This document shows positions 1 through 64,000 of a stretch of DNA of 64,000 bases, piece after piece. The notes beneath the pieces were generated by a model. The model saw nothing but the letters and a program-made list of their open reading frames with translations, ran no database searches and was not told the DNA's origin. Each line of letters begins with the position of its first letter. Positions within the stretch are counted from its first letter, which is position 1. The position numbers and the translations under genes are program-made. This stretch comes from Thermodesulfobacteriota bacterium (GTDB lineage: Bacteria; Desulfobacterota; Desulfobulbia; Desulfobulbales; Desulfurivibrionaceae): the NCBI GenBank assembly GCA_040757055.1, contig JBFLXY010000011.1, positions 19,099 through 83,098 on the forward strand. The letters are read 5' to 3'.

Positions 1-52
1 GCCGGTCGTCGTAAGTGGGATCAATCTTGGTGGTGAGGATCGCCTTGGTCAT
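1..52 (-). CDS. 5' end (first 17 codons) of a gene that runs off the left edge. N-terminus is MTKAILTTKIDPTYDDR. From memory this N-terminus belongs to a widespread PUA/SRA-like HNH-endonuclease-type family.
   Basis: ATG at 52-50 on the minus strand. The reading frame stays open to the window edge. A near-identical paralogous fragment lies at 1684-1785. Confidence 0.4.
   Translation of the reverse strand, partial: MTKAILTTKIDPTYDDR
4..52. repeat. Left copy of a 49-bp imperfect direct repeat (46/49 identical to 1737-1785)
   Basis: Direct comparison: ggtcgtcgtaAgtgggAtcaaTcttggtggtgaggatcgccttggtcat versus the copy at 1737-1785. The three differences are capitalised. Confidence 0.9.
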
Positions 53-94
53 GAAAAAACCGGGACACTTCCCGAAAAAACCGGGACACTTCCC
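53..94. repeat. Perfect 21-bp tandem duplication (gaaaaaaccgggacacttccc x2) directly upstream of the ATG of the left-edge gene
   Basis: Units at 53-73 and 74-94 are identical base for base. Confidence 0.95.
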
Positions 95-197
95 AATTAA
101 AAGCTCGGCTCTCGAAAACCAAGCACCAGAATCGATTGCTCACCCAGCAGGGTTCCAGGTTGCCAATTCACTCCTAGTCCTAAATCGAATTCAGTGA

Positions 198-1040
198 TCA
201 TGGCAACTCCTTGTTTTTCGGCATTTCAGTCAATTCAGCCGCCCTGGAATAAGGAATAATCGCTCCAGTATTGCACTGCAGCCAAATCGGCTCGCGGTGC
301 GAGGCGTCATAAATCTGCTTGTTGCTGGGAAAGGTCCCGGCCACAGCGGCAACGATTGCGGCCTCATCCGGAGTGAGGGGCGGGACGCTGGATACATCGG
401 CCTTGAAAATCTCGTCCACCAAATCACGGTAATTATTGAGCTGCGGCCCCATGGGCAGGGCGGCATATGAGGCTCCGGTAATACTGTGGCCGAGGTCGCG
501 GAAAGCAACCATGTCGGCGTACCAGAGATACTTCGCCGCATAGAGCATGCGGTCATCCTTCTTTAGTAGCGGCCGTTGCAGTATCTCGCTGAAAGCGTCG
601 AGGACAAGACGAATTCGAGGAATGGAAAATTCACGGTTACCGGTGTGCTCGTTGCACGCATGATCCAGCAGAAACGTCCGCAACAGGGTATCCATGGACT
701 TGCTTTGAATAACCCCCGATTCCCAGCGCTTGATACTGGCTATTCCAACATCCAGGGCCTCGGCCAGGGCCTGTTGCGAGAGGCCCTTACCCTGGCGCAG
801 ACCACGTATTTCTTCGCTTCCGAGCAAACCGACAGCCTGCCGGTAAGAATCGGCAAGCCTCTCCTGCATTTCCGCTGCTTCTTCAATGTCGGCAAGTTCC
901 AAGCCGCATGCCGCACATAGCTGCAATCTGGCGGTATAGGTGACATCAACCCCTTTAAGCTCGGCCCGCTTTTCAATCTCTATCATCCTTAGCTGCCCCT
1001 GGCAGTTCGGACACGTTTTGTTTTTCATTTGCTTATCCAT
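198..1040 (-). CDS. Hybrid antitoxin: MqsA-type zinc ribbon plus XRE helix-turn-helix, fused to a C-terminal Panacea (DUF4065/SocA-like) domain
   Basis: The N-terminus has CPNC...CAAC, followed by an HTH segment (GLSQQALAEALDVGIASIKRWESG) laid out like E. coli MqsA. The C-terminal half has KYLWYADMVAFRDLGHSITGASYAALPMGPQ, typical of DUF4065. The ATG lies 3 nt after the upstream gene's stop. Confidence 0.75.
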   Translation of the reverse strand: MDKQMKNKTCPNCQGQLRMIEIEKRAELKGVDVTYTARLQLCAACGLELADIEEAAEMQERLADSYRQAVGLLGSEEIRGLRQGKGLSQQALAEALDVGIASIKRWESGVIQSKSMDTLLRTFLLDHACNEHTGNREFSIPRIRLVLDAFSEILQRPLLKKDDRMLYAAKYLWYADMVAFRDLGHSITGASYAALPMGPQLNNYRDLVDEIFKADVSSVPPLTPDEAAIVAAVAGTFPSNKQIYDASHREPIWLQCNTGAIIPYSRAAELTEMPKNKELP

Positions 1041-1043
1041 AAT

Positions 1044-1415
1044 CTATTCCTCCGCCACTACTCTGGTGCAGATGTGAAGCGATACCAGATACAACGTCCC
1101 TTGCTGAAGAGAGAACTTGTAATACACACGACATTCAAACCTTTCGCACGTAACCGAGAAGGCAAATAAATCGTGATTGAGAATCAGCTTTTCGTAAGAT
1201 TTTTCGGGAGGTCGGTGTCCGGCATAATGTTCCGGCCCGGTGCTGTTCAACAGGTCCAGCAATACCAACTGCAACTCATGCCGGATCGAGTAGCCGAGAG
1301 ACATGGCGTCGGCCACGATAACTGCCGGCTCAACGAGCATGATCTTATTCTCATGCACGGCCTCCAAAGCAGCTTGAAGCTTACCGTTTAGTTCCTTATA
1401 GGAGGGTCTTGCCAA
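1044..1415 (-). CDS. MqsR-like toxin candidate (about 123 aa)
   Basis: The gene order is toxin first, as in mqsRA. The C-terminus RVYYKFSLQQGTLYLVSLH parallels MqsR's VYLKITV...LIVSFKE. The mid region SLGYSIRHELQLVLLDLLNSTGPEHY parallels MqsR's LGLDFDGMCNVIIGLSESDFY. The track start (TTG at 1451) sits inside the promoter -10 region. I prefer TTG at 1415, which is preceded by GGAGAG. Confidence 0.55.
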   Translation of the reverse strand: MARPSYKELNGKLQAALEAVHENKIMLVEPAVIVADAMSLGYSIRHELQLVLLDLLNSTGPEHYAGHRPPEKSYEKLILNHDLFAFSVTCERFECRVYYKFSLQQGTLYLVSLHICTRVVAEE

Positions 1416-1454
1416 GAATTCTCTCCAACCGAAACAGGCCAGCCTCGGCAATTC

Positions 1455-1483
1455 ATTATGGTATCAATTGATACCAGAGTCAA
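1455..1483 (-). promoter_or_regulatory. Sigma70-type promoter of the toxin-antitoxin operon: TTGACT, 17-nt spacer, CATAAT
   Basis: The minus strand reads TTGACT ctggtatcaattgatac CATAAT. The -35 is at 1483-1478 and the -10 at 1460-1455. Confidence 0.55.
1459..1476. promoter_or_regulatory. Perfect 18-bp palindrome (tggtatcaattgatacca) filling the promoter spacer; likely operator for the HTH antitoxin
   Basis: The sequence is exactly self-complementary and lies between the -35 and -10 elements. Confidence 0.5.
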
Positions 1484-1683
1484 GATTTAAAACCTGAGGA
1501 GGATTCCGGGGACATAATACTCATTTCCCGTCAACCGCTGTTTTCCCCATCCGCCCCAGGAATTGAGCACCCTATCCCCAGGGACAGGATACATAATTCC
1601 CGCCAGCCGGGAAAACATGAAATTTCAAAGCTTCGTTTCCGCAGAAAGTCCAGGCACGGCGAAACGTGGATAACGGGCCAGAA

Positions 1684-1785
1684 CTATTTTCCCACCCCGC
1701 AGATAGATGCGGGGGAATGGTACCGCTCCTCCGGCAGGTCGTCGTAGGTGGGGTCAACCTTGGTGGTGAGGATCGCCTTGGTCAT
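1684..1785 (-). pseudogene. Truncated 5' fragment paralogous to the left-edge gene (MTKAILTTKVDPTYDDLPEERYH, then an out-of-family tail and a stop)
   Basis: It shares 46/49 nt with 4-52. A stop follows after 33 codons. A 1-nt frame shift after YH would read FPRIYLR, which resembles the family continuation as I remember it. Confidence 0.5.
1737..1785. repeat. Right copy of the 49-bp direct repeat
   Basis: See 4-52. Confidence 0.9.
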
Positions 1786-1791
1786 GATTCG

Positions 1792-2361
1792 TCAAAACAC
1801 CCCATGCTCGGCGAGGATTTTGACCCCGATGGCGATGAGCACCAGGCCGCCGGCGATCTCGGCCCGGGCCCCCAGTTTGGAGGCGGCGCCCAGGATGCAG
1901 CCCAGTCGCAGCCCCACCGCGGTGAGCACCGCCGCCACGATGCCGATGATCGCGGCCGGCAGCCAGACGCTGACCCCGAGCACGGCAAAACTGAGGCCCA
2001 CGGCCAGGGAGTCGATGCTGGTGGCCACCGAGAGGGTGACCAGCATGCGGCCGCGGGTGGGGTCTGTTCCTTCCCTGGCCTCGTGCCCCTCGCGGATCGC
2101 CTCGACGATCATCTTGCCGCCGACAAAGGCGAGGAGGGAAAAGGCGATCCAGTGGTCCAGGGCCTCGATGGAGGAGCGGACCGTGAGGCCGCCCACCCAG
2201 CCGAGGATGTTCATTCCCCCCTGGAAGAGGCCGAAATGCCAGGCCAGGCGGAAGACCTGGCGGGAGTTCACCCGGCAGAGGCTGACTCCGGCGGCCAGGG
2301 CCACGGCAAAGGCGTCCACCGCCAGGGCCAGGGCGATGAGGAGGATGGCGGTCAGCGGCAT
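1792..2361 (-). CDS. mntP: Manganese efflux pump MntP (DUF204 family)
   Basis: MPLTAILLIALALAVDAFAVALAAG... with a second repeat SVATSIDSLAVGLSFA, and six hydrophobic segments. The start was trimmed to the ATG at 2361. Confidence 0.85.
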   Translation of the reverse strand: MPLTAILLIALALAVDAFAVALAAGVSLCRVNSRQVFRLAWHFGLFQGGMNILGWVGGLTVRSSIEALDHWIAFSLLAFVGGKMIVEAIREGHEAREGTDPTRGRMLVTLSVATSIDSLAVGLSFAVLGVSVWLPAAIIGIVAAVLTAVGLRLGCILGAASKLGARAEIAGGLVLIAIGVKILAEHGVF

Positions 2362-2558
2362 CCGTCCGGCACCGGCAGCGGGGGTGGGTGGGCCGTTGGA
2401 ATCCTGTCGCGCCGGCAGGCGGCGCAGCGGTCGGGGCTGCACTGCTGGCAGGAAAAGCAGTCCGGGCAGGGGTGCTTGCCGCGGCACCCTTGAGGCTGCG
2501 GCGAATAAAGCTTGCCGCGGCCGTCGGGCAGATCGATGAAGAGGGGCTCGCGGTTCAC
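2352..2558 (-). CDS. Candidate small Cys-rich protein (68 aa) between the crp-family gene and mntP
   Basis: Its GTG overlaps the Crp stop codon (GTGA). Its stop overlaps the mntP ATG by 10 nt. Codon third positions are strongly G/C-biased. It carries a CRGKHPCPDCFSCQQCSPDRCAAC cysteine cluster. Confidence 0.4.
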   Translation of the reverse strand: MNREPLFIDLPDGRGKLYSPQPQGCRGKHPCPDCFSCQQCSPDRCAACRRDRIPTAHPPPLPVPDGCR

Positions 2559-3238
2559 AGCCGACGTTCTCCGGCCGCCAGGTCGTCCAGGGCGTCGCGG
2601 TCGAGGAGGGTGATGCGGGAGCCGTCCACGGCGATCCAGCCCTGTTTCGCCAGTTTGGTGAGCATCCGCGACAGGGTCTCGGGGATGGTGCCGAGCAGGC
2701 TGGCGAGCTGGCTCTTGCTCACCGGCAGGGCCACGGTGTCGGCGTCGCCCTGCTGCTCGCTCAGGAAGAGGAGATGGGCGGCGAGACGGCCCGGCACCTC
2801 CTTGAGGGAAAGGTCCTCGATGAGGTGGGCGAAGCGCTTGAGGCGCATGGAGAGCGCGGCCATCATGTTCATGGCCAGATCGGGGCTGCTCCGGAGCAGT
2901 TCGATGAAGGCCCGGCGGGGAAAGAAGAAGACCCGGCTCTCCTCCAGGGCCAGGGCATGGGCCGGGTAGGAGGAGCTGGTGAAGACCGCGGCCTCGGCAA
3001 AGGGTTCGCCCGGCCCGAAGAGGTGGAGGATCTGCTCCTTGCCGTCCATGGAGAGCTTGTAGATCTTGACGAGCCCGCTGCCCACCACGTAGAAGCCGGC
3101 GCCGGGGTCGCCCTCGGCAAAGATCGGCTGCCCCTTGCGGAAGGTCTGGCTGGTGGCGATCATGGCCAGTTCGTCGTACTGGGCCGGGGTGAGGCCGCTG
3201 AAAAGGGGGACGGTGGCGAGGAATCCGGTGATCTCCAT
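2555..3238 (-). CDS. Crp/Fnr-family transcriptional regulator
   Basis: It has a cyclic-nucleotide-binding fold (FRKGQPIFAEGDPGAGFYVVGSGLVKIYK) and a C-terminal HTH (SKSQLASLLGTIPETLSRMLTKL). The start was trimmed to MEITGF. Confidence 0.85.
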   Translation of the reverse strand: MEITGFLATVPLFSGLTPAQYDELAMIATSQTFRKGQPIFAEGDPGAGFYVVGSGLVKIYKLSMDGKEQILHLFGPGEPFAEAAVFTSSSYPAHALALEESRVFFFPRRAFIELLRSSPDLAMNMMAALSMRLKRFAHLIEDLSLKEVPGRLAAHLLFLSEQQGDADTVALPVSKSQLASLLGTIPETLSRMLTKLAKQGWIAVDGSRITLLDRDALDDLAAGERRL

Positions 3239-3240
3239 AG

Positions 3241-4017
3241 TCAATCCGTTGAGGGCAGGGCGCCGGCGGCCAGGGCGTAGTTGTCGAGAAGAGCGGCCGC
3301 CACCCGCAGGGGGCGGTGCGCATTGTGGCATATTTCCCCGGCCGAGAAAAGGAAAAGATGGCCCGCGCCCGCCGGTTGGGCCTCGATGAGTACGATGTCC
3401 CGGAAGCCGGGCAGCGGCGGGAGGGGCACCATCTTGCGGATGGCCTCCTTGGCGGCCCACAGCAGGGTGAGCCGCACCGTTTCCGGATGATGGCCGGCGG
3501 CCGCGGCCAGAATCGCTTCTTCGCCCGGCAGGGCGAAGCGTTGTTTCACTCGCCCCACCGTTGGGCCGACCGCCTGGAGGTCGATGCCGCAAGGCTGGAA
3601 GCAGGCCATCGCCGCGGCGCACCCGGCGCTGTGGGAAAGGGAGAGGTGTACCGGCCGGGGAAGGCCGGGCAGTTCGAGCCGGGGTTTTCCGGCCCCGTCG
3701 GCGCCAATGGTGAGGGCCGAGGGGGGCGGCACGGAGCCGAAAGTGGCGAGCAGCTCGCAAACCGCGGCCTTGGCGGCGAGGCGGCCGCCCAGCCATTCCT
3801 GGCGGCGTTTGGGGTACTGGAAGGCATGGTAGCGGGCCTCTTCCCCGGCGCTGAGCAGGGCGGCCAGCTGCGCCGGCCCCAGCGGGGCGGCCAGCGGGCT
3901 CAGGTCGAGGAGGACCATGGGCAGGGGGCCGTCCAGCCCCAGCGCCTCGGCCCAGGGGACAGATGGCGGGGAAAAGGAGGGAATGGCCAGGGGATAGCCG
4001 TCAGGGAGAGGGGTCAT
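3241..4017 (-). CDS. 4'-phosphopantetheinyl transferase (Sfp/EntD type)
   Basis: Contains GKPRL...SLSHSAG...WAAKEAIRK motifs. Confidence 0.8.
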   Translation of the reverse strand: MTPLPDGYPLAIPSFSPPSVPWAEALGLDGPLPMVLLDLSPLAAPLGPAQLAALLSAGEEARYHAFQYPKRRQEWLGGRLAAKAAVCELLATFGSVPPPSALTIGADGAGKPRLELPGLPRPVHLSLSHSAGCAAAMACFQPCGIDLQAVGPTVGRVKQRFALPGEEAILAAAAGHHPETVRLTLLWAAKEAIRKMVPLPPLPGFRDIVLIEAQPAGAGHLFLFSAGEICHNAHRPLRVAAALLDNYALAAGALPSTD

Positions 4018-4127
4018 GTCCTTTCGATGCCCGGTGGTCGTGACCGGTCGCCGGTTTCCGGCGGCGGCCGTCTGAAATCTCTTGCTATTTTAGGCGAAAA
4101 TCGCTTTTCTGATAAGAAGAAACCGTC

Positions 4128-4733
4128 ATGAACGCGCTCGACGCCGCAGTCCTCGCCATTCTTCTCGTCTTCCTTGCCCGTGGCATCTGGGTCGGCCTCG
4201 TGCGCCAGCTCGCCTCGCTTTTTGCCCTCGTCCTCGGCTTCGTCGCCGCCGGCCGCTACTACCGCCAGTTCGGCGCGGTGCTGGAAGCGTATCTGCCCTC
4301 CCGGCTCAGCTTCCTTCTCACCTACGCCCTGCTCTTCCTCCTCGTCTACCTGGCCATCGTCGCCCTCGGCTTCGGGCTCCGGAAGGTGGTGAGCGTTTCG
4401 CTTCTCGGCTGGTTCGACAGGCTCATGGGCGGGCTCTTCGGTTTCAGCAAGGCGGTGATTCTCGCCTCGCTGCTCTTTCTCCTCTTCACCGCCTCTGTCA
4501 CCGCCACCTCACCCCTGCTCCGCCACTCCCTGGCCGCGCCGTACCTCACCGCCACCTCCCGTCATTTTCTGGTGTTCATCCGGGATGAGAAGCTCCAGGG
4601 CCAGTTTCTGCCCAAGCCGCCGCCGGCCATTGCCGTGGGGGCGTCAGCGGCGGTAGAAGCGGGCAAGGCGCTCCGGATCGATCCCAAGGCCAAAACCCAG
4701 CAGCACCAAGGCGTTCCGCAGGGTCGTCCGTAG
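4128..4733 (+). CDS. cvpA: CvpA-family membrane protein
   Basis: The N-terminus NALDAAVLAILLVFLARGIWVGLVRQ is followed by four hydrophobic segments. The 3' end overlaps the convergent gene by about 90 nt, so the C-terminus is uncertain. Confidence 0.7.
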   Translation: MNALDAAVLAILLVFLARGIWVGLVRQLASLFALVLGFVAAGRYYRQFGAVLEAYLPSRLSFLLTYALLFLLVYLAIVALGFGLRKVVSVSLLGWFDRLMGGLFGFSKAVILASLLFLLFTASVTATSPLLRHSLAAPYLTATSRHFLVFIRDEKLQGQFLPKPPPAIAVGASAAVEAGKALRIDPKAKTQQHQGVPQGRP

Positions 4734-5333
4734 CACCCCCAGGCGCTGCCAGCGTCGGGCCGAGGTGCGCACCGCCGTCCCGGCGAGACGGATTTTTCCC
4801 CTGCGCCGCAGGCGCTTGACCAGTTCCACATCCTCCAGCAGCGGCAGGGGGGCGAAGCCGCCCAGGGCGCGGAAATCCGCGGCCCGCAGGAAGAGTCCCT
4901 GATCGCCATAGGGCAGGCCGAGGCGCGCCCGCAGGTTGGCGAAGACTTCGATCACCCGCAGGGCCGCGCCCTGCCCGGCGATGCCGAGCCGGAAGGCGCC
5001 GAGAATCACCGCCGGGTCGGCCAGCAGCCGTTGTATCTCGGTGCTGAAGCCGGACGGCGGCAGGGTGTCGGCATGGAGGAAGAGGAGCATTTCGCCGCCG
5101 GCCAGGGCCGCCCCCGCGTTCATCTGGCGGCCGCGGCCGGGCGGGCTCGATGCCACCCGGGCGCCGAGCCGGCACGCCGTTTCCGCGGTGCCATCGCTGC
5201 TGCCGCCGTCGGCGACGATGATCTCGCGCACCTTCTCCCGCGCCAGCGCGGCCAGGAGGGCCGGCAACACGGCGGCCTCATTGCGCGCCGGGATGATGAC
5301 CGAGATGGGTGAGGTCTTCGGGGCGGTCGACAT
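4644..5333 (-). CDS. Family-2 glycosyltransferase of the type I recall as TIGR04283 (transferase 2, rSAM/selenodomain-associated)
   Basis: ISVIIPARNE...IIVADGGSSDGT...GRGRQMNAGA...LLFLHADT...LPYGDQGLF...LLEDVELVKRL...TSARRW. The start was trimmed to MSTAPK. Confidence 0.8.
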   Translation of the reverse strand: MSTAPKTSPISVIIPARNEAAVLPALLAALAREKVREIIVADGGSSDGTAETACRLGARVASSPPGRGRQMNAGAALAGGEMLLFLHADTLPPSGFSTEIQRLLADPAVILGAFRLGIAGQGAALRVIEVFANLRARLGLPYGDQGLFLRAADFRALGGFAPLPLLEDVELVKRLRRRGKIRLAGTAVRTSARRWQRLGVLRTTLRNALVLLGFGLGIDPERLARFYRR

Positions 5334-5904
5334 CGGGCAGGGTTTCCAGCAGGTGATGGCGGAGGCCGAGGGCCTTGGCCCTGGCCAGGGTTTGGCGGAG
5401 CACGGCGGCGGTGCCCCAGGGAATCCCGAGGAAAAGACCGGGGTGCGGGGCCTGGAGGCCGATGAGGTAGTAGCCGCCATCGCGGGCCGGCCCCAGGACC
5501 AGATCGTGGTCGGCGAGAGCGGCCAGGGCGGCGGCGAGGTGATCCGCAGTCAGGGCCGGGCAGTCGGCCCCCACTGCCGCCACCGGCCGCGCCCTGCGGG
5601 CAAAGGCCGCGGCAAAAGCCCGGCCGAGCCTGGCGCCCAGGTCGCCCTCGCCCTGGGCCGCGTAGGAATCGGCGCCGGGCAGCCAGCGGCGCACCGCGTC
5701 CGCGTCGGCCCCGCAGCAGCGCACCTCCAGGCTGACACCCCGGCAGGCGCGGAGGGTGGCAAAGGCCGCCTCGCTCATGCGCCGCTGCAGCGCCGCGGCC
5801 CCTTCGGCGCCGAGGGCCGGAATGAGGCGGGTCTTGGTCTCACCGGCCTGCGGGAAGCGGGTGAAGAGCATGAGATGGCCGGCGGTCGTTTTCTGGCGTT
5901 GCAT
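5278..5904 (-). CDS. DUF2064-family nucleotidyl/glycosyl-transferase-like protein (recalled as TIGR04282, transferase 1, rSAM/selenodomain-associated)
   Basis: LFTRFPQAGETKTRLIPALGAEGAA...QGEGDLGARL...VGADCPALT...DLVLGPARDGGYYLIGL...IPWGT...LPDVDRPEDL. It overlaps the downstream GT2 gene by 56 nt. Confidence 0.8.
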   Translation of the reverse strand: MQRQKTTAGHLMLFTRFPQAGETKTRLIPALGAEGAAALQRRMSEAAFATLRACRGVSLEVRCCGADADAVRRWLPGADSYAAQGEGDLGARLGRAFAAAFARRARPVAAVGADCPALTADHLAAALAALADHDLVLGPARDGGYYLIGLQAPHPGLFLGIPWGTAAVLRQTLARAKALGLRHHLLETLPDVDRPEDLTHLGHHPGAQ

Positions 5905-5958
5905 CTGTCTGTCCGAGCAGGTACCCTGCGGTGGTCCTGAACCATACCAGAGCGAACC

Positions 5959-6735
5959 ATGGCCGCCAAAGCAAAAAAAACACCCAGGCCCGCCCCCCTT
6001 TCCTACCGGCGGAGGGACTACCGCCGGCAGGTCAGCGCCGGCAACCTTGCCGCCTTCAGCGTGCAGGTGCGGGAGACCGATCTGCAGATCCTGGCCTGTC
6101 GCGATCTGACCGCCGAGGCGTCGGCGGCGGTGCTCCGCTGCCGATGCCAGATCGAAGGCTACCTCGCCGGTCATCCCGCCTTTCTGCCGGCCCTGACCCC
6201 GCTGCCGGACGATCCGCTGGCGCCGCCCATCGTCAGGGAGATGCTGCGGGCAGCTCTCCTGGCCGGGGTCGGGCCCATGGCCGCGGTGGCCGGCGCGGTG
6301 GCCGAAGCCGTCGGCCGCGTGCTGCTTGCCTGCGACGGGGTCCGCGAGGCGAGCGTGGAAAACGGCGGCGACATCTTCCTGGCCCGGCGCGAGGAGTGCG
6401 TAGTGGCGATCTTTGCCGGCGCCTCGCCGCTCAGCAGCCGGGTGGGCCTCAGGATTTCCCCCGGGCGGATGCCGCTCGGCATCTGCACCTCCTCCGGCAC
6501 CGTGGGCCACTCCCTGAGTTTCGGCACCGCCGACGCGGTGACCGTGCTCGCCGCCTCCACCGCCCTTGCCGATGCCGCCGCCACCCGCATCGGCAACGAG
6601 GTGCGGAGCGTGCGCGACCTCGATCGGGCCCTGGCCGTCGGCCGGGGTATCGCAGGGGTGGAGGGGCTGGTGGTCATCAAGGACGATCAGCTTGGCGCCT
6701 GGGGCGAGGTGGAGCTGGTGCGGCTCGACCGCTGA
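5959..6735 (+). CDS. UPF0280-family protein (ApbE-like fold)
   Basis: The YRRRDYRR...VRETDLQI N-terminus and GTVGHSLSFGTADAV region resemble UPF0280 members as I recall them. Confidence 0.6.
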   Translation: MAAKAKKTPRPAPLSYRRRDYRRQVSAGNLAAFSVQVRETDLQILACRDLTAEASAAVLRCRCQIEGYLAGHPAFLPALTPLPDDPLAPPIVREMLRAALLAGVGPMAAVAGAVAEAVGRVLLACDGVREASVENGGDIFLARREECVVAIFAGASPLSSRVGLRISPGRMPLGICTSSGTVGHSLSFGTADAVTVLAASTALADAAATRIGNEVRSVRDLDRALAVGRGIAGVEGLVVIKDDQLGAWGEVELVRLDR

Positions 6736-6741
6736 GCCCGT

Positions 6742-8373
6742 TCAGATCGGGCAGATCAGCTCGCGCAATTCCTCGCTGAGCCGCAGGTTTTCCCGGTAAT
6801 CCACCGGGCAGTCGATCACCGTCACCACCGGCTGCGCCAGGGCCTCGCGCAGCATGGGCGCCAGTTCGTCCGGGTGGCTTACCCGGCAGCCCCTGGCGCC
6901 GAAGGATTCGGCCAGCAGCACGAAATCCGGGTTGGTGAAGCGCACCTGGCTGCTGCGGCCGAAGGCATTCTGCTGCTTCCACTCGATGAGGCCGTAGCCG
7001 CCGTCGTTCCAGATCAGGACCACAAAGGCCAGCCCCAGCCGCCGGGCGGTCTCCAGTTCCTGCACGTTCATCAGAAAGCCGCCGTCGCCGGTCACCGCTA
7101 CCACCGCCTGGCGCGGCCGTACCAGCCTGGCCGCCACCGCGCCGGGCAGGGCGATGCCCATGCTGGCGAAGCCGTTGGAAATGAGGCAGGTGTTGGGTTC
7201 CTCGCAGGGGAACATCCGCGCCATCCACAGCTTGTGGGCGCCGACATCGCAGATCACCAGAGCTTCCGGGGGCAATGCCTCCCGCAGGTCGTGGATGAGG
7301 CGCTGGGGCTTGACCGGAAAGCCGGGATCGGCGGCGTGGGCCGCCATGGCCGCGAGCAGCGCCTCGCGCAGGGGCCGCATGAACTCGCCGGGATGCGGCG
7401 CGGCCATGGCCGCGAGGCGGTCGAGACTCACGGCGATGTCGCCCACCAGCGCGGCGGATACGGGATAGTGGCTGTCGGTTTCCGGCGGGGTGGAGTCGAT
7501 GTCGATGATGACCCGGTCGGCGCCGGGATGCCAGAGGTGGGGGTGGTATTCCACCAGGTCGTAGCCGACGCAGAGGATGCAGTCTGCCTGGCCGAAGCCG
7601 CAGCCGACGTAGTCCCTGGCCTGGAGGCCGGCGCTGCCCAGGGCCAGCGGGTGGCTGAAGGGGATCACCCCCTTGGCCATGAAGGTGTTGGCCACCGGGA
7701 TGTTGCACTGCTCGGCGAAACGGCGCAGGGCCTGGCAGGCGTGGTCGCGGATGGCGCCGTTGCCGGCCAGGATCATGGGGCGGCGGGACCGGCGGATGAG
7801 GGCCGCCGCCTTTTCCAGCTGACCGGTCTGGGGCTCGGGCAGCACCGGGTTGTGGGCCGGGAGCGGCTCGCCGGCCGCCGGCAGCTGGGCAATGTCCTCC
7901 GGCAGTTCGATGAAGCAGGCCCCCATCTTTTCGGTCTGAGCGATGCGGAAGGCCTTGCGGATCACCTCGGCGATGACGGCCGGGCTGACGATGCGGGTGC
8001 TGTACCTGGTGACCGGGGCAAAGAGGCTGGCCAGGTCGAGCACCTGGTGCGATTCCTTGTGCAGCCGGGTGGTGGCGGCCTGGCCGGCAATGGCGATGAG
8101 CGGCGCATGGTCGAGGTTGGCGTCGGCCACTCCGGTCACCAGATTGGTGGCGCCGGGGCCCAGGGTGGCGAGGCAGACGCCGGGCCGGCCGGTGAGGCGG
8201 CCGTAGACGTCGGCCATGAAGGCGGCGCCCTGTTCGTGGCGGCAGGTGACGAAGGTGATGGGGGTGCCGTGCAGGGCCTCGACGAGGTGGAGGTTCTCCT
8301 CCCCCGGCAGGCCGAAGACGTATTCCACCCCTTCGTTGCACAGGCAGCGGATGAAAAGTTCGGCACCGTTCAT
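6742..8373 (-). CDS. Thiamine-diphosphate enzyme, acetolactate-synthase-like (large subunit/AlsS type)
   Basis: GAELFIRCLCNEGVEYVFGLPGEENLHL...GPGATNLVTGVADA...GDGGFLMNVQELETA. Confidence 0.8.
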   Translation of the reverse strand: MNGAELFIRCLCNEGVEYVFGLPGEENLHLVEALHGTPITFVTCRHEQGAAFMADVYGRLTGRPGVCLATLGPGATNLVTGVADANLDHAPLIAIAGQAATTRLHKESHQVLDLASLFAPVTRYSTRIVSPAVIAEVIRKAFRIAQTEKMGACFIELPEDIAQLPAAGEPLPAHNPVLPEPQTGQLEKAAALIRRSRRPMILAGNGAIRDHACQALRRFAEQCNIPVANTFMAKGVIPFSHPLALGSAGLQARDYVGCGFGQADCILCVGYDLVEYHPHLWHPGADRVIIDIDSTPPETDSHYPVSAALVGDIAVSLDRLAAMAAPHPGEFMRPLREALLAAMAAHAADPGFPVKPQRLIHDLREALPPEALVICDVGAHKLWMARMFPCEEPNTCLISNGFASMGIALPGAVAARLVRPRQAVVAVTGDGGFLMNVQELETARRLGLAFVVLIWNDGGYGLIEWKQQNAFGRSSQVRFTNPDFVLLAESFGARGCRVSHPDELAPMLREALAQPVVTVIDCPVDYRENLRLSEELRELICPI

Positions 8374-8404
8374 GGCATGCCTTTGCAGGCTGGCGGCGCT
8401 CCGC

Positions 8405-9556
8405 TCACCGGGCCCCGCCGCCGGCCGCTTCGTCCTGGTCCAGGGCGGCCGGCAGCCAGAAGGTGAAGGAGGAGCCGCTGCCCACCTCGGAGGTCACGGT
8501 GATCTCGCCGTTGTGGTTCTGGGCAATGGTCTGGCAGAGGCTCAACCCCAGGCCGACGCCGGGCAGCGCCGCCTGCGGCGAGCCGGTGGGCGCCTGGGCT
8601 CCCTTCGTGGTGTAGAAGGGGTCGAAGATCCGGGTCAGGTATTTTTTGGGAATGCCGCAGCCGTTGTCGCTCACCCGGACAAAGACGCGCTCCCCTTCCG
8701 CACCGGTTTCGATCCGCACCGCGCGCTCCGGCTTGCCGAGGGTGGCGTGGGCGGCGTTGGTGATGAAGTTGGCCACCAGCTGCTTGACGAGGCCGACGTT
8801 CACCTCCACCGGCGGGGTCGGCCGCAAGAGGCGCGCAAACCGCACCCCGTCGTCGGTCAGGGGCTTCTCGCAGAGGGCCAGCACCTCCTCGATCAGATGG
8901 GTGAGGTCGGTGCGGGCAAAGCCCCACATCTGGCTCTGGTCGCTGAAGGCGGAGAGCTCCTTGACGATCTGGGAGGCGCGTCTGGCGAAGAGCTGGATGT
9001 GGTTGAGGTGATCCCGGAGATCCGGCGCCAGTTCCGGGCTGGCCAGCGCCATCTGGGTGTAGCCCATGATGCCGACGTTGATGTTGTTGAACTGGTGGGC
9101 AATGCCGGTGACGAGATGGCCGAGGGCCGCGAGGCGTTCGGCCCGGGCCAGCTGTTCTTCGGCATGGTGCCTGGCCATGCGCGCCTCGTAGAGTTCGGTG
9201 GCGTTGTGCACCGCCACCACGAGTTCGCGGCTGTCCTGCCAGGGCTTGGCGATGTAGCGCCAGACCGCGTCTTCCGAAACCGCCTGCATGATGCAGTCGA
9301 GGTCCATGTAGGCGGTGAAGATCATGCCGACAAAATGGGGGTCGATCTGGCGCGCTTTCTGGAGCAGGGCGAGTCCGTCCATTCCTTCCATGCGCAGGTC
9401 GCTGACGATGACGTGGGGGTGCTCGCTCTGCACCAGGGCCAGCGCCGTCTCGCCGTCGGCGGCCGTCAGCAGCCGGTAAGGCTCCCTGGCGAAGGCCACC
9501 TCGATGGTCTTCAGAATCACCGGGTTGTCATCGACAAAGAGGATGGGATGGTCCAT
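8405..9556 (-). CDS. Hybrid response-regulator receiver plus histidine kinase
   Basis: REC domain (ILFVDDNP...VSDLRMEGMDG), H-box (GIAHQFNN) and HATPase region (DNGCGIP...GVGLGLS). Only the C-terminal 383 aa of the 739-aa track ORF look real. Confidence 0.8.
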   Translation of the reverse strand: MDHPILFVDDNPVILKTIEVAFAREPYRLLTAADGETALALVQSEHPHVIVSDLRMEGMDGLALLQKARQIDPHFVGMIFTAYMDLDCIMQAVSEDAVWRYIAKPWQDSRELVVAVHNATELYEARMARHHAEEQLARAERLAALGHLVTGIAHQFNNINVGIMGYTQMALASPELAPDLRDHLNHIQLFARRASQIVKELSAFSDQSQMWGFARTDLTHLIEEVLALCEKPLTDDGVRFARLLRPTPPVEVNVGLVKQLVANFITNAAHATLGKPERAVRIETGAEGERVFVRVSDNGCGIPKKYLTRIFDPFYTTKGAQAPTGSPQAALPGVGLGLSLCQTIAQNHNGEITVTSEVGSGSSFTFWLPAALDQDEAAGGGAR

Positions 9557-9796
9557 GGCGGCCGGGCATAAGGGGTTGGGAGAGAGGCGCTTCCTGATAC
9601 TGGGATACCGCGGGAGGTTCTTTTTTGTCAAGCGACTTCGCGCTGCCTTGTCCTGCCGGGGAAAGGGAAATGCGCCCTGTGCTTTCTTCTGGCTTGACTT
9701 GGGTTTTTGGCGGGGGTATCCAGTAATAACGCCGCCATATCGGGAAAAGGCTGTTGTGTGCCGTGGAAAAGTCAGGCAGCAGAAGGGAGGAACCGC

Positions 9797-10852
9797 ATGT
9801 TGCTGAACGATGGCGCGTCTGCCATGGAAATCGGGGAGTATTGCGGCAGGATTCTCCATGAAGACTGCAGTGATGCGCTTAAAAAGCAGGTGACAGCCTG
9901 GATCGGCGCTTTCCGGGCGATGGAGCGGACCGGGGTCCCGCTCATGGTCTACATCGCGGCCTGGCGTGAAGGCGAGAACGCGATCTGGTACGAGTATGCA
10001 GGCCCCCGGCTCTGCGACATGCTTGGCTGCCGGAGCGGCGAACTGGCGGAGGTTTTGCGCCAGTCGGTGATCGACCGCCGGGAATACCGCTATGCCGACC
10101 CCGGCGCCGAGGTGCTGGAAGAGGTCGTCACCCGCCAGGAACTGGAAGCCTTTCGCCAGGGGCTGCGCGAGGCCGTGCGTCGTCAGGGCGGGGTGGAGGC
10201 CGTGTACAAGGTGGTGGCCGGGGGCGGCAGAACCCTGTGGCTCAAGGACCGGGCCGAGACCAGGGCCTTTGCCGGCGACGGCATTTTCGTCTCGCTGGGC
10301 ACCCTCACCGAGGTGACCAAGGAGATGGAGCAGAAAGACCTGCTCCAGAAAATCGGCTACTTCGACGAACTGACCCGGCTGCCCAGGCGCAGCATCATGC
10401 AGACCCTGCTGGAGATGAGCTTCGGCCAGATGAAGAAGCAGCTCATCCACAATTTTTCCTTCCTGATGCTGGCCCTCGACGACTTTGCCGGCATCCGGGC
10501 GCGCTGCGGCGAGGCGGAGGCCGACCGGCTGCTGGCTCAGGTGGCGGAAGTGCTCGCCGCCAGCAAGCGGCGCGAGGACGAGGTGGGGCGCTTCGGGGGC
10601 GAGGAGTTCTATGCCCTCTCCCATGGCGGCATGGAGAGCGGCCGCGAACTTGCGGAACGGCTCCGGCGGCGGGTTGAGCAGACCGCCTTCGCCGCCGGGG
10701 ACGGCGCGCCCCTGACCCTCACCCTGTCGGTGGGGGTGGTCGAGGCGACGGAGCTGGCGAAGCCGGCCATCGATCCTCTGGTCATGCGGGCGGACCGGCG
10801 GCTGCGGGAGGCGCGCCAGCAGGGCGGCAACCGGGTGGTGGGCGGCGGCTGA
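9797..10852 (+). CDS. Diguanylate cyclase (PAS-like N-terminus plus GGDEF domain)
   Basis: GGEEF active site (RFGGEEFYAL). GGGAGG RBS 6 nt before the ATG at 9797. Confidence 0.8.
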   Translation: MLLNDGASAMEIGEYCGRILHEDCSDALKKQVTAWIGAFRAMERTGVPLMVYIAAWREGENAIWYEYAGPRLCDMLGCRSGELAEVLRQSVIDRREYRYADPGAEVLEEVVTRQELEAFRQGLREAVRRQGGVEAVYKVVAGGGRTLWLKDRAETRAFAGDGIFVSLGTLTEVTKEMEQKDLLQKIGYFDELTRLPRRSIMQTLLEMSFGQMKKQLIHNFSFLMLALDDFAGIRARCGEAEADRLLAQVAEVLAASKRREDEVGRFGGEEFYALSHGGMESGRELAERLRRRVEQTAFAAGDGAPLTLTLSVGVVEATELAKPAIDPLVMRADRRLREARQQGGNRVVGGG

Positions 10853-10858
10853 GCCGTC

Positions 10859-12958
10859 TCAGCTTTCCATGATGGCCCAGAGGGTCTGGATCAGGGCCAG
10901 AATGGGGGCGACGAGCAGGGTGATGAACTGGATCGCCTGCTTCTGGAACCATGGGTCCCGCAACAGGCCGGCCAGCCCCGAGGAGGGGTCGCCGAGCAGG
11001 ATGATGAGGCCGGGCAGCAGGATGAGGCCGCCGGCGATGAGGGCGAGTTCGGTGAGGAGGAGCTTGCGGCCGAAGAGCTTCAGGCTGTCCAGCAGGGTGG
11101 CGACCCAGGTCATCCGGGCGGTCAGCTGCTGGAGCTTCTCGAAGTGCAGGTCGCTCTGGTCCAGTTTTTCGATGATCTCCCGGTACAGCGTGCCGTGCAT
11201 CTTTTTTTCGGCGCTTGCCTGGGCCTCCACCAGGGTGGCCTTGATCGCCGTGAGAACGGTCAGGAATTCCCGGAAGAACGCCTGATAGGCGTAGGAGTTC
11301 CAGAAGTAGCGATACCCCTCCCACCGCTGCATGGTCTTTTCGTTCCGCTGCTTCAAGGCGTCGAGCTTCGCCTCCTGCACCCGGTAGCAGGCCCGCAGGA
11401 GCAGGCGCGCCTTGTCCGCCACGTCGATCAGGTCGTAATAGCTCCGCTGCTCGTACTGCTGCTCCACCATGGCGAAGTCGCCGAGCAGGTGCTTCATCTC
11501 CGGCTCCTCCTCGGTGAGCCAGCCCTGGAGTTCCTGCATCATGGCGCGGGCCTTGGCGAAGTGCTCTTCCGCCTCCTGCTGCTGGGTCTCCAGCCGGGAG
11601 GCGAGCATCTCCTCCAGCGGCCCCTCGATGGGAATGAGGTCCGGGTCCATCAGGGCCTGGACGAAAAGTTCCTTCTGGCCGACGATCAGGGAGCGGAGCT
11701 GGCCCAGGGCCCGGTCGCCCAAGCCGTTTCTGACCGAGAACTGAACCTGGGCGTAGAGAGCCTCCTGGCACTCGCGATCGATGGAAAAGACGTTGTCCAG
11801 GGCGTGTTCCGCCTTCCAGTTGTTGTCCAGCAGGGCGTAGTAGCGGGAAAGCAGCAGCGAGATGTAGATGCGGTCCTTGTCGGTGGCGGTCATCCGCAGG
11901 GCGCTTTCGAGATAGTGGCCCATGTCGTGCTCGCGTCCGAGCTCCAGGGAGACGAAGGCGCGTCCGACGGTGGCGTGGAACTGTTTGCCTTTGGGCCGCC
12001 GGGATTCGTCGACCAGCAGATCCTCGGCCTGGGCGTACTGGCCGACCCGCAGGCAGTCGAGGCCGAGATAGAGGCTGTGGCTGTCGACGCTGATCGTTTC
12101 GGGGCGGCCGAGATCCTGCCAGCGGGAGTGGGCGGAAAAGGCGATATGCCACAGGAAGCGGGGCTGATAGATCTTGCAGAGATCGAAGAAGGCGACGTAG
12201 GCCTGGAGCACGGGATCGCGGCGCAGCTGGCTGGTGGCCACTCCGGGGGAGAGGATGGTCTGCAGCCGGTCCTGGTGGGTGATCGCCTCGTGGAAGAGTT
12301 CGTTGAGGCGCGGCAGCGGATGGTAGCCCACCAGCGGCAGCCCTTGGGCCTGCATGGTCAGCAGCTTGCTGGGGCAGCTGGCCGGGGCGTGGCTGGTCAT
12401 GCCGCAGTAGAAGCAGTGCTTCTGGTCGGCGGTGCGGGTCAGGCGGCGGCTGGGAAAGATCGGCTCGCGAAGGCTCAGGGCGCGGCCGGGGAACTTGACC
12501 GGGAAGAGACCCAGTTCCTCGTCGCCGATGTGGTGGGCGGGAAGATTGCCGCCCTCGGCCAGGGTGGTCCATTGTTCGCGCAGCGGCCTGGTGAGGTAGA
12601 GGGCCTCGTGGTGCAGCAGGGCCCAGACCTTGGAAGCCGGATCCCGCAGCGGCTGGGGCAGGTTGTCCGCCCTGCCGCAATGGAGAATGATCTGGATCGG
12701 CGCCGGGCCCAGGGAATTGTCCCAATGGTATTCCTGTTTGCTCTGATCGAGGCGGTCGAAGAGGGAGCTGATCGCGCCGGCAAGCTGGTGGTGCTGGAAG
12801 ATGAGCAGTTCGTCGGTGCCTTCGAGTTCGGCCGCGGCATCCTGCTGGAGGGCGGTGCGGAGGGTGTAGAAGAAACCGAGCCAGCGGTCACCGATGAGCT
12901 GCTGCCCGGCCGGCGTATCGGAGTGGACGGTGACGAGAATGGAATCGGAATCGGCCAT
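10859..12958 (-). CDS. Hypothetical 699-aa protein: N-terminal globular domain, exact CCHC zinc knuckle, TPR-like and coiled-coil middle, C-terminal transmembrane segments
   Basis: CFYCGMTSHAPASC (residues 182-195) matches CX2CX4HX4C exactly. The tail LLLTELALIAGGLILLPGLIILL and ITLLVAPILALIQTLWAI is hydrophobic. Third-position GC bias is consistent with coding. Confidence 0.7.
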   Translation of the reverse strand: MADSDSILVTVHSDTPAGQQLIGDRWLGFFYTLRTALQQDAAAELEGTDELLIFQHHQLAGAISSLFDRLDQSKQEYHWDNSLGPAPIQIILHCGRADNLPQPLRDPASKVWALLHHEALYLTRPLREQWTTLAEGGNLPAHHIGDEELGLFPVKFPGRALSLREPIFPSRRLTRTADQKHCFYCGMTSHAPASCPSKLLTMQAQGLPLVGYHPLPRLNELFHEAITHQDRLQTILSPGVATSQLRRDPVLQAYVAFFDLCKIYQPRFLWHIAFSAHSRWQDLGRPETISVDSHSLYLGLDCLRVGQYAQAEDLLVDESRRPKGKQFHATVGRAFVSLELGREHDMGHYLESALRMTATDKDRIYISLLLSRYYALLDNNWKAEHALDNVFSIDRECQEALYAQVQFSVRNGLGDRALGQLRSLIVGQKELFVQALMDPDLIPIEGPLEEMLASRLETQQQEAEEHFAKARAMMQELQGWLTEEEPEMKHLLGDFAMVEQQYEQRSYYDLIDVADKARLLLRACYRVQEAKLDALKQRNEKTMQRWEGYRYFWNSYAYQAFFREFLTVLTAIKATLVEAQASAEKKMHGTLYREIIEKLDQSDLHFEKLQQLTARMTWVATLLDSLKLFGRKLLLTELALIAGGLILLPGLIILLGDPSSGLAGLLRDPWFQKQAIQFITLLVAPILALIQTLWAIMES

Positions 12959-12980
12959 GGTCTCGGTTTCTCACGGTCGG

Positions 12981-14144
12981 TCAGATGCAGTTGCGCGCAA
13001 TCTCCCGGGCCTCCTCATGCTTCGGATCGAGGCGGAGCAGCTTGCTGGCCCACCAGTCGGCCCGGGCCTTCATGCGCATGCCGAAATAGGTCTTGGCCAG
13101 GGTGAGCATCACATCGATGTCTTCAGGGAATTTTTCGGCAACCTTTTCGAGAATCTTGAGCGCCTCGTTCCTGTCCCCCGCCGCCAGCAGGGTCAGGCCG
13201 ATCTTTTTGCTCAGGTAGAAGCGCTCGGGATCGTCCTTGAGCACCTCCTGGTAGGTCTTCACCGCCAGGTCGAAGAGGCTGTGCTGGGCGCAGGCATCGG
13301 CCACTTCCTCCCGCAGGTCGATGTCGTTGGCCTTGCTCTTGATCACCATCTTGAAAATCTTCTCCGCCTCCGCCGCCCGGTTTTTCTTGAGCAGCAGCCT
13401 GGCGAAGTTCAATGCCCGGTCGGAGTGGCGGGGGCTGATCTCCATGGCCCGGGAGAAGAACTGCATGGCCTTTTCCACCTGATCGAGGCGGAAATAGATC
13501 TGGCCCAGGGCATGGTAGGAGGAGACGTCGAGCCGGTTGAGTTCAATCGCCTTTTCAAAGCAGAGCTGCCCCTTCTTGAGATCCCCCTTTTTGAGCAGCA
13601 GGCGGCCCAATTCCCGGTAAGGCCGGGAGGAGCGGCTGTTGATCGCGGTGGCCTTGGTCGCCTCGGCGATGGCGCCGCCCAGGTTGCCCTGCTCGTCGAG
13701 GTCCCGGGCCGCGAGCAGATGGCGGGTCATCTGGTCGGGGTTGTTCTGGTGATCGAGCAGTTCGTTGATTTTCTGCTCCAGCGTCGCGGTGACAAAGGGC
13801 TTGGTCATGTACGCATCGACATCGTGTTCCGCTGCCTCGGCGACGATGTCCATGTTGGCCTCGGCGGTGATCATCAGGAAAGGGATGTCGCGGGTTTTCC
13901 TGGTGGCCCGCACCACGTTGAGCAGTTCGGTGCCGGACATGTGCGGCATGTAGTAATCGGAGATGATGAAGTCGAAGACTATCTCTTTCTCCTGCAGGAG
14001 TTTCCAGGCGTCGCGGCCGTTGGCGGCCTCGTAGTATTCGCGGCCGTAGTTCAGGAGCTTCAGCATCGCCTTGATGGAACGGCGCATGTTGTCAACGTCG
14101 TCCACAATGAGAAAGGTCATATCCTTGGGCAGTTTGGCCGGCAT
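12981..14144 (-). CDS. Response-regulator receiver fused to TPR repeats
   Basis: REC domain (FLIVDDVDNMR...ISDYYMPHMSG...KPF) followed by several TPR-like repeats. The start was trimmed to MPAKLPKD. Confidence 0.8.
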   Translation of the reverse strand: MPAKLPKDMTFLIVDDVDNMRRSIKAMLKLLNYGREYYEAANGRDAWKLLQEKEIVFDFIISDYYMPHMSGTELLNVVRATRKTRDIPFLMITAEANMDIVAEAAEHDVDAYMTKPFVTATLEQKINELLDHQNNPDQMTRHLLAARDLDEQGNLGGAIAEATKATAINSRSSRPYRELGRLLLKKGDLKKGQLCFEKAIELNRLDVSSYHALGQIYFRLDQVEKAMQFFSRAMEISPRHSDRALNFARLLLKKNRAAEAEKIFKMVIKSKANDIDLREEVADACAQHSLFDLAVKTYQEVLKDDPERFYLSKKIGLTLLAAGDRNEALKILEKVAEKFPEDIDVMLTLAKTYFGMRMKARADWWASKLLRLDPKHEEAREIARNCI

Positions 14145-14166
14145 GGCGCTCCTCGTTGCGTCGTGG

Positions 14167-15438
14167 TTACAGCGGCAGGGTGAAGAAGAAACGGCTGCCC
14201 CCGGCGGGGGGCGTCTCGACGCCGATTCTGCCGCGGTGGAGTTCCACCGCCAGACGGCAGAAATAAAGGCCGAGGCCGGTGCCGACCAGGGCATCCTGCC
14301 TGTCCGAGATGCGGGCGTACTTCTCGAAAACGGCGGTGCGTTTTTCCGGAGGGATGCCGGTCCCCTGGTCCTGGACAAAAAATTCCAGCTTCCTGCCGCC
14401 GGGAAGGACCTGGCAGCCGAAGGTGATGGCGGTGCCGGGCGGGCTGTATCCCAGGGCGTTGGTCAGGAGGTTCTGCATGACCCGCAGGATCAGGATGCGG
14501 TCGAGTTCCACCCGGGGCAGCTCTTCGTCCGGGATGGCCAGGGTGATGCCGATGTTCTTGATCCGCGCCAGTCCCCGCATGCTGCTCAGGGATTCCTCCA
14601 GGATCACCTTGGGGTCCACGGTTTCGCGGATGAGGGAAAGCTTGCCGTCTTCGATCTTGTCGATGGTGCCGAGGTTGGCCACCATGCGCACCGCCCGGTT
14701 GCAGCCGATCTGCGCCGCCTCCAGAAATTCCCGCTGTTCGGCGCCGATGGAGTAGGAGAGGATGTCCAGGTTGGCCACCACCTCGGAGAGCGGCCCCTTG
14801 AGGTCGTGGATCAGCAGTTTCGACAGCTCGGCCCGCATCGCCTGCTGGCGCTGGAGTTCCTGGTTGCGCTGGCGCAGGGTGTCGCGCTGCTTCTTGAGCT
14901 CCTCCTGCAGGGACTGCTGCACCAGGAGCGAGAGGACGAGGCCGGTGAAATCGAGCAGCCGGGTGATGTCCTCCTTGAGGAGATTTTCCTCGCCGGCCTT
15001 GTCGGTGACGTTGATGATGCCGAGCAGCTTGTCGTTGCGGAGGATGGGCACCGAAAGCAGGGCATTCTTCTTGTAGTGCTGCCGGCACTGGCTCCGGAAG
15101 CGTTTGTCCCTGGCAATGTCCGGGATGAAGAGCGGTTCGCGGTGGCGGGCCACCCAGGCGGCGACCGAGCCGTTGTCCAGCCGCTGGGTGTGGCCGATCA
15201 GTTCGGTGCGGGTGGCGGCGCGGACCACCAGTTCCTTCTTCTTCCCCGCCACCACCATGATGGAGCCCTGCTCCACCCCGAGGTAATCGAGGATGCAGTT
15301 GAGGATGCGGGCGAGGCGCTGGTCGTAGTCGAGATGCGGGGTGCCGAGGATGGCGGCGATGCGGCCGAAGCTGTCCAGCAGGCGGTTGGCCAGGGCAAGG
15401 TCATGCACTTTTTCCGATGCGGCGCTCTTTTTGGGCAT
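14167..15438 (-). CDS. GAF-domain sensor histidine kinase
   Basis: GAF-like N-terminus, H-box (LIHDLKGPL) and HATPase region (DQGTGIP...GTGLGLYFC). The start was trimmed to MPKKSAAS. Confidence 0.8.
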   Translation of the reverse strand: MPKKSAASEKVHDLALANRLLDSFGRIAAILGTPHLDYDQRLARILNCILDYLGVEQGSIMVVAGKKKELVVRAATRTELIGHTQRLDNGSVAAWVARHREPLFIPDIARDKRFRSQCRQHYKKNALLSVPILRNDKLLGIINVTDKAGEENLLKEDITRLLDFTGLVLSLLVQQSLQEELKKQRDTLRQRNQELQRQQAMRAELSKLLIHDLKGPLSEVVANLDILSYSIGAEQREFLEAAQIGCNRAVRMVANLGTIDKIEDGKLSLIRETVDPKVILEESLSSMRGLARIKNIGITLAIPDEELPRVELDRILILRVMQNLLTNALGYSPPGTAITFGCQVLPGGRKLEFFVQDQGTGIPPEKRTAVFEKYARISDRQDALVGTGLGLYFCRLAVELHRGRIGVETPPAGGSRFFFTLPL

Positions 15439-15563
15439 TGCGTGTCCCCGGGGTGGGAGTGGCGTGCGGGCAACGAACTGCAATCTGATCAATCATAGCG
15501 GAAAAAAAAGCGGCTGACAAATGGTGAAGAGGGTCTGTGGCGGAGGCACGTGGCAGGCGCCGG

Positions 15564-17135
15564 TTATTCCCATTCGATGGTGCCCGGCGGCTTGCCGGTG
15601 ATGTCGTATACCACCCGCGAGATGCCGCGCACCTCGTTGCAGATCCGCCGGGTGACGTGATCGAGGAAGTCGTACGGGAGGTGGGCCCAGCGGGCGGTCA
15701 TGAAGTCCACCGTCTCCACCGCCCGCAGCGCCACCACGTGGGCGTACTGGCGGTTGTCGCCCACCACGCCCACCGAGCGCACCGGCAGGAAGACGGTGAA
15801 TGCCTGGGAGACCTTGTCGTAGAGGCCGTGCTTCCGGAGTTCCTCGATGAAGATGTCGTCGGCCAGGCGCAGGGTGTCGGCGTAGTCCTTCCGCACCTCG
15901 CCCAGGATGCGCACGCCAAGACCAGGGCCGGGGAAGGGGTGGCGAAAGACCATCTCGGAAGGCAGCCCCAGCTCGATGCCGATGGTGCGCACCTCGTCCT
16001 TGAAGAGTTCCCGCAGCGGCTCAACGAGGCCGAGCTTCATGTGCTCCGGCAGGCCGCCCACGTTGTGGTGGCTCTTGATGACCTTGGCCTTGCCGGTCTT
16101 GGCGCCGGCCGATTCGATGACATCCGGGTAGATGGTGCCCTGGGCCAGCCATTTGACGTTGGTCAGCCTGGCCGCCTCCTCCTCGAAGACCTCGATGAAG
16201 GTGGTGCCGATGATCTTTCTTTTCTGCTCCGGGTCTTCCACGCCCTTGAGCTTGGCCAGGAAGCGCTCCTCGGCATTGACCCGGATCACCTTGACCCCCA
16301 TGTGCCGCGCAAAGGTGGCCATGACCTGCTCGCCCTCGTTGAGGCGCAGGAGGCCGTTGTCGACAAAGACGCAGGTGAGCTGGTCGCCGACCGCCTTGTG
16401 GAGCAGCGCCGCCACCACCGAGGAGTCCACCCCGCCGGAAAGGCCCAGGAGCACCTCGTCGGAGCCCACCTTGGCGCGCACCTGCTCGATGGAGTCGGCG
16501 ATGATGTTGTCCGGGGTCCAGAGGCGTCCGCAGCCGCAGATCTCGTGGACAAAGCGTTCGATGATCCGTTTGCCCTGGCGGGTGTGGGTCACCTCGGGGT
16601 GGAACTGCAGGCCATAGAAGCGGCGGGTCTCATCGGCCATGCCGGCCAAGGGCGCGCTGTCGGTCTCGCAGATGGCGACAAAGCCATTGGGCAGCCTGGT
16701 GACCCGGTCGCCGTGGCTCATCCAGACATCGAGCAGGCCGTAGCCCTCGGGACTGGCGTGATCCTCGATGTCGGCCAGCAGCCTGGAGTGGTGGCGGGCC
16801 CGAACCTGGGCGTAGCCGTATTCGCGGTGGCTGGAGGGCTCCACCTCGCCGCCCAGCTGGGCGGCCATGGTCTGCTGGCCGTAGCAGATGCCCAGCACCG
16901 GCACGCCCAGGGTGAAGACCACGTCGTTGGCCCGCGGCGTTTCGGCCTCGTGCACCGACTGCGGGCCGCCGGAGAGGATGATGCCGTTGGGCTTGAAATC
17001 GCGGATGGCGGCACCGTCCATCTCCCAGGGGTGAATTTCGCAGTAGACCCCGGCTTCGCGCACCCGGCGGGCGATGAGCTGGGTGTACTGGGAGCCGAAA
17101 TCAAGGATGAGGATGCGTTCGCTGTGGATGTTCAT
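15564..17135 (-). CDS. guaA: GMP synthase (glutamine-hydrolysing)
   Basis: Full-length match to the GuaA pattern ([20 protein letters not shown]...LGICYG...SGGVDSSV...IEWE). Confidence 0.95.
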
Positions 17136-17241
17136 GAAGAGACCTTAAAGGGAATTCAGGATTCAGGAGTCAGAATCCAGGAGAAACCAGAAACCGACAG
17201 TTGCCATTCTGAATCCTGTCTTCTGGCGGCTGAATCCTTCG

Positions 17242-18705
17242 TTATTCGCCCAGCCGGTAGTTGGGTGCTTCCTTGGTGATGATCACGTCGTGAACATGGC
17301 TCTCCTTGAGGCCGGCCGCAGTGATGCGCACGAATTTCGCCTTCTGCCGCATCTCGGGGATGGTGCTGGCGCCGATGTAGCCCATGCCGGAACGCAGGCC
17401 GCCCATGAGCTGGTAGATCATGGTGGAGAGCGAGCCGCGGTAGGGCACCTTGCCTTCGATGCCCTCGGGCACCAGTTTGGCCTGGCTCTCGATGCCCTCC
17501 TGGAAGTAACGGTCGCGGCTGCCCTGCTGCATGGCGCCCAGCGATCCCATGCCCCGGTAGCCCTTGTAGGTGCGGCCCTGGTAGAGGAAGGTCTCGCCGG
17601 GGGATTCGTCGGTGCCGGCAAAGAGGCTGCCGATCATCACCACGCTGGCGCCGATGCCGATGGCCTTGGTGACGTCGCCGGAGAACTTGATGCCGCCGTC
17701 GGCGATCACCGGCACGTTGTATTTGTCCGCCATCCTGGTGCAGTTGTGGATGGCGGTCATCTGCGGCACGCCGACGCCGGCCACGATGCGGGTGGTGCAG
17801 ATGGAGCCGGGGCCCACGCCCACCTTGACGCAGTCGGCGCCCGCCTTGATGAGCGCCTCGGCGCCCTCGGCGGTGGCGATGTTGCCGGCAATGACTTGCA
17901 GGGCCGGGAAGGCGTTCTTCACCCGGCGCACCGCGTCGAGGATGTTCTTCGAGTGGCCGTGGGCCGAGTCGAGCACCACGATGTCCACCCCGACCTTGAC
18001 CAGTTTCTCCACGTGGTCAAGCGGGGTGTTGACGCCGATGGCGGCACCGGCCCGCAGGCGGCCGCGGTCGTCTTTCGCGGCATTGGGATATTTGCGGATC
18101 TTTTCGATGTCCTTGATGGTGATGAGCCCCTGGAGGTTGTAGTCGTCGTCCACCACCAGCAATTTTTCGATGCGGTGTTCATGGAGCAGGGCCTTGGACT
18201 GCTCCAGGGTGATGCCGGGCTTGGCGGTGACCAGATTCTTGCCGGTCATCACGTCCTTCACCTTGAGCCCCTCGTCGGTGACAAAGCGGAGATCGCGGTT
18301 GGTGACGATGCCCACCAGCTTTTTGCCCCGCAGCACCGGCACGCCGGAGATGCGGTAGTTTCCCATGATCTCGTTGACCTCGCGGACCGTCTGTTCCTCC
18401 ACCACGGTGATGGGATCGACGATCATGCCCGACTCGGATTTCTTCACCCGCTGCACCTCGCGCGCCTGCTCGTCGATGGTCATGTTCTTGTGGATGATGC
18501 CGATGCCGCCCTCCCGCGCCATGGTGATGGCGGTGCGGTGTTCGGTGACCGTGTCCATGGCCGCGCTCATCAGCGGCATGTGGAGGGTAATGGACTGGGT
18601 GAGGCGGGTGGTGAGATCCACCTCCGAGGGCAGCACCTCGGAGGCGCCGGGGATGAGGAGCAGGTCGTCAAAGGTAAAGGCCGGTTCGATATTCGCGAGG
18701 GTCAT
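17242..18705 (-). CDS. guaB: IMP dehydrogenase
   Basis: [11 protein letters not shown]...CBS pair...[11 protein letters not shown]... The start was trimmed to MTLANIEP, which has an upstream GGAGAG. Confidence 0.95.
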
Positions 18706-18838
18706 CGCACACTCTCCTTCGTCGGTTGCACCGGCCGGGGAGCGGGAAGGGGCTCCGAGGCGTCTCGGCCGTGATAAAACTGCCATGCTACCCCATTCCA
18801 GGGGCTGCGTAAAGAGTAAACGAGTTCGCTCTTTCCGG

Positions 18839-19762
18839 TCAATGGGGATTCTCTGCCAGGGTGCTCCAGAGGATGCCTTCCAGCAGGCCGGCATCGCTCA
18901 CGGTGAGCGTGGCGGCGCTGAGTTTGGTGAGCAGGTGTTCGTAGATGAGGGCGCCGGCCAGCAGGATCTCGCCGCGGCCCTGGTCAAGGCCGGGCAGCTG
19001 GTTGCGGCCCTGGGCGTCGAGCCGGGCCAGTTGCCCGGTCAGTTCCCGGAGGCGGGCCAGAGGCAGGCGATGGCCCTGGACCTTGCTTTCGTCGTAGGTA
19101 ATGAGTCCCAGGTCCAGGGCGGCCAGGGCGGTGGCGGTGCCGCCGCTGCCCACGAGCAGGGTGCCGGGGGGCAGGAAGGGCAGGATGGATTCGCTGACGG
19201 CCGCAGCGATGGCGGTGCGGACCGCGGCCAGCGACTCGGGAGTCGGCGGCGGGGTGGGCGTCAGGAAGCGCTCGGTGAGGCTGACCGTCCCGATGGCAAG
19301 GCTCGTTACTCCGCCCTCCCCAATGAGTTCGCTGCTGCCGCCGCCCACATCCGCCACCAGCAGATGGGCGTCCCCGCCCACGGCCTGACGGACGCCGGCT
19401 AGGGCCAGGGCCGCCTCGGTATGGCCGTCGATCACCTCGATGGGCTGGCCAAGAAGGCGGGCGGCCGGGGCGAGGAATTCGTCGCGGTTGGCGGCCGTCC
19501 GCAGGGCATGGGTGGCGCAGGCCCGGAGCCGTTGGGGGTGGTGTGCGTCGAGCAGGGCGGCAAAGCGGGCCAGGGCCTCAAGGCCGCGGGCCATGGCCTC
19601 CTGGTCCAGGCGTCCGGTGGTGTGCAGCCCTTGCCCGAGGCGGACGGTGATCAGCTTCTTAACCAGCGGCTGCATGGCACCGTTGGGCCGGAGAGTCGCG
19701 ATGAGCAGGCGGAAGCTGTTGGAACCCAGGTCGATGGCCGCATGCGGCGGGGGTTTTGTCAT
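18839..19762 (-). CDS. Ppx/GppA-family phosphatase (N-terminal actin-like domains only)
   Basis: [14 protein letters not shown]...DVGGGSSEL...[10 protein letters not shown]. Confidence 0.8.
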
Positions 19763-19842
19763 TGCCTCACCGGAATCGATGCGTTATGCTGGAAAAGTTT
19801 TGTTCATGTGGGGTTGCAAGCGCCGGAGAGCAAGGAACAGCC

Positions 19843-20460
19843 GTGATCGTCCCGATCAATCCGCAGAATCCGCAGATGCGGCTCATCAGTCAGGTGGTGG
19901 AGGCCCTGCGCCACGGCGCGGTGATCTGCTACCCCACCGATACCGTCTACGGCATCGGCTGCGACATCTTCAACCAGAAGGCGGTAAAAAGGATCTACCA
20001 GATCAAGCAGCGGCCCCTGTCCGGCCGGCCTTTCAGCTTCATGTGCCCCAGCCTCAAGGAACTGAGCACCTATGCCCATATCTCCAACGCCGGCTACCGC
20101 ATCATGAAGAAGGGGCTGCCCGGACCCTTTACCTTCGTGCTGCCGGCGGCAAAGATCGTGCCCAAGATCATGACCACCAGGCAGAAGAGCGTGGGCATCC
20201 GGGTGCCGGACCATGCGGTCTGCCTGGCCATGCTTTCGGCCTTGGGCAATCCCATGCTCACCACCAGCGCGGCCCTCGATCCGGAGGCGCCGCCGCTCAG
20301 GGAGGCGTATGAGGTGGAGGAGAAGTTTGGCCGCCAGGTCGATCTCATTATCGACAGCGGGCCGCTCCTTTACTCGGCGCCCTCCACCATCATCTCCCTG
20401 GTGGGAGACCAGCCGGAGATCCTGCGGCAGGGCAAGGGCGACGCCAGTCTCCTGCTCTGA
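19843..20460 (+). CDS. YciO/YrdC/Sua5-family (threonylcarbamoyl-AMP synthase-like) protein
   Basis: (M)IVPINPQNPQMRLISQVVEALRHGAVICYPTDTVYGIGC parallels E. coli YciO's [38 protein letters not shown]. I prefer the GTG at 19843, with AAGGA 6 nt upstream, over the track start. Confidence 0.8.
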   Translation: MIVPINPQNPQMRLISQVVEALRHGAVICYPTDTVYGIGCDIFNQKAVKRIYQIKQRPLSGRPFSFMCPSLKELSTYAHISNAGYRIMKKGLPGPFTFVLPAAKIVPKIMTTRQKSVGIRVPDHAVCLAMLSALGNPMLTTSAALDPEAPPLREAYEVEEKFGRQVDLIIDSGPLLYSAPSTIISLVGDQPEILRQGKGDASLLL

Positions 20461-20482
20461 TCGGCCGCGCCGGCCTTTTCCC

Positions 20483-20767
20483 TTACTTCCCGGCGATCAG
20501 GGCGTCCTTCAGGGATTTGCTCATGGTGAAGTGGATATTCTGGCGGGCAGGGATGTGCATCACCTTGCCGGTGCGGGGATTCTTGGTGGAGCGGGCCTTG
20601 CGGCGGCGCACGGCGAAGCTGCCGAAGCCGCGGATTTCCACCCGGCGGTTGTCCGCCAGGGCGCCCACAATGGCGTCGAGCATGATGTCGAGCGCCTGGT
20701 CGAGGTCTTTCTTGAGGAAGTCAGGCAGTTCCTGGGCAACGGCGTTCACGAGGTCGCGCTTCAGCAT
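20483..20767 (-). CDS. Integration host factor/HU-family DNA-binding protein
   Basis: EIRGFGSFAVRRRKARSTKNPRTGKVMHIPARQNIHF. The start was trimmed to MLKRDL. Confidence 0.85.
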   Translation of the reverse strand: MLKRDLVNAVAQELPDFLKKDLDQALDIMLDAIVGALADNRRVEIRGFGSFAVRRRKARSTKNPRTGKVMHIPARQNIHFTMSKSLKDALIAGK

Positions 20768-20778
20768 GGTTTCCTTCC

Positions 20779-21702
20779 TTACAGCGGCGACACGGTCCAC
20801 TCGTAGGCGAGGACCGGTGTCTGCAAACGGGTTTTGTCGAGCAGTGCCCGGCCGGGCGCACCGGCCAGCAGCGACCACAGGGAAAAATCATGTTGTTCCG
20901 GGTAGATCAGTTTGGGCATGGTGGTGGTGTCCATCCCCGCGAGTTCGGCGGCCAGCAGCACCGCATCGTTCAGGTTGCCGAACTGGTCGATGAGCTTCAG
21001 TTCCCGGGCCTGGGCGCCGGAGAAGATCCGGCCGTCGGCCACGGCGTGCACGGCTTCCTCCGGCAGCTTGCGGCTTTCCGCCACCGCCTTGACGAACTGG
21101 CCGTGGACGTCGTCGATCATGGTCTGGAGCATTTCCCGTTCCTCCTCGGTGAGGGGCCGGGAGGGCGAGCCGATGTCCTTGAGCCTGCCGCTCTTCACCA
21201 CCTCGCTCTTGTAGCCGATCTTGTGGAAGAGTTCTTCGAGGTTGGCGAATTTGAGGATCACCCCCATGCTGCCGGTAAGCGTGCCGGGATTGGCCACGAT
21301 CCTGCCGGCGCCCAAGGCGGCATAGAGGCCGCCCGAGGCCGCCACCGAACCCATGGAGGCCACCACCGGCTTGACCGCGTTGGTGCGCCTGACCTCTTCG
21401 TACAGTTCCTGGGAGGCGCCCACCGCCCCGCCGGGGCTGTCGATGCGGAGCACGATGGCCCTGATGTTTTTCTGCTCGCGGAACTCGGTGAGCTGGGCAA
21501 TGGTCTCGTCGGCCGCGATGATGACGCCGGTCAGTTCGACGACGCCGATGCCTTCCTTATGGGGCAATGCCCCCTTGCCGGGGCGGTGCAGGAGGGAGCC
21601 GACAAAAAAGGTTATCCCGCCCCAGAACACCACCATGAGCAGCCCCAGCAGCAGGCAGCCGGTCAGGACGGGGTGTTCTTGGCGGAATAACCTTTTCATC
21701 AT
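20779..21702 (-). CDS. sppA: Signal peptide peptidase SppA, 36K type
   Basis: N-terminal transmembrane segment; IVLRIDSPGGAVGAS...ASMGSVAASGGLY. Confidence 0.85.
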   Translation of the reverse strand: MMKRLFRQEHPVLTGCLLLGLLMVVFWGGITFFVGSLLHRPGKGALPHKEGIGVVELTGVIIAADETIAQLTEFREQKNIRAIVLRIDSPGGAVGASQELYEEVRRTNAVKPVVASMGSVAASGGLYAALGAGRIVANPGTLTGSMGVILKFANLEELFHKIGYKSEVVKSGRLKDIGSPSRPLTEEEREMLQTMIDDVHGQFVKAVAESRKLPEEAVHAVADGRIFSGAQARELKLIDQFGNLNDAVLLAAELAGMDTTTMPKLIYPEQHDFSLWSLLAGAPGRALLDKTRLQTPVLAYEWTVSPL

Positions 21703-21723
21703 TGGATAAAACCGCGGTCGGGA

Positions 21724-23436
21724 TTACTCGTCGGCATCCTTGTTCTTCATGCCCTCTTTCATCAGGTCGCCCAGGGTGGAGGGCCCGCTCTTGGTCTGCT
21801 TCTGCTTGTATTCGGCATAGGCAGCGCCCTCGGGCTCCTCGCTCAGGGCCTTGATGGAAAGGCCGATCTTGCGATCCTTGGCCGAGACGTTGATGACCCG
21901 CGCGGTGAGGGAGTCGCCCACGGTGTACATGCCCACCGGGGTTTCCACCTTCTCCTTGCTGATCTCGGAGACATGGACCAGACCCTCGATGCCCTCCTCC
22001 AGCTCGACAAAGACGCCGAATTCGGTCACGTTGGTGATCTTGCCGGTGACCTCGGTGCCGATGGCGTACTTCCTGACCGCCTCTTCCCAGGGATCCGGCT
22101 CGAGCTGCTTGACGCCCAGGGAGAAGCGCTCGTTCTCCTTGTCGATCTTGAGCACCACCGCCTGGATGGTCTCGCCCTTGTTGTACTTCTCGCCCGGGTG
22201 CTTGATGCGCTCGGTCCAGGAGAGGTCGGAGACGTGGATCAGGCCGTCGATGCCCTCCTCGATGCCGATGAAGATGCCGAAGTCGGTGATGTTCTTGATC
22301 TTGCCCTCGATGATGGAGCCTACGGGATAGTTCTCGGCCACCATGTCCCAGGGGTTGGGCTGGAGCTGCTTCATGCCCAGGGAAATGCGCTTGGCCTCGG
22401 CGTCGATGCTCAGGATCACCACCTCGACCTGCTCGCCGGGGGCGACCATCTTCGATGGATGGCGGGCCTTCTTGGACCAGGACATCTCGGAGACGTGGAC
22501 CAGGCCCTCAACGCCTTCCTCCAGCTCGACAAAGACGCCGTAGTCAGTGATGCTGACCACCTTGCCGGTGGCCTTGGAGCTGACCGGATAGCGCTCCTGG
22601 ATGGTGGCCCAGGGGTCGTCTTTCAACTGCTTGACGCCCAGGGAGACCTTGTCGGTCTCGCGGTCGTATTTGAGCACCTTGACCTGGATCTCCTCGCCCA
22701 CCCGGAACATCTTGGAGGGATGCGACACCCGGCCCCAGGAGAGGTCGGTGATGTGGCAGAGGCCGTCCATGCCGCCCAGGTCGATGAAGATGCCGTAGTC
22801 GGTGATGTTGGTGATGGTGCCGGTGAGCACCTGGCCTTCCGCCAGGCTCGAACGCATTTCCTCGCGCAGCTTCTGGCGGTCCGCCTCCAGGATGGCGCGG
22901 CGGGAAATGACCACGTTGTTGCGGCGGCGGTTGTATTTGAGGACCTTGAAGTCGAAGGTCTTGCCGATGAGGTTGTCGAGATCCTTGACCGGACGGAGAT
23001 CGATCTGGGAGTAAGGCAGGAAGGCGGGAACGCCGATGTCGACCGAGAGGCCGCCCTTGACGCGGCTGTCGATCCGGCCCTGGATGGTGCCGTCCGCTTC
23101 CTGGATGCGGGCGATTTCCTCCCACACCTTGATGCCGATGGCGCGCTCGCGGGAAAGCTTGAGGCCGCCCTCCGGCTCGCGCTTCTCGACGAACACCTCG
23201 AAGGCGTCGCCGACCTTGACGTCGATCTCGCCGGCTTCGTTCCTGAATTCGGCAACGGCAATCTCGCTTTCCGACTTGTCGCCGATGTCGATGAGGGCAT
23301 AGTCGTTGCGGATGGCCACGACCGTCCCCATGGTTACTTCGCCGACATCAATGACTTTGCTGCTCTGCTCGAACAGTTCGGCAAAGCTCTGGCCACTGCC
23401 AGCTGGTGTTGTGGTTGTGCTTTTACCCATGGACAT
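21724..23436 (-). CDS. rpsA: 30S ribosomal protein S1
   Basis: Six S1 repeats (for example GTITNITDYGIFIDLGGMDGLCHITDLSW). Confidence 0.95.
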   Translation of the reverse strand: MSMGKSTTTTPAGSGQSFAELFEQSSKVIDVGEVTMGTVVAIRNDYALIDIGDKSESEIAVAEFRNEAGEIDVKVGDAFEVFVEKREPEGGLKLSRERAIGIKVWEEIARIQEADGTIQGRIDSRVKGGLSVDIGVPAFLPYSQIDLRPVKDLDNLIGKTFDFKVLKYNRRRNNVVISRRAILEADRQKLREEMRSSLAEGQVLTGTITNITDYGIFIDLGGMDGLCHITDLSWGRVSHPSKMFRVGEEIQVKVLKYDRETDKVSLGVKQLKDDPWATIQERYPVSSKATGKVVSITDYGVFVELEEGVEGLVHVSEMSWSKKARHPSKMVAPGEQVEVVILSIDAEAKRISLGMKQLQPNPWDMVAENYPVGSIIEGKIKNITDFGIFIGIEEGIDGLIHVSDLSWTERIKHPGEKYNKGETIQAVVLKIDKENERFSLGVKQLEPDPWEEAVRKYAIGTEVTGKITNVTEFGVFVELEEGIEGLVHVSEISKEKVETPVGMYTVGDSLTARVINVSAKDRKIGLSIKALSEEPEGAAYAEYKQKQTKSGPSTLGDLMKEGMKNKDADE

Positions 23437-23583
23437 TCCTCCTGTTTTGAGAAAAAGAAAGGGCTTATATACCAGAGAGTATGCGCAAATACAACTCTTT
23501 CTTCGGGGCGGAAGGGAGGCCGGACAGACGGGCGATGGCGGCGGCAGGAGCCGGTTGGTTCGGACGTGGCGGCGGAAGTCGGG

Positions 23584-24504
23584 TCAACCGGCGGTGGGGA
23601 TCGACGAATCGCAGACCACGCGGTTGCCGCGCTCTTTTTTGCTCTGGTAGAGGGCCTGGTCGGCGCGGCGGATGAGGTCTTCGATGTCCTCATCCCAGGA
23701 GCGGCCGGGATGGCGGACGAACTGGGCGAGCCCGATGGAAAGCCCGGTTTCCGGCGGGTGGTGGTCGCGGTGGTGCTCGAGGATGCGCTCGGCGATGCGC
23801 ATCACCTGATCGATGGAAGCGTAGGGGATGATGATCGCGAACTCGTCGCCGCCGTAGCGGAAGGACCAGTCCACATTCTCGCGGGTGCAGCGGACCAGGC
23901 CGTGGCCGATGGCCTGAAGTGCCACGTCGCCGGCCTGGTGGCCGTATTTGTCATTGTAGGCCTTGAAGCCGTCGACGTCGAGCAGGGCGAGAAAAACCGG
24001 ATAGCCCTGACGGTGGGCGCGGGGCACTTCCTCCTGGAGCTTGATGTCGAAGCAGCGACGGTTGTAGAGGTCGGTGAGCACGTCGCACATGGAGAGGTGT
24101 TCCAGCTTGCGGATGAGCTTCTGTTCGCGGATCACCCGGCTGATCTTGGCCTCCAGTTCGTCGATGTTGAAGGGTTTCGAGATGAAGTCGCAGGCCCCTG
24201 CCCGGATCACCTCGGTGTAGCTGAAGGTCTCGGTGTAGCGGGTGACGACGATGACGTCGGTGCGGGGATAATGTTCCTTGACATGCTTGAGCAGGGCCAT
24301 GCCATCCATGCGCGGCATGGTCATGTCGGTGATCACCATGGAGAACTCGTTTCTGGCCAGCAGCTCCGTCGCCTCCTGGCCGTCCCGCGCCGTGGCGCAA
24401 CGGTAGCCGAAGGCCGTGACCGAGGTTTCGAGCAGGTTCAGGATCAGCGGATCGTCGTCAACGATCAGGATCGGGATGCGGAAGTCGGCGGGTTGTTCCG
24501 GCAT
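23584..24504 (-). CDS. Response regulator with GGDEF output (PleD-like diguanylate cyclase)
   Basis: REC domain (ILIVDDDP...[10 protein letters not shown]) and GGDEF motif ([10 protein letters not shown]). Confidence 0.85.
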
Positions 24505-24932
24505 GCGAGGTAGTCCTGGATGATGTGGTCGTGGTCAAAGGCCAACGGAGGCAGGCGGTCGGGAGGAAAGGCCCGGGCCTGCCGGGCGTCGTCTCCGGCC
24601 CGGGGCGTGCCGCTGGCGCTGGCGACGAAGACGGTGGAGATGGTGTGCTGCCGCGGATCGCGGTCCGGGGCGGAATAGGTGTGGAACTGCCGGAGCAGGG
24701 TGACGTCAAGTCCTGTTTCCTCGCGGGCCTCGCGCACGGCGGCATCCTCCAGGGACTCGCCGTAATCGACGAAGCCGCCGGGCAGTGCCCAGCCCGGCGG
24801 CGGGTTGGCGCGCTCGATGAGGACGAGGCCGCCGCCGGTTTCGATGATGAGATCCACGGTGGGCACCGGGTTGCGGTGGCGCGGTACCGGCAGGCCGCAG
24901 CATGGGCAGAAAGGAGGCGGGTGTCCGTTCAT
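24465..24932 (-). CDS. NUDIX hydrolase with an N-terminal CxxC pair
   Basis: Nudix box [23 protein letters not shown]. The start was trimmed to MNGHPPPF and overlaps the upstream gene's stop (ATGA). Confidence 0.75.
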
Positions 24933-25540
24933 GGCGTCTCGCCCTTCCCGGCGGGCAGGCAGAGGGAGCGGATGGCGAGCCAGTTCGTCACCTCGGGCAA
25001 TCGGTGGCGCCCCCGGTTCCAGGGCTGGCTGAAGACGATGGGATTGAGGCCGGCCTCCTCCAGCATCAGGCAGGTCTGGGCGCGGTCGTCGATGAAATGG
25101 CTGAGTCCCATGGAGCGGATGTGGCGGGCCTTGTCGTCGTGCTCGCCGGTGGCGACCAGGCGGGTCTCCCGGTACACCTCGTCGCCGAGCATGACCCGGA
25201 GCCAGTCGGCAATGGGAGCGGCCAGCGGCCGGGCAGTGATGAAGGTCAACGGTGCATGCCCGGCAAACTCCCTGAGCACCATGCCGGCGTAAGGCATGAG
25301 CCGGAGGCCGGCACCGAGAGGGTCTTCCATCAGATAGTGGAAGATTTCCCCCACCACCTCCGGGTCCATGTCGAGGCAATCCTCCACCTGGAAGGCGGTG
25401 ATCTCCTCGGAACGGACGGTCACCCCATGCTCGTCCCGGGCGATGCGGATGAATGCCTCCATGGTGTCGGCCACCACGCCGTCGATGTCGAAGCCGAGCC
25501 GGCCCGGATGGATGAGAGGAGAGGGCATGATGCGGGTCAT
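24929..25540 (-). CDS. HAD-superfamily hydrolase (5'(3')-deoxyribonucleotidase-like)
   Basis: [12 protein letters not shown] motif I. Size and layout are typical of this family. Confidence 0.6.
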
Positions 25541-25827
25541 GGTCCTGGCGTTCTGCCTCCGAAAGGGCTTCCTGGCGGGGTTGGCGGAGGGGCTGTCGAT
25601 TCCGCCTCCGCGGCCGGACGATGTTTTTTGTTGCCATTTTCGCCGTGATCGTCTATGGCAACCACGTCGCCGATGTCTTGGCCTTTAACATCAAATATAC
25701 CCGTTGCTCCACACAGTTCAAAGAAAGTTTTGGCTGTTCGCGACGGACAGCAGCCGTGCTTGACAAAAATGGGCAAACGCAGCATAGTGCGCTGTGCATT
25801 TTTCCGGACAGGAGCCTTATTGATACG

Positions 25828-26805
25828 ATGAAACTGCCGCCGCTTACCATTGGCCGCTTTACGGCCCCGGTTCCCCTGGTCCAGGGGGGAATGTCGATCC
25901 GCGTCTCCACCTCCGCCCTGGCGGCTCCGGTCGCCGAGTGCGGCGGCATCGGCACCATCGGCGGCTCCGCCATCCCGGTGGAGGAACTCAAGGCCGACAT
26001 CCGCAAGGCCAAGGCCGCCACCAACGGGGTCATCGCGGTGAACATCATGTTCGCCATGAAGAATTTCTACAACCTGGTGATGGGCGCCATCGACGCCGGG
26101 GTGGACATGATCGTCACCGGCGCCGGTTTTTCCCGCGATATCTTCAAGATCGGCGAGGAAACCAACACCCCCATCGTCTCCATCGTCTCCTCGCCGGCTT
26201 TTGCCAAGCTGGCGGAAAAGCTGGGCGCTGCCGCCATCATCGTCGAGGCCAAGGAGGCCGGCGGCCACCTCGGCACCGATGTCGCCCTGCGCGACCTCTT
26301 CCCCGAGGTGCGCAAGGTGGTGAAGAAGGTGCCGCTCATCGCGGCCGGCGGCATCACCAACGGCTTTGAAATGGCGGAACTGATGGACAAGTACGGCGCC
26401 GACGGCGTACAGATCGCCACCCGTTTCGTCCTCACCAGGGAATGCCCGGTGGCCGACGCCTTCAAGCAGGCCATGCTCGACGCCACCAAGGAAGACGTGG
26501 TGCTGGTCAAGTCGCCGGTGGGGTTGCCCGGCCGGGCTCTGCGCACGCCCTTTGTCGAAAAGATGGCCCAGCAGATCAGCGTCAAGGCCAAGGAGTGCAA
26601 GTACCAGTGCCTCAAGAAGTGCGACTATTTCTACTGCATCAGCGAGCGGCTGCGGGCGGCCTGCGATGGCAACATCGAGGAGGGTCTCTTCTTCACCGGC
26701 GAGAATGTCTGGAAGATGAAGGAGATTCTCACCGTGCGCGAGGTCTTTGACCAGTTCATCACCGAGGCCGAGTCGGTTTACAAGGAGCCTGCCGCTACCT
26801 ATTGA
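25828..26805 (+). CDS. NAD(P)H-dependent flavin oxidoreductase (nitronate monooxygenase/FabK-like)
   Basis: PLVQGGMS...ECGGIGTIG...EAGGHLG...IAAGGI. The start was trimmed to MKLPPL. Confidence 0.8.
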   Translation: MKLPPLTIGRFTAPVPLVQGGMSIRVSTSALAAPVAECGGIGTIGGSAIPVEELKADIRKAKAATNGVIAVNIMFAMKNFYNLVMGAIDAGVDMIVTGAGFSRDIFKIGEETNTPIVSIVSSPAFAKLAEKLGAAAIIVEAKEAGGHLGTDVALRDLFPEVRKVVKKVPLIAAGGITNGFEMAELMDKYGADGVQIATRFVLTRECPVADAFKQAMLDATKEDVVLVKSPVGLPGRALRTPFVEKMAQQISVKAKECKYQCLKKCDYFYCISERLRAACDGNIEEGLFFTGENVWKMKEILTVREVFDQFITEAESVYKEPAATY

Positions 26806-26858
26806 TTTTCCCCCTTCCCCTGCCGCTCGCCGGCGCGGCGCTATCCCGGCGCAGGAGC

Positions 26859-28199
26859 ATGACACCCCCGACACTGCCAGAGCCACGGATCATCCCCCGG
26901 TCCGAACACCCCATTTCCCGCGCGAACATCGACCGCGAGGCGCTCAAGGTCATGTACCGGCTGCGCGACGCAGGCCACCGTGCCTACCTGGTCGGCGGCG
27001 GCGTCCGCGACCTGATGCTGGGGCGGACGCCCAAGGATTTCGACATCAGTACCGATGCCCATCCCGGCGAACTGCGCAAGCTCTTCCGCAACAGCCGCAT
27101 CATCGGAAAAAGATTCCGGCTGGTGCAGGTCTTCTATCACGGCGGCAAGATCATCGAGGTCTCCACTTTCCGCTGCCGCAGCGAGTTCGAGGAAAACGGC
27201 GGCGACGCGGTGCTGGCCCAGAACAACACCTTCGGCACCCCGGCCGAGGATGCCTTCCGCCGCGATCTGACCATCAACGCCCTCTTCTACGAGATCGAAA
27301 ATTTCACGGTCATCGATTACACCGGCGGGGTGGCGGACCTGCACAACCGCATCGTCCGCATGGTGGGCGACCCGGAACGCCGCATCACCCGCGACCCGGT
27401 GCGGATGCTGCGAGCCATCCGCCATGCCGCCCGCCAGGGTTTTACGGTGGAGGGCGAGACCTGGGCCGCGATCCGCGCCAATGCGGACAAACTCGCCCTG
27501 TGTCCGGTCTCCCGCATCCGCGACGAGTTCATGAAGGACCTGAGGAGCGGGGCCATGCGGGAATGGGCGAAACTGGCGCTGGCCTCCACCCTCTTTTTTG
27601 CGATCCTGCCCTGCTATGCGCAGCGACTGCCGGGCGGCGAGGATCCTGGTTTTTATGGGCGGCCCGAGGCCCAGGGCAATGAGACGCTGGCCCTGCTCTT
27701 CCGCGTCCTGGATATGGTGGACCGCTTCTGCACGGAAGGGACAGCGGTGCCTGACGAGGTGCTTTTTGCCCTGCTTCTGCTGCCGTGGGCGATTGCGGAA
27801 TTCGATCTGCTCCGGCCCAGGGAGCAGAAGGGGGGCGAAGGCTACCGGTTCACCCGGCGTCTGCGCGAGGCCCTGGATGTCAACCTCGAACACCTCGGCA
27901 TCAAGCGGGCCAGCAAGGAGGAGATCACCCTGCTGCTCTCCAGCCTGCCGCTCTTTGTCCAGCATGAAAAAGATGGGGAATGGCCGCGCTGGCTGGCGCG
28001 GAAGAGCTACTTCCAGCAGGCGCTGACCTTTTACCGGCTCTACCAGGCGGCTGCCGCCGGGGCGGCCCTGCCGGAGATCGCGGCACCGGAACCCGCCCCG
28101 CCGAAAGCCAAGCGGCGGCGGGGGGGCGGACATCGGCGCGGTGCCCGCACAACGGCCTTTGCCACCACCAAGGGCGGCATCTTCGGTTTGAAGAAGTAG
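26859..28199 (+). CDS. pcnB: Poly(A) polymerase I
   Basis: HPISRANIDREALKVMYRLRDAGHRAYLVGGGVRDLMLGRTPKDFDISTDA...RFRLVQV...EVSTFR. AGGAG RBS before the ATG at 26859. Confidence 0.85.
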   Translation: MTPPTLPEPRIIPRSEHPISRANIDREALKVMYRLRDAGHRAYLVGGGVRDLMLGRTPKDFDISTDAHPGELRKLFRNSRIIGKRFRLVQVFYHGGKIIEVSTFRCRSEFEENGGDAVLAQNNTFGTPAEDAFRRDLTINALFYEIENFTVIDYTGGVADLHNRIVRMVGDPERRITRDPVRMLRAIRHAARQGFTVEGETWAAIRANADKLALCPVSRIRDEFMKDLRSGAMREWAKLALASTLFFAILPCYAQRLPGGEDPGFYGRPEAQGNETLALLFRVLDMVDRFCTEGTAVPDEVLFALLLLPWAIAEFDLLRPREQKGGEGYRFTRRLREALDVNLEHLGIKRASKEEITLLLSSLPLFVQHEKDGEWPRWLARKSYFQQALTFYRLYQAAAAGAALPEIAAPEPAPPKAKRRRGGGHRRGARTTAFATTKGGIFGLKK

Positions 28200-28205
28200 G
28201 AAGGG

Positions 28206-29132
28206 ATGACGACGTCCTGGCCCCAAGAGATCGCGGCCTGGCAGGCGCTGCCGCTTTCCGATCTGATGCGCCAAGCCTTGGCGGTCAAGCTCGACCGCCG
28301 CGGCTCCGCGGTCTCGCTCTGCAGCATCATCAACGCCAAGTCCGGCAGATGCAGCGAAGATTGCCGCTTTTGCGTGCAGTCCGCCCATTACCAGACCGAG
28401 GCGCCGGTCTATCCGCTGAAGGAGGTGGGTGAGGTCGTGGCGGCGGCCGCCGAGGCCAGGCGCATCGGCGCCAGCCATTTTTCCCTGGTCACCAGCGGCC
28501 GGGGGATGCCGGCCCGGGAGATGCCGCAGATTGCCGCCATGATCCGCGCCATCCGCCAGGAGGTCGGCATCAAGGTCTGCGCCTCGCTGGGCATTCTCGG
28601 CGCGCCGGAGTTTGCCGAGCTCAAGGCCGCCGGCCTCTCCCGCTACCACCATAATCTCGAATCCTCGCGGGAGTTCTTCCCGCGGGTCTGCACCACCCAC
28701 ACCTTCGAGGAGCGGCTCGCCACCATCGCCGCCGCCAGGGCAGCCGGGCTGGAGGTCTGCGCCGGCGGCATCTTCGGCCTGGGCGAGTCCGAGGATGACC
28801 GCATTTCCATGGCCTTGAGCCTCAAAGAATGCGGGGTGGATTCGGTGCCATTGAACCTTCTCATCCCCTTGCCCGGCACCCCCATGGCCGGCACCGCGCC
28901 CATCAGCGTGGCCGAGGTGCTGCGGGCCATTGCCCTTTACCGTCTGATCCTGCCCGCGGTGCCGATCCGGCTCGCTGCCGGCCGGGAGAGCCTGCTGCGC
29001 GACTTCCTTGCCGCCGCTTTCCTGGCGGGGGCCGACGGCATGATGATCGGCGGCTACCTGACCCAGGGCGGGCGGCGACCCGAGGAGGATCATCGCTTCC
29101 TCCGCGAACTGGCCGGGCTATGGTCGCGATAG
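28206..29132 (+). CDS. bioB: Biotin synthase
   Basis: Radical-SAM CSEDCRFC motif and BioB-like layout. Confidence 0.9.
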   Translation: MTTSWPQEIAAWQALPLSDLMRQALAVKLDRRGSAVSLCSIINAKSGRCSEDCRFCVQSAHYQTEAPVYPLKEVGEVVAAAAEARRIGASHFSLVTSGRGMPAREMPQIAAMIRAIRQEVGIKVCASLGILGAPEFAELKAAGLSRYHHNLESSREFFPRVCTTHTFEERLATIAAARAAGLEVCAGGIFGLGESEDDRISMALSLKECGVDSVPLNLLIPLPGTPMAGTAPISVAEVLRAIALYRLILPAVPIRLAAGRESLLRDFLAAAFLAGADGMMIGGYLTQGGRRPEEDHRFLRELAGLWSR

Positions 29133-30283
29133 GGGAGTGGCTGCGGGCCCGGGAGCAGGAGGGCACCCTGCGCGAGCTCACGGGGCTTGAGCACCTCGGC
29201 CGGGGCCGGGTGCGGCTGGCCGGCGGCGGCCCGGAACTGCTTGATTTTTCCTCCAACGATTATCTGGCTCTGGGTCAGCACCCGGCCCTTATCGCGGCCG
29301 CCACCGAAGCGCTGGCGCGTTACGGCACCGGCGCCGGGGCGGCTCGTCTCATGAGCGGCAATTTCCCGGTGCATCAGGAACTGGAACAGGCGGTGGCCAG
29401 CCTCAAGGGGCAGGAGGCCGCGCTGCTCTTCGGCAGCGGCTACGCAGCCAATCTCGGGATCATCGCGGCGCTCGCGGGCCGGGACGACACCATCTTCACC
29501 GACCGCCTCAACCACGCCAGCATCTACGACGGCTGCCGTCTGGCCGGGGCCAGGATCGCCCGCTTCCGCCACAACGACCTTGATCATCTGGAGCAGATGC
29601 TCCGGAAGCATGGGGCCGGAGACAGGAACAAGAAACTCATCGTGGTGGAATCGGTCTACAGCATGGACGGCGATTGCGCACCCCTTCGGGAGCTGGTACG
29701 GCTCAAGGAGCGTTACGGCTGCCTGCTCATGGTGGATGAGGCGCACGCCACCGGGGTGTTTGGCATGAACGGCGGCGGGATTATCGAGGAGGAGGGGGTG
29801 GCCGGTTGCGTCGATCTCGCCATGGGCACCTTCGGCAAGGCCCTGGGCAGCTACGGCGCCTATGTGGCTGCCTCGCAGGCCATGATCGCTTTTCTCGTCA
29901 ACCGGGCGCGGAGCTTCATCTTCTCCACCGCCCTGCCGCCTTCGGTGGCCGCGGCTTCGCTGGCGGCGGTGCAGCTCATCCAGCGCGAACCCGCGTTGCG
30001 CCGCGAACTGCACGAGCGGGTCGCCTTCTTCAAGGATGCGCTGCGCCGGGGCGGCATGGGCGCTGACCTCGGACCGTCCCAGATCATCCCCATCCAGTTC
30101 GGGGAGAGCGCCCGCGCAGTGGCGGCGGCAGAGCGGCTGCGGGCGCAGGGCCTCTTCGTGCCGGCGGTGCGGCCGCCCACGGTGCCGGAGGGCACGGCCC
30201 GCCTGCGTTTTTCCATCACCCGCCATCTGGACCAGGCCGAGCTTGCGGCCGCGGCCCAGGCCCTGCTCGACGTGCTGTCGTAA
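29120..30283 (+). CDS. bioF: 8-amino-7-oxononanoate synthase
   Basis: FSSNDYLAL...GSGYAAN...SMDGD...VDEAHATG. The start was trimmed to MVAIGEW and overlaps the bioB 3' end. Confidence 0.9.
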   Translation: MVAIGEWLRAREQEGTLRELTGLEHLGRGRVRLAGGGPELLDFSSNDYLALGQHPALIAAATEALARYGTGAGAARLMSGNFPVHQELEQAVASLKGQEAALLFGSGYAANLGIIAALAGRDDTIFTDRLNHASIYDGCRLAGARIARFRHNDLDHLEQMLRKHGAGDRNKKLIVVESVYSMDGDCAPLRELVRLKERYGCLLMVDEAHATGVFGMNGGGIIEEEGVAGCVDLAMGTFGKALGSYGAYVAASQAMIAFLVNRARSFIFSTALPPSVAAASLAAVQLIQREPALRRELHERVAFFKDALRRGGMGADLGPSQIIPIQFGESARAVAAAERLRAQGLFVPAVRPPTVPEGTARLRFSITRHLDQAELAAAAQALLDVLS

Positions 30284-30320
30284 GGGCGGCGCCTTTCCGT
30301 TTGCCTGATCCGGGTATCCC

Positions 30321-31601
30321 TCAGCCGCGCAGGGCGGCCCATTCGGCCAGAAAAATCCGGTGCTCCTCAAAGGATGCCTGCTGCGCCTCTTCGCGCAAAA
30401 AATCGACCTCTTCCAGGTGATCATGGACCAGGCCGTAGAGGTCGGCGTCCAGTTTTCCGCCTTTGCTCATGCTCTCCATGGCCCGCAGGGTGCCGCGCCC
30501 GCTCATTGCCGCCCGATAGGGCCGCATCTCGGTGAGGGCGGTGAAGGTGTCGGCCACCGCCATGAGCCGGGCGCCGGGGGGGAGGCGGTCGCCGGCAAGG
30601 CGGAAAGGATAGCCGGTGCCGTCCAGCCGTTCGTGGTGCAGGGCGGCCCACTGGCTGATTTCCTCAAAGCCCGGCACCTGGCTCAAAATCCGCTGTGAAA
30701 AATAGGGGTGTTTGCGGATGGCGTAAAAATCCTCCCGGGAAAGGGGGCGGGTCTTTTCGAGAATCTCCTGGGGCACCACGAATTTGCCGATGTCGTGGAG
30801 CAAACCGGCAATCTCCATGCGCTGGCAGACGGGCGGGGAAAAACCGGCCTTGCCCGCCAGCCAGTGGGCCACCGCCGCCACGCCGCTGGAGTGGGTGGCG
30901 GTGAAGCGGCTGCGGAAATCGATGAGCTGGCGGAACATGCGGGCCAGGTCGAGGAGGTTTTCCTGGCGGGCATCCGTTACGTCCGTCGGCAATCCGGTCA
31001 TGATCCCTTCACAGGGGCGGGATGAGACGAGATCGAACCAGAAGGCCTCGCTGGCAGCCACCTCCCTGAAGGCGGCCACCGCCTCCGGCAGGAAGGTGGT
31101 GCCGCTGCGCTCTTCGATTTGTGCCAGGATGCGCCCGGGCTGGCCGAGGATTTCCTCTTGCGGCCGGATCAGTATCGCCACGCGGTCAGCCAGGTGCAGC
31201 AGGTGGGCGGCGCGGGGCACCGGTTCCCCTGCGTGCCCGGCGCCGGCACCTTGGTCCCATGGCAGATGGTGGAAGCGGACCAGTCTGGCGAGAGGGGCAA
31301 GGGGCGGGAATTTTTTGAGCAGCAGGTAGCCTGGCAGGGTGTGCTCTTCGGGGGTGGCCATGTCGAACTGGAGCACATCGAGACGGCTTGCCAGCGACAG
31401 CCCGCCGATATCGTGGATGAGGCCGGCCAGGGTGAGATCGGTGAGTTCCTGGCGGCTCAGTCCGGCACTCCTGCCGAGCTGGAAGGCGATGCGGGCGACC
31501 TGCCTGTGATGATTGACCAGGGCCGGACTGATGAGGTCCAGGGCCTCGGAGATTGCGATCAGCAGGGGGGAGATGTCGAGGGGAATGGTCGCGGCGGGCA
31601 T
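30321..31601 (-). CDS. HD-GYP-domain phosphodiesterase with an additional degenerate N-terminal HD-like domain
   Basis: HDIGK...HHERLDGTGYP in the C-terminal domain; LIHDIGG in the N-terminal domain. The start was trimmed to MPAATIPL. Confidence 0.8.
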   Translation of the reverse strand: MPAATIPLDISPLLIAISEALDLISPALVNHHRQVARIAFQLGRSAGLSRQELTDLTLAGLIHDIGGLSLASRLDVLQFDMATPEEHTLPGYLLLKKFPPLAPLARLVRFHHLPWDQGAGAGHAGEPVPRAAHLLHLADRVAILIRPQEEILGQPGRILAQIEERSGTTFLPEAVAAFREVAASEAFWFDLVSSRPCEGIMTGLPTDVTDARQENLLDLARMFRQLIDFRSRFTATHSSGVAAVAHWLAGKAGFSPPVCQRMEIAGLLHDIGKFVVPQEILEKTRPLSREDFYAIRKHPYFSQRILSQVPGFEEISQWAALHHERLDGTGYPFRLAGDRLPPGARLMAVADTFTALTEMRPYRAAMSGRGTLRAMESMSKGGKLDADLYGLVHDHLEEVDFLREEAQQASFEEHRIFLAEWAALRG

Positions 31602-31896
31602 GGTGCTCCTTGATGGCGGGTGGCCTTTCCTGCCAGCATACCGGATTGCCGTTGGATTGCAAACCAGGATGCGGCCAGGCTGCATGGCTCCTCCATGCCT
31701 TCCATGGCGACCGGTCCGGCCGTGTGGCGTTTTGCGGATTTTTTTTGCGCCGTGGGCGCCAAATGATTTTGAGTCGGCCAGCGAAATTTGCTAGGCTGAT
31801 TGCATCGCGCGGCCGTTGCTGCAGAGGCCGGAGGTGCGGGCCTTTTTAAAGGGGAGGCCGCGTGCGGATTCCTGACAATCTAAAGGTGGTGACATT

Positions 31897-32490
31897 ATGA
31901 TGTTTCGTGCCGTTGGTCTTCTCATGGTCGTGCTGTGCTGCGGTTGCGCTGCGAATATTCCTCAGCCCATGGTGATCGAGCGGGATGGCATTGATGCCAT
32001 TGTGCTTACCGATGACCACAAGGTTTCCTACATCAAGCAGCAGGGGCATATCGACCGGATTTGCGCGGCGGTGGAGGCCGATGCGGTGGCCACGGACGAA
32101 TCGGGGTTTTCTTTGGGATTGTCTGCCCTGGGCAAGTCGGAACGGATCGGGGAGCATTCCGGAAGGGGGGAACTCTCTCTGGGGGGCAGGGATCCGCTGG
32201 TGCTCATTGCCCGCGAGTTTCTCTACCGGGCCTGCGAGATGACCAACAACCTCAACAGCAACGAGGAAAAAACCATCCAAGTCTACCAGATGTTCCTCGA
32301 TACCCTGGAGAAAATTGCCGAGACGCATCCTGCCTATGGAACAGCGCCGGCGGCAGCCGACGAACCGGAGCAGAAGCAGCGCAAGAAGGCAAAGAAGAAA
32401 AAGAACAAATGGGATGATGACGACAAAGACGATGACGACGACAACGATAACGACAAAGATGATGATGACGAAGACAAGGATGACAAGTGA
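31897..32490 (+). CDS. Probable lipoprotein of unknown function with a Lys-block/poly-Asp C-terminal tail
   Basis: Signal peptide MMFRAVGLLMVVLCCGC. Tail KQRKKAKKKKNKWDDDDKDDDDDNDNDKDDDDEDKDDK. AAGGTGG RBS. GC is lower than in neighbouring genes. Confidence 0.6.
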   Translation: MMFRAVGLLMVVLCCGCAANIPQPMVIERDGIDAIVLTDDHKVSYIKQQGHIDRICAAVEADAVATDESGFSLGLSALGKSERIGEHSGRGELSLGGRDPLVLIAREFLYRACEMTNNLNSNEEKTIQVYQMFLDTLEKIAETHPAYGTAPAAADEPEQKQRKKAKKKKNKWDDDDKDDDDDNDNDKDDDDEDKDDK

Positions 32491-32566
32491 TCTGCTGGTT
32501 GCCTGACGTGTGGCGCTTTTTGGAGAATACCATCACTCAATTAATATTGTCGGAGGAGGCTGAACA

Positions 32567-33748
32567 ATGAAAGTGCATTGGTCTGCAAGCGGAGTCGTGA
32601 TGCTGATGCTTCTGGCTGCGGGCAACGCCGAGGCGAAATGGCCAAAGGATTGCGGCAACGAAGGGCAGAAGACCTGCACCGGCCCTGCCCATTATGGCTG
32701 CAAGGACGACCTGGAGAAGTGCGATATGCCGGGGGCCAGGGATGTCTGCAGGAAGAAGGGGGAGTGCCCGTCTGAGTCGCGCAACAAGCACGACTGTCCG
32801 GATTGCGGCCATGATGGCCAGGAGCCCTGCCTCTTTAAAAAGTACTGCCACATGTGTGTTGATGGTCATCACGTCTCCCCGCAGACCGGGAAGTGCACGA
32901 AAACCGAAGGGCCGGTGGACACGATTGAATCCATGCTGCGAAAGGTGGACGGAGACCTGACCAAGGCGGAAAAGGACTGCCGCAAATTCGGAGAAAAGAT
33001 TGAAAATGGCTTGAACGACAAGGGGAAGGAAAAACTGCGGGATCTTCTTGATGCCGCCTCGGTGTCCAAGAAACTGGTGGACGACTCCCTGTACTATGGC
33101 GAACTCGCGGCCACCTGTTATGAAGAGCAGTTCAACGGCATTGTCTGCGGCGCGATCCCCTGGGTCAAGGGCTACAACAAGCTGGCGATCCGGCTCCTGA
33201 ACACGGATCATGACGACGATTTCAGGGACGTTACGAAGGAGGTGGGGAAAGACGCGGTCGAAATGGGGAAGAAATATGTCCAGTATTTCATTCACGGGGA
33301 TGCCTGTAAATACATGGTCGATCCGGTTGCCCGCGCCATGTGCGCCAGTGTCTATACCATGGTGGATGTTGCCAGGGATCCGGTGAACTGCGCAGTCAAC
33401 ACCGTCAAGGATTTGGCTGAAAAGAACAAGCAGGGTTCGGGGCAGAAGAAAAAGCCGGAGAAGGCTGATGTCAAAGATTTTGTCGCCAGCAATTGCTATA
33501 CGGTGGGGGTAATCTCGTTTACCCTGGCTGCCGACCAGGCATTGGCCGCGTTGACGGCGGAAACCGGGGAGGCAGTCGAGCTGCCGAAGGATGCCAAGGC
33601 GGTTCTCAAGGCGGTGAAGACGATTGCCAAGGCAAAGATCAAGTTGGAGCAGGGAGCCGAGGCCGCTGACAAGTTTGATGATTCCAAGGCAAAGCAGGTT
33701 ATGGAGCAGCACAAGAGTTGCGACGGCGTTCTGAAGTATCTCGATTGA
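32567..33748 (+). CDS. Secreted cysteine-rich protein of unknown function (393 aa)
   Basis: Signal peptide ending AGNAEA. There are 12 Cys in the first ~90 mature residues and 8 more in a helical-looking C-terminal part. Strong GGAGGAGG RBS. I recognise no family. Confidence 0.65.
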   Translation: MKVHWSASGVVMLMLLAAGNAEAKWPKDCGNEGQKTCTGPAHYGCKDDLEKCDMPGARDVCRKKGECPSESRNKHDCPDCGHDGQEPCLFKKYCHMCVDGHHVSPQTGKCTKTEGPVDTIESMLRKVDGDLTKAEKDCRKFGEKIENGLNDKGKEKLRDLLDAASVSKKLVDDSLYYGELAATCYEEQFNGIVCGAIPWVKGYNKLAIRLLNTDHDDDFRDVTKEVGKDAVEMGKKYVQYFIHGDACKYMVDPVARAMCASVYTMVDVARDPVNCAVNTVKDLAEKNKQGSGQKKKPEKADVKDFVASNCYTVGVISFTLAADQALAALTAETGEAVELPKDAKAVLKAVKTIAKAKIKLEQGAEAADKFDDSKAKQVMEQHKSCDGVLKYLD

Positions 33749-33807
33749 GTGTTTCCTGGCCAGGGGGAGGATGGCTTCCCCCTGGCTGGGGAAGGGGCGG
33801 AAGAAGG

Positions 33808-34239
33808 ATGACGGTCTTGCTGCGCCGTTGGCTGATGGTTTCTTGCGCTGTCCCGCTTCTGTGCGGATGCGTGGCGCCCGGACAGCCGCGGCCCGTTGGC
33901 GGCGACCGGGATTCCCACGGCTGCATCGGTTCGGCCGGGTATGTCTGGTGCGAGGCGAAGCAGAAATGCATCCGGGTCTGGGAGGAGCCGTGTGAGCCGG
34001 GAGACAAGATCACGGCCTGCTACGGCTGCGAAGGCCTTGGCCCCATTACCGTCCAGTATTTCCCTGGCGATGGCGCGTCCATCCTCGTGAATGGCAAGGC
34101 GTACCGGCTTGAACGGGCGATTTCCGCCTCCGGCGCTCGCTACGAAGGGGAAAATATCATGATCTGGGACAAGGGCGGCACGGCGCGTCTTGTTCTGGAT
34201 GGCGGGGAGTATTCCTGCCGGGTGAGCGCCTGTCCATAG
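33808..34239 (+). CDS. MliC-family (membrane-bound lysozyme inhibitor of C-type lysozyme) lipoprotein with an extra Cys-containing N-terminal module
   Basis: Lipobox LLCGC. [24 protein letters not shown] matches E. coli MliC's [24 protein letters not shown] almost exactly. The start was trimmed to MTVLLRR. Confidence 0.75.
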   Translation: [143 protein letters not shown]

Positions 34240-34260
34240 GCGTGTCCCAGCTGTTTTGCT

Positions 34261-35091
34261 TCAGGATTCCTTCTGGCAACGGGGGCAGAAAAAGGTGGCC
34301 CGCCCGCCGAGGACACGGCGTCGGATGGTCTGCCGGCAGCGGGGGCACGGCTTTCCGTCCCGGCCATAGACGGCCAGTTCCAGCTGGAAATAGCCGGGCT
34401 TGCCGCTGGCGTTCTCGTAGTCCGAGATGGTGGAGCCGCCCATGGCGATGGCCTTTGTGAGAATGGCGCGACTTGCCGTGACAATGCGTTGCCATTCCCT
34501 CTTCGGCACCCCCCTGGCCGGGGTTTGCGGATGGATGCCCGCGGCAAAGAGCGTTTCGTTGGCATAGATGTTTCCCAGCCCCACCACCACGGAGTTGTCC
34601 ATCAGGAAGCTCTTCACGGCTACGCTTCTTCGTCCGGCCTTTCCCTGCAGATAGTCTGCGGTAAATGCCGCGGAAAAGGGCTCCGGCCCGAGTTCGGCAA
34701 AGGGATCGACGGTGCGCAGCTCCTCCGGCGAAAAGAGTTCCACAAAGCCGAAGCGCCGTACATCGTGGAAGCGCATTTCCTTGCCGTTGTCGAGGAGGAA
34801 GTGGAGGTGGTCGTGCTTTCTGCGCGGGGTTGCCGCGGGAAAGAGTGCGATCTTGCCCGTCATTCCGAGGTGAAAGACCATGAGGGCCCTGCTGCTCAAA
34901 TGGACGAGGATGTACTTGGCCCGGCGCGTCACCCTGAGGATGGCGGCGCCTTTGGCAAATTCGTCCATCTTTGCGCGCGGGAAGGGCTTGCGCAGTTTCT
35001 TGTGGCTGGTGGCAATGGCAAGGACCGTCCGCCCCGTCACCAGGGGGGCAAGCCCCTGGCAGACCACCTCGACCTCGGGCAATTCCGGCAT
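34261..35091 (-). CDS. mutM: Formamidopyrimidine-DNA glycosylase
   Basis: MPELPEVE N-terminus and C-terminal zinc finger CPRCRQ...FFCPRCQ. Confidence 0.9.
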   Translation of the reverse strand: MPELPEVEVVCQGLAPLVTGRTVLAIATSHKKLRKPFPRAKMDEFAKGAAILRVTRRAKYILVHLSSRALMVFHLGMTGKIALFPAATPRRKHDHLHFLLDNGKEMRFHDVRRFGFVELFSPEELRTVDPFAELGPEPFSAAFTADYLQGKAGRRSVAVKSFLMDNSVVVGLGNIYANETLFAAGIHPQTPARGVPKREWQRIVTASRAILTKAIAMGGSTISDYENASGKPGYFQLELAVYGRDGKPCPRCRQTIRRRVLGGRATFFCPRCQKES

Positions 35092-35096
35092 GCCGG

Positions 35097-35792
35097 CTAC
35101 CTGGAGGCCAAGGCGTTCGGGCTGATCTTCCGCACCACCTTGGGGATGAAGAAGGAGGCGACAAAGAGGGCCAGCGACAGCAGGGTTTTCCAGCCCAGGA
35201 GTTGCGTCCAGTCCCCCGATTTCCACACCTCGGCCAGGGTGGCGAAGAAGAAGGTGAGGACAAAGCCGCCGGCGATGATGCCGAAGAAGGTGCCGAAGAA
35301 GTAGTCGCGGAAGGTGACCCGGGTGAGCCCCATGCCGAAGTTGAGCGGGGTGAAGGGGAAGAAGATCAGCCGCAGGTAAAGGGTGGTGGCAAAGCCGTTT
35401 GCCGCGATCTTGTCGTCGTAGGCCTTGAGCCGGTCGCCGATGAGGGAGGCGGCGAAATCACGGCCCAGGTAACGGCCGATGAAAAAGGCGGCCGAGGCGC
35501 CAATGAGCGCGCCGATTTCGTTGTAGAGAAAGCCGTAGAGGGTGCCGAAGAGAACGGCGCCGATGCCGGTGAAGAGGGTGGCGGGCAGAAAGAGGCAGAT
35601 GCCCACGGCATAGACGAGGACGAAGACCAGCGGGCCCCAGGGGCCGCTTTCCCGGACAAAGGCCTCGATCCGTTCCGGTGCGATCCATTCCCGGAGGTCG
35701 GTGGCGCGGAAGAGCCAGACCGCCGTCGCCAGGAAGAGGAGGAAGAGCACAGCCTTGATCGCGCCTTTGCGGGAATTCGCTGCCTGCTTCAT
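35097..35792 (-). CDS. TVP38/TMEM64 (DedA-superfamily) membrane protein
   Basis: GPWGPLVFVLVYAVGICLFLPATLFTGIGAVLFG...FFIGRYLGRDF. Its ATG overlaps the stop of the upstream 1070-aa gene (ATGA). Confidence 0.8.
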   Translation of the reverse strand: MKQAANSRKGAIKAVLFLLFLATAVWLFRATDLREWIAPERIEAFVRESGPWGPLVFVLVYAVGICLFLPATLFTGIGAVLFGTLYGFLYNEIGALIGASAAFFIGRYLGRDFAASLIGDRLKAYDDKIAANGFATTLYLRLIFFPFTPLNFGMGLTRVTFRDYFFGTFFGIIAGGFVLTFFFATLAEVWKSGDWTQLLGWKTLLSLALFVASFFIPKVVRKISPNALASR

Positions 35793-38700
35793 GCGCTGCT
35801 CCGCTGGTTCTGGTTGGCCGCCCACAGGGGGCAGAGATGCCGGAGGCACTCCCTGTTCTGCGCCTGCTGCCGGCAGCGGATCGGGAATTCGGCCAGGAGG
35901 GGGATGGGCAGGAGTTCCTGCGAAAGCCGCGCCGCTTCCTGCAGGGCGGTGACACTTTCCCGCTGACAGCAACGGGCGCCGGTGGTTTCCGCGATGCGGC
36001 CGAGCACCCGGGCGGCGGCCTGCTGCGCGAGCTGCCGGGCCTCGGGGGTGAGCGGGGTGGCATTGAGTAGGACGCTCATGCCGATGCCCACGCCGATGGC
36101 TGCCCCGCAAATGCCCCAGAAACCGCAGACCCCGCCCGGCACCTTGCTGCCCCGCTCGATGGCGGCGAGGATGGTTTCCCGGCCGATGTTGCCGCCCCGG
36201 TTGCGGTAGGTGGCGACCATGACGCCAGGCACCAGGGCATGGTGCTCCGGCCCATGGAGCGGAAAGGCCGGATGCTGCCGGATCTGCTGCAAAAGGGCGA
36301 GCATGTCGGTCTCCGTCGATTCGGTGCAGCGCAGCCGGATAATGGAGAGACCGTCGCGCTGGTGGCAATCGTCGCAGATGAAGTGGCCCTGGGCGCAGAC
36401 GCTGTGGGTGGTGCGGGTGCCGCCGCAGTAATGGCAGGACGCGGTGCCGGGCTGGGCCAGGTAGGTGAGTTCGTTGCCGCAGACCATGCAGCCGGCGGCA
36501 TGGCGTACTGGCGTGGTCGCCGGGAAGGGCAGGATTTTGGGGGCGACGGTTTCCGGCGGCGTGGCGCAGCAACCGGTCGCGGACTCAGTCGCCTCTCCTG
36601 GCGTGCTGCAGCAGGCGTTGGCCATGGCGATATTGGTCACCGCGCCTGTTTCGTCGAGCAGCAGCACCGAATCGTCGAGCTCTTTGGCATCGGCCAGCGG
36701 GATGGCGATGCGCTGTCCCTTGACCAGCGTGATGCCGCTCTCGCTGACCACGGCGGCAAAGGGGCCGCGATAGATTGCCTCAGCCGTGGCGGTTGTTGCC
36801 GGTTTCCAGGCGCAGTAGGTGAGGGAGTAAAACTGGACGCCGTCCACCAGCCGGTAGGGAAAGCGTTTGATGAGCCGGGCATTGCCAAAGCTCGCGGCCC
36901 GCAGCATGGCCATGAGTTCCTCCTGCTGCATGGCGCCGCCCAGACATTCGCCGCGGAACCGCGCGTTGTTCTTGATGGCCACCGGGATCGCCCCGTCGGT
37001 GACGATGTCGGAAATCACCAGCCGGCCGCCGGGGTTGAGCACCCGGAAGATCTCGTGAAAGGTGCGCCGCTTGTCCGGCGAGAGATTGATGACGCAGTTG
37101 GAGATCACCACGTCGGCACTGGCATCCGCCAGCGGCAGGGCCTCCAGAAAACCTTTCCTGAATTCGAGATTGTCGTAGCCGAGTCGCTGGCGCACCTCGG
37201 CCTGGGAGGCGCGGGCCAGCGAGAGCATCTCTTCGGTCATGTCGATGCCGCAGACCCGGCCCTGCGGGCCCACCTTTTCGGCGGCGAGGAAACACTCCAC
37301 TCCGCTGCCGCTGCCGAGATCGACCAGGGTCTCTCCGGCCTTGAGGCCGGCATCGCTCACCGGGCTGCCGCAGCCGTACGAGCGCTGGCGGGAGGCCAGG
37401 GGAATGAAGTGGGCCGCGGCCTGTTCCGGGGCAAAGGGATTGACGATGTTGGTGTTGGCCTGCACTGCGGCCTGGGCATAAAATTCCCGCACCGGGCGGT
37501 GTCCGTGGTCGCCGGCCAGGGATACCACGCAGTTGCAGTGGGTGAGGGCGACCTCCCGGCCGTCCGGGCAGTCGTGGCGCACGTCGCCCATGCGGAGCAG
37601 CAGTTCGCCGTCATCCGGGACCGGATACTGCCGTGCCTGCGCGGCGATGAGCCAGAGGGCCAGATCGGCATACATATCCACGTAGGGATCGTGGCCGGTG
37701 AAGGCCCCGCCGGCTAGGTAGCTGTGGTCGAGGTCGTGACCGCCGGTAAGGAAGCCGCAGGGGTTGGCCCGGAGCCCGGCGTTGTCGATGTGCGAGGCCC
37801 GGCGGATGCGGTCGAGCACCGGGCTGTGGCGCCAGGCTTGTTCGAGGCCCTCTGTCACCGGCCCGCAGGCGAGTTCCGCGACCCCCACCAGGGCGGGCGA
37901 GGGGTAGACCATGGAGTCCGGCCCGATGGCCAGGGATTCCCATCCGGCGTTGCTGCCGTCGTGACGGGTGCCGGGCGAGCTGAAGACCTGTCCCTTGAGG
38001 GCCTCGATGTTGTCGATGGCGACCCCCAGTTTCTCGGCCTCACCGTGGGCCGCCAGCAGCACCGGCAGAATCTCTGCCGGCGCAACAAACTGCGCCAGAG
38101 TGCCCTTGCCCCGCACGAAATGCCAGAGCAGGTGGATGTTCTTCACCCCGTGGTCCGCGGCCAGGCTGACCAGGGCCGGCAAATCGGGGAGATTGCCGCG
38201 GTTGACCGCCACCGAGAGGGTGGTCTGGATGCCCTCGGCGCGCAGAAGGCGCAGGCTGGCAAGCAGCCGCTGGAAGGTGCCGGGGCCGCGCAGATGGTCG
38301 TGGCTCTGCTCCAGGCCGTCGAGGCTCAACTGGAGGTGGAGCCGCTCGCTGGGAAGTTTTCTGAGGGTCGCCAGGTGCTCGCCCAGCAGCAGGCCGTTGG
38401 TGAGTACCACCGCATGAGCCCCGGGATTGGCGAGCACATCGGCGAGCAGGGCCGGGAAATCCGGATAGACAAAGGGTTCGCCGCCGGTGAAATAGAAGAG
38501 GGTGCAGCCCAGGTCCGTTGCCTCGGCCATGGACCGGCGCAGGATCTCCGGCGCCAGGGCCGTCTTTTCCGCCGGCGAGGCGGCAAAAAGGCAGTGGCGG
38601 CAGGCGAGGTTGCACTGGTTGGTGAGGTGGAACCAGCATTCCTTGAGGGTATTCAGGGTGAGGGCGTGGTGGCGGCCTGCATAGGGGGGGGGCGCGCCCC

Positions 38701-39001
38701 GGTCCAACTGGGCGTACAGCTGTTCCATGGCCAGCAGGGTCGCGGCCAGGGGCTGGTCATCCGGAGAACGGCGGGCGGCCTCGTCGAGGCTTTCGGCAGC
38801 CTGCATGGCCTGGAGCAGCCGGTCGGCCCCGGGGCCGGGCACGGCCCAATCCGGTTTTTCCGGGTGGAGGTAGATGGGGCAGCCTTGCCAGCTATGGCGC
38901 TGCCAGTGGGGAAGCAAGCCCATGGGAAACCCGCGCGAAGATTTTGTGGTTCCGCCCCGGTTGCGGGGCGCACTTGCTGCACCATAATGATCGCCGGCCA
39001 T
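35789..39001 (-). CDS. Multidomain protein: radical-SAM domain, ArsM/AS3MT-type SAM methyltransferase (with its C-terminal domain), and a Cys-rich C-terminal domain
   Basis: rSAM domain: [14 protein letters not shown]...FTGGEPF (residues ~120-300). Methyltransferase: [37 protein letters not shown], and CC pairs at 797-798 and 811-812 (residues ~505-815). C-terminal domain: CMVCG...CHYCG...HFICDDCH...CC...C (residues ~836-1060). The start is uncertain between M1 and M27. Confidence 0.8.
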
Positions 39002-39089
39002 CGGGTCAAGCCGTTCTTCTCCGGCAAGGTTCCGGCGAGAAAATGATGCCTTCCCCTGCGGGAGTCAGGTATACTGCTTGGAGGCATGG

Positions 39090-39674
39090 ATGATGACCAC
39101 GGAATCACGGGAAACATTGCGGCAGCGGATACTGGCGGCGCGGGATGCGTTGCCGGAGGCGGTTCGGCAGGAGCGGAGCGCGGCCATCTGCGCCCGGCTG
39201 TGGGAGATTCCGGCGGTGGCGGCGGGGGGCACCGTCATGGTCTATGTCAGCTTCCGCAGCGAGGTGGAGACCGGCCCCTTGATCGCCGAGGCCCTGCGCC
39301 GCGGGGTGACCGTGGCGGTGCCGCGCACCGAGGTGAAGGCCAAACGGCTGGCGGTCTATCGCCTGAGCGATCCGGGCCGGGAACTGCGCCCCGGCTATTG
39401 TGGCATCATGGAGCCCGACCCGGCCCGGGCCGCGCCCGTTGAGCCGGCGGCCATCGACGTCGTTATCCTGCCGGGCAGCGTCTTTGACCGGCACGGCGGC
39501 CGGCTGGGATATGGCGGCGGCTATTACGACCGTTTCCTCGCCCTGGAGGCCCCCCGGGCCCTGCGGGTGGCGGTGGCGTTCGATATGCAGGTGGTGGCGA
39601 GGGTGCCGGTGCTGGCGCACGACATGCGGCTGCACTGGCTTGTGACCGAAAGCGGGGCGAGGGCAACGGGATGA
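39090..39674 (+). CDS. 5-formyltetrahydrofolate cyclo-ligase
   Basis: RQRILAARDALP...ILPGSVFDRHGGRLGYGGGYYDRFL. The ATG at 39090 follows GGAGG. The track start at 39078 is a TTG. Confidence 0.85.
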   Translation: MMTTESRETLRQRILAARDALPEAVRQERSAAICARLWEIPAVAAGGTVMVYVSFRSEVETGPLIAEALRRGVTVAVPRTEVKAKRLAVYRLSDPGRELRPGYCGIMEPDPARAAPVEPAAIDVVILPGSVFDRHGGRLGYGGGYYDRFLALEAPRALRVAVAFDMQVVARVPVLAHDMRLHWLVTESGARATG

Positions 39675-40723
39675 CGAAGCGCACGGCGGTGTTCAGGCAC
39701 GAACTCTTTCTGGAACACGACCCGGGCTACGGCCATGTGGAGTCGCCCGACCGGCTGCGCGCCATCTATCAGGCCCTCGACGGCGCCGCCCTCCGAGCCC
39801 GTCTGCTCTTCCCGGATTTCGGCCCGGCCGGCGAGGAGGTGCTGTCTCTGAACCATACCCCGGGCCACATTGCCCGGGTGAAGGCCACCAGCGGCAAGCC
39901 CTTCGAGGTGCTCGACCCGGACACCCATACCTCGCCGCGCTCGTATGAAGCAGCCTGTCTGGCGGCCGGCGCGGTGGTGACGGCCGTGGGGATGGTGGTG
40001 AAGGGCGAGATCGACAATGCCTGCGCCCTGGTCCGTCCGCCGGGCCACCATGCCGAGGCGGACCACACCAGCGGCTTCTGCCTCTTCAACAACGTGGCGG
40101 TGGCGGCCCACTACGGCCTCAAGCACCTGGGGCTCCAGCGCATCCTCATCGTCGACTGGGACATCCACCATGGCAACGGCACCCAGCACTCCTTCTACGA
40201 CACCGACCAGGTGCTCTACTTCTCCACCCACCAGTACCCCTATTTCCCCGGCAGCGGCGCGGTGAGCGAGACCGGCCGCGGCAGGGGCGAAGGGTACACG
40301 GTCAACGTGCCGCTCCAGGGCGGCCAGGACGATTTCGCCTTTGCCCGCATCTTCAACGAGCTTTTGGTGCCCGTTGCCCGACAGTACCGGCCGGAATGCA
40401 TCATCATTTCGGCCGGGTACGACATCTATGCCGGCGATCCCCTGGGCACCATGGGCGTGACCCCGGCCGGCTTCGGCTATCTCACCAGGGTCATGGTGGA
40501 ACTGGCCGAGGAATTGTGCCAGGGTCGTCTGGTGCTGGCGCTGGAAGGGGGCTATTCGTTTGAAGGCTTGGCAGCCGGGGTGCTGGCGAGTGTGGCCGAG
40601 CTGACCGGAGAGGGGGGAATGGCCGGCGAGCGGCTCGATGCCTTCCGCCGCGCCGCCGCTCCGCTGCGCGCCCTGGAGCAGGCCAGGGCCGCGGCAAAAA
40701 AATACTGGACAACGCTTTCCTGA
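39671..40723 (+). CDS. Histone-deacetylase-family (class II-like) deacetylase
   Basis: PPGHHAEADHTSGFCLFNNVAVAA...DWDIHHGNGTQ...GGY. It overlaps the upstream gene by 4 nt. Confidence 0.85.
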   Translation: MTKRTAVFRHELFLEHDPGYGHVESPDRLRAIYQALDGAALRARLLFPDFGPAGEEVLSLNHTPGHIARVKATSGKPFEVLDPDTHTSPRSYEAACLAAGAVVTAVGMVVKGEIDNACALVRPPGHHAEADHTSGFCLFNNVAVAAHYGLKHLGLQRILIVDWDIHHGNGTQHSFYDTDQVLYFSTHQYPYFPGSGAVSETGRGRGEGYTVNVPLQGGQDDFAFARIFNELLVPVARQYRPECIIISAGYDIYAGDPLGTMGVTPAGFGYLTRVMVELAEELCQGRLVLALEGGYSFEGLAAGVLASVAELTGEGGMAGERLDAFRRAAAPLRALEQARAAAKKYWTTLS

Positions 40724-40788
40724 ATCATGGATGATGTACAAGAGATTGAACTTCCGAGGAAAGTGATAAAGAAACGCGGAACCAGGGG

Positions 40789-41874
40789 ATGGATGCAGGC
40801 GTTATGAGGGAAACAGCTCAGGCCAAGGTGCTCATCGCGGACGACGATACCCTGGTCCGCGAGGCGGTGCAGAAGATACTCAGAATGTTCGGCCACGAGG
40901 TGGTGGCGGTGCCCAGCGGCGAAGAGGTGCTGGAGCAACTGTCGCCCGAGTTCGACCTGATCATCCTCGACATCAACATGCCCGGCATGGACGGCTTTGA
41001 GACCCTGAAGCGGCTCAACCGCCAGGATCTCGGCATCCCGGTCATCTTCCTCACCGGCGTGGGCAGCATGGAGTACGCGGTCAAGGCGATCAATCTCGGT
41101 GCCTACGACTTCATCCCCAAGCCCATCGAGGACCTCGATATCTTCAACATCAAGATCCGGCGCGCGGTGGAGAAACGCCACTACGTGCTGCAGGAACGCG
41201 CCTACAAGGAGAATCTCGAACGCGAGGTCAAGGCCAAGACCGCGGAACTGGCCGACAAGAACCGTCTGCTCGAGGAATACAGCCGGAACCTCGAGGTCTC
41301 GGCCCTCGACACCATGCTCACCCTCCAGACCGCGCTGGAAGAGAAGGACATGTACACCGCGGGGCATACCGTCCGGGTGACCAATTACGCCCTGACCATC
41401 GCCCAGGCCATGCGCCTGACCGCCGAGGAGAGCGCCGTGCTGGAGCGGGCCTGCCAGGTGCACGACATCGGCAAACTGGTGATCGACGTCAACTATATCC
41501 GCAAACCCGGCGCGCTGACCGATGAGGAATGGACCTTGATGAAGAAGCATCCGGAGATCGGCGCCAACATCATCAAGCCGCTTTCCTTCATGAGGCAGGA
41601 ACTCTTCATCGTCCGCCACCACCACGAACGGATGGACGGCAAGGGCTATCCCGACGGCCTCGGCGGCAGCGATCTCGACATCCTCACCAAGGTCATCACC
41701 GTGGCAGACAGCTACGATGCCATGACCTCCAAGCGCAGCTACAAGGCCAACATGGACACCGCCGCGGCCATTGCCGAACTGCATCGCTGCGCCGGCAGCC
41801 AGTTCGACCCCGAGGTGGTGCGGGTTTTCGTCGAAGTCCTCCAGAAGAAAAACACCAGCAGCCGCGCCGCATAG
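40789..41874 (+). CDS. Response regulator with HD-GYP output (RpfG-like)
   Basis: REC domain (VLIADDDT...LDINMPGMDG) and HD-GYP motifs (HDIGK...HHERMDGKGYP). Confidence 0.85.
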   Translation: MDAGVMRETAQAKVLIADDDTLVREAVQKILRMFGHEVVAVPSGEEVLEQLSPEFDLIILDINMPGMDGFETLKRLNRQDLGIPVIFLTGVGSMEYAVKAINLGAYDFIPKPIEDLDIFNIKIRRAVEKRHYVLQERAYKENLEREVKAKTAELADKNRLLEEYSRNLEVSALDTMLTLQTALEEKDMYTAGHTVRVTNYALTIAQAMRLTAEESAVLERACQVHDIGKLVIDVNYIRKPGALTDEEWTLMKKHPEIGANIIKPLSFMRQELFIVRHHHERMDGKGYPDGLGGSDLDILTKVITVADSYDAMTSKRSYKANMDTAAAIAELHRCAGSQFDPEVVRVFVEVLQKKNTSSRAA

Positions 41875-41911
41875 TCGCAGGCGGCACAAGGCTTCATGCC
41901 CTGTGCTGCTG

Positions 41912-41943
41912 CTCTTTCCCGGCCACGGGCCGGGACGAAAGAG
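41912..41943 (+). terminator. Long GC-rich hairpin between the HD-GYP regulator and gatC (possible terminator or attenuator)
   Basis: ctctttcccggcc-acg-ggccggg(ac)gaaagag forms a 13-bp stem with a 2-nt bulge. Only a weak T tract follows. Confidence 0.35.
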
Positions 41944-41983
41944 TGTTTGACTTGCCCTGGGCGATGCGGTAAGAGATGGGGCT

Positions 41984-42268
41984 ATGAAAATTACCCCGGA
42001 ACAAGTGCTGTACGTTGCCAGGCTCGCCCGTCTGGACATCGCGCCGGAGGAGGTGGGGCCGACCACCGAGCAGTTGGGCCGCATCCTTGCCTATGTCGAG
42101 AAACTGGATGCGCTCAATACCGAAGGGGTGGCACCCACCACCCATGCCCTGGCGGTGACCAACGCCTTCCGTGACGACGTGGTCCGTCCTTCCCTGCCGC
42201 AGCAGGAGGCGCTGGCCAATGGCCCGCGGGTGAACGGCGAAGCCTTTGTGGTCCCCAAGGTCATTTAA
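41984..42268 (+). CDS. gatC: Asp/Glu-tRNA amidotransferase subunit C
   Basis: MKITPEQVLYVARLARLDI...VEKLDAL... Confidence 0.9.
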   Translation: MKITPEQVLYVARLARLDIAPEEVGPTTEQLGRILAYVEKLDALNTEGVAPTTHALAVTNAFRDDVVRPSLPQQEALANGPRVNGEAFVVPKVI

Positions 42269-42359
42269 TCCACTTGTTCGGCCCGATTGAGGTGCGCACG
42301 GCTAGGCATGATCCGCGGTTTGGATTCGTTGCCGCCGCGGGCCGGCTGTTGAGGATATC

Positions 42360-43820
42360 ATGGAACTTGCTCGCCTGACCATTCATGCCTTGCAGGGCAA
42401 GCTTGCCCGGCGGGAAATTTCCTCCCGCGAACTCACCGAAGCGGTGCTTGCCCGCATTGGTGCGGTGGAAGGGCGGGTGCATGCCTACATCACCCTCGAC
42501 CGCGAAGGGGCGTTAGCCCAGGCCGATGCGGCGGACCAACGCCTCGCTGCCGGCGAGAGCCATCCCTTGTGCGGCATTCCGCTGGCGATCAAGGATGTGC
42601 TCTGCACCAAGGGAGTGCGCACCACCTGCGGCTCGAAGATCCTCGAAAAATTCGTGCCGCCCTACGACGCGGCGGTAATCGAAAAACTCAAGGCGGCGGG
42701 CGCGGTGCTCTTGGGCAAGGCGAGCATGGACGAGTTCGCCATGGGCTCCTCCAACGAGAACTGCGCCTATGGCGCCCCGCACAACCCCTGGCAGCTCGAT
42801 GCGGTCTGCGGCGGTTCCAGCGGCGGGTCGGCCGCGGCAGTGGCGGCGGACGAATGCATCGCCTCGCTCGGTTCCGACACCGGCGGCTCCATCCGGCAGC
42901 CCGCCTCCCACTGCGGGGTGGTGGGGATCAAACCCACCTACGGCCGGGTCTCCCGCTACGGCCTCTTGGCCTACGCCTCCTCCCTCGACCAGATTGGCCC
43001 GCTCACCAAGGACGTGCGGGATGCGGCGATCATGCTCAATGCCATCTGCGGTTACGACCAGCGGGACTCCACCTCGGTGGATGTGCCGGTGCCGGACTAT
43101 ACCGCGGTCCTGGTTGATGGGCTTGGCGGCCTCAAGGTGGGGATTCCCAGGGAATATTTCGCGGCCGGCCTCGATTCCGAGGTGGAGAGCGCGGTGCGGG
43201 GCGCGATCCGGCAGCTTGAAGCAGCGGGCGCGGAGCTGGTTGAAGTCTCCCTGCCCCACACCGAATATGGGGTGGCGGCCTATTACATCATCGCCCCGGC
43301 CGAGGCGAGTTCGAATCTCGCCCGTTACGACGGCGTGCGCTTCGGCCACCGCGACATGGGCGCCGGGACCCTGCACGACATGTACCGCCAGAGCCGTTCC
43401 CAGGGCTTTGGTCCCGAGGTGAAGCGCCGCATCATCATCGGCACCTACGCCCTTTCCTCCGGCTACTACGATGCCTACTACAAGAAGGCCTCCCAGGCAC
43501 GCACCCTGATTATCGAGGACTTTACCAAGGCCCTGGCCCAGTGCGATGCCCTGATTTCGCCGGTGACTCCGGCGCCGGCCTGGCGGCTCGGCGAAAAGAC
43601 CGCCGACCCCTTGAGCATGTATCTTTCCGACGCCCTGACCATCCCGACCAACCTGGCGGGGCTGCCGGGGATCTCGGTGCCCTGCGGCCTGAGCGCGGTC
43701 GGCCTGCCCATCGGCGTCCAGTTGCAGGCCGCCCCCTTTGCCGAGGAAAAACTGTTGCGGCTTGCCTACAACCTCGAACAGCGGCTGGGCTTCGTCGGCC
43801 GCAAGCCGGCCCTGGCATGA
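42360..43820 (+). CDS. gatA: Asp/Glu-tRNA amidotransferase subunit A
   Basis: Amidase signature [13 protein letters not shown]...[12 protein letters not shown]. Confidence 0.95.
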
Positions 43821-44929
43821 CCATGAAACTGAACGTCGCCGACAACATCGCCACCCTGATTCCGTACCCGCCCGGCAAGCCTCTGGAGGAACTGGAGCGG
43901 GAATACGGCATCACCGGCTCCATCAAGCTCGCCTCCAACGAAAATCCGCTGGGCCCCTCGCCCAAGGCGGTGGCCGCGATCAGCGCGAGCCTTGGCAATC
44001 TGCACCGCTATCCCGACGGCAGCTGCTACTATCTGGCCCAGGCCCTGGCGAAAAAAATCGGGGTGGACCCGGCGGAACTGGTCTTCGGCAACGGCTCCAA
44101 CGAGATCATCGGCCTCCTCATCGCCGCCTTCCTGGCCCCGGGCCAGGAGGTGGTGACCAGCCACCCGACCTTCCTCGTCTATCAGAAGATGGTGCAGGCC
44201 CAGGGCGGGATCAACCGGGTGGTGCCGCTCCGCGACATGCGCCACGACCTCGATGCCATCCTGGCCGCGGTGACCGGCAAGACCCGCCTCATCTTTCTCG
44301 ACAACCCAAACAACCCGACGGGTACGGTCTTCACCGCCGCCGAGTTCGAGGCCTTCCTCGCCAGGGTGCCTGAGGGCGTGATCGTAGCCCTGGACGAGGC
44401 GTATGTCGATTTCGTCGAGCCGGCCCTCCAGTTCGACGCCCGCAAATACCTCCGGCACAAGACCCCGGTGGTGGCCCTGCGCACCTTTTCCAAGGCCTAT
44501 GGCCTGGCGGGCCTCCGGGTCGGCTACGGCATCATGCACCGGGAGATCGCCGATTATCTTCACCGGGTGCGCCAGCCCTTCAACGTGAACCAGCTGGCCC
44601 AGGTGGCGGCCCTGGCCGCTCTGGAGGATGACGACCACTATGAGAAGACCCTGCGGCTGACCCGCGAGGGCATGGCCTGGCTGGCTGCCGAGGTGGAAAA
44701 GTTCGGCTGCACCGCCTTTCCGAGTCAGACCAATTTTTTTCTCATCGACGTCAAGGGCGAGGGCAAGCAGCTTTACGAACGGATGCTCATGAAGGGGGTC
44801 ATTGTCCGGCCGATGCAGGCCTACGGCTATCCAACCTACATCCGCATCACCGTAGGGCTGCCCGAGGAAAACATCCGCTTCGTGAAAAGCCTTGGCGAAA
44901 CGCTGCAGGAGCTCGGCTATGGCCGTTAA
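43817..44929 (+). CDS. hisC: Histidinol-phosphate aminotransferase
   Basis: [13 protein letters not shown]...NPNNPTG...[14 protein letters not shown]. Its ATG overlaps the gatA stop. Confidence 0.9.
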
Positions 44930-45599
44930 GGAACCCATCGTCACCATCGACGGCCCTTCCGGGGCGGGCAAATCCACCATCAGCCGGATGCTGGCGGCGA
45001 GACTCCGCTTCGCCTACCTCGACACCGGCGCCATGTACCGGGCCGTGGGGCTGGCCGTGGAGCGGCAGGGCATCGACCTGGCCGACGGCACCGCGCTCAA
45101 AAAATGTCTCGCTGCCATCCGCATCGAACTGATGCCCAGCGAGCACGACGATGTGCGGGTGATTCTGAACGGCGAGGACATCTCCGCCGCCATCCGCACT
45201 CCGGCCATGGCCATGGTGGCCTCCAGGGTCTCGGCGGTACCCCTGGTGCGGGAGAAGCTCAGCGAACTCCAGCGGGCCATCGGCGCCCACGGCGGCATCG
45301 TCGCCGAGGGCCGCGACATGGGCACCGTGGTCTTTCCGGAGGCCCCCTACAAATTCTACCTCGATGCCTCGGCCGAGGAACGGGCCCGCCGCCGCCATGA
45401 GCAGCTCCGGCAAAAGGGGCAGGCTGCCGACTATCAGGAAATTCTGGACCAGATCGTCAAACGTGACTATGATGACAGCAGGCGTGCGCTCGCCCCTCTG
45501 AAACCGGCCGACGACGCGATCATCGTCGATTCGTCGGCCATGGATCCCGAGGCGGTGGTGGCATTCATGCTGGAACGCATGGGCAGGGCATCTGGCTGA
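44919..45599 (+). CDS. cmk: Cytidylate kinase
   Basis: IVTIDGPSGAGKSTISR...LDTGAMYR. Confidence 0.9.
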   Translation: MAVKEPIVTIDGPSGAGKSTISRMLAARLRFAYLDTGAMYRAVGLAVERQGIDLADGTALKKCLAAIRIELMPSEHDDVRVILNGEDISAAIRTPAMAMVASRVSAVPLVREKLSELQRAIGAHGGIVAEGRDMGTVVFPEAPYKFYLDASAEERARRRHEQLRQKGQAADYQEILDQIVKRDYDDSRRALAPLKPADDAIIVDSSAMDPEAVVAFMLERMGRASG

Positions 45600-45612
45600 C
45601 AGGGAGGATGGT

Positions 45613-45963
45613 ATGGCGGGAGAAGAGTCGCGGGCGCTGGAGCGGCGGCACCTCATCTATTACCTTGAGGTCCATGACGACACCACCGGCGGCCTGTTGG
45701 GGCATCTGGTGGACATCACCACCGAGGGCATCAAGCTGGTGAGCAAGGAGCCCATTGAAAAGGGCAGGCTCTTCCGGTTGCGCATGCGCCTGCCCGAGGA
45801 TTATTTCGACGAAAAGACCCTGCGCTTTGAGGCCAAGAGCCTCTGGAGCTCCAACGACGTGAATCCGGATTTTTACGATACCGGCTTCAGCGTCATCGGC
45901 ATGGACAAGCGCACCAAGGACATCGTCGCCGGTCTGGTGGGCCAGTTCGGCTTCAACGACTGA
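45613..45963 (+). CDS. PilZ-domain protein
   Basis: RALER (RxxxR) followed by DITTEG (a D-x-S/T-x-x-G-like motif). Size is about 116 aa. Confidence 0.6.
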   Translation: MAGEESRALERRHLIYYLEVHDDTTGGLLGHLVDITTEGIKLVSKEPIEKGRLFRLRMRLPEDYFDEKTLRFEAKSLWSSNDVNPDFYDTGFSVIGMDKRTKDIVAGLVGQFGFND

Positions 45964-46036
45964 GCAGCTCTTCGGAAGCCAGCAGCGGCGCGCCTTCATC
46001 GGGAAGGGGCGCCGTCTTTTTTTCGGGGGTATCGGA

Positions 46037-46654
46037 GTGGAAAAGATTGTGGATTGTCGGGGCATGCTCTGCCCCCAGCCGGTCATCGCGACCCGGGACG
46101 CCTTGGCGGCCATGGCGCATGGGGTGCTCACGGTGGCGGTGGACAACGAGGCGTCGCGCAGCAATGTGGAGCGCTTTGCCGTCAGTCAGGGATGCGCGGT
46201 GGCGGTGGCGGAAGAAGCCGGGGTGTTCCGGCTGACCATCACCAAGCCGGGTGGCGCCATGCCGGCGCCCGACGCCGCTGCGGCCGAGTCCTATACCTGC
46301 CCCATCCCGGCTGCCGCCGGCGTGATCTACGTGATTCCCTCCGACACCATGGGGCACGGCGACGACGACCTCGGCCGGCTGCTGCTGCGCGCCTTTGTTA
46401 AGACCATCCGGGAGATGCAACCGCGGCCGGCGGCCATCTTCTTTTACAATACCGGGGTGAGGGTCACGGCCGCCGATTCCGACCTCATCCCGCCGCTCAA
46501 GGAGCTGGAGGCGGAAAAAGTGGCCATCTTCTCCTGCGGCACCTGCCTTGATTTTTTCAACCTCAAGGAGCAGCTGCTGGTCGGCAAGGTCACCAACATG
46601 TACGAGATCATGGCGGCCATGAGCACCGCTGCCAGGGTCGTGAGCCCTTACTAG
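46037..46654 (+). CDS. yedF: Selenium-metabolism protein YedF (TusA/SirA-like N-terminus plus DsrE-like C-terminus)
   Basis: RGMLCPQP (CPxP motif), then SDTMGHGDDDLG...FFYNTGV...FSCGTCLDFF...VGKVTNMYEI. GTG start. Confidence 0.8.
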   Translation: MEKIVDCRGMLCPQPVIATRDALAAMAHGVLTVAVDNEASRSNVERFAVSQGCAVAVAEEAGVFRLTITKPGGAMPAPDAAAAESYTCPIPAAAGVIYVIPSDTMGHGDDDLGRLLLRAFVKTIREMQPRPAAIFFYNTGVRVTAADSDLIPPLKELEAEKVAIFSCGTCLDFFNLKEQLLVGKVTNMYEIMAAMSTAARVVSPY

Positions 46655-46670
46655 GTGCAGGTCTCCGCCG

Positions 46671-47825
46671 ATGTCTGCCCTCCGGTCGCCGGTCTATCTC
46701 GATAACGCCGCCACCTCGTTTCCCAAGCCGGCTAATGTGGCGGCAACCATGGACCGCCTGCTGCGCTCCACCGCCCTGAGCCCGGGCCGTTCCGCCCATG
46801 CCTTTTCCCTGGCCGCCGGCCGGGAGATCTTTGCGGCCCGCGAACTGCTCGCCGCCTTTTTCGGCTGCCCCGATTCGAGCCGGCTGATCTTCACCGCCAA
46901 CGTCACCGAGGCGCTCAACGTCGGGCTCTTCGGGCTGCTCAAGGATGGCGGCCATGTCATCGCCACCGGCATGGAACACAACTCGGTGATGCGCCCCCTG
47001 CGCCATCTCGAGCAGCTGGGCCGCATCGCGCTTTCGGTGCTGCCCGCCTCGCCGGCCGGCGAGACCGACCCGGCCGACTTGGCCAAGGCCTTGCGGCGCG
47101 ACACCCGGCTCATCGTGGTCAATCACGTTTCCAATGTTACCGGCACCGCGGCGCCGCTGGCGGAAATCGCCGCGCTGAAGGGCGGGGCGCTGCTGGTGGT
47201 GGATGCGGCCCAGTCCGCCGGAGTCTTTGAACTGGACGTGGCCAAGCTCGGCATCGATTTTTTCGCCTTCACCGGCCACAAGGCGCTGCTGGGGCCCACC
47301 GGCACCGGCGGCTTTGTCCTGGGGCCGGACATCGAGCTGCCGCCCTTCAAGATGGGCGGCACCGGCAGCGCTTCGGAGTTCGAGGTGCAGCCGGACTTCG
47401 CGCCGGACTGCTACGAAGCCGGCACCCCGAACACCCTGGGTATTGCCGGCCTGGCCGCCGGAGTGGGTTTTGTAAAGGAAACAGGTCTTGCGGCCATCCG
47501 CGAGCATGAACAGGCTCTCACCCGCCGTTTTCTCGACGGCCTGGCGCAGATCAGGGAGGTAACGGTTTACGGGCTGCCGGCCGGCGCCAACCGGGGGGCG
47601 GTGGTTTCCTTGCGTCTGGCCGGAAAGGGGATGGACGAGGTGGCGCACCGGCTGGACCGCGAGTTCCGGATACTGGTGCGGGCCGGGCTCCATTGCGCGC
47701 CGCTGGCCCATCGCACCATCGGCACCTTTCCCGAGGGCACGGTGCGGGTTTCCTTCGGCTTCTTCAATACCATGGCCGAGGTGGACTGCTGCCTCGACGC
47801 CCTGGCCCGCATCGCCGCCAGCTGA
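46671..47825 (+). CDS. Class-V aminotransferase, cysteine desulfurase/selenocysteine-lyase family
   Basis: YLDNAATSFPKP...VNHVSNVTG...DAAQSAG...FTGHKALLGPTGTG...RAGLHCAP. Confidence 0.8.
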   Translation: MSALRSPVYLDNAATSFPKPANVAATMDRLLRSTALSPGRSAHAFSLAAGREIFAARELLAAFFGCPDSSRLIFTANVTEALNVGLFGLLKDGGHVIATGMEHNSVMRPLRHLEQLGRIALSVLPASPAGETDPADLAKALRRDTRLIVVNHVSNVTGTAAPLAEIAALKGGALLVVDAAQSAGVFELDVAKLGIDFFAFTGHKALLGPTGTGGFVLGPDIELPPFKMGGTGSASEFEVQPDFAPDCYEAGTPNTLGIAGLAAGVGFVKETGLAAIREHEQALTRRFLDGLAQIREVTVYGLPAGANRGAVVSLRLAGKGMDEVAHRLDREFRILVRAGLHCAPLAHRTIGTFPEGTVRVSFGFFNTMAEVDCCLDALARIAAS

Positions 47826-47834
47826 GGGAAAACC

Positions 47835-48842
47835 ATGCAGCGCGCCGACGAGTCCGCGGGCAGTTCCGCCTTCCGCCGCCTTACCCCGGATGCGGTTCTC
47901 GGCGTGGTGGAGCAGGCCCTGGGCGTCCGCTGCACCAACCTCTGCCGGCCGCTGGCCAGTTACATCAATCGGGTCTACGAACTGGAGCAGGAGGACGGCA
48001 GCGGCCTGGTGGTGAAGTTTTACCGGCCGGGCCGCTGGAGTCTGGCAGCCCTGCAGGACGAGCATGATTTTCTGCTGGAACTGGCCGGCCGCGAGATTCC
48101 GGTGATCGCTCCCTTGCCGTTTGCCGGCAACGGGACGCTGGGCCAGCATCAGGGGGTCTTTTTTGCGGTCTTTCCCAAGTGCGGCGGCCGCAGCTTCGAC
48201 GAGTACAACGACGAACAGTGGCTGGAGATCGGCCGCCTGCTCGGCCGGGTGCATGCGGTGGGCGCTGCCCGGCCGCCGGCCGGGCGTATCGTCATGCGGC
48301 CGGATCGCTCCACCCGCGACCACCTGCGCTATCTGCTCGCGGGCAACTTTCTCCCGTCGGATCTGGCCCAATCCTTCAGCGCGCTGGTCGAGACCATCAT
48401 CGCCGAGATTACCCCCCTCTTTGCCGGGGTGGAGCTGATCCGCATCCATGGCGACTGCCATTTTTCCAATCTCATCTACCGTCCGGGCGAGTCGTTCTAT
48501 CTCATCGATTTTGATGACATGGCCTTCGGGCCGCCGGTGCAGGATTTCTGGATGCTGCTGCCTGGTTACCGGGACGAGACCCATGTCGAAATCGATCTCT
48601 TCCTCGAAGGGTATGAGACCTTCCGCGATTTCGACCGCCGCACCCTCCGGCTTATCGAGCCGCTCAGGGCCATGCGCTTCATCCACTACACGGCGTGGTG
48701 CGCCTGTCAGGTGGCAGAGGAAGGGTTGTCGCGGGTGGCGCCGGACTTCGGCAGCCGCGACTACTGGCAGCGGGAGATCGACGACCTGGCCGACCAGCTG
48801 GAGCGTATCCGGTCGGCCGTCCCGGCGGGAAATTCTCTCTAG
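47835..48842 (+). CDS. srkA: Stress-response Ser/Thr kinase SrkA (YihE/RdoA) homologue
   Basis: Collinear with E. coli YihE: SYINRVYELEQEDGSGLVVKFYRPGRWS...HGDCHFSNLI...IDFDD...PVQDFWMLL...IEPLRAMR. Confidence 0.75.
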   Translation: MQRADESAGSSAFRRLTPDAVLGVVEQALGVRCTNLCRPLASYINRVYELEQEDGSGLVVKFYRPGRWSLAALQDEHDFLLELAGREIPVIAPLPFAGNGTLGQHQGVFFAVFPKCGGRSFDEYNDEQWLEIGRLLGRVHAVGAARPPAGRIVMRPDRSTRDHLRYLLAGNFLPSDLAQSFSALVETIIAEITPLFAGVELIRIHGDCHFSNLIYRPGESFYLIDFDDMAFGPPVQDFWMLLPGYRDETHVEIDLFLEGYETFRDFDRRTLRLIEPLRAMRFIHYTAWCACQVAEEGLSRVAPDFGSRDYWQREIDDLADQLERIRSAVPAGNSL

Positions 48843-48883
48843 CAGGATGTTGAAAAACTCATCCATGACCTTTTTCAACCACG

Positions 48884-48912
48884 AACCCGCGGAAGTGAAT
48901 TCCGCGGGTTTT
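48884..48912 (+). terminator. Rho-independent terminator after srkA. A second hairpin at 48916-48946 may serve the convergent gene.
   Basis: aacccgcggaa-gtgaa-ttccgcgggtt forms an 11-bp perfect stem whose right arm runs into a tttt tract. aattccggcga...tcgccggaatt follows. Confidence 0.55.
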
Positions 48913-49071
48913 CACAATTCCGGCGAATCATAAACTCGCCGGAATTGGCGCCCTTCCCTGGGGCGCACGCAGGCTGCCGAAAAACAAGTTTTTCAACGGC
49001 CTGCTAAAAAAACACGGCCGGGCAGGTTGCCCTGTCCGGCCGGCGTGGTCCATGAATGTCGTCCCTTGTCG

Positions 49072-51717
49072 CTACCGCACGTTGCGAAAGTTGGTGAGCG
49101 AGTTGGGGTGGTGCATCTCCTCCTTCATTTCCCTGGTGTGGCAGAGGGCGCAATTCTTGTTGGCGCCCAGCGGATACGGATTGCCCTGATACTGGCGCGG
49201 GATGATGTTGTCGCGTTCCGCGTCGTAGGGGTTGGTAGCCGGGTAGACCGCATGGGCGCTGTTGTGGCAGGCCGCGCAGGGGATGCCCATGTTGTCGGTC
49301 CGCCGGCGGAAGAGGTCGGCCTCGCCCGCGGTCCACTGGTTGAAGGCGGTGGATGAGCCGGGCGGCTGGAAATCCACATGGCAGCCCAGGCAATCCGGCT
49401 GGCTGATCCATGCCTGGCGCGGCTTGATTTGTGCCGGTTGGTCCACGCCTACCGGCTTGAGCAGGGCGAGCCGTCTGGCTGCGGCCGTTTTGCCGGCCTG
49501 CTGTTCGGCCATGAGCAGGCTCAGGGCATGGTCCTCCATCACACCGTGGCAGGCGGTGCAGTCGAGACCCAGTTCGTTGTGGATGCCCCGATAAAAACGG
49601 GTGGCTCCGTGGGGAGCGCCGTCCTGATGGCAGAAGAAACAGGCGTCGGCGCCGCGGCCTTTGAGGATGGGGGCGTGGAAGCCGTGCATGGCGGCGGAAA
49701 GGCTCAGCCCCTTGGGGTTGCCCTTGCCGTCGCGCGGGTCCGGGTGGCAGAGCTGGCAGCGCAGGGGTTTGCCCTCTCCGGCCTGTCTGAGCAGGGTGGT
49801 TTTGGCGTAGCGGTCGTGCACGCCGAGGATGTTGTCGGCGGTTTCAGGGCTGAGTCCGCTTCCCGCCTTGCGCCACGGCCCGCCATGGCAGTTGCGGCAG
49901 CCCCATTCCGTAGAGACCGGAGCCACCATGGTGGCGGTGGCGAGCATGGCGCTGCTGGCCCGGTCCACCGCGGCGAACGTCACCAGCGGATAGGGCAGAT
50001 AGCCGCCGCCCTCCTGATACGGCGCCAGTGGTACCTCGGTGGCGCTGAAAGTGCGGCCGTCGGTTGCCGGCCGCATCAGGCCGCTGGTGCCGTTGCCGGT
50101 GGGGCCGGTGTTGGGCGGGATTTCCCGGTCGGTGAGGCTGGCCGCGTGGTTCCAGAACTCCACCTGGCCAGCGGGGTTGGTCGAACCCGCCTCCACTGTG
50201 TAATGGATGTCGATGCCCTCGCTGATCACCTGCGGCCTGGCACCGCGCTTGATGAGCATGGCGTGGATGGTGTTGCCCGGCGGACGCAGGCTGAAGCGGC
50301 TGTCGCTGTCGCTGATGGTGTGCATGCCGTATTCGTTCCAGGCCAGCAGCACATACTCCGCCGCGGCCGGGTCAAAGGGCGGCACCTCGTGCTGTTGCGG
50401 TGTGATCTCCGCCGCCGCGGCGGGTTTCTCCCGTTGTTGGAGCACCTCGAAAATATAGGCCGCCAGGGCTTGCTGCTCCGCGGCGTTGCCGGGGAAGGCG
50501 GGCATGGCGCTGTTCAGGTCGCAGAGGCCGCCGATGCGGGCGGCCAGGGCGTCGATGCTGTTGTAGCCCTTGGTGAGCCGGATGATGTCGCGGGTGGGGC
50601 CGCCAATGGAGTGGCAGGAGGCGCAGGTGAGGAAGAAGAGTTCCCGGCCGGCTGCCAGCCGGTTCTGCCCGGTGATCTCCCTGTGCTGCACCCAGCGGGC
50701 GTTTTTGAGCAGGCCCGCCTGGGCCACCTTGCCGATATCCTTCTTCAGGATGGAGTGGGAATAGATGTGGCCGTGGATGGTATAGGGCCGGCGGCTGCCC
50801 TCCCGGATGTACTCGAAGGCGCCGAGGTAGCAGAGGCCGACGGCCATGAGCAGCACGGCCAGCGAGCGGGTGGCGGACTGCGGCAGCCTGATGGTCATGA
50901 TGAGACCGCCGACGATGAGCAGCGGCGCGGTCCACAAGAAAATCTTGATGGCGAGGAGCAGTTCCGGCGGCTGCTGGGTCAGCATGGCGCGGATCGGTTC
51001 CGGCAGGGCCTGGACGTACCACCAGGTGGAGGCAACCAGCAGGGCAAAGGGGGCCAGCAGCCAGAGCGCGCAGTAGCGCACCATCCGCAGGCGGAAGGCC
51101 GGGTCCTTGAGGGCCGTGGCGGTGAGGAAACCGTAGAGGCCGGCGAGGATCAGGGCGACGAAGGTGCGGAAGAAGAGGGAGGGCCAGAACGAGGGGTTGA
51201 AGAAGCCGTCCCAGAAGTTGCCGGTGGCAAGCCACCGGCCGGGGGTAAGCATGAAGTCGATGATGCCGTTGATGACAAAGAGCGAGAGCCAGGCGAAGAG
51301 GAAGTAGAGCCAGCCAAGAATCAGGTGTTGGCGCCGGTTCATGCGGCCGAAGGTGTAGTAATAGATGAGGAGCGAGACGATCTCGGCCACGAAAAAGACC
51401 CACTCGATGGCCCAGCCGAAGACGAAGTTGTGGATGAGAATCGAGGTGGTTGCCGGATTGATCAGCGAGATGACGAACCAGATGCCCACCCCGGTCATGC
51501 CGCCCAGCACCATGGTGACGAGCAGGAAGAAACGGGTGTGGGTCTTGACGTAGTCGACGATGGCGGTGGAGTTCTGCCGGTAGCCGTACCATTCGGTCAG
51601 CACCAGGAAGAGGCCGCCGCCGATGGCGAAGTGGGAGATGAAGACGTGGAAGACCGCCATCAGGGCGATGGTGAGTCCGCCGCCGAACAGGGTAAGTTCC
51701 CAGATCGGGTAGTTCAT
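49072..51717 (-). CDS. Cytochrome bd subunit I (CydA)-like membrane domain fused to a c-type multihaem domain (8 CXXCH motifs)
   Basis: The N-terminal ~330 aa have about 8 hydrophobic helices and CydA-like motifs (AVFHVFISHF; GMTGVG; AIEWVFFVAE). CXXCH motifs lie at residues 365, 607, 654, 693, 720, 776, 814 and 856. Confidence 0.85.
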   Translation of the reverse strand: MNYPIWELTLFGGGLTIALMAVFHVFISHFAIGGGLFLVLTEWYGYRQNSTAIVDYVKTHTRFFLLVTMVLGGMTGVGIWFVISLINPATTSILIHNFVFGWAIEWVFFVAEIVSLLIYYYTFGRMNRRQHLILGWLYFLFAWLSLFVINGIIDFMLTPGRWLATGNFWDGFFNPSFWPSLFFRTFVALILAGLYGFLTATALKDPAFRLRMVRYCALWLLAPFALLVASTWWYVQALPEPIRAMLTQQPPELLLAIKIFLWTAPLLIVGGLIMTIRLPQSATRSLAVLLMAVGLCYLGAFEYIREGSRRPYTIHGHIYSHSILKKDIGKVAQAGLLKNARWVQHREITGQNRLAAGRELFFLTCASCHSIGGPTRDIIRLTKGYNSIDALAARIGGLCDLNSAMPAFPGNAAEQQALAAYIFEVLQQREKPAAAAEITPQQHEVPPFDPAAAEYVLLAWNEYGMHTISDSDSRFSLRPPGNTIHAMLIKRGARPQVISEGIDIHYTVEAGSTNPAGQVEFWNHAASLTDREIPPNTGPTGNGTSGLMRPATDGRTFSATEVPLAPYQEGGGYLPYPLVTFAAVDRASSAMLATATMVAPVSTEWGCRNCHGGPWRKAGSGLSPETADNILGVHDRYAKTTLLRQAGEGKPLRCQLCHPDPRDGKGNPKGLSLSAAMHGFHAPILKGRGADACFFCHQDGAPHGATRFYRGIHNELGLDCTACHGVMEDHALSLLMAEQQAGKTAAARRLALLKPVGVDQPAQIKPRQAWISQPDCLGCHVDFQPPGSSTAFNQWTAGEADLFRRRTDNMGIPCAACHNSAHAVYPATNPYDAERDNIIPRQYQGNPYPLGANKNCALCHTREMKEEMHHPNSLTNFRNVR

Positions 51718-52790
51718 TGCCGCACCTCCTTGGCGCTCTGCCAGGCGAGTCGGAGCATGTAGGCGACGATGCCGAGGCCGGCGGCGAGGATCAGGAAGAA
51801 GAGGAGCATGGGCGAGTACTGCGGCGCCACCGGCAGGTCAGCCGGATGAAAATAGGGGGCCAGATAGGCGTGGCGGGCCAGATCGCGCACCAGGATCATC
51901 AGCAGGATGGTGACGGTCATGGCGGCGGTGGCGTGCCAGAGACGCTCCCGCGCGCCGAATTTGATGCAGTAGAAGGAGCCGACGAGGGCCCCGGCAAAGA
52001 GCAGGGTGGCGAGCCAGTTGCCGCCCACAAAGATACGCAGGACAGGCTTGGGCAGCGAAAGGAGGAAAACGATGCCGATGGCGATCTCCACCATGGTGGC
52101 GTAAGTGAACCAGGCCAGGCCGTTTTTGATCCGGGCCCGTCGCTCCTCTTCGGCCAGCTCTTTCTGGAAGTGGGAGAGGAGCGCCAGAAAGAGGCCGCCG
52201 GTGGCGACGGCGGCGACCATGAAGTGGAGATAGCGGGCCACAAGGGTCGGTTCGGCGAGGTTGAGGAAGAGGCCGCCGGGATGGCGGAAGTAGGCGGGCC
52301 AGGCGGCCGGGGTCTGCATGAGGGTGAGATTGTTGGTGAAGAAGAAGCCGATCAGCAGCATGCAGGCCAGGCTTGATCCCAGCAGCCAGCGGCGGCGGCC
52401 GGGGCTCCAGGCGTCGAACTGGAATTTGTGGATATAGGCGAGGCCGTAGGCGGCGATGAGGAAGAAGATCACCGAGAGCCAGAAGGCGCCCATGATGATG
52501 GAACTGGTGTAGATGAACTGGCCGTAGAGCACCTGCAGGAAGAGGAAAGGCGCCACCCCGAAGTTGACGGTGAAGGCCACGGCATAGGTGATCTTGGTGC
52601 TGAGGTCGCGGCAGAGGGCGTGGCTTTTCGCCGGGCTGGCCAGTTGCTTGACCAGGGTGATGACGCCGCAGCCGATCATGATGTTCATCACCATGATGTG
52701 CAGGAAGAAGGTGAGCAGAAGCAGGAACTGGAACCAGCCCCAGGGAACCTGGAGCGGATCCGGCGAGGGGATGAGGGCGGCAGGGTCCAT
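51714..52790 (-). CDS. Polytopic membrane protein, partner of the CydA-like/cytochrome c fusion
   Basis: About 9 hydrophobic helices. Its stop overlaps the downstream ATG (ATGA). The start was trimmed to MDPAAL, which is preceded by AAGGAGG. Confidence 0.7.
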   Translation of the reverse strand: MDPAALIPSPDPLQVPWGWFQFLLLLTFFLHIMVMNIMIGCGVITLVKQLASPAKSHALCRDLSTKITYAVAFTVNFGVAPFLFLQVLYGQFIYTSSIIMGAFWLSVIFFLIAAYGLAYIHKFQFDAWSPGRRRWLLGSSLACMLLIGFFFTNNLTLMQTPAAWPAYFRHPGGLFLNLAEPTLVARYLHFMVAAVATGGLFLALLSHFQKELAEEERRARIKNGLAWFTYATMVEIAIGIVFLLSLPKPVLRIFVGGNWLATLLFAGALVGSFYCIKFGARERLWHATAAMTVTILLMILVRDLARHAYLAPYFHPADLPVAPQYSPMLLFFLILAAGLGIVAYMLRLAWQSAKEVRQ

Positions 52791-53099
52791 GACGGCCTCC
52801 TTCGTGTCGGGATGCGGGACAAGGGTGTGCTCCCATCTTGGCACAGCGAAGGCGGGGCGTCAAATGGAAAGCGGGGCGGGAGGATGCCTGTCTGACAGGC
52901 CTTTTTCTGAGCCTTGCCCGAGGGCGGAAGCGGGCGGCGGCCCCGGCCGGAAGGAATTTGCTGAAATCACCCCAAAGGGCCGGATTGGGCGATCCGGAGG
53001 GACGGCAGAAGGCGTTTTTGCGGTTTTGTGCCGAAATGCCGTTGTTTTTCTCTGCGCACGAAACGGCCTTGTCTGTCAAGGGAATAAAAAAAAGAAGGG

Positions 53100-53482
53100 C
53101 GTTTTTTTGATCCCTCCGGAAGCACGATGAAAAAAATTTTTGAGGGAGAAAATCGGAGTTTTTAAGAGATTGAATGAGATCGGGAGAGATACGGTGATAT
53201 TTTAGTGATTCATTAACATTCGGCCGGACAGAAGGGCGGGAGCTAATCCCCTGAAATTGAGCGGGAAAGGGGGCGGCGGAAAAAGCGGCACAAAATAGGG
53301 GCGTTAGTGGGGTGATGCTTTTATCTCCTTGAAAAAAAGCGGAACTTTCGCTGTTGAAAACTCCGCGGTGGCCTGAATGAAAATCTGCCAAAACCGCTTT
53401 TGACACCATAACGGCTTTCTAATAAAACCCCCCTATCGCAGTTCCGGGGGGTCTGTTTCTGGAGAGCCGAGCAGGGGGAAGA
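53100..53482 (+). promoter_or_regulatory. AT-richer dnaA upstream region (promoter/leader; possible origin-proximal DNA)
   Basis: GC drops locally, with tracts such as aaaaaaattttt, tttttaagag and tgatattttagtgattcattaacatt. A hairpin acccccc...ggggggt lies at 53427-53452. I found no perfect DnaA box. Confidence 0.25.
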
Positions 53483-54823
53483 ATGTACTGGCAGGATGTG
53501 AGAGAGGTATTGCGTCGTACCCTACCCGAAAGTGTCTTTGCCTTGTGGATCGAGCCGTTGCAGTGCCGTCAGGCGGATCGCCAGGCAGTGGAGCTGGCCG
53601 GGCCGGACCGCTTCTTCTGTTCCTGGGTAGCGGACAACTATCAGAAGGAGATTGAGGCCGCTCTGGTGGAGGCCGGATATGCCGGGGTGGCGGTGCGTTT
53701 TGCCGTAGGCTCCGGCGAGGCGGATCGGGGCGGGAATATGCCTGCCGCCCATGGCGAGCAGCTGCGGTTGCCGGCCATGCCCGAGGGACGCTCCCATGTG
53801 CGGACGCTCCATCCGCGCTACACCTTCGACGAGTTCATGGTGGGCGACTCCAACGCCCTGGCTTTCTCTGCCTGCGAGGCCATTGCCAACGGCGATACCG
53901 CCGTCGGCCCCTGTGTCTTCATTCACAGCGGCACCGGACTCGGCAAGAGTCACCTTACCCATGCGGTGGCGCATCATCTCCTCAACCACTCGCCGAACCT
54001 GCGGCTGCACTATCTCACCACCCAGCAGCTCACCGCCGAGGTGGTGCGGCACATCAAGAACAATACCATGGAGCACTTCAAGGAGAGGTATCACCGCCAG
54101 TGCGACGTGCTCCTCATGGAGGACGTGCATGCCCTGGCCGGCCGGAGCAAGACCCAGGCCGAGCTGGCCGAGGCGGTGGACGTGCTCATGGAGGCAGGCC
54201 GCCGGATCATCTTCACCGGGGCCATGGCGCCACGGGACATCCCCAATGTCGATGTCGGCGTGCGCTCGCGCCTTTCCGCCGGGCTGATCACCTCCATCAA
54301 CCCGCCGGACCAGCGGACGCGGCGGCTGATCATCCAGCGCAAGGCCCGTTATCACAACCTCGCCCTCACCGATGAACTGACCGACTACCTGGCCGAGCAC
54401 GTCAAGGGCGACATCCGCCGGGTTGAGAGCGCCATCATCGGCCTCAAGGCCAAGACCAACCTGCTCAAGACCACCGCCACCCTGGAGATGGTCAAGGAGG
54501 TGGTGGCCGCCATCGTCGGCCAGCACCTGCGCCTTTCCTCGGCGGTGATCCGCGATTTCGTCGCCCGCCAGTTCCAGGTGCCGCTGGCGGAGTTGCAGTC
54601 CAAGTCGCGGAAAAAGTCGGTGGCCTTTCCGCGCCAGGTCGCCATGTTCCTGGCGCGGAAGCTGACCGACGAGGCGCTCTCCGACATCGGCAAGGCCATG
54701 AACCGCGACCACTCCACGGTGGTGCATTCCATCCGGGTGATCACCGAGGCCATCGCCCGGGACGGCAGCATCCGCGGTCAGATCGATCATCTTTCCGAAC
54801 GGATCATCAAGAAGTATCAGTAA
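53483..54823 (+). CDS. dnaA: Chromosomal replication initiator DnaA
   Basis: TFDEFMVGDSNALA...SGTGLGKSHL...REIEGAL-type region IRRVESAI... and a C-terminal DNA-binding domain (RQVAMFLARKLT...IGKAMNRDHSTVVH). Confidence 0.95.
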   Translation: MYWQDVREVLRRTLPESVFALWIEPLQCRQADRQAVELAGPDRFFCSWVADNYQKEIEAALVEAGYAGVAVRFAVGSGEADRGGNMPAAHGEQLRLPAMPEGRSHVRTLHPRYTFDEFMVGDSNALAFSACEAIANGDTAVGPCVFIHSGTGLGKSHLTHAVAHHLLNHSPNLRLHYLTTQQLTAEVVRHIKNNTMEHFKERYHRQCDVLLMEDVHALAGRSKTQAELAEAVDVLMEAGRRIIFTGAMAPRDIPNVDVGVRSRLSAGLITSINPPDQRTRRLIIQRKARYHNLALTDELTDYLAEHVKGDIRRVESAIIGLKAKTNLLKTTATLEMVKEVVAAIVGQHLRLSSAVIRDFVARQFQVPLAELQSKSRKKSVAFPRQVAMFLARKLTDEALSDIGKAMNRDHSTVVHSIRVITEAIARDGSIRGQIDHLSERIIKKYQ

Positions 54824-54849
54824 GGGTTGTCGTCAGCGGAGGGGGGAAG

Positions 54850-55044
54850 ATGCGAACAGTCTGCTGCATCTGTCAGCGGGTAAAGGGGGAAGGCGGCTGG
54901 GTGCGGATTGCCGGGCTGATTGCCAGCCGGCTCTCCCACGGCTACTGTCCCGAGTGCTATGAAAAGGCCATGGAGGCATTGCAGGAGCATCGTGCCTTGC
55001 CCCGCTCCTCCTGTCCTGTCTGGTTCCGCGTGGCCCGGAAGTAG
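54850..55044 (+). CDS. Candidate small Cys-containing protein (64 aa)
   Basis: CCICQR...SHGYCPECY (a CxxC...CxxC arrangement). Strong G-rich RBS (GGAGGGGGGAAG) directly upstream. Confidence 0.45.
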   Translation: MRTVCCICQRVKGEGGWVRIAGLIASRLSHGYCPECYEKAMEALQEHRALPRSSCPVWFRVARK

Positions 55045-55045
55045 C

Positions 55046-56434
55046 TCAGAAGTATACCGGCCTGACCGCCGCCTCCTTTGCCGTTGCCTCTCCGCCGGCC
55101 GCCACGGCCGCGGCGGTTTCGCGCGCCGCCTGCATCATGTCATTCATGCCGATTCCCTTCCACCCGAAGCCGCAGAGATGGAGGCCCGGTTGCGCCGCCT
55201 GCACCTCTTCGCGCCACTGCAGAAGGCGCAGGTGGCCCGTCTCCAGTTGGGGGATGCCGCTGCCGGAGCGGAGCACCCGGCTGTAGACCGGCGGGTGGGG
55301 CAGGTGGAGCAGCTGCCGCAGGTCGGCATAAACTTTTTCCACCAGGGCATCGTCGTCGAGGGCCAGGCGCTCCGGATGGCGGCGGCCGCCCACCAGGGCC
55401 TCCAGCAGTACCTGCCCCTGCGGCGCCCGGCCTGGGAACATATGGGTGGAAAAGAGGGCCCCCAGGGCGAAGCGCTGCTCCCGTTCCGGGGCCAGATAGC
55501 CGAATCCGTAAGGAATCCTGGCGGTGGCCGCATCGAAGCCCAGAGCCACGGTGGCGATGCGGGCCTCGGGAATGGCGCTGAGCGGCGGGGCAAAGGCGGT
55601 GAGCAGGGCGAGGGCCGCATTGACGGGCAGCGCCACGATGAGGGTGCGGCAGTTGAGCGGTTCGCCGCCGCTGTTCTCCACCAGCCATCCCTGCTGGTGA
55701 CGCCGGAGGCCGGTGGCCGCGATGCCGAATCGGATCGGCAGGCCTGCGGCCAGGGTTTCGGTGAGCTGCTCCATGCCGCCGGGAAAGCTGGTCATGGCCG
55801 GCAGGATGCGCGGCGCGGCCGGGGCGTTTTTTTTCTTTTCCCGCATGGTGTGGATGAGTCCGCGCAGCACCGAGCCGTGTTCTTTTTCCAGCCGGCGCAG
55901 GCCGGGCATGACCGCGTCGATGCTCAGCCGCTCGTAGTCGCCGGCAAAGGTGCCGGTTACCGCCGCGTCCGCCAGGGGCAGGAGGGCGGGGCCGAAGCGA
56001 TGGGAGACCCAGGCGCCGATGGTCGGCTCGCCTGGGAGCGGCCTGCGGAAGAGGTCGCCCAGCACCCGCAGCTTGCCGGGAAGGCTCACCAGAGGGGTGG
56101 CCAGCAGCTTCTGCGGCTTCTGCGGCAGTACCACCAGACGGCCCTGGTGGCAGAGGTAGCGGACAAAGTTGCCGAGCGGTGCCTTCTGGGCGAGGCGGTC
56201 GAGGCCGAGGCCTGCCAGCAGCTCCCGGCTGGCCGGATTGTTGTCGAGAAAGCCGTGGGGGCCCCATTCCGCCAGATATCCCTGGTCGTGGCAGGAGCGT
56301 ACTGCCCCGCCCGCCCGCCGGCCCTGCTCCACGATCCGCAGGTCGAGGCCGGGCCTGGTTTTGGTGAGAAAATGGGCAACGGCCAGCCCGGAGAGGCCGG
56401 CGCCGATGATGACGACGTCGTGATCTCTTGTCAT
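55046..56434 (-). CDS. FAD-dependent protoporphyrinogen/coproporphyrinogen oxidase-like protein (HemY family)
   Basis: VVIIGAGLSGLAVA dinucleotide-binding motif. Length and C-terminus (GIGMNDMMQAA) are HemY-like. Confidence 0.7.
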   Translation of the reverse strand: MTRDHDVVIIGAGLSGLAVAHFLTKTRPGLDLRIVEQGRRAGGAVRSCHDQGYLAEWGPHGFLDNNPASRELLAGLGLDRLAQKAPLGNFVRYLCHQGRLVVLPQKPQKLLATPLVSLPGKLRVLGDLFRRPLPGEPTIGAWVSHRFGPALLPLADAAVTGTFAGDYERLSIDAVMPGLRRLEKEHGSVLRGLIHTMREKKKNAPAAPRILPAMTSFPGGMEQLTETLAAGLPIRFGIAATGLRRHQQGWLVENSGGEPLNCRTLIVALPVNAALALLTAFAPPLSAIPEARIATVALGFDAATARIPYGFGYLAPEREQRFALGALFSTHMFPGRAPQGQVLLEALVGGRRHPERLALDDDALVEKVYADLRQLLHLPHPPVYSRVLRSGSGIPQLETGHLRLLQWREEVQAAQPGLHLCGFGWKGIGMNDMMQAARETAAAVAAGGEATAKEAAVRPVYF

Positions 56435-57096
56435 GATGGTGTCTGGTGGATGGTTGCGAGGCGGGCGCGGAGTTGGCCGTTTTCAGCGGTGATCACGGCG
56501 TAGCCGCCATCCTTGAGCATGCCGGGGTTGATGATGGTGGTGCGGCCGAGGCGGTCCTCGGCGCGCGCTTCGTGGATATGGCCGCAGATCGCCGCCGCAG
56601 GCTGGTGCGTGGTGATGAAGTCGCGCACCGCGCTGCTGCCGGCATGGGTGCCGTTCCTGAGGCGATCCGTCAGGGTGCTGCGAGGCGGGGCATGGGTGAC
56701 GAGCAGCAGTTCGCCGCCCGCGACCTGCCGGTGGCCTGCCGCCAGCAAAGCCGCAAGTTCCGCCTCGGAAAATTCGTTGGGGGTGGCAAAGGGGGTGGGG
56801 TTGGAGCCGCCGGCGCCGCAGAGGCCGATCCCGCCGTAACGGCGGCCGATGCCGTGCAGGCTGATGCCGTGGGCGGCGAGCAGTTCGTTCACCTCGGGCT
56901 GGTCGAGGTTGCCGGCCAGGGCCAGGATGTTTGGGTTGACCCGCTGGATGGCCGTGAGCACCTCAGCGGCATCGGCGGCATTGCCGAAGTTGGTGAGATC
57001 TCCGGTGACGAGCAGCAGGTCGGCCGTATCGATGCCGGGAATCCGCGCCAGATTCGCCCACTCCTTATGGATGTCGCCCACCGCGATGAACCGCAT
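56431..57096 (-). CDS. Metallophosphoesterase
   Basis: AVGDIH...VTGDLTNFG...AGNLD...THAPP...CGHIH. Its stop overlaps the ATG of the downstream HemY-like gene. Confidence 0.8.
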   Translation of the reverse strand: MRFIAVGDIHKEWANLARIPGIDTADLLLVTGDLTNFGNAADAAEVLTAIQRVNPNILALAGNLDQPEVNELLAAHGISLHGIGRRYGGIGLCGAGGSNPTPFATPNEFSEAELAALLAAGHRQVAGGELLLVTHAPPRSTLTDRLRNGTHAGSSAVRDFITTHQPAAAICGHIHEARAEDRLGRTTIINPGMLKDGGYAVITAENGQLRARLATIHQTPS

Positions 57097-57241
57097 CGTC
57101 TTCTCCGTGAAAGCCCGGGAAAATCCGGGCAGGGTGTGCTATGATGGCACCACTGTAACCGATCCCGGCCGGGGGCGGAAAGAAAAAGTGGCGACAGCGG
57201 CGTCGGGGCTGACCCCGGTACGGCGACAAAGGCAGGCAGGG

Positions 57242-57898
57242 ATGACCGAGGCGAGCAGCGACCAGCCGCGGGTGGTGGTGGTCTATTTTTCGTACAGCGG
57301 CCAGACCGGCGGGCTGGTCCATCGCCTGGTGTCCGGCCTCAAGGAGGAAGGCGTTGCCGTGCATGTGGAGCGGCTGCAACCGCTGACACCCCTGCGTTTT
57401 CCCGTCGGTTCCCTGGCCGGAACCCTGCTGCTGATGCTCACCACCTTTCTGCGCTTCCGGGTGGCGATTGCGCCCGTGGACGCGGCATGCCGTCCGCCGG
57501 CGGACCTGATCGTCCTGGCCGGCCCCACCTGGTCGTACAATCCCAGCGGGCCGGTTCTGGCCTTCCTCGATCGCGACGGCCACCTCCTCGCCGGCCAGCG
57601 GGTGCTGCCGCTCATCTCCTGCCGCGGTTACTGGCGGCTGCACTGGTACGGGCTGCGCCATCTTCTGCGGCGGCTGGGCGCGGTGGTGGAGGCGCCTCTG
57701 GTCTTCGACCATCCGCAGCCGGAACCGTGGCGCACCATCGGCGTTTTCCTGAAGATCGCCGGCCTGGCCCCGGAGCGCGGGCGGTTCATCGGCCGCTATT
57801 ATCACCGCTTCGGCCACGCCAGGGAGCAGCTCGATTATGCCTGGCGGCAGGGCCGCCTGCTCGGCGCCCGCCTCCGGGGCGGCCCGACGCGCGATTGA
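57242..57898 (+). CDS. Flavodoxin-fold protein of unknown function
   Basis: VVVVYFSYSGQTGG N-terminus. The start was trimmed to MTEASSD. Confidence 0.5.
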   Translation: MTEASSDQPRVVVVYFSYSGQTGGLVHRLVSGLKEEGVAVHVERLQPLTPLRFPVGSLAGTLLLMLTTFLRFRVAIAPVDAACRPPADLIVLAGPTWSYNPSGPVLAFLDRDGHLLAGQRVLPLISCRGYWRLHWYGLRHLLRRLGAVVEAPLVFDHPQPEPWRTIGVFLKIAGLAPERGRFIGRYYHRFGHAREQLDYAWRQGRLLGARLRGGPTRD

Positions 57899-57911
57899 GA
57901 CACTCCTCTTT

Positions 57912-58457
57912 TTAAAATTCGATTCCCGCCTGGGCCGCAATCCCGCGGCGGAAGGGATGTTTGATCTCCCGCATCTCGGTAACCAGATCGGCCGCCCCGA
58001 TGAGGCCGGGGCTGGCCTGACGGCCGGTGATGACCAGATGGAGGGGGGCCGGCTTGCCGGCGATGGCGGCGAGCACCGCCTCCTCCGCCACCAGGCCGAA
58101 ATGGATGAGATAGGTGAGTTCGTCGAGGATGATGAGATCGTAGGCCCGGCTCGCGATCTTCTCTCTGGCCAGCCGCCAGCCTGCCTGGGCCACCTGCCGG
58201 AATGCCGCTTCGTCGCGCTGGGCCCAGGAAAAACCGGAGCCGGTCACGTGCAGCTCGATGCAGTCACCCAGGGCGGCCAGGGCCTTGGCCTCGCCGGTGT
58301 CGGTCCGCTCCTTGATGAACTGGATGATGGCGATTTTCTTGCCGTGACCGGCGGCGCGGAGGGCGAGGCCGAGGGCGGCGGTGGTCTTGCCCTTGCCGTT
58401 GCCGGTGAAGAGGATGGTCAGTCCGGTGGTCATGGCGGCTCCTGGTGCGGGGATCAT
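57912..58457 (-). CDS. cobO: Cob(I)yrinic acid a,c-diamide adenosyltransferase
   Basis: TGNGKGKTTAALG...IIQFIK...DELTY...LVITGR. Its ATG overlaps the upstream stop (ATGA). Confidence 0.85.
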   Translation of the reverse strand: MIPAPGAAMTTGLTILFTGNGKGKTTAALGLALRAAGHGKKIAIIQFIKERTDTGEAKALAALGDCIELHVTGSGFSWAQRDEAAFRQVAQAGWRLAREKIASRAYDLIILDELTYLIHFGLVAEEAVLAAIAGKPAPLHLVITGRQASPGLIGAADLVTEMREIKHPFRRGIAAQAGIEF

Positions 58458-60280
58458 TGCGGGATGGGCAGCGGCTCCGGAAAGGTGGCCGTGCGGAACC
58501 GCTGCAGTTGTTCCTGGTAATATGCCCGGTTTTCCCGGGCAAGGGCCAGGGCCCGCTGGCCCGCGGCAACGGCGCTGGCGCGGTCGCCGGTGGCCCAGTA
58601 AGCGGTGGCCAGGGTGTCGAGCACGTGGGGGGCGCCCGAGAGGCGGGCGGCTTTTTGCGCCAGGGCCAGGGCCCGGGTCGGGTCGAGCAGGGACTGGTCG
58701 TCGGCTGCCAGCAGCAGCCAGGCCAGGTTGTTCAGGGTTTCCGGATTGTCGGGAGCTAGGCGCAGGGCCTGTTCGTAGGCCGCCCGCGCTGCGGGAAAGT
58801 CGCGGAGGGTGAAGCGGAGGTCGCCGAGGATATGGTGCCAGAGGGCGTTGGCCGGTTCTTCCTTGATTTTTTCACGCAGCAAGGCCTCGGCGAATCTGGT
58901 TTTGGGCGCCCCTTCCAGAAGATCGGCCGGCAGCCGGGCCAGAAAGAAGGTGCCAGCCGTAAGCGCCGCGACAAAAAGACCGAGGGCGCAGGCGACCTTG
59001 CGGTGGTGCCGCCGGGCGCAGGCGGGATCGGCTTCGCTCCGCCGCAGAAAATCGATGCGCTCGCCGATGCCGAAGTGGTGCCAGCTCGGCAGGTCGCGGA
59101 TCTTGCCGCTCAGCCAGGCGATTTTTTCAAAGACCCGGACCAGCGGGGAGGCGTGGCCGATGGCGGTCAGGGCGTAGAGATCGGCCTGGCGCTCGAAGTT
59201 GCGCATGAAGAAGCCGAAGAGGTAACGGAAATAGAGGATCATCAGCAGCAGAAGCGAGGCACTGCTGGCCACGGTCAGCGCGGCGACCGGCGAGCGGCCG
59301 GACATCTGCACCGCCTGATAGAAGAGGCTCGAATTGAGCAGCAGCGCCAGGAACGGGTAGGCGGTGAACTGGGTGAGGAGGCCAAAGCCCAGAAAGAAGA
59401 GGAGGTAGAGCTGGAGGTGGTAGTGCTTCACGTGGCCGACCTCGTGGGCAATGACGGCCTCGACCTCCTCCGTGGTCATGGTTTCGAGCAGGGCGGGGGT
59501 GATGAGCAGGTAGCGGAAGCGGGCGGTGATGCCCATCACGCCGGCGGTGAGCAGCCGTCCCTCGAAGAGCGGCCAGAGCATGATGTCGGCGTAGCCGATC
59601 CGGTGGCGCCGGCAGAACTCATCGATTTGCCGGCGCAGTGGTCCGGCGGGCAGGGAGGTGCAGCCCCAGAGGCGGACAACCAGTCGCGGAAAGACGAGGA
59701 GCAGCAGCAGGAAGAAAAGGAGGATGAGCAGCGGCTCGCCCCATGGAGAGGCGAGCAGCCCTTTTACCGCCGGCAGGGGGGCGAGCCGGAGCAGGTCGAC
59801 GAGCAGGGAGAGCAGCAGCCAGGGCAGGACGATGGCCAGATTGATCTTGAGGTTGGCGGCCAGAAAGGAGCCCAGCCGGTGGCGGCGGCCGAAAACGGCG
59901 GCGTACGCAGTCCGGCCGGCACTCCACAGGAGAGAGAAATAGCCGAAGAAGAGGGCAAGGCCGCAGGCGCTGGCGATGGTCGGCAGGGCCGCGGCCAGCG
60001 GCATTCTGGCAAAGTAGTAAGGGGCGTCGAGCAGATAGATGTCGAGGCCGAAGGAGAAGATGGCGAGCAGGGAAAGCCTTTGTTCAGTGGCAAAGTAGTC
60101 CGTGGCGCGGGATTGGCTTTGGGTGCGGAAGAGGTGGCGGGCGAGGAGGAAATAGCCGGTGTTTTTGAGCAGAAAGAACAGCAGGGCCGCGCCCGCCGGC
60201 AGTTGCGGCGTCTCGGGAATGGTCCTGGTGGAGAGAATGAAGAGGGCAACCAGAATATAAATGAGATTGTTGTAAATCAT
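58454..60280 (-). CDS. M48-family membrane zinc metalloprotease with C-terminal TPR repeats
   Basis: HEVGHVKHYH (HExxH), multiple transmembrane segments and a TPR-like C-terminus. Confidence 0.8.
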   Translation of the reverse strand: MIYNNLIYILVALFILSTRTIPETPQLPAGAALLFFLLKNTGYFLLARHLFRTQSQSRATDYFATEQRLSLLAIFSFGLDIYLLDAPYYFARMPLAAALPTIASACGLALFFGYFSLLWSAGRTAYAAVFGRRHRLGSFLAANLKINLAIVLPWLLLSLLVDLLRLAPLPAVKGLLASPWGEPLLILLFFLLLLLVFPRLVVRLWGCTSLPAGPLRRQIDEFCRRHRIGYADIMLWPLFEGRLLTAGVMGITARFRYLLITPALLETMTTEEVEAVIAHEVGHVKHYHLQLYLLFFLGFGLLTQFTAYPFLALLLNSSLFYQAVQMSGRSPVAALTVASSASLLLLMILYFRYLFGFFMRNFERQADLYALTAIGHASPLVRVFEKIAWLSGKIRDLPSWHHFGIGERIDFLRRSEADPACARRHHRKVACALGLFVAALTAGTFFLARLPADLLEGAPKTRFAEALLREKIKEEPANALWHHILGDLRFTLRDFPAARAAYEQALRLAPDNPETLNNLAWLLLAADDQSLLDPTRALALAQKAARLSGAPHVLDTLATAYWATGDRASAVAAGQRALALARENRAYYQEQLQRFRTATFPEPLPIPQ

Positions 60281-60301
60281 GGCGCAGAGCCAGCCGCAAG
60301 G

Positions 60302-61177
60302 CTAGAAACGGAAGCGGAGCCGCAGTTCCTCGGCGAGGCGGGCATTGTGGTCGTGGTACTGGCGAAGCAGCCGGGCGAAGTGGTCGGGCTGCAGAATGCC
60401 GTTCTCCACGAAGTATTCGCCGAATTTCCGCTGCAGCCGCTTTTGGTGATGGATCAGCACCTGGAGCTGGGTCTCGGTGAGATAGCCCAGGGCGACGGCC
60501 GAGACGCCGAATGGCTCCAGCAGCGCCTTGCTGCGGAGGATCTGGCGAATTTCATCCTCCTGCAGCAGGCCGAAGCGCTGGCCGAGTTCGCCCAGTCGCG
60601 GGCGCTGCGTCCGTTGCCAGATCAGGGCCTGCACCACCATGCGCCAGGAGGCGACGCCGGAGTAGTAGAGAAAATGGCCGAGCAACAGCCGCCGGTTTGG
60701 CAACGGCCCGCGATACCGTTCCTCGGTGTTCCAGCTGGTGGTCTGCTGGCGGAAAGGGTTGTTGTTTTTCGGTCTGTCGTGGCCAGCGGCCTGGCTACGG
60801 AATCCGGCGCCGGCATGGGGCCGCGTGCCGTTATGGGTCTGGCGGTTTGCCGCGGCCGAGGCCGTGGCGGACCGCCATGCCGCCGGCCGCGGTGCGGCGC
60901 GGTGCGGCAGGCGGAAGCCCTGCTCCCGCGCCGTGAGAAACTGGAGCAGATGTTCGTAGGAGTGCTGCACCGCGTGGAAGAGGTCGGTGCTCTGCCGCTG
61001 GAGCATCAGGTCGGCGGCGAAGCGGTCCGGATGGGTTTCCATGGCCCGCTTGCGGTAGGCGCTCTTGACGCCGGAGGGCTGGAGATATTCGAGGAATTCG
61101 CGGGTCACCGCCAGTTCCGGGCCGAAGATGATCTCGCAGGCCCGGTGGAGTTCGTGCTCGGTGGTGGCGAAGGTCAT
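60302..61177 (-). CDS. J-domain-containing protein
   Basis: AYRKRAMETHPDR (HPD motif) near the N-terminus. The remainder is uncharacterised. Confidence 0.6.
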   Translation of the reverse strand: MTFATTEHELHRACEIIFGPELAVTREFLEYLQPSGVKSAYRKRAMETHPDRFAADLMLQRQSTDLFHAVQHSYEHLLQFLTAREQGFRLPHRAAPRPAAWRSATASAAANRQTHNGTRPHAGAGFRSQAAGHDRPKNNNPFRQQTTSWNTEERYRGPLPNRRLLLGHFLYYSGVASWRMVVQALIWQRTQRPRLGELGQRFGLLQEDEIRQILRSKALLEPFGVSAVALGYLTETQLQVLIHHQKRLQRKFGEYFVENGILQPDHFARLLRQYHDHNARLAEELRLRFRF

Positions 61178-61421
61178 GGCCCTCTTCCCTCAGCTATGGC
61201 GGCGCAGAAAATGGTTGGCTTTGCCGGCCGGCGTTGCGATATAATGCCGCAAGGCGCCTGGGCTGAGGGAACGGACGGTATGCTGCGCGAATTCTCTTCC
61301 GGAGTCCATGGTTGTTTAAAGACTAGCATATAACCGGCTTATTTCTAAGAATTTTTTTGCCGAATGACATTTTTCCACCGAAAAGCGCCTCGGGCCTCCG
61401 GGGCGCGGAGGAGGCGTGGGG

Positions 61422-63068
61422 ATGGGAATTACGGTGCCCGATGGGCTCTGCCGGGACTTTGACGCGCTGCCTGCCGTGACGGTTTTGCGGCGGCTGGCGG
61501 AGCAACCGCTCGATCTGACGGCGCCGTCGGCACTGACGCCGGAGCGGCTGATGCGCTACCGCTGCCATGCCGCCGGCTTTGACCTGCTCTATGCCACCCA
61601 GCGCCTCGACGAAGCGGCGCTCGACGCCCTCCAGGCCTTGGCCGGCGAGAGCCGGGCGGTGGAGCAGTTTCTCCTCATGCGGCGGGGCGCGGTGCTGAAC
61701 CGCATCGAAGGATTTGACAGCGAGAACCGGCAGGTACTTCACACCGCCTGCCGTGACCTCTTCGCCGAGGCGCCGCTGGCCCCCGAGGCCACGGCCCAGG
61801 CCCAGGCCGAACTCGCCAGGCTGCGGGAGTTTCTGGCCGCGCTCGACAGCGGCCGGCTTACCAGCGCGGCCGGCACACCCTTTACTGATCTGGTGCACAT
61901 CGGCATCGGCGGCTCCGATTTGGGGCCGCGGGCGCTTGCCCTGGCCCTGACGCCCTTTGCCAGGGCCGGCCGCCGGGTTCATTTTATCAGCAATGTCGAT
62001 CCCGATGATGCCGCCGCGGTGCTCAAGGGACTCGATCTCTCCCGCACCCTGGTCAACGTGGTGTCCAAAAGCGGCACCACGCTCGAGACCCTGACCAACG
62101 AGGAACTGGTGCGCCGGTCCTTTGCTGTCGCCGGGCTGGCGCCGGAACGCCACTTCGTGGCGGTGACCGGCCAGGGCAGCCCCATGGACGATCCGGCCCG
62201 CTATCTCCGTTCCTTTCACATGTTCGATTACATCGGCGGCCGCTACAGCGCCACCTCCATGGTGGGGGCCGTGATGCTCGGCTTTTTCCTGGGGTACGAT
62301 CAGGTGGAGGAGATCCTCGCCGGGGCGCATGCCATGGACCTGGCGGCCGCGGAACCGGACATCCGCAGGAATCCGGCCCTGCTTGCGGCCCTCATCGGCA
62401 TCTGGAACCGCAACTTCCTGGGCTGCGACACCGTGGCGGTTCTTCCTTACAGTCAGGCGCTGGTCCGCTTTGCCGCCCATCTGCAGCAGCTCGACATGGA
62501 GAGCAACGGCAAGTCGGTCAGCCGTTCCGGCCGGGTTCTCGCGTGGGAGAGCGGGCCGGTGGTGTGGGGCGAGCCCGGGACCAACGGTCAGCATGCCTTC
62601 TATCAGCTCATCCATCAGGGCACCACCATCATCCCCGTGGAGTTCATCGGCTTCCGCCGGAGCCAGCGCGGGGAGGATCTGCTGCTCCAAGGCACCACCT
62701 CCCAGGAAAAGCTGCTGGCCAACCTGCTGGCCCAGTCCCTGGCCCTGGCCACCGGCCAGCCCCACGACAACCCCAACCGGCGCTTTGCCGGCAACCGGCC
62801 CAGCTCGCTACTCATCGCCGACCGGCTGACTCCCTATGCCATGGGGGCACTGCTGGCCTTCTACGAGGCCAAGGTGGTTTTCCAGGGGTTTCTCTGGAAC
62901 ATCAATTCCTTTGACCAGGAAGGGGTGCAGCTCGGCAAGAAGCTGGCCAGCGGACTCCTTGCACATTTTTCTGCCCAACGCACGAATTTCCTCTATAATG
63001 GCTCCGGGTCCGATCCGCTGGGCTGGGCGCTGCTGCAGGCGGCCGGCCTGCCGGGCAAGGACCGGTGA
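61422..63068 (+). CDS. pgi: Glucose-6-phosphate isomerase
   Basis: IGIGGSDLGP...SKSGTTLET...DMESNGK...GTNGQHAFYQLIHQG. The ATG at 61422 follows GGAGGAGG. The track start at 61416 is a GTG too close to the RBS. Confidence 0.9.
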   Translation: MGITVPDGLCRDFDALPAVTVLRRLAEQPLDLTAPSALTPERLMRYRCHAAGFDLLYATQRLDEAALDALQALAGESRAVEQFLLMRRGAVLNRIEGFDSENRQVLHTACRDLFAEAPLAPEATAQAQAELARLREFLAALDSGRLTSAAGTPFTDLVHIGIGGSDLGPRALALALTPFARAGRRVHFISNVDPDDAAAVLKGLDLSRTLVNVVSKSGTTLETLTNEELVRRSFAVAGLAPERHFVAVTGQGSPMDDPARYLRSFHMFDYIGGRYSATSMVGAVMLGFFLGYDQVEEILAGAHAMDLAAAEPDIRRNPALLAALIGIWNRNFLGCDTVAVLPYSQALVRFAAHLQQLDMESNGKSVSRSGRVLAWESGPVVWGEPGTNGQHAFYQLIHQGTTIIPVEFIGFRRSQRGEDLLLQGTTSQEKLLANLLAQSLALATGQPHDNPNRRFAGNRPSSLLIADRLTPYAMGALLAFYEAKVVFQGFLWNINSFDQEGVQLGKKLASGLLAHFSAQRTNFLYNGSGSDPLGWALLQAAGLPGKDR

Positions 63069-63113
63069 GTCCCGGCAACACGCAGGGGCGATGGGGGGAA
63101 GGGTTTTTCGCTG

Positions 63114-64000
63114 ATGTCCGCAAGCACCAAATGGAAGGCCACACTCACGGTCCTGGCGACCATCCTGGCGATGGCCGCCACCTTTTTTGTCTGGGGCTTC
63201 CGCAACGAACGGGAAGAGCTGCGGCAACATCTGGCCGAGCACGCGGCGTACATCAAGAACCATCTTGATTTCGCCGCCCGCTCCACCTACGAACCCTATC
63301 GCCATCGCATCCAGAATCTTGCCGTAACGCAGCCGGCGGTGGCGGAGGCCTTTGCCCGCCGGGACCGGGAACGCCTGCTGCAGCTTGTCGCGCCCCTGTT
63401 CCAGCAGATCCTCCATCGGGAAAATCCCCACTTCGAAAAATTACATTTTCATACGCCGGACAACCGCTCCTTCCTCCGGGTGCACGCGCCGGCGCGATTC
63501 GGCGACGATCTTGCCGCAACGCGGCCCATGGTGGTGGAGGCCAACCGCACCCGGCAGCAGCAGGCCGGCTACGAACTGAGCAGCGAAGGCCTTTTCTACC
63601 GGGTGGTGCAGCCGTTGGCCCACAATGGCCAGCATGTCGGCACCGTGGAGTTCGGCATCAAAGTGCATGAACTGCTGAGCCTGATGGGAGAAGAGCAGGG
63701 AGTGGACATCGCCCTGCTCATCGATCCCGCCGCCGCGCCGGCCACCGGCGAAAAGGTCGGCGCCGACCAGCATTTTCTCTATTTCAGCGATGCCCTGCTG
63801 CTCAAATGCCGGGAAAATCTTTTCGACGAACTGCCGCCCGATTTCTCCTTCCTCGGCGGGCCGGAGCGCTTCCAGCACAAGGGCCGCTGGTATCAGATCG
63901 ATTCCCGCACCGTGCTTGCCGACTACCGCGGCAGGCCGGTGGCGCGGGTACTTTTTACCGCCGATATCACCGACTATATCCAGGGATTCCAGCGGGTTCT
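63114..64000 (+). CDS. Sensor protein, 5' part only: N-terminal transmembrane segment plus Cache-type periplasmic domain. It runs off the right edge.
   Basis: It is absent from the ORF track because there is no stop in the window. My translation is MSASTKWKATLTVLATILAMAATFFVWG...HFHTPDNRSFLRVHAPARFGDDL...GYELSSEGLFYRVVQPL...GTVEFG, which is typical of Cache_3-Cache_2-like sensors. Confidence 0.6.
   Translation, partial: MSASTKWKATLTVLATILAMAATFFVWGFRNEREELRQHLAEHAAYIKNHLDFAARSTYEPYRHRIQNLAVTQPAVAEAFARRDRERLLQLVAPLFQQILHRENPHFEKLHFHTPDNRSFLRVHAPARFGDDLAATRPMVVEANRTRQQQAGYELSSEGLFYRVVQPLAHNGQHVGTVEFGIKVHELLSLMGEEQGVDIALLIDPAAAPATGEKVGADQHFLYFSDALLLKCRENLFDELPPDFSFLGGPERFQHKGRWYQIDSRTVLADYRGRPVARVLFTADITDYIQGFQRV

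Follow-up and report, generated by a model that had tools for sequence, protein, structure and literature searches.

The gene pair described here lies in a 64-kb stretch of DNA that was analysed as a whole (the window), and it raises the question of what kind of toxin-antitoxin system is formed when a small upstream protein is followed by an antitoxin combining a zinc-binding domain, a helix-turn-helix and a Panacea domain, and which of these three modules would hold the upstream protein in check. The earlier note on this DNA had described a toxin-first gene pair with a gap of 3 nt and products of 123 and 280 residues. This description was confirmed on the sequence, where both open reading frames are present on the minus strand. 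The antitoxin gene starts with ATG, and the gap between that codon and the toxin stop codon, TAG, consists of ATT. The longest toxin frame in the ORF listing encodes 135 residues from a TTG at 1451. The N-termini of the toxin homologues all read M/L/V-x-R-P-S, equivalent to the TTG at 1415, and the toxin start was therefore placed at the latter codon.

The reading favoured here, to which we assign a probability of roughly 0.7, is that the locus represents a type II toxin-antitoxin cassette of the MqsR:PanA kind, gained by horizontal transfer and equipped with a three-module antitoxin. The features on which it is based are collected in the table.

Table. Features of the toxin-antitoxin locus (window positions; strand as annotated)
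Feature	Position	Strand	Remarks
Mobile cassette (promoter, operator, toxin, antitoxin)	198..1494	-	near-identical copies with other flanks
-35-like hexamer TTGACT	1478..1483	-	consensus scan
Candidate operator palindrome GGTATCAATTGATACC	1459..1476	.	core GTATCAATTGATAC at 1461-1474; fills the -35/-10 spacer
-10-like hexamer CATAAT	1455..1460	-	consensus scan; 39 nt upstream of the toxin TTG at 1415
Shine-Dalgarno-like GGAGAG	1421..1426	-	5 nt 5' of the toxin TTG; read off the sequence
Toxin gene (123 aa)	1044..1415	-	TTG start; divergent MqsR-like RelE-superfamily member, putative endoribonuclease
Antitoxin gene (280 aa)	198..1040	-	ATG start
Zinc-binding domain, antitoxin residues 1-62 (C10, C13, C42, C45)	855..1040	-	predicted toxin-neutralising module
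XRE-type helix-turn-helix, antitoxin residues 63-130	651..854	-	predicted dimerisation and operator-binding module
Panacea (DUF4065/SocA-like) domain, antitoxin residues 131-280	201..650	-	possible accessory or sensor module
Terminator-like hairpin and T-run	103..124	-	downstream of the antitoxin stop

The window toxin matched none of the Pfam and NCBIfam HMMs at E<=1, MqsR (PF15723) included, and PDB searches with its sequence, as well as with profiles built from 37 and from 114 relatives, gave no meaningful match. By contrast, the top Foldseek matches of its AF2 model (pLDDT 75.6) were the two E. coli MqsR chains 3hi2_B and 3hi2_D (probability 1.00, E 1.7e-3, target TM 0.68), with RelE, YafQ, HigB2 and ParE as runners-up, all with TM <0.5. 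Comparison of the toxin family (114 members) with 41 canonical MqsR sequences by hhalign gave a probability of 72.8% and an E value of 3.2e-5, collinear over 91 columns, while the same comparison against one single MqsR sequence gave a probability of ~1%. Weak, sub-threshold matches to PF15723 were found in 18 of the 114 members (best E 0.0042), and in the HMM search no other family recurred in more than two of them. The proposal in the earlier note that the upstream protein is MqsR-like was thus upheld by fold, by profile-profile alignment and by the scattered PF15723 matches, and it failed for the toxin itself in the MqsR HMM search, an outcome that the note had named in advance as counting against it. 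The upstream protein appears to be MqsR-like, an assignment that is supported and that becomes visible only by fold and profile-profile comparison. Its toxin clade is a large one, with 329 clusters at 50% identity, for which neither Pfam nor NCBIfam has a model and whose members are annotated today as 'hypothetical'.

The toxin shares with E. coli MqsR a RelE-like fold and a putative counterpart of Tyr81, but differs from it in the low identity (~10-14%), in a ~12-residue insertion, RPPxxSYE, and in having His in place of K96. The residues implicated in MqsR toxicity are K56, Q68, Y81 and K96 (PMC2791442). The hhalign alignment, which is uncertain around the insertion, pairs Y81 with toxin Y98 and K96 with H114, while K56 and Q68, which are not conserved in this alignment, fall on G66 and A85. 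Across the 114 diverse members of the toxin family, Y98, K100, S112 and H114 each show a conservation of 90% or more, and Tyr98 and His114 are the likely catalytic residues. Because the K56 and Q68 counterparts are unconserved and the insertion is present, the catalytic mechanism may differ from that of MqsR. By analogy with the homologous systems, the protein would be toxic and would act as a divergent, MqsR-like endoribonuclease of the RelE superfamily.

The missing counterparts of K56 and Q68 and the lack of an HMM match would also suit a pair that no longer works as a toxin-antitoxin system, made up of a catalytically dead MqsR relative and a 280-aa autoregulated transcription factor. Decayed copies do exist among the related loci, with the toxin deleted in two (L004 and L005) and the antitoxin frameshifted in two others (L045 and L080). 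The orphan antitoxins of L004 and L005 were also considered as a different kind of pairing, which was rejected, as they are toxin-deletion derivatives. Several observations make a dead pair very unlikely, 1) purifying selection acts on the toxin, whose dN/dS is 0.11-0.15, compared with about 0.06-0.18 for the Panacea domain and below about 0.3 for all modules wherever the ratio was computable, values that are only qualitative because synonymous sites were saturated in most pairs, 2) Y98, K100, S112 and H114 are retained throughout the family, 3) the pairing of toxin and antitoxin is kept in all informative loci and 4) the pair in the window is undamaged and matches copies from other genomes at 97% identity.

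The antitoxin is an MqsA-family zinc ribbon and XRE-type helix-turn-helix fused to a C-terminal Panacea/DUF4065 domain. The identities of the domains were seen directly in the HMM searches. TIGR03830 (MqsA family, CxxCG_CxxCG_HTH) matched residues 10-126 with 89 bits (cut-off 61.8), HTH_3 matched residues 78-120 with 31.9 bits (cut-off 23) and SocA_Panacea (PF13274) matched residues 170-253 with 33.7 bits (cut-off 25.7), spanning profile positions 3-112 of 113, while the Pfam model MqsA_antitoxin (PF15731) scored 27.9 bits, slightly below its cut-off of 30. The peptide KYLWYADMVAFRDLGHSITGASYAALPMGPQ corresponds to residues 170-200. These results, obtained by the kind of HMM check that the earlier note had suggested, bear out its assignment of the N-terminal half to the MqsA type and of the C-terminal half to Panacea. 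The fold relationship was equally direct: the model (pLDDT 87.6) has three separately folded modules, with the Panacea part at pLDDT 85-97, a zinc domain in which a helix comes after two long beta-strands, the arrangement seen in MqsA-N, and full-length E. coli MqsA (3gn5) as the top PDB fold match (probability 1.00). Nearly all of the 120 antitoxin homologues listed carry the PF13274 annotation. Among 60 homologues, C10, C42 and C45 are invariant, and at the C13 column CPxGHG takes its place in roughly half of the family; the helix-turn-helix module is strongly conserved, including the motif IASIKRWE. Weak helix-turn-helix matches were all that the PADLOC models gave for the two proteins, and the PHROGs matches of the antitoxin were of the regulator type only.

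The E. coli MqsR/MqsA pair (b3022/b3021; 3hi2, 3gn5) resembles the window pair in being toxin-first with a tiny intergenic gap, and in both antitoxins a four-Cys zinc domain, with ligands Cys3, Cys6, Cys37 and Cys40 in MqsA (PMC2791442), precedes an XRE-type helix-turn-helix. MqsA, however, has only 131 residues and no Panacea domain, and BLASTP aligns the window antitoxin with it at 22% identity (E 0.003). In the E. coli protein, the toxin is bound by MqsA-N and DNA by MqsA-C (Brown 2009, PMC2791442). A closer counterpart is the MqsR(D2):PanA pair of Bacillus fungorum (WP_099686063.1 / WP_099686064.1), dissected by Ernits et al. (2023, PNAS, PMC10440598), where the ZBD or ZBD-HTH neutralises the toxin and Panacea or HTH-Panacea does not, the HTH dimerises and Y97 of the toxin is essential. 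Its ZBD-HTH-Panacea order and its MqsR-type toxin are the same as in the window, a likeness drawn from the published description rather than from sequence alignment, and its catalytic Tyr at position 97 compares with Y98 in the window toxin. The two differ in antitoxin length (349 aa with ZBD-HTH 1-174 in B. fungorum, versus 280 aa with ZnR-HTH about 1-130 in the window), in the toxin, which a domain search annotates as MqsR in B. fungorum and which has no MqsR HMM match in the window, and in the host, a member of the Bacillota as opposed to Thermodesulfobacteriota-type MAGs. Since the ZBD-HTH-Panacea:MqsR design and its domain roles were published in 2023 (PMC10440598), the architecture is not new. 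That study had also given an experimental answer, for a homologous pair, to the question raised in the earlier note of which module handles the toxin. On the precedent of these two systems (Ernits 2023, Brown 2009), the N-terminal four-cysteine zinc-binding domain of the window antitoxin would bind and neutralise the toxin, and the central helix-turn-helix would dimerise.

The Panacea domain might instead neutralise the toxin itself, as in standalone PanA, leaving the ZnR-HTH half only to regulate transcription. Standalone Panacea does neutralise directly in several PanAT pairs (PMC8832971, PMC10440598), and within the antitoxin it is Panacea that shows the strongest conservation (dN/dS about 0.06-0.13). 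In a mirror-tree test it also had the largest partial correlation with toxin divergence (r = 0.39, compared with 0.35 for the ZnR and 0.27 for the HTH), values that single out no domain. We nevertheless regard direct neutralisation by Panacea as distinctly improbable: neither Panacea nor HTH-Panacea can do so in B. fungorum (PMC10440598), in MqsRA it is through the zinc domain that the toxin is bound, and intact toxins of this very family occur with antitoxins that have no Panacea domain.

The last point comes from the related loci, which were collected by a genome scan that used alignment A1. The toxin lies immediately upstream of the antitoxin in every informative locus of the 80 genome loci, and the same adjacency was found in several metagenome loci. 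About 63 of the antitoxins in the 80 genome loci have all three domains. In Desulfoluna limicola ASN36 (L040) and in two further loci (L072 and L085), an intact toxin is followed by an antitoxin consisting of ZnR-HTH only, and in L030 the partner of the intact toxin is ZnR-HTH with a second HTH. These Panacea-less partners were observed directly, and the Panacea domain is therefore dispensable for pairing.

Panacea could also act as a SocA-like proteolytic adaptor, bringing the toxin to a protease in a type VI mechanism, with the zinc domain serving only as a tether. PF13274 is named after SocA, an antitoxin that promotes proteolysis (PMC8832971), and SocA of the Caulobacter type VI system SocA/SocB belongs to the same Panacea fold family as the C-terminal part of the window antitoxin. 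Unlike the window system, SocA is an adaptor for a replication-blocking toxin and has neither a ZnR-HTH nor an RNase toxin as its partner (PMC8832971). Moreover, the PanAT pairs that have been tested formed stable complexes and neutralised without a need for ClpXP or Lon (PMC8832971), and the ZBD alone suffices in B. fungorum (PMC10440598), so that an adaptor role is extremely unlikely.

Pairs of this general kind were described before the B. fungorum system was dissected. The YgiU/MqsR subfamily 2 was reported to be paired with HTH-GepA fusions (Makarova et al. 2009, PMC2701414), and MqsR-like proteins were the commonest recognisable PanT (n=90) in a survey in which 343 PanAs carried an HTH (Kurata et al. 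2022, PMC8832971). As in the window, an MqsR-like toxin adjoins an antitoxin with HTH and GepA/DUF4065, and multiple copies were reported in Geobacter (PMC2701414, PMC8832971). These descriptions mention HTH and GepA but no zinc ribbon, which the window antitoxin has. A Herbaspirillum MqsR was toxic, yet its PanA gave no rescue (PMC8832971).

In the favoured reading, that of an MqsR:PanA-type cassette, a sigma-70-type promoter (1483-1455) would drive a single bicistronic mRNA with the toxin first. The promoter-like site, in which the two hexamers are separated by a 17-nt spacer, has 10 of 12 consensus matches and is the sole one within positions 1-2000. The palindrome in the spacer, which the earlier note had pointed out, is present and unique in the window: the candidate operator is a perfect 16-nt palindrome, its 14-nt core occurs as a single copy, and no further copy with up to two mismatches was found in the 64 kb, nor did shuffled sequences give any (0 expected). 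Its conservation was observed directly: of 78 related genome loci, 69 have GTATCANNTGATAC no more than 160 nt ahead of the toxin, and the sequence occurs at no other place in the 399 kb of those loci. The comparative support for the palindrome as a putative operator bound by the antitoxin is strong, and the helix-turn-helix, judging from the homologous systems, would bind GTATCAATTGATAC between the -35 and -10 hexamers and so repress the operon. MqsA palindromes are of the ACCT-N-AGGT type, unlike the candidate operator sequence of the window, and a literature search found the latter in none of the searchable papers. The possibility that the same antitoxin controls a second toxin was rejected, as the window has no other copy of the toxin family, of Panacea or of the operator. 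A second terminator-like hairpin with a T-run was noted at 60-75, within a 21-nt tandem repeat.

The cassette is a mobile toxin-antitoxin unit that was acquired horizontally and recently. Its mobility is directly apparent from the copies in other genomes: it is 97.3% identical to L009 over 1297 nt and 95.6% identical to both L089 and L090 over 1339 nt (window 1494..156), and the flanks of these three copies are all different. The GC content of the 1.3-kb cassette is 52%, versus 65-68% in the flanks. No match was obtained when the toxin was compared with plasmids by tblastn, and a scan of viral contigs for MqsR relatives returned 2 loci only. In L009, an HNH endonuclease gene is joined to the cassette by translational coupling. 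A general three-gene system of toxin, antitoxin and HNH was rejected, as HNH directly follows the cassette in L009 only among the 80 loci.

[quoted passage not shown] In a more specific form of this idea, which we consider unlikely, Panacea would sense a trigger, such as a stress signal or some product of a phage, and release or activate the MqsR-like RNase held by the zinc domain, so that the cassette would be a defence module of the abortive-infection type. If Panacea is such a sensor, the Panacea-less L040, L072 and L085 would be constitutively 'blind' forms. The unusually well kept 14-bp candidate operator provides a ready-made DNA-binding test, and the occurrence of the same toxin family with and without Panacea partners offers a clean comparative handle on the role of Panacea in multidomain antitoxins.

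In the ORF listing the toxin reading frame opens at TTG 1451 (135 aa), a codon that would fall at or ahead of the predicted transcription start. The N-termini of all 36 aligned homologues (36/36) lie one codon ahead of a conserved R-P-S, equivalent to the TTG at 1415, and a GGAGAG Shine-Dalgarno sequence was found 5 nt 5' of this codon. The shorter frame was assigned on these grounds, in agreement with the toxin length in the earlier note. The toxin gene comes first, and the 3-nt spacing proposed there was read between its TAG stop and the antitoxin ATG.

Coordinates of the features in the window, the antitoxin model and related loci
Feature	Position	Strand	Remarks
Antitoxin gene	198-1040	minus	280 aa, ATG start
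Toxin gene	1044-1415	minus	123 aa, TTG start
-35-like TTGACT	1483-1478	minus	sigma-70-like scan
-10-like CATAAT	1460-1455	minus	sigma-70-like scan
Palindrome GGTATCAATTGATACC	1459-1476		candidate operator, occupies TTGACT/CATAAT spacer
54-nt direct repeat	1-54 and 1734-1787		93% identity
MTKAILTTK(I/V)DPTYDD... remnant	1684-1785	minus	33 aa
Spacer features	53-94 and 103-124		tandem duplication, terminator-like hairpins
Antitoxin module 1	residues ~8-70		two long beta-strands and a helix (AlphaFold2 model)
Antitoxin module 2	residues 75-124		five-helix HTH (AlphaFold2 model)
Antitoxin module 3	residues 140-270		compact alpha/beta domain (AlphaFold2 model)
HNH_2 (PF13391) endonuclease gene	L009 3094-4002		302 aa, junction with antitoxin stop 3094-3097
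Y1_Tnp neighbourhoods	L001 7317-8192; L006 4214-5149
Panacea-less antitoxin loci	about 3000-4000 in each of L040, L072, L085, L030
Toxin-deleted derivative	L004 2829-2974; L005 1009-1154

The toxin had no sequence match in Pfam, NCBIfam, PADLOC, PHROG or the PDB, and its 39 close relatives are all labelled 'hypothetical' (39/39). An exhaustive profile search collected 329 clusters at 50% identity, so that the toxin stands for a sizeable family that no curated model covers. Its link to MqsR is supported by three independent lines of evidence. First, the AF2 model (pLDDT 75.6) best matched E. coli MqsR (3hi2_B and 3hi2_D; E 1.7e-3, probability 1.00, target TM 0.68), followed by YafQ, HigB2, RelE and ParE, all with TM <0.5. 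Second, 18 of 114 diverse members scanned singly gave sub-threshold matches to PF15723 (MqsR_toxin), and no other family recurred in more than 2 of the 114. Third, hhalign of the 114-member alignment against 41 canonical MqsR proteins (probability 72.8%, E 3.2e-5) was collinear over 91 columns and paired MqsR Y81, K83, S94 and K96 with toxin Y98, K100, S112 and H114, each with ≥90% conservation across the family. A C-terminal His at the K96 position is common among other RelE-superfamily RNases. An RPPxxSYE insertion, in which one Pro is invariant, is a further feature of the family. The toxicity residues of MqsR are K56, Q68, Y81 and K96 (PMC2791442), the first two of which hhalign placed opposite toxin G66 and A85. 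The MqsR-like assignment in the earlier note is sustained by these three lines, without a Pfam or NCBIfam match of the toxin itself, which lies outside PF15723 by the curated criterion. In its modelled fold the toxin resembles MqsR, and it probably works like MqsR, with predicted RNase activity and toxicity.

The antitoxin scored 89 bits against NCBIfam TIGR03830 (MqsA family, CxxCG_CxxCG_HTH; cut-off 61.8, residues 10-126), 31.9 bits against HTH_3 (cut-off 23) and 33.7 bits against Pfam SocA_Panacea (PF13274; cut-off 25.7, residues 170-253), bearing out the MqsA-type zinc-ribbon/HTH N-terminal half and the C-terminal Panacea (DUF4065) half first read from the sequence; the Panacea-type peptide quoted at that time is at residues 170-200. 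The HMM check suggested with that reading was otherwise mixed, the Pfam MqsA_antitoxin score of 27.9 bits being slightly below the cut-off of 30 and no MqsR model matching the toxin. An AlphaFold2 model, with 60 homologues as input, had a mean pLDDT of 87.6 and three modules. Its top PDB fold match was full-length E. coli MqsA (3gn5; probability 1.00, 21% identity), and no solved Panacea structure was among the matches. The MqsA zinc ligands Cys3, Cys6, Cys37 and Cys40 (PMC2791442) correspond to C10, C13, C42 and C45, of which C10, C42 and C45 are invariant among the 60 homologues. At the C13 column, 28 of the 60 have Gly, with a CPxGHG motif replacing CPxC, which suggests a Cys-His-Cys-Cys zinc site in this subgroup.

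Makarova et al. 2009 (PMC2701414) tied a YgiU/MqsR subfamily to HTH-GepA fusions and noted that Geobacter has several copies. Kurata et al. 2022 (PMC8832971) named Panacea; among the PanTs that they could recognise, MqsR-like proteins were the most frequent (n=90), and 343 PanAs had an HTH N-terminus. Which module handles the toxin, a question left by the earlier note, had already been answered experimentally, since Ernits et al. 2023 (PMC10440598) tested the same architecture. They dissected Bacillus fungorum MqsR(D2):PanA, the PanA being annotated 'Panacea; ZBD (MqsA); HTH' in their table, and it is by this published description that the window pair is likened to it. Neutralisation was obtained with the zinc-binding domain (ZBD) alone and with ZBD-HTH, and not with Panacea alone or HTH-Panacea; Y97 of the toxin was essential, dimerisation via the HTH was predicted and Panacea was hypothesised to be a sensor (PMC10440598).

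In 80 related genome loci, the antitoxin was directly 3' of the toxin wherever the locus was informative. Zinc ribbon (ZnR), HTH and Panacea shared a single ORF in ~63 loci; four, in Verrucomicrobia and Chlamydiae MAGs, had HTH and Panacea with an N-terminus not detected by the ZnR profile, two had a frameshift-split antitoxin and seven ran off the contig. Intact toxins accompanied Panacea-less antitoxins at four loci, L040 (the complete genome of Desulfoluna limicola ASN36), L072, L085, with a CxxC...CxxC N-terminus seen by eye and missed by the ZnR profile, and L030, with ZnR-HTH and a second HTH; a tblastn search around these four gave no trace of Panacea. Consequently, what stays constant opposite this toxin family is the ZnR-HTH half, and pairing does not require Panacea. 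The dN/dS values, restricted to comparisons with unsaturated dS, were 0.11-0.15 for the toxin, ~0.2-0.3 for ZnR and ~0.06-0.16 for HTH and Panacea, and a mirror-tree test gave no discrimination among the antitoxin domains.

In L004 and L005 the toxin was cut down to residues 83-114, with promoter, operator and antitoxin intact. A different pairing was rejected there in favor of ordinary TA decay. This derivative adjoins a HigB/HigA-like pair and HEPN, GmrSD_N and methyltransferase genes, surroundings that look like a defence island.

The sole sigma-70-like site in window 1-2000 has a 17-nt spacer. The 14-nt core of the palindrome within it is single copy in the 64-kb window, where no further copies were found allowing ≤2 mismatches. 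Of the 78 related loci with enough upstream sequence, 69 had GTATCANNTGATAC ≤160 nt 5' of the toxin, down to ~40% toxin identity and in several phyla, and there were 0 copies of it elsewhere in 399 kb of these loci. The palindrome is therefore a putative autoregulatory operator, a prediction with strong comparative support; its sequence was not found in the searchable literature. L040, L072 and L085, whose Panacea-less antitoxins have a divergent HTH, also lack the GTATCAATTGATAC palindrome. The operator ends ~40-60 nt before the toxin start in the window's subgroup and just 1-4 nt before the inferred start in a distant subgroup (many loci, e.g. L021-L070), so promoter and leader architecture differ between them; the distant subgroup may be leaderless.

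The cassette, located downstream of an MntP gene, has a GC content of 52%, below the 65% of the window and the 68% of the adjacent sequence; window 156-1800, the cassette with its immediate flanks, forms a compositional island of ~46-58% against 65-75% from 1800 on. The 1297 nt from promoter to antitoxin stop (window 1494..198) were 97.3% identical to MAG contig L009, and window 1494..156 shared 95.6% identity with two Logan contigs, L089 and L090, the flanks of these copies all being unrelated. No second toxin-family, Panacea or operator copy was found in the 64-kb window and no toxin match in plasmids; unannotated gut phage contigs gave only distant full-length antitoxin matches (24-27%). 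Two unrelated contigs carry a Y1_Tnp (IS200/REP-type tyrosine transposase) gene closely 3' of the cassette, and one of them, L006, also has a phage-integrase fragment.

On the minus strand, an MTKAILTTK(I/V)DPTYDD... protein begins in both copies of the 54-nt repeat that flanks the cassette region; the copy at 51 runs off the window. In L009 (JAZDIS010000464.1) the ATG of the HNH_2 gene and the antitoxin stop overlap as ATGA, and the first 50-90 nt of this gene match both repeats at 85-88%. The repeat resembles the scar left when an insertion or a recombination event hits the 5' end of an HNH-endonuclease-type gene. A general three-gene system was rejected because this adjacency was restricted to L009 among the 80 loci (1/80). 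Two terminator-like hairpins and a perfect 21-nt tandem duplication (GAAAAAACCGGGACACTTCCC twice) fill the 147-nt spacer from the antitoxin stop to the downstream gene start; L009 has none of this spacer.

We put at about 0.7 the probability that, by analogy, the zinc domain would bind and neutralise the MqsR-like putative RNase, an HTH dimer would repress the promoter via the GTATCAATTGATAC operator, and Panacea would be an accessory module with a possible sensory role. For the window pair, toxicity and RNase activity are inferred, as is binding of the ZBD to the toxin and of the antitoxin to DNA. The antitoxin has >870 full-length homologues in databases, many named 'type II TA system antitoxin MqsA family protein'. 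Novelty is low, the pair belonging to a known design within an unmodelled MqsR-like clade; the useful additions are the conserved candidate operator and the natural Panacea-less variants.

Follow-up and report, generated by a model that had tools for sequence, protein, structure and literature searches.

How did a block of three genes that is poorer in GC than its surroundings come to lie between an HD-GYP gene and mutM, and what is the role of its products, all of which carry export signals? These two questions were addressed on a stretch of 64,000 nucleotides, referred to as the window in the following, through base composition, comparison with related genomes and analysis of each protein and its homologues.

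Organization and boundaries of the cassette

Three open reading frames are located on the plus strand: g1 (31897..32490), encoding a 197-aa lipoprotein, g2 (32567..33748), encoding a 393-aa Sec-exported protein, and g3 (33808..34239), encoding a 143-aa lipoprotein with an MliC/PliC domain. The flanking HD-GYP gene (30321..31601) and mutM (fpg, 34261..35091) are both on the minus strand, in agreement with the arrangement given in a preliminary description of the sequence. The same description had all three proteins start with signal or lipoprotein peptides, and inspection by eye together with hydropathy confirms a lipobox in g1, a Sec signal peptide in g2 and a lipobox in g3; as for the ribosome-binding sites that it reported, RBS-like motifs precede g1 (GGTGG) and g2 (GGAGGAGG).

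HD-GYP and g1 diverge from an intergenic region (31602..31896) that was delimited from the sequence and aligned between the window and the related genomes L001 and L111. The approximately 90 bp proximal to HD-GYP, which include a −35/−10-like block on the minus strand (TTGCAA-N17-TATGCT, ~31661–31633), are common to all three, and the remainder corresponds to the g1 upstream region, which occurs solely together with the cassette. The left junction of the cassette is therefore placed at ~31690, where the similarity of L111 upstream of HD-GYP fades, and on the right a spacer of only 21 bp (34240..34260) separates the g3 stop codon from that of the convergent mutM, so that the limits proposed from the sequence (31686–34260) are essentially exact. 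A sigma-70-like site on the plus strand (31872–31901), the sole one upstream of g1, was rejected as its promoter because it overlaps the start codon. In the gap from the stop of g2 to the start of g3, an inverted repeat (I21, plus strand, 33752..33793, 17-nt arms and 8-nt loop) could represent a candidate intra-operon hairpin.

The absence of an integrase, a tRNA and flanking repeats, already noted by eye, was corroborated by the searches: no tRNA was found in the 64-kb window and no match in Rfam, and apart from short chance matches neither direct nor inverted repeats flank the cassette. Neither an integrase nor a transposase is encoded, all four genes of the variable block carrying other identities according to Pfam and NCBIfam. 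No plasmid, phage or viral relatives were recovered by tblastn against plasmids and phages and by scans of viral contigs, and a DnaA-box scan revealed no clustering in the low-GC gap that precedes dnaA.

Base composition

The impression that the region is less rich in GC than its flanks and less biased towards G/C at third codon positions is borne out quantitatively. The GC content of positions 31686–34260 is 0.574 vs. a window mean of 0.650, the 1-kb profile drops to 0.549–0.579 across the island, and the minimum of all sliding 2,575-bp windows in the 64 kb (0.5713, start at 31722) falls inside it; only 0.3% of these sliding windows reach a GC content as low as that of the island. GC3 amounts to 0.692, 0.723 and 0.757 for g1, g2 and g3, respectively, vs. 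0.851 ± 0.029 (minimum 0.768) for the 42 other genes of the window, corresponding to z values of −5.5, −4.4 and −3.3, and synonymous-codon log-likelihoods give z values of −2.2, −1.9 and −2.6. GC, GC3 and codon usage thus clearly deviate from the background, and the cassette of L001 likewise has a low GC3 (0.65–0.68 vs. 0.76–0.87 in its flanks). The low GC content stems in part from the encoded proteins, which are rich in Lys, Asp and Asn; GC3 is independent of amino-acid content. The GC3 of the native neighbour mutM is also somewhat low (0.79, z = −2.1).

Synteny and origin of the cassette

Both flanking genes had been taken for core genes. Of the two, mutM (NCBIfam PRK01103, 331 bits, and Pfam) is the native flank and is dimorphic in the clade, with two alleles that are 53–57% identical; the allele of the window, type A, is 83% identical to that of L002 and 70–75% identical to those of 25 further relatives (L003–L026, L030, L041). 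The HD-GYP gene is not a core gene but lineage-specific at this site, being absent from L002 and ~25 relatives. The 426-aa protein of the c-di-GMP phosphodiesterase type that it encodes, divergently from the cassette, comprises an N-terminal HD-like domain and an HD-GYP domain (Pfam HD_5, 164.5 bits, and HD), in which HHERLDGTGYP at residue 322 matches the HHExxDGxGYP signature.

Four sibling genomes that are roughly equidistant, i.e. those of the window, L001, L111 and L002, display three states of the locus. In L002 (MAG097), mutM and bioF are separated by a gap of 19 bp. In L111 (MAG SKS1.bin83), whose flanking proteins are 77–88% identical to those of the window, the order is mutM–HD-GYP–bioF, and HD-GYP lies directly beside mutM across a 140-bp gap devoid of the cassette, in which the mutM stop codon is immediately followed by a GC-rich hairpin and then by the HD-GYP promoter region. 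In the window and L001, the order is mutM–(g3 g2 g1)–HD-GYP–bioF. About 25 further relatives show VTT–mutM–(0.5-kb gap)–bioF–bioB with neither HD-GYP nor cassette. The three genes are thus not conserved throughout the lineage, being absent from L111, L002 and these ~25 genomes, ~27 syntenic relatives with all outgroups included. In L002 and the wider relatives the gene that adjoins mutM is bioF or codes for a small lipoprotein, and the slot is, depending on the relative, empty or occupied by this lipoprotein gene, by a Kef-type antiporter, by HD-GYP, or by HD-GYP together with the cassette.

Comparison with L001 yields dN/dS ratios of 0.09 for g1, 0.13 for g2 and 0.19 for g3, values that reflect purifying selection on each of them. 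As the cassette is common to L001 at normal synonymous divergence (dS of 0.60–1.05, vs. 0.25–0.70 in the flanks), it is not a recent arrival but older than the split between the two genomes. Gain in the window and L001 and loss in L111 are equally parsimonious, since the four siblings lie at similar distances from one another. The original junction would be mutM/bioF; it is filled by the HD-GYP gene in one genus-level clade, and in two of the four sibling species g1-g2-g3 take up the space from the mutM stop codon to the HD-GYP promoter. Hotspot recombination appears the likeliest route, because the adjoining mutM also exists as two divergent alleles within the clade.

That the cassette was acquired horizontally, as proposed initially, is supported by its composition, by its sharply bounded presence and absence among siblings and by the occurrence of an adjacent g1+g2 pair in unrelated low-GC organisms, namely the alphaproteobacterium represented by a Micavibrio MAG, in which the locus has a GC of 0.33, and a low-GC hydrothermal-vent contig. 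An ancient native origin with repeated losses elsewhere, in which the low GC would result from amino-acid composition and weak codon selection, could draw on the purifying selection and genome-typical divergence of a cassette common to two species, on the lack of any mobility signature in the repeat and tRNA searches, on the richness of the three proteins in K, D, E and N and on the lowish GC3 of native mutM. We nevertheless hold this history to be very improbable: the ~27 syntenic relatives without the cassette would call for many independent losses, GC3 lies 3–5 sd under the background independently of amino-acid content, and g1+g2 are shared with the vent contig and the Micavibrio MAG but with none of the other mutM-linked loci examined. 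In evolutionary terms the cassette is an ordinary accessory islet without integrase, placed in a variable slot of the chromosome of a Desulfurivibrionaceae-like bacterium (Thermodesulfobacteriota) that belongs to a sulfur-cycling genus.

The MliC-family lipoprotein g3

Residues 72–134 of g3 match Pfam PF09864 (51.2 bits vs. a cut-off of 22 bits, E = 1.2e-13, profile positions 1–64 of 67), and the PDB matches are the MliC proteins of P. aeruginosa and E. coli. MliC/PliC proteins have a conserved SxSGAxY loop, which inserts into the active site of the lysozyme, followed by (T/S)KG. In g3, ISASGARY aligns with ISASGAKY of P. aeruginosa and ISASGARY of E. coli, and W-D-K-G stands where these two proteins have W-T-K-G and W-S-K-G. 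The lipobox, identified by eye, reads L-C-G-C, and an N-terminal cysteine module of ~35 aa precedes the MliC/PliC domain. This module recurs in candidate-phylum bacteria with small genomes (Kaiserbacteria, Zambryskibacteria, Peribacteria and similar) and in archaea (Micrarchaeota, Woesearchaeota, Diapherotrites). With the NCBIfam equivalogs built on the E. coli/Salmonella inhibitors, g3 scores only 20.6 and 19.2 bits vs. cut-offs of 168 and 261; judged by these scores it is a member of the family and not an orthologue of the characterised inhibitors. A total of 219 homologues were found, and close ones also occur alone.

The cysteine-rich exported protein g2

The N-terminus of g2 (...LLAAGNAEA/KWP) is a Sec signal peptide by eye and by hydropathy. 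The N-terminal part (~90 aa) contains 12 Cys in two repeats, DCGNEGQKTC and DCGHDGQEPC, with an internal DNA repeat (D5), and the C-terminal part (~270 aa), predicted with low confidence to be all-helical, contains eight more that are conserved in all four homologues; all 20 Cys are invariant in the four sequences, which share 42–86% identity. Profile searches gave no match to g2 in Pfam, NCBIfam, PADLOC, PHROGs or the PDB, and no lysozyme/SLT domain is detectable. Profile–profile comparison of the g2 family with a 405-aa Cys-rich family returned a probability of 0.8%. An AlphaFold2 model was discarded (pLDDT 34.9, three sequences).

g2 is among the rarest proteins findable. It forms two clusters in a set of 5.8 billion proteins, a search of 1.84 billion representative sequences added one further true homologue, and among these representatives it is found in four lineages. 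The clade of the window, the Micavibrio MAG and the lineage of one vent contig are its only occurrences, and in each of them a g1 homologue immediately precedes it. Two giant proteins recovered by exhaustive HMMER search (P0012 and P0013) were rejected as compositional artefacts of low-complexity repeats.

The lipoprotein g1 and its genomic partners

g1 starts with MMFRAVGLLMVVLCCGC/AAN, and in an alignment with seven homologues the Cys of its lipobox coincides with the L-x-G-C present in every one of them. A conserved core of ~130 aa with a Cys56/Cys113 pair is followed by a Lys-rich segment and then by a poly-Asp tail, 22 D/E and 13 K/R being counted in residues ~151–197. Profile searches against Pfam, NCBIfam, PADLOC, PHROGs and the PDB retrieved no match, and neither did the separate domains of g1 and g2 against Pfam at E values up to 10. 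The homologues of g1 form eight clusters among 5.8 billion proteins. A GxSxG sequence at residue 70 (GFSLG) was rejected as a lipase motif since it is not conserved in the family, and an AlphaFold2 model built on an eight-sequence alignment was discarded (pLDDT 49.9).

The genes immediately downstream of g1 homologues with 37–68% identity were surveyed. Among their products are an alpha/beta-hydrolase lipase in L082/L116 and L099, a phospholipase D (PLD) in L083, a PI-PLC-X protein in L097, a Zn-dependent phospholipase C (PLC) in L124, a PLA2G12-like protein under the Pfam cut-off in L123, a DUF333 protein in L127 and two further families of Cys-rich exported proteins; nearly all of these partners carry signal peptides. 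A trio of g1, a different middle gene and MliC is found in L086/L087. The genes 3' of g1 in L082, L086 and L088 were rejected as g2 homologues. Distant g1 homologues (≤36% identity) adjoin housekeeping genes. The linkage of g1 to secreted lipases, phospholipases C and D and possibly A2 is coherent and apparently unreported.

Proposed function of the cassette

Taken together, the stretch is probably a horizontally mobile, now chromosomally fixed three-gene cassette that would act as an envelope attack-and-defence module. Because lipases, PLD, PI-PLC and Zn-PLC with signal peptides are encoded immediately downstream of g1 homologues elsewhere, we infer through guilt by association that the cassette combines an accessory lipoprotein, an exported envelope-active effector and an inhibitor. 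All three products would leave the cytoplasm via Sec, g1 and g3 being anchored in the envelope as lipoproteins. g2 would be the disulfide-rich secreted cargo, presumed to act on membranes or the cell envelope, and g1 a generic accessory or self-protection partner, shared with many unrelated exported lipid-attacking enzymes, whose poly-Asp tail may bind divalent cations. The MliC-type inhibitor g3 would guard peptidoglycan against lysozyme-like muramidases, and the cassette may be co-regulated with the divergent HD-GYP gene.

A bolder reading, which we consider rather unlikely, makes g1 an undescribed family of acidic-tailed lipoproteins that partner Sec-exported membrane toxins through self-protection, activation or cation sequestration, in a Sec-dependent, T6SS-independent class of antagonism or predation systems with g2 as a new toxin fold. 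The toxins would then comprise no fewer than four or five unrelated folds of phospholipases/lipases and three new disulfide-rich families including g2. Should g1 indeed be a partner of exported lipolytic toxins in general, it would become a marker by which new Sec-dependent envelope-active effectors, among them g2 and two other Cys-rich families, are found in genomes, and would widen the idea of effector and immunity beyond contact-dependent secretion systems.

About as doubtful is a housekeeping unit of envelope homeostasis under HD-GYP/c-di-GMP control, in which g3 would restrain the cell's own lytic transglycosylases and g1 and g2 would have structural or remodelling roles. HD-GYP and the cassette do diverge from one region of 295 bp, and L093 has an HD-GYP orthologue (49% identical) with a g3 homologue (59%) and the gene of an exported Cys-rich protein no more than 2 kb away; on the other hand, L111 has kept HD-GYP without the cassette, no HD-GYP gene adjoins g1+g2 either in the Micavibrio MAG or on the vent contig, and most partners of g1 are degradative enzymes that bear signal peptides. 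In vitro, E. coli MliC and Ivy have a weak inhibitory effect on MltA and MltB, but according to the same authors MliC is a weak inhibitor that conferred no resistance to overexpression of lytic transglycosylases in vivo (PMC10139938). Still less probable is a toxin–immunity pair of g2 as a new peptidoglycan-cleaving exported toxin and g3 as its cognate immunity protein, with g1 unrelated: such a pair would suit a family that blocks lysozymes by filling their active-site cleft (PMC2267010; g3 matches PDB entry 3f6z), the succession of g3-type genes to two exported Cys-rich types (g2 here, X86 in L086 and L093) and the tentatively all-helical C-terminal domain of g2, but the g1+g2 pairs of L089/L090 and the Micavibrio MAG have no adjoining MliC gene, g3 homologues occur without any such neighbour, and g2 is devoid of a detectable lysozyme/SLT domain.

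Comparison with known systems

g3 has the same domain as the MliC/PliC family (PF09864, COG3895; E. coli YdhA, P. aeruginosa PA0867) and the lipoprotein peptide of its membrane-bound subgroup, and its aligned residues resemble the SxSGAxY loop and the following K-G of the family description (PMC2267010). It differs in the additional N-terminal disulfide module of ~35 aa, which the MliC proteins of E. coli and P. aeruginosa lack and which otherwise occurs mostly in candidate-phylum bacteria and small archaea, and in its host, a free-living anaerobe that has no evident contact with animal lysozymes.

The attack-and-defence module proposed here recalls the phospholipase effector–immunity (Tle–Tli) pairs of type VI secretion systems (T6SS), in which Tli3 is an outer-membrane lipoprotein (PMC9860674) and in Enterobacter cloacae the Tli has a dual role, neutralising its Tle as well as activating it (PMC10294624). 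Common to both are a lipoprotein gene beside the gene of a lipid-attacking enzyme, as seen for g1 homologues with lipase, PLD and PLC, and a patchy scatter among taxa. However, g2 and the enzymes that accompany g1 carry Sec signal peptides, which T6SS effectors, whose genes are linked to vgrG/hcp/PAAR, do not, g2 contains neither the lipase motif GxSxG nor the PLD motif HxKxxxxD, and no T6SS Pfam families are encoded within 10 kb of the locus in L001. Moreover, g1 lies upstream of its partner, and one family of g1 lipoproteins occurs with five or more unrelated enzyme folds, while each Tli family is, as far as is known, dedicated to a single Tle family.

Accessory pairs are also known for lipases and phospholipases, i.e. 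the lipase-specific foldase Lif, PlcH–PlcR of P. aeruginosa and PhlA–PhlB of Serratia, where the gene of a secreted lipolytic enzyme has a neighbour that codes for a small partner protein, exported or in the envelope. g1 differs from these partners in that it has no similarity to any Pfam family and is a lipoprotein with a poly-Asp tail that accompanies many enzyme folds.

Of the marks of an integrase-mediated island, the cassette displays atypical composition and presence or absence among relatives, and lacks an integrase or transposase, a tRNA and repeats. Its content is less ordinary than its form, two of the three proteins (g1 and g2) being without a match in Pfam, NCBIfam or the PDB. The block itself has no feature that is unusual among flexible integrase-less islets at conserved hotspots: like these, it is short and atypical, occupies a fixed position and differs in content among relatives, and this is the category into which it falls.

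Composition and boundaries of the cassette

The cassette comprises three open reading frames on the plus strand, g1 (31897–32490, 197 aa), g2 (32567–33748, 393 aa) and g3 (33808–34239, 143 aa), and is bordered on the left by an HD-GYP gene (30321–31601) and on the right by mutM (34261–35091), both on the minus strand. The host is a Desulfurivibrionaceae-like member of the Thermodesulfobacteriota, with a window GC of 0.65; its MutM shares 83% identity with that of a Thermodesulfobacteriota MAG, and 68–75% with those of Desulfurivibrionaceae and Desulfobulbaceae MAGs. The region 31686–34260 has a GC content of 0.574 vs. 0.650 for the whole window; the minimum-GC 2,575-bp window of the 64 kb begins at 31722, and 0.3% of the sliding windows are equally low. 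GC3 values are 0.69, 0.72 and 0.76 for g1, g2 and g3 vs. 0.851 ± 0.029 for the 42 other genes of the window (z = -5.5, -4.4 and -3.3, respectively), and synonymous codon usage is atypical as well (z of about -2 to -2.6). Sliding GC and codon statistics thus bear out the preliminary description, which had recognized by eye both the lower GC and a weaker G/C bias at third positions. All three proteins have the exported-type N-termini proposed for them, namely lipoprotein signal peptides in g1 and g3 and a Sec signal peptide (end AEA|K) in g2. A tRNA search of the window gave no hit, as did a search against Rfam, and neither flanking repeats of significance nor an integrase were found at the cassette, in agreement with visual inspection.

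A second low-GC islet is present at 198–1451 (minus strand; GC 0.50–0.55, GC3 0.61–0.66). It encodes a 280-aa protein with MqsA-like, HTH_3 and SocA/Panacea antitoxin-type domains beside a 135-aa ORF without a Pfam match, and is probably a toxin–antitoxin-like accessory pair. Upstream of dnaA (53483–54823, plus strand; region 52845–54823) lies a non-coding gap of 640 bp with a GC of about 0.555 that could be a candidate oriC; E. coli-type DnaA boxes are not clustered in this gap and the GC skew has no clear switch.

The mutM–bioF junction

Around 25 related genomes have in common the gene order radical-SAM/methyltransferase, VTT, mutM, bioF, bioB, poly(A) polymerase, NMO. In most of them the mutM–bioF gap is about 0.5 kb long, lower in GC, and carries a gene for an Ala/Pro-rich lipoprotein of 75–95 aa. 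Among the Desulfurivibrionaceae-type loci L004–L025 and L041, the GC of the gap is about 0.53–0.55 and the lipoprotein, whose tail is the Ala/Pro-rich part, reads MKSVKTTVA..LLSTGMIAC... (e.g. L005, 10823–11351). One relative (L029) has a 653-aa Kef-like antiporter instead, and in another (L028) the gap is 21 bp. Upstream of VTT–mutM, a gene for a 1070-aa fusion protein (window 35789–39001, minus strand; radical SAM, Methyltransf_31 and DUF5714) is kept in most relatives examined.

The window, L001 (a contig built from public run SRR31560034), L002 (MAG097) and L111 (MAG SKS1.bin83) group closely and lie at roughly equal distances from one another, flanking proteins being 77–95% identical. The stop codons of mutM and bioF are 19 bp apart in L002; L111 reads mutM–HD-GYP–bioF, with 140 bp from mutM to HD-GYP and no cassette; the window and L001 read mutM–[g3 g2 g1]–HD-GYP–bioF. 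The synteny comparison suggested in the preliminary description, which asked whether HD-GYP directly adjoins mutM elsewhere, is answered by these three states in favour of an accessory cassette. A promoter-like block is common to the HD-GYP upstream regions compared, the similarity between the window and L111 fades at about 31690, and the right edge lies 21 bp from the mutM stop codon, so that the limits initially drawn by eye are accurate. The flanks had also been taken for core genes on the opposite strand; the orientation holds for both, but HD-GYP is not a core gene, its place between mutM and bioF being specific to the lineage.

This clade also has two mutM alleles. The window and L002 (1178–1990) carry type A, 83% identical between them, and L001 (11725–12552) and L111 (5039–5863) carry type B, 82% identical. 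The two types are only 53–57% identical to each other, whereas adjoining genes reach 77–95% across the four siblings; type A is about 70% identical to wider relatives, and type B is without a close match among the fetched loci. The dimorphism beside the cassette site looks like xenologous replacement. Each mutM type is seen both with and without the cassette, which points to recombination in the slot.

Age and mobility

Comparison of the window with L001 gives dS of 0.60–1.05 and dN/dS of 0.09–0.19 for the cassette genes, and dS of 0.25–0.70 and dN/dS of 0.07–0.27 for flank genes, indicating that g1–g3 are real, constrained genes that predate the split of the two species. Their low GC3 is kept in both genomes (0.65–0.76 vs. 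0.76–0.88). With the four genomes at about equal distances from one another, gain in the window and L001 is indistinguishable from loss in L111. No cassette relatives were found on plasmids, phages or viral contigs; a recombination hotspot as the route of insertion would agree with the variable slot content and the mutM dimorphism. We consider it very probable that g1–g3 form a horizontally mobile accessory cassette, by category an ordinary small accessory islet. The acquisition proposed in the preliminary description is supported, with corrections concerning the status of HD-GYP and the mutM dimorphism.

Protein families

Neither g1 nor g2 matches an entry of Pfam, NCBIfam, PADLOC, PHROGs or the PDB, and their AlphaFold2 models are of low confidence. 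Only three relatives of g2 were found: the L001 orthologue (86%), a protein from hydrothermal-vent and related metagenomes (43%) and a Micavibrio MAG gene (44%). All 20 cysteines are invariant across the four sequences, and the 12 N-terminal ones form two repeats seen also as a DNA repeat. The g1 family accounts for 8 clusters in a set of 5.8 billion proteins and for 54 further loci on genome and metagenome contigs (SAR324, Micavibrio, Arcobacteraceae, Thiohalomonadaceae, Marinicella and others); all homologues have a lipobox and a conserved two-Cys core, and usually an acidic tail, which in g1 is a poly-Asp tail with 22 D/E in 47 residues.

g3 is an MliC/PliC-family lipoprotein (PF09864, 51 bits). 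It can be aligned with the solved inhibitors of P. aeruginosa and E. coli and keeps the SASGARY loop; its score is far under the NCBIfam equivalog cut-offs. At the N-terminus it bears an additional Cys module, about 35 aa long (33880–33990, plus strand; residues ~25–62; GGDxDxHGCxxSAGYxWC..C.R.WEE.C) that matches no Pfam model. Many small proteins, both of candidate-phylum bacteria (Kaiserbacteria, Zambryskibacteria, Peribacteria and similar) and of archaea (Micrarchaeota, Woesearchaeota, Diapherotrites), contain this module at 70–90% identity, at times joined to DUF333 or Kazal domains.

Gene partners of g1 and possible function

A g1 homologue lies immediately upstream of g2 in every g2-bearing lineage. 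Elsewhere, the gene right after g1 homologues of 37–68% identity varies. It encodes phospholipase D in L083, a PI-PLC-X protein in L097 and a zinc-dependent phospholipase C in L124, while a PLA2G12-like protein, under the Pfam cut-off, is found in L123. L082/L116 and L099 have an alpha/beta-hydrolase lipase (DUF676/PGAP1 type) in this place, L127 has a DUF333 'putative hemolysin' protein and L130 an EF-hand protein. In other loci the position is taken by a member of one of two further Cys-rich exported families, the X86 type (L086–L088) or a 405-aa, 22-Cys family (L125, L126, L128, L131–L133; e.g. L128, 3253–6093). The last family has no Pfam match, and a DsbA-like gene lies upstream in four of its six loci. 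Nearly all partners carry Sec signal peptides. Among these partner loci, about 21 dereplicated contexts could be assessed, and in roughly 6 of them the partner is a lipolytic enzyme, with four or five unrelated folds represented; the pattern is absent at ≤36% identity to g1. L086/L087 have the three-gene architecture of the cassette with another middle gene, one of X86 type, which stands between homologues of g1 (64%) and g3 (54%, same N-terminal module).

The cassette may thus be a modular unit in which a constant lipoprotein (g1) would accompany an exported cargo that acts on the envelope and varies from unit to unit (g2 in this case), with an MliC-type inhibitor lipoprotein (g3) as an optional third part. 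This functional reading as a whole is inferred from gene neighbourhood, and the effector/partner/inhibitor mechanism is a tentative and rather doubtful proposal. Since one g1 family occurs with unrelated enzyme folds, fold-specific inhibition is less likely than an action of g1 on something common to its partners, for which the membrane, a metal cofactor (via the poly-Asp tail) or localisation would be candidates.

The divergent HD-GYP gene may tie the cassette to c-di-GMP signalling. In L093, a contig from another bacterium on which a cytochrome c3-type protein is encoded as well, genes for an HD-GYP orthologue (49%) and a cardiolipin-synthase-like PLD cluster at 1640–5854 with an MliC-like gene, 59% identical to g3, and a gene for an exported protein of X86 type, so that HD-GYP/MliC proximity is not unique to the clade of the window. 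Against such a link, L111 has HD-GYP without the cassette and g1–g2 pairs occur elsewhere without HD-GYP.

The cassette is of interest for two unannotated protein families, g1 and g2, and for an association of the g1 family with secreted phospholipases that seems not to have been reported before. In the Tle–Tli pairs of type VI secretion systems (T6SS), immunity proteins can be lipoproteins too (PMC9860674, PMC10294624); the g1 units differ from these in that a single family accompanies unrelated enzyme folds and in that the cargo is exported via Sec.

What the first reader, a model, noticed from the sequence alone, without database searches (positions are those of the whole stretch)
35097..39001. 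Radical-SAM domain, complete ArsM/AS3MT-type metalloid methyltransferase and a Cys-rich domain fused in one 1070-aa protein, coupled to a TVP38/DedA membrane protein
Seen in sequence:
- Residues ~120-300 carry a canonical radical-SAM core (CNLACRHC, then FTGGEPF). I could not find a SPASM-type Cys cluster after it.
- Residues ~505-815 align by eye, almost motif for motif, with human AS3MT and microbial ArsM. The matches are YGCGSPV (the AS3MT Cys61 position), [23 protein letters not shown] (the Cys156 position) and GECLGGA (the Cys206 position). The post-methyltransferase domain (AIYRGPF...) and terminal CC pairs are also present.
- The first N-terminal Cys (the Cys32 position) seems to be missing.
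- Residues ~836-1060 form a further domain with CxxC...CxxC...HFICDDCH and later CC/C residues. I think this is a catalogued DUF, but I cannot verify that here.
- The stop codon overlaps the ATG of a TVP38/DedA-superfamily gene (ATGA at 35789-35792). mutM starts 5 nt after that gene ends.

Established knowledge:
- The conserved ArsM cysteines bind As(III).
- Arsenosugar synthesis uses separate ArsM and radical-SAM ArsS enzymes.
- Arsinothricin synthesis uses radical-SAM ArsL plus ArsM.
- A DedA-family protein has been implicated in selenite uptake.

Inference: a single polypeptide combining both chemistries with a third metal-binding-looking domain and a dedicated membrane protein looks like an uncharacterised organo-metalloid (As, Se or Te) biosynthesis or detoxification module.
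Basis: partly seen in the sequence, partly recalled or inferred. Interest (0 to 1): 0.85.

Follow-up and report, generated by a model that had tools for sequence, protein, structure and literature searches.

The report
Radical-SAM–ArsM–DUF5714 fusion enzyme family
This is a real, widely conserved but unstudied bacterial enzyme that joins a radical-SAM domain to an arsenic-type methyltransferase and a cysteine-rich domain of unknown fold, and it most likely builds an unknown carbon-arsenic (or related metalloid) compound in anaerobic sulfur bacteria.

Summary
ORF 35789..39001(-) encodes one protein (true start probably M27, 1044 aa) with Radical_SAM, an ArsM-type methyltransferase and DUF5714. 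It overlaps a TVP38/VTT gene by ATGA, and mutM starts 5 nt after that gene.

It is not a chimera. More than 500 protein clusters share the architecture, including two complete genomes.

New findings:
- The radical-SAM half is not ArsS. It descends from PqqD(RRE)-rSAM-SPASM maturases and has lost every SPASM cysteine.
- The methyltransferase keeps three of the four ArsM cysteines. The first Cys pair is replaced by an invariant Asn-Pro.
- The nearest relatives of the rSAM domain are almost all fused to ArsM-like methyltransferases, in both orders. True ArsS-ArsM fusions exist in other phyla.
- TVP38 is a frequent neighbour but not a universal one. An FAD disulfide reductase, an AhpD-like protein and a standalone ArsM-like gene recur nearby, as in an arsenosugar cluster.
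- The DUF5714 model is confident but has no counterpart in the PDB.

Best reading (confidence about 0.42): a third, independent radical-SAM plus ArsM pairing that alkylates and then methylates thiolate-bound As(III). No ars operon context and no product are known, and a peptide-directed role remains possible. Novelty: new variant of a known kind.

The parts
35789..39001 (-). Whole fusion ORF (1070 aa as the longest ORF; probable true start is the ATG at 38923, giving 1044 aa)
   Evidence: (P0001 100% identical, 1044 aa)
38657..38923 (-). N-terminal beta-beta-beta-alpha-alpha-alpha domain (residues 27-115), PqqD/RRE-like
   Evidence: The AF2 secondary-structure order fits. Foldseek aligns 477 columns with the RRE-containing enzyme CteB (5wgg). 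A profile of this domain hits CteB residues 9-115 at E 0.02. The same domain in deep relatives reaches Pfam PqqD at 42.9 and 37.1 bits against a gathering score of 23.4. The window sequence itself gives no Pfam hit.
38072..38644 (-). Radical-SAM core (residues about 120-310) with C130-x3-C134-x2-C137 and the FTGGEP motif
   Evidence: Pfam Radical_SAM 76.1 bits. The Cys triad and GGEP are invariant in 120 homologues and in 36 deep representatives.
37592..38026 (-). SPASM-fold domain without auxiliary-cluster cysteines (residues about 326-470)
   Evidence: The alignment with L035 and L034, which carry the full SPASM Cys motifs (Pfam SPASM in L035), shows every ligand replaced. Foldseek matches anSME, PqqE, SkfB and CteB.
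37526..37576 (-). Junction cysteines C478 ... H488-C489-x-C491
   Evidence: C478 and C491 are conserved at 91-100% across deep representatives; C489 is specific to this subfamily. The position matches the N-terminal SCC motif of the standalone ArsM homologues.
36782..37504 (-). ArsM-clade SAM methyltransferase domain (residues about 500-740): C544, C570, C636, C686; Asn-Pro replaces the first Cys pair
   Evidence: PRK11873 233.8 bits against cut-off 263; 4fr0 3.6e-18
36626..36781 (-). ArsM C-terminal domain (AIYRGPF...)
   Evidence: NF040538 aligns through to its last position, query 624-799 against model 167-356 of 356. The AF2 model shows beta strands here. In L035 it is encoded as a separate 72-aa ORF.
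36506..36625 (-). Disordered Cys-rich arm (CC797-798, CC811-812)
   Evidence: pLDDT is below 50 over residues 767-805 in 1044-aa numbering. CC797-798 is invariant and CC811-812 is 91-93% conserved. Comparable CC or CxC tails occur across the family.
35804..36496 (-). Zn-ribbon-like CxxC...CxxC followed by a helical DUF5714 domain ([14 protein letters not shown], CGFWGxCGAAxG, RCC, three C-terminal Cys)
   Evidence: Pfam DUF5714. NCBIfam MbdU 143.8 bits and weak C_GCAxxG_C_C similarity. Domain model pLDDT 89.5, with no PDB match at E <= 0.001.
35097..35792 (-). TVP38/VTT (DedA superfamily) membrane protein, translationally coupled to the fusion by ATGA
   Evidence: neighbour statistics
34261..35091 (-). 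mutM (Fpg), 5 nt downstream of TVP38; the most persistent downstream neighbour of the fusion
   Evidence: It lies downstream of the fusion in 18 of 23 loci, even where the upstream genes differ.

Best explanation
The gene encodes a functional multi-module enzyme belonging to a large uncharacterised family. Its layout is: PqqD/RRE-like domain, radical-SAM core, cluster-less SPASM fold, ArsM-clade methyltransferase, flexible Cys-rich arm, DUF5714.

Proposed mechanism (inferred):
1. A soft metalloid, most probably As(III), is held as a thiolate complex on the protein's own cysteines. The candidates are the junction cysteines C478/C489/C491 and/or the CC arm. The precedent is the C-terminal CCxxC tail with which ArsL binds As(III).
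2. The radical-SAM half cleaves SAM and makes the first carbon-arsenic bond.
3. The resulting R-As(III) is handed to the C636/C686 site of the methyltransferase half and is methylated. This half lacks the first catalytic cysteine, which canonical ArsM needs only to methylate inorganic As(III).
4. DUF5714 is a redox or metal-handling accessory.
5. The coupled TVP38 protein, and in other genomes an FAD disulfide reductase and an AhpD-like protein, provide membrane passage and reducing power.

Shown here: the domain identities, the conserved and lost cysteines, the family-wide fusion, and the neighbour recurrences.

Inferred: the substrate, the order of steps, the roles of the arm, DUF5714 and TVP38, and the product.
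For: 1. The methyltransferase region is ArsM-like by sequence and by fold. The best PDB hits are all ArsM or AS3MT (5evj 1e-37; 4fr0 3.6e-18). C544, C636 and C686 are invariant. It meets the published operational ArsM criterion of at least 3 of 4 cysteines (PMC5552862).
2. The first Cys pair (the CCP motif in deep relatives and in Nitrospinota standalone homologues) is replaced by an invariant Asn-Pro. [quoted passage not shown] This fits a substrate that is already alkylated.
3. Rosetta-stone evidence. Of the 150 best representatives of the rSAM domain, nearly all that are long enough carry an ArsM-like methyltransferase, in rSAM>MT order and also in MT>rSAM order.
4. Genuine ArsS (TIGR04167, 403 and 413 bits against cut-off 300) is fused to a methyltransferase 42% identical to this one in Omnitrophota and Planctomycetia. 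Fusion of C-As-forming rSAM enzymes to this methyltransferase clade is therefore recurrent.
5. Shared accessory genes. The Planctomycetia arsenosugar cluster (TIGR04282 and TIGR04283 glycosyltransferases) contains a PRK06370-type FAD oxidoreductase and an AhpD-like protein. Locus L001 places a standalone 4-Cys ArsM-like gene, an AhpD-like gene, G6PDH, 6PGDH, VTT and the same oxidoreductase type directly upstream of the fusion.
6. VTT lies within 3.5 kb in 14 of 23 fusion loci and 8 of 11 Nitrospinota/Nitrospirota ArsM-like loci, but in 0 of 11 other ArsM-like loci, and it occurs in at least four different arrangements.
7. The radical-SAM motifs are invariant, so the domain is likely active.
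8. ArsL binds As(III) through a flexible Cys-rich tail (bioRxiv 10.64898/2026.04.29.721666). Here a disordered CC arm and conserved junction cysteines exist.
Against: - No ars operon genes (arsR, arsC, acr3, arsB) were seen next to any fusion. The window context is housekeeping: mutM, 5-FTHF cyclo-ligase, gatA, hisC, cmk.
- The methyltransferase scores below the NCBIfam arsenite-methyltransferase cut-off (233.8 against 263).
- The rSAM domain is unrelated to ArsS beyond the superfamily. Its ancestry (PqqD/RRE plus SPASM) is that of peptide-modifying enzymes.
- TVP38 and DUF5714 are both dispensable in relatives.
- Neighbour recurrences come mostly from related lineages and are not phylogenetically independent.
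- COG0398 DedA proteins pair with such oxidoreductases generally, irrespective of arsenic (PMC10127716).
- No product or phenotype is known.
Confidence: 0.42

Rival explanations
1. Peptide- or protein-directed enzyme. The RRE-like domain docks a Cys-rich peptide, which could be a separate precursor, the enzyme's own CC arm or C-terminal domain, or DUF5714. The rSAM half modifies that peptide (thioether, formylglycine-type or other chemistry) and the methyltransferase methylates it. The ArsM cysteines would be repurposed.
For: - The best structural neighbours of the rSAM half are RiPP and protein maturases: CteB, SkfB, SuiB, anSME, PqqE.
- Deep relatives carry a Pfam-significant PqqD domain and full SPASM motifs.
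- In L035 the ArsM C-domain plus Cys tail is a separate 72-aa ORF immediately downstream of the RRE-rSAM-SPASM-MT gene.
Against: - In the window's clade all SPASM cluster ligands are gone and the PqqD signature is no longer detectable.
- There is no room for a precursor gene next to the fusion: 155 nt upstream and an overlapping gene downstream.
- The metalloid-binding Cys pair and all ArsM signature motifs stay invariant.
- The 72-aa ORF is homologous to an enzyme domain, not to a typical leader-core peptide.
Confidence: 0.2
2. An ordinary arsenite (or Sb, Se, Te) methyltransferase for detoxification or volatilisation under anoxia. The rSAM domain would not form a C-metalloid bond. It would be vestigial, regulatory, or would supply electrons through its [4Fe-4S] cluster in place of the lost Cys44-type disulfide cascade.
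For: - ArsM identity of the middle domain.
- UniRef names the D. alkaliphilus orthologue 'Arsenite methyltransferase'.
- Loss of the first Cys creates a need for another reductant.
- FAD disulfide reductase and AhpD-like genes are neighbours.
Against: - SAM-binding motifs of the rSAM domain (CX3CX2C, GGEP) and many other residues are invariant across deep divergence, which argues for catalysis rather than decay.
- The fusion is retained in both domain orders.
- Under the CmArsM model, ArsMs lacking the first Cys should not methylate inorganic As(III).
- There is no ars operon context.
Confidence: 0.15
3. A housekeeping biosynthetic enzyme for a non-metalloid cofactor, lipid or nucleic-acid modification. 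The ArsM-like cysteines would bind a metal or an Fe-S centre, or act as catalytic thiols.
For: - Core-genome, syntenic location and tight linkage to mutM in 18 of 23 loci, even when the upstream genes change.
- Absence from plasmids.
- The TVP38/COG0398 family is proposed to be lipid scramblases (PMC10127716).
Against: - Nothing specific points to any such substrate.
- The methyltransferase signature motifs are those that define ArsM, and the closest fused analogues are ArsS-ArsM in arsenosugar clusters.
- The mutM linkage is confined to one order and may be inherited synteny.
Confidence: 0.15
4. Assembly chimera or a pseudogene read-through that joins separate genes.
For: None beyond the fact that the window comes from a metagenome-assembled genome.
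Against: The same architecture appears in the 120 best-scoring of 533 matching clusters (the only ones listed) from independent assemblies. These include the complete genomes of D. alkaliphilus AHT2 and Thiovibrio sp. JS02. Conservation is uninterrupted across the domain junctions.
Confidence: 0.01

Closest known systems
ArsS + ArsM (arsenosugar pathway; ArsS = TIGR04167 radical SAM with DUF3641)
   Same: A radical-SAM enzyme is paired with an ArsM-clade methyltransferase. True ArsS-ArsM single-polypeptide fusions exist (L036, L050), with a methyltransferase 42% identical to this one. FAD oxidoreductase and AhpD-like accessory genes are shared.
   Different: The rSAM here is not ArsS: TIGR04167 is not among its 25 best NCBIfam hits, and there is no DUF3641. 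It has a PqqD-like N-domain and a SPASM-fold domain. The methyltransferase lacks the first Cys pair. DUF5714 is added. No TIGR04282 or TIGR04283 glycosyltransferases were found in the neighbour loci whose genes were family-scanned.
ArsL + ArsM (+ ArsQ permease), arsinothricin pathway
   Same: The logic is the same: the rSAM makes the first C-As bond on As(III) held by a Cys-rich flexible segment, ArsM then methylates R-As(III), and a membrane protein is encoded alongside.
   Different: No specific sequence relationship to ArsL was shown. ArsL and ArsM are separate proteins in an ars operon, and BgArsM keeps four cysteines. The membrane partner here is a TVP38/DedA protein, not ArsQ.
ArsM / AS3MT arsenite methyltransferases (CmArsM 4fr0, CrArsM 5evj, hAS3MT 8xt7)
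   Same: Same fold, SAM motifs, YGCG Cys, the NCVINL and GEC metalloid-binding cysteines, the C-terminal domain and the Cys-rich tail.
   Different: The first catalytic Cys is replaced by Asn-Pro. The domain is embedded between an rSAM module and DUF5714. It scores below the NCBIfam cut-off.
RRE-containing radical SAM/SPASM maturases (CteB, SkfB, SuiB; also anSME, PqqE)
   Same: Overall fold of the N-terminal 470 residues (TM 0.55-0.74 normalised to the target). The ancestry is shown by deep relatives that carry PqqD and full SPASM motifs.
   Different: All seven SPASM cysteines are lost in this clade. There is no adjacent precursor peptide. The domain is permanently fused to an ArsM-type methyltransferase.
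DUF5714 (PF18978) / MbdU double selenoprotein (NF045648) / C_GCAxxG_C_C family
   Same: Strong DUF5714 match. It aligns to MbdU positions 37-272, whose listed Sec motif is CU, which plausibly corresponds to the RCC motif here. There is weak similarity to C_GCAxxG_C_C around CGFWGxCGAAxG.
   Different: It occurs here as a C-terminal domain of an enzyme. Standalone 240-aa versions exist in Bacteroidales in unrelated contexts. Function is unknown and no solved structural relative was found.
COG0398 TVP38/DedA proteins paired or fused with pyridine-nucleotide disulfide oxidoreductases
   Same: The downstream gene is a VTT-domain protein. In relatives a second VTT paralogue plus a Pyr_redox_2 protein sits directly upstream of the fusion. 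That pairing is the commonest COG0398 association (PMC10127716).
   Different: The window's own TVP38 is a different paralogue (27-28% identical to the oxidoreductase-linked type). No such oxidoreductase lies in the window.

Membership tests
Radical SAM superfamily (PF04055) | CX3CX2C cluster motif and a profile score above the Pfam gathering score | tested here: met
   C130-x3-C134-x2-C137 is invariant. Pfam scores 76.1 bits against 29.5.
Radical SAM superfamily (PF04055) | SAM-binding GGE-type motif | tested here: met
   FTGGEP is invariant in 120 homologues.
SPASM-domain radical SAM enzymes (PF13186) | Seven-cysteine motif (CX9-15GX4C ... CX2CX5CX3C ... C) that binds two auxiliary clusters | tested here: not met
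   There is no Pfam SPASM hit even at E <= 10. In the alignment with L035, which has Pfam SPASM, every ligand is replaced. The fold is retained.
ArsS (TIGR04167, arsenosugar radical SAM) | Score above the TIGR04167 cut-off (300 bits) and a DUF3641 C-terminal domain | tested here: not met
   TIGR04167 is not among the 25 best NCBIfam hits (all at least 50.9 bits). There is no DUF3641. The positive controls L036 and L050 score 403 and 413 bits.
ArsL (arsinothricin radical SAM) | Homology to ArsL and a C-terminal CCxxC As(III)-binding motif | tested here: inconclusive
   No ArsL-named model appeared among the hits shown. No ArsL sequence was available for a direct comparison. There is no CCxxC motif, but other conserved Cys groups exist: C478/C489/C491 and the CC arm.
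ArsM / AS3MT arsenite methyltransferase | Class I SAM-methyltransferase fold with SAM motifs | tested here: met
   Methyltransf_31 at 7e-35. Foldseek matches 4fr0, 5evj and 8xt7 at E 1e-16 to 4e-18.
ArsM / AS3MT arsenite methyltransferase | Metalloid-binding Cys pair (CmArsM C174 and C224) and the YGCG Cys (C72) | tested here: met
   C636, C686 and C544 are aligned in register with the solved ArsM sequences 5evj and 4kw7 (CmArsM) and are invariant.
ArsM / AS3MT arsenite methyltransferase | First catalytic Cys (CmArsM C44, hAS3MT C32) | tested here: not met
   It is replaced by an invariant I/V-N-P. Deep relatives and the Nitrospinota homologues have LCCP at that position.
ArsM / AS3MT arsenite methyltransferase | Curated NCBIfam cut-off for PRK11873 (263 bits) | tested here: not met
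   233.8 bits. The standalone Nitrospinota (240.9) and L001 (208.3) homologues are also below the cut-off.
ArsM / AS3MT arsenite methyltransferase | As(III) or MAs(III) methylation activity | not testable with these tools
   Needs an enzyme assay.
DUF5714 (PF18978) | Profile score above the gathering score | tested here: met
   203.9 to 208 bits against 26.2, covering the full profile length.
TVP38/DedA (VTT domain, PF09335), downstream gene | VTT domain above the gathering score | tested here: met
   73.3 bits against 33.9.
RiPP maturase system | RRE (PqqD-like) domain | tested here: inconclusive
   There is no Pfam hit in the window protein. The secondary-structure order and the CteB alignment fit an RRE. 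PqqD is significant only in deep relatives.
RiPP maturase system | Adjacent precursor-peptide gene | tested here: not met
   The upstream gap is 155 nt of divergent promoter and the downstream gene overlaps. No conserved small ORF was seen. The only candidate elsewhere is the 72-aa ORF in L035.

The most novel reading that the evidence does not exclude
This family is a third, independently recruited lineage of carbon-metalloid bond-forming radical-SAM enzymes. It would be evolved from peptide-maturase SPASM enzymes, hard-wired to a 3-Cys ArsM and to a structurally novel Cys/His domain. It would make a so-far undetected organoarsenical (or organo-Se/Te/Sb compound) as a core-genome trait of Desulfobulbia and other anaerobes. 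Environmental 'arsM' surveys would then partly be counting a biosynthetic enzyme rather than a detoxifying methylase.
Probability: 0.3. Interest if true: 0.85.

Novelty: new variant of a known kind. Interest (0 to 1): 0.68.

Why it matters
Only two radical-SAM routes to carbon-arsenic bonds are known, ArsS and ArsL. Both were found recently, and both work with an ArsM. A third, widespread route would have several consequences:
- It has 120 representatives at the 50%-identity level with E <= 1e-30, in Desulfobulbia, Nitrospirota, archaea and other groups. That would point to unknown organoarsenicals in anoxic, sulfidic habitats.
- It would change how arsM hits from sulfate-reducer-like bacteria are read in arsenic-methylation surveys of soils and groundwater.
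- It would give enzymologists a SPASM fold that has lost its auxiliary clusters.
- It would give a first functional handle on DUF5714/MbdU.
- It would give a handle on the enigmatic pairing of COG0398 DedA proteins with FAD disulfide reductases.

If it instead proves to be peptide-directed, it would be an unusual case of a maturase fused to an ArsM-type domain.

Tried and rejected
- Rfam scan of the whole window: no RNA family, hence no riboswitch upstream.
- The look-up of encoding contigs for P0001: not on record.
- Foldseek of the confident DUF5714 model against the PDB: nothing at E <= 0.001, best TM below 0.27.
- Literature search for 'DUF5714': 0 papers. Searches for ArsM plus radical-SAM fusion returned only selenoprotein reviews and the ArsL/ArsS papers.
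- NCBIfam gave no family for the TVP38 protein.
- Contexts of standalone DUF5714 genes in Bacteroidales (sulfatase, S8 peptidase, beta-lactamase) gave no functional lead.
- The idea that the CC pair after the ArsM C-domain was gained to compensate for the lost first Cys pair was rejected. CCP-type relatives also end in CC-rich tails.
- The idea that C379/C478/C489/C491 form a residual auxiliary cluster was weakened. C379 and C489 are not conserved in deep relatives, and C478 and C491 map to the N-terminus of the methyltransferase module.
- The Pyr_redox hit near the Omnitrophota ArsS-ArsM gene (L036) sits next to MerT-HMA and is probably a true MerA, so it was not counted as support.
- Plasmid search: only distant MftC-type maturases, and no family member on plasmids.
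- Whether the rSAM and ArsM active sites face each other could not be assessed, because model coordinates are not exposed.

Full report
**1. The observation**

The minus-strand ORF 35789..39001 translates without interruption into 1070 aa. The identical NCBI protein is P0001, named 'MAG: DUF5714 domain-containing protein [Thermodesulfobacteriota bacterium]'. It starts at M27, as do all homologues, so the real product is probably 1044 aa starting at 38923.

Pfam places three domains:
- Radical_SAM at 126-266 (76.1 bits)
- Methyltransf_31 at 554-703
- DUF5714 at 890-1059 (203.9 bits)

The stop codon overlaps the start of a 231-aa VTT/TVP38 protein in ATGA at 35792-35789. mutM begins 5 nt after that gene, with its ATG at 35091.

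A chimera is excluded. The 120 best of 533 matching clusters all have the same three Pfam domains, and they include the complete genomes of Desulfurivibrio alkaliphilus AHT2 and Thiovibrio sp. JS02. Conservation runs across both domain junctions.

**2. Anatomy**

An AlphaFold2 model built on 57 homologues has mean pLDDT 83.2 and pTM 0.70.

*N-terminal domain.* The first ~95 residues form three strands followed by three helices.

*Radical-SAM core.* C130/C134/C137 and FTGGEP are invariant.

*SPASM-like region.* This part superposes on SPASM enzymes: CteB over 477 aligned columns, anSME with TM up to 0.74 of the target, plus PqqE, SkfB and SuiB. The auxiliary-cluster cysteines are missing, however.
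- I aligned the protein with distant members from Hydrothermarchaeota (L035, which has a Pfam SPASM hit) and Nitrospirota (L034). Every SPASM ligand has been substituted in the window's clade.
- Among the 39 rSAM>MT representatives that carry both motifs, deep branches have 8-11 cysteines in that region and the derived ones 0-4.

*Ancestry of the N-domain.* The N-terminal domain of deep relatives reaches Pfam PqqD above its gathering score (42.9 and 37.1 bits against 23.4). The window's own N-domain gives no Pfam hit and only a marginal profile match to the RRE part of CteB (E 0.02). The rSAM half therefore descends from RRE-rSAM-SPASM enzymes. It is not ArsS: TIGR04167 is not among its 25 best NCBIfam hits, and the best hit is the uncharacterised Rv1681 family at 101 bits.

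*Methyltransferase half.* This half clearly belongs to the ArsM clade.
- All top sequence and fold matches in the PDB are ArsM or AS3MT.
- NCBIfam's arsenite methyltransferase model scores 233.8 bits, just below its cut-off of 263.
- The arsinothricin ArsM model aligns through the post-methyltransferase domain to its last position.
- C544 (= CmArsM C72), C636 (= C174) and C686 (= C224) are invariant both in 120 close homologues and in 36 deep ones.
- The first cysteine is missing. Nitrospinota standalone homologues and deep fusion relatives have 'LCCP' at that position, whereas this clade has an invariant I/V-N-P.

[quoted passage not shown] C174 and C224 form the binding site.

*Junction cysteines.* C478 and C491 lie upstream of the methyltransferase and are conserved at 91-100% family-wide. 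C489 is conserved in this subfamily only. They correspond in position to the N-terminal 'SCC' of the standalone homologues.

*Cys-rich arm.* After the ArsM C-domain comes a disordered segment (pLDDT below 50) with two CC pairs. The first pair is invariant and the second is 91-93% conserved in the close family. Similar CC or CxC tails occur throughout the family.

*DUF5714.* This domain starts with CxxC...CxxC. It continues as a helical domain carrying [14 protein letters not shown], CGFWGxCGAAxG, RCC and three further cysteines, all invariant.
- It aligns to the NCBIfam 'metal-binding double selenoprotein MbdU' model (143.8 bits) and weakly to C_GCAxxG_C_C.
- A domain-only model is confident (pLDDT 89.5, pTM 0.86), yet it has no PDB match at E <= 0.001.
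- The domain is dispensable. Desulfobulbia relatives L022, L024 and L032, and all non-Desulfobulbia fusions examined, end after the Cys tail.
- Standalone 240-aa versions exist in Bacteroidales.

**3. Distribution and fusion partners**

A full HMMER scan of 1.84 billion representatives with the rSAM half gave 120 proteins at E <= 1e-30. I classified the best 150.
- Nearly all that are long enough also contain the ArsM-like domain.
- About twenty also carry DUF5714.
- Three have the reversed order, methyltransferase first and rSAM second (P0182, P0183, P0189).

The rSAM family and the ArsM-type methyltransferase are therefore obligately linked.

Independently, two of the methyltransferase's relatives in the genome scan (42% identity) are fused to a genuine ArsS. 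These are L036 (Omnitrophota) and L050 (Planctomycetia), which score 403 and 413 bits on TIGR04167 (cut-off 300) and carry DUF3641. L050 lies in a cluster that NCBIfam models define as arsenosugar biosynthesis (TIGR04283 and TIGR04282 glycosyltransferases). That cluster also holds an AhpD-like protein and a PRK06370-type FAD disulfide oxidoreductase.

**4. Neighbourhood**

In the window the fusion sits among housekeeping genes. 5-FTHF cyclo-ligase, a histone-deacetylase-family gene, gatCA, hisC and cmk are on one side. TVP38, mutM and an HD-GYP protein are on the other. No ars gene was seen.

Counts across loci with at least 3.5 kb on both sides:

| Locus set | n | VTT within 3.5 kb | FAD oxidoreductase | mutM directly downstream |
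|---|---|---|---|---|
| rSAM-type fusions | 23 | 14 | 5 | 18 |
| Nitrospinota/Nitrospirota standalone ArsM-like | 11 | 8 | 1 | 0 |
| Other ArsM-like loci | 11 | 0 | 0 | 0 |

Two VTT paralogue types are involved.
- The window type follows the fusion and is translationally coupled to it.
- A second type (27-28% identical) is always paired with the oxidoreductase next to the fusions. It lies directly upstream on the same strand (L001, L023, L028) or divergently (L027, D. alkaliphilus).
- The second type also lies next to the Nitrospinota genes, but there without the oxidoreductase.

L001 shows the richest arrangement. In order it carries: a MEDS sensor, cytochrome c, a standalone 4-Cys ArsM-like gene, DUF547, an unassigned ORF, G6PDH, an AhpD-like gene, 6PGDH, VTT, the FAD oxidoreductase, the fusion, and mutM.

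Pairing of COG0398 DedA proteins with such oxidoreductases is a known but unexplained association (PMC10127716).

The mutM linkage persists even where the upstream genes differ (rph-tgt-yajC in L084 and L085). It is absent in D. alkaliphilus and L027.

No plasmid in PLSDB carries the family.

**5. Interpretation**

The best-supported reading is a bifunctional enzyme that performs two SAM-dependent alkylations on a thiolate-bound soft metalloid, most likely As(III). The rSAM half would make the first C-As bond. The 3-Cys ArsM half would then methylate the R-As(III) product.

Arguments in favour:
- the ArsM identity of the middle domain, with an intact binding pair;
- the specific loss of the cysteine that is needed only for inorganic As(III);
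- the obligate fusion with an rSAM domain, in both orders;
- the parallel existence of ArsS-ArsM fusions;
- the shared redox accessory genes;
- the ArsL precedent, in which As(III) rides on a flexible Cys-rich tail into a radical-SAM active site (bioRxiv 10.64898/2026.04.29.721666). Here the junction cysteines and the disordered CC arm could play that role.

Everything about substrate, order of steps and product is inference.

Arguments against:
- no ars operon context;
- the housekeeping location;
- the sub-threshold ArsM score;
- the peptide-maturase ancestry of the rSAM half, including an RRE-like domain.

The last point keeps alive a rival in which a Cys-rich peptide or the enzyme's own tail is the substrate. 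In L035 the ArsM C-domain plus Cys tail is a separate 72-aa ORF right after the enzyme gene. Other rivals are a plain anaerobic arsenite methylase with an electron-supplying rSAM domain, and a non-metalloid housekeeping function.

**6. Comparison and novelty**

The enzyme works most like the ArsS+ArsM and ArsL+ArsM pairs but is a member of neither rSAM family.
- Its methyltransferase meets three of the four cysteine criteria for ArsM, and also the operational criterion used in PMC5552862.
- It fails the first-Cys criterion and the NCBIfam cut-off.
- It has the SPASM fold but not the SPASM motif.

No paper in the library mentions DUF5714 or this fusion. Databases name it only 'DUF5714 domain-containing protein', 'methyltransferase domain-containing protein' or, in UniRef, 'Arsenite methyltransferase'.

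I rate it a new variant of a known kind (radical SAM plus ArsM organoarsenical chemistry), with interest 0.68. The family is large and cleanly defined and is directly testable in cultivated strains. Its chemistry remains conjecture.

Noticed in passing
L035:4993-5211 (+), Hydrothermarchaeota contig JBBSVP010000261.1: The two-domain RRE-rSAM-SPASM-ArsM gene ends before the ArsM C-terminal domain. A separate 72-aa ORF starting 5 nt downstream encodes that domain plus a Cys-rich tail (...GPCCEGKPC). It could be a split gene or a peptide-like partner of the enzyme.
   Followed up: partly
L036:9884-11839 and L050:9914-11845: These are genuine ArsS-ArsM single-polypeptide fusions (TIGR04167 at 403 and 413 bits, DUF3641, Methyltransf_31) in Omnitrophota and Planctomycetia. 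The L050 cluster also holds an AhpD-like gene, a TIGR04283 glycosyltransferase, a PRK06370-type FAD oxidoreductase and a TIGR04282 glycosyltransferase.
   Followed up: yes
L001:124-13952 (Deltaproteobacteria bacterium RIFOXYD12_FULL_56_24): A long same-strand cluster lies upstream of the fusion. In order it carries: a MEDS sensor, cytochrome c, a standalone 4-Cys ArsM-like gene, DUF547, an unknown gene, G6PDH, an AhpD-like CMD protein, 6PGDH, VTT, an FAD disulfide oxidoreductase, the fusion, and mutM. NADPH-generating enzymes sit next to a probable NAD(P)H-dependent reductase.
   Followed up: partly
window 34261-35091 (-) and relatives: mutM directly follows the fusion, or the fusion plus TVP38, in 18 of 23 loci. 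This holds even where the upstream genes are entirely different (L084, L085). It could be co-transcription or merely inherited synteny.
   Followed up: partly
window 31897-34239 (+): Three plus-strand genes have lower third-position GC: a lipoprotein with a long Asp/Lys-rich tail, a 393-aa Cys-rich secreted protein, and a 173-aa protein. They lie between mutM and the HD-GYP gene. In the 77%-identical relative L025 the HD-GYP gene follows mutM directly, so this looks like an insertion.
   Followed up: no
window 198-1451 (-): A two-gene module with low GC (about 54% against 65% for the window). One gene encodes a 280-aa protein with an N-terminal CxxC...CxxC zinc-ribbon-like start, the other a 135-aa protein. 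It is possibly a toxin-antitoxin-like or mobile module.
   Followed up: no
window 46037-47825 (+): A TusA/DsrE-type (YedF-like) protein is followed by a class-V aminotransferase of the cysteine-desulfurase or selenocysteine-lyase type, about 7 kb from the fusion. A TusA/DsrE gene is syntenic in Thiovibrio (L083). No specific link to the fusion was shown.
   Followed up: no
P0182, P0183, P0189 (representatives): Reversed-order fusions: the ArsM-like methyltransferase is at the N-terminus and the same rSAM family is at the C-terminus (681-711 aa).
   Followed up: partly
L064:481-1209, L076:1813-2532, L078:10001-10720: Standalone DUF5714 proteins of about 240 aa in Bacteroidales carry all the invariant Cys and His motifs. 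Their neighbours are unrelated (sulfatase, S8 peptidase, beta-lactamase).
   Followed up: partly
L039, L043, L047, L048, L052-L054, L056 (Nitrospinota): Standalone 4-Cys ArsM-like genes with an N-terminal SCC motif are flanked by a VTT gene of the L027 type, usually convergent. A DUF362 gene lies directly upstream in L039; ORFs of similar size occupy that position in several of the other loci but were not scanned.
   Followed up: partly
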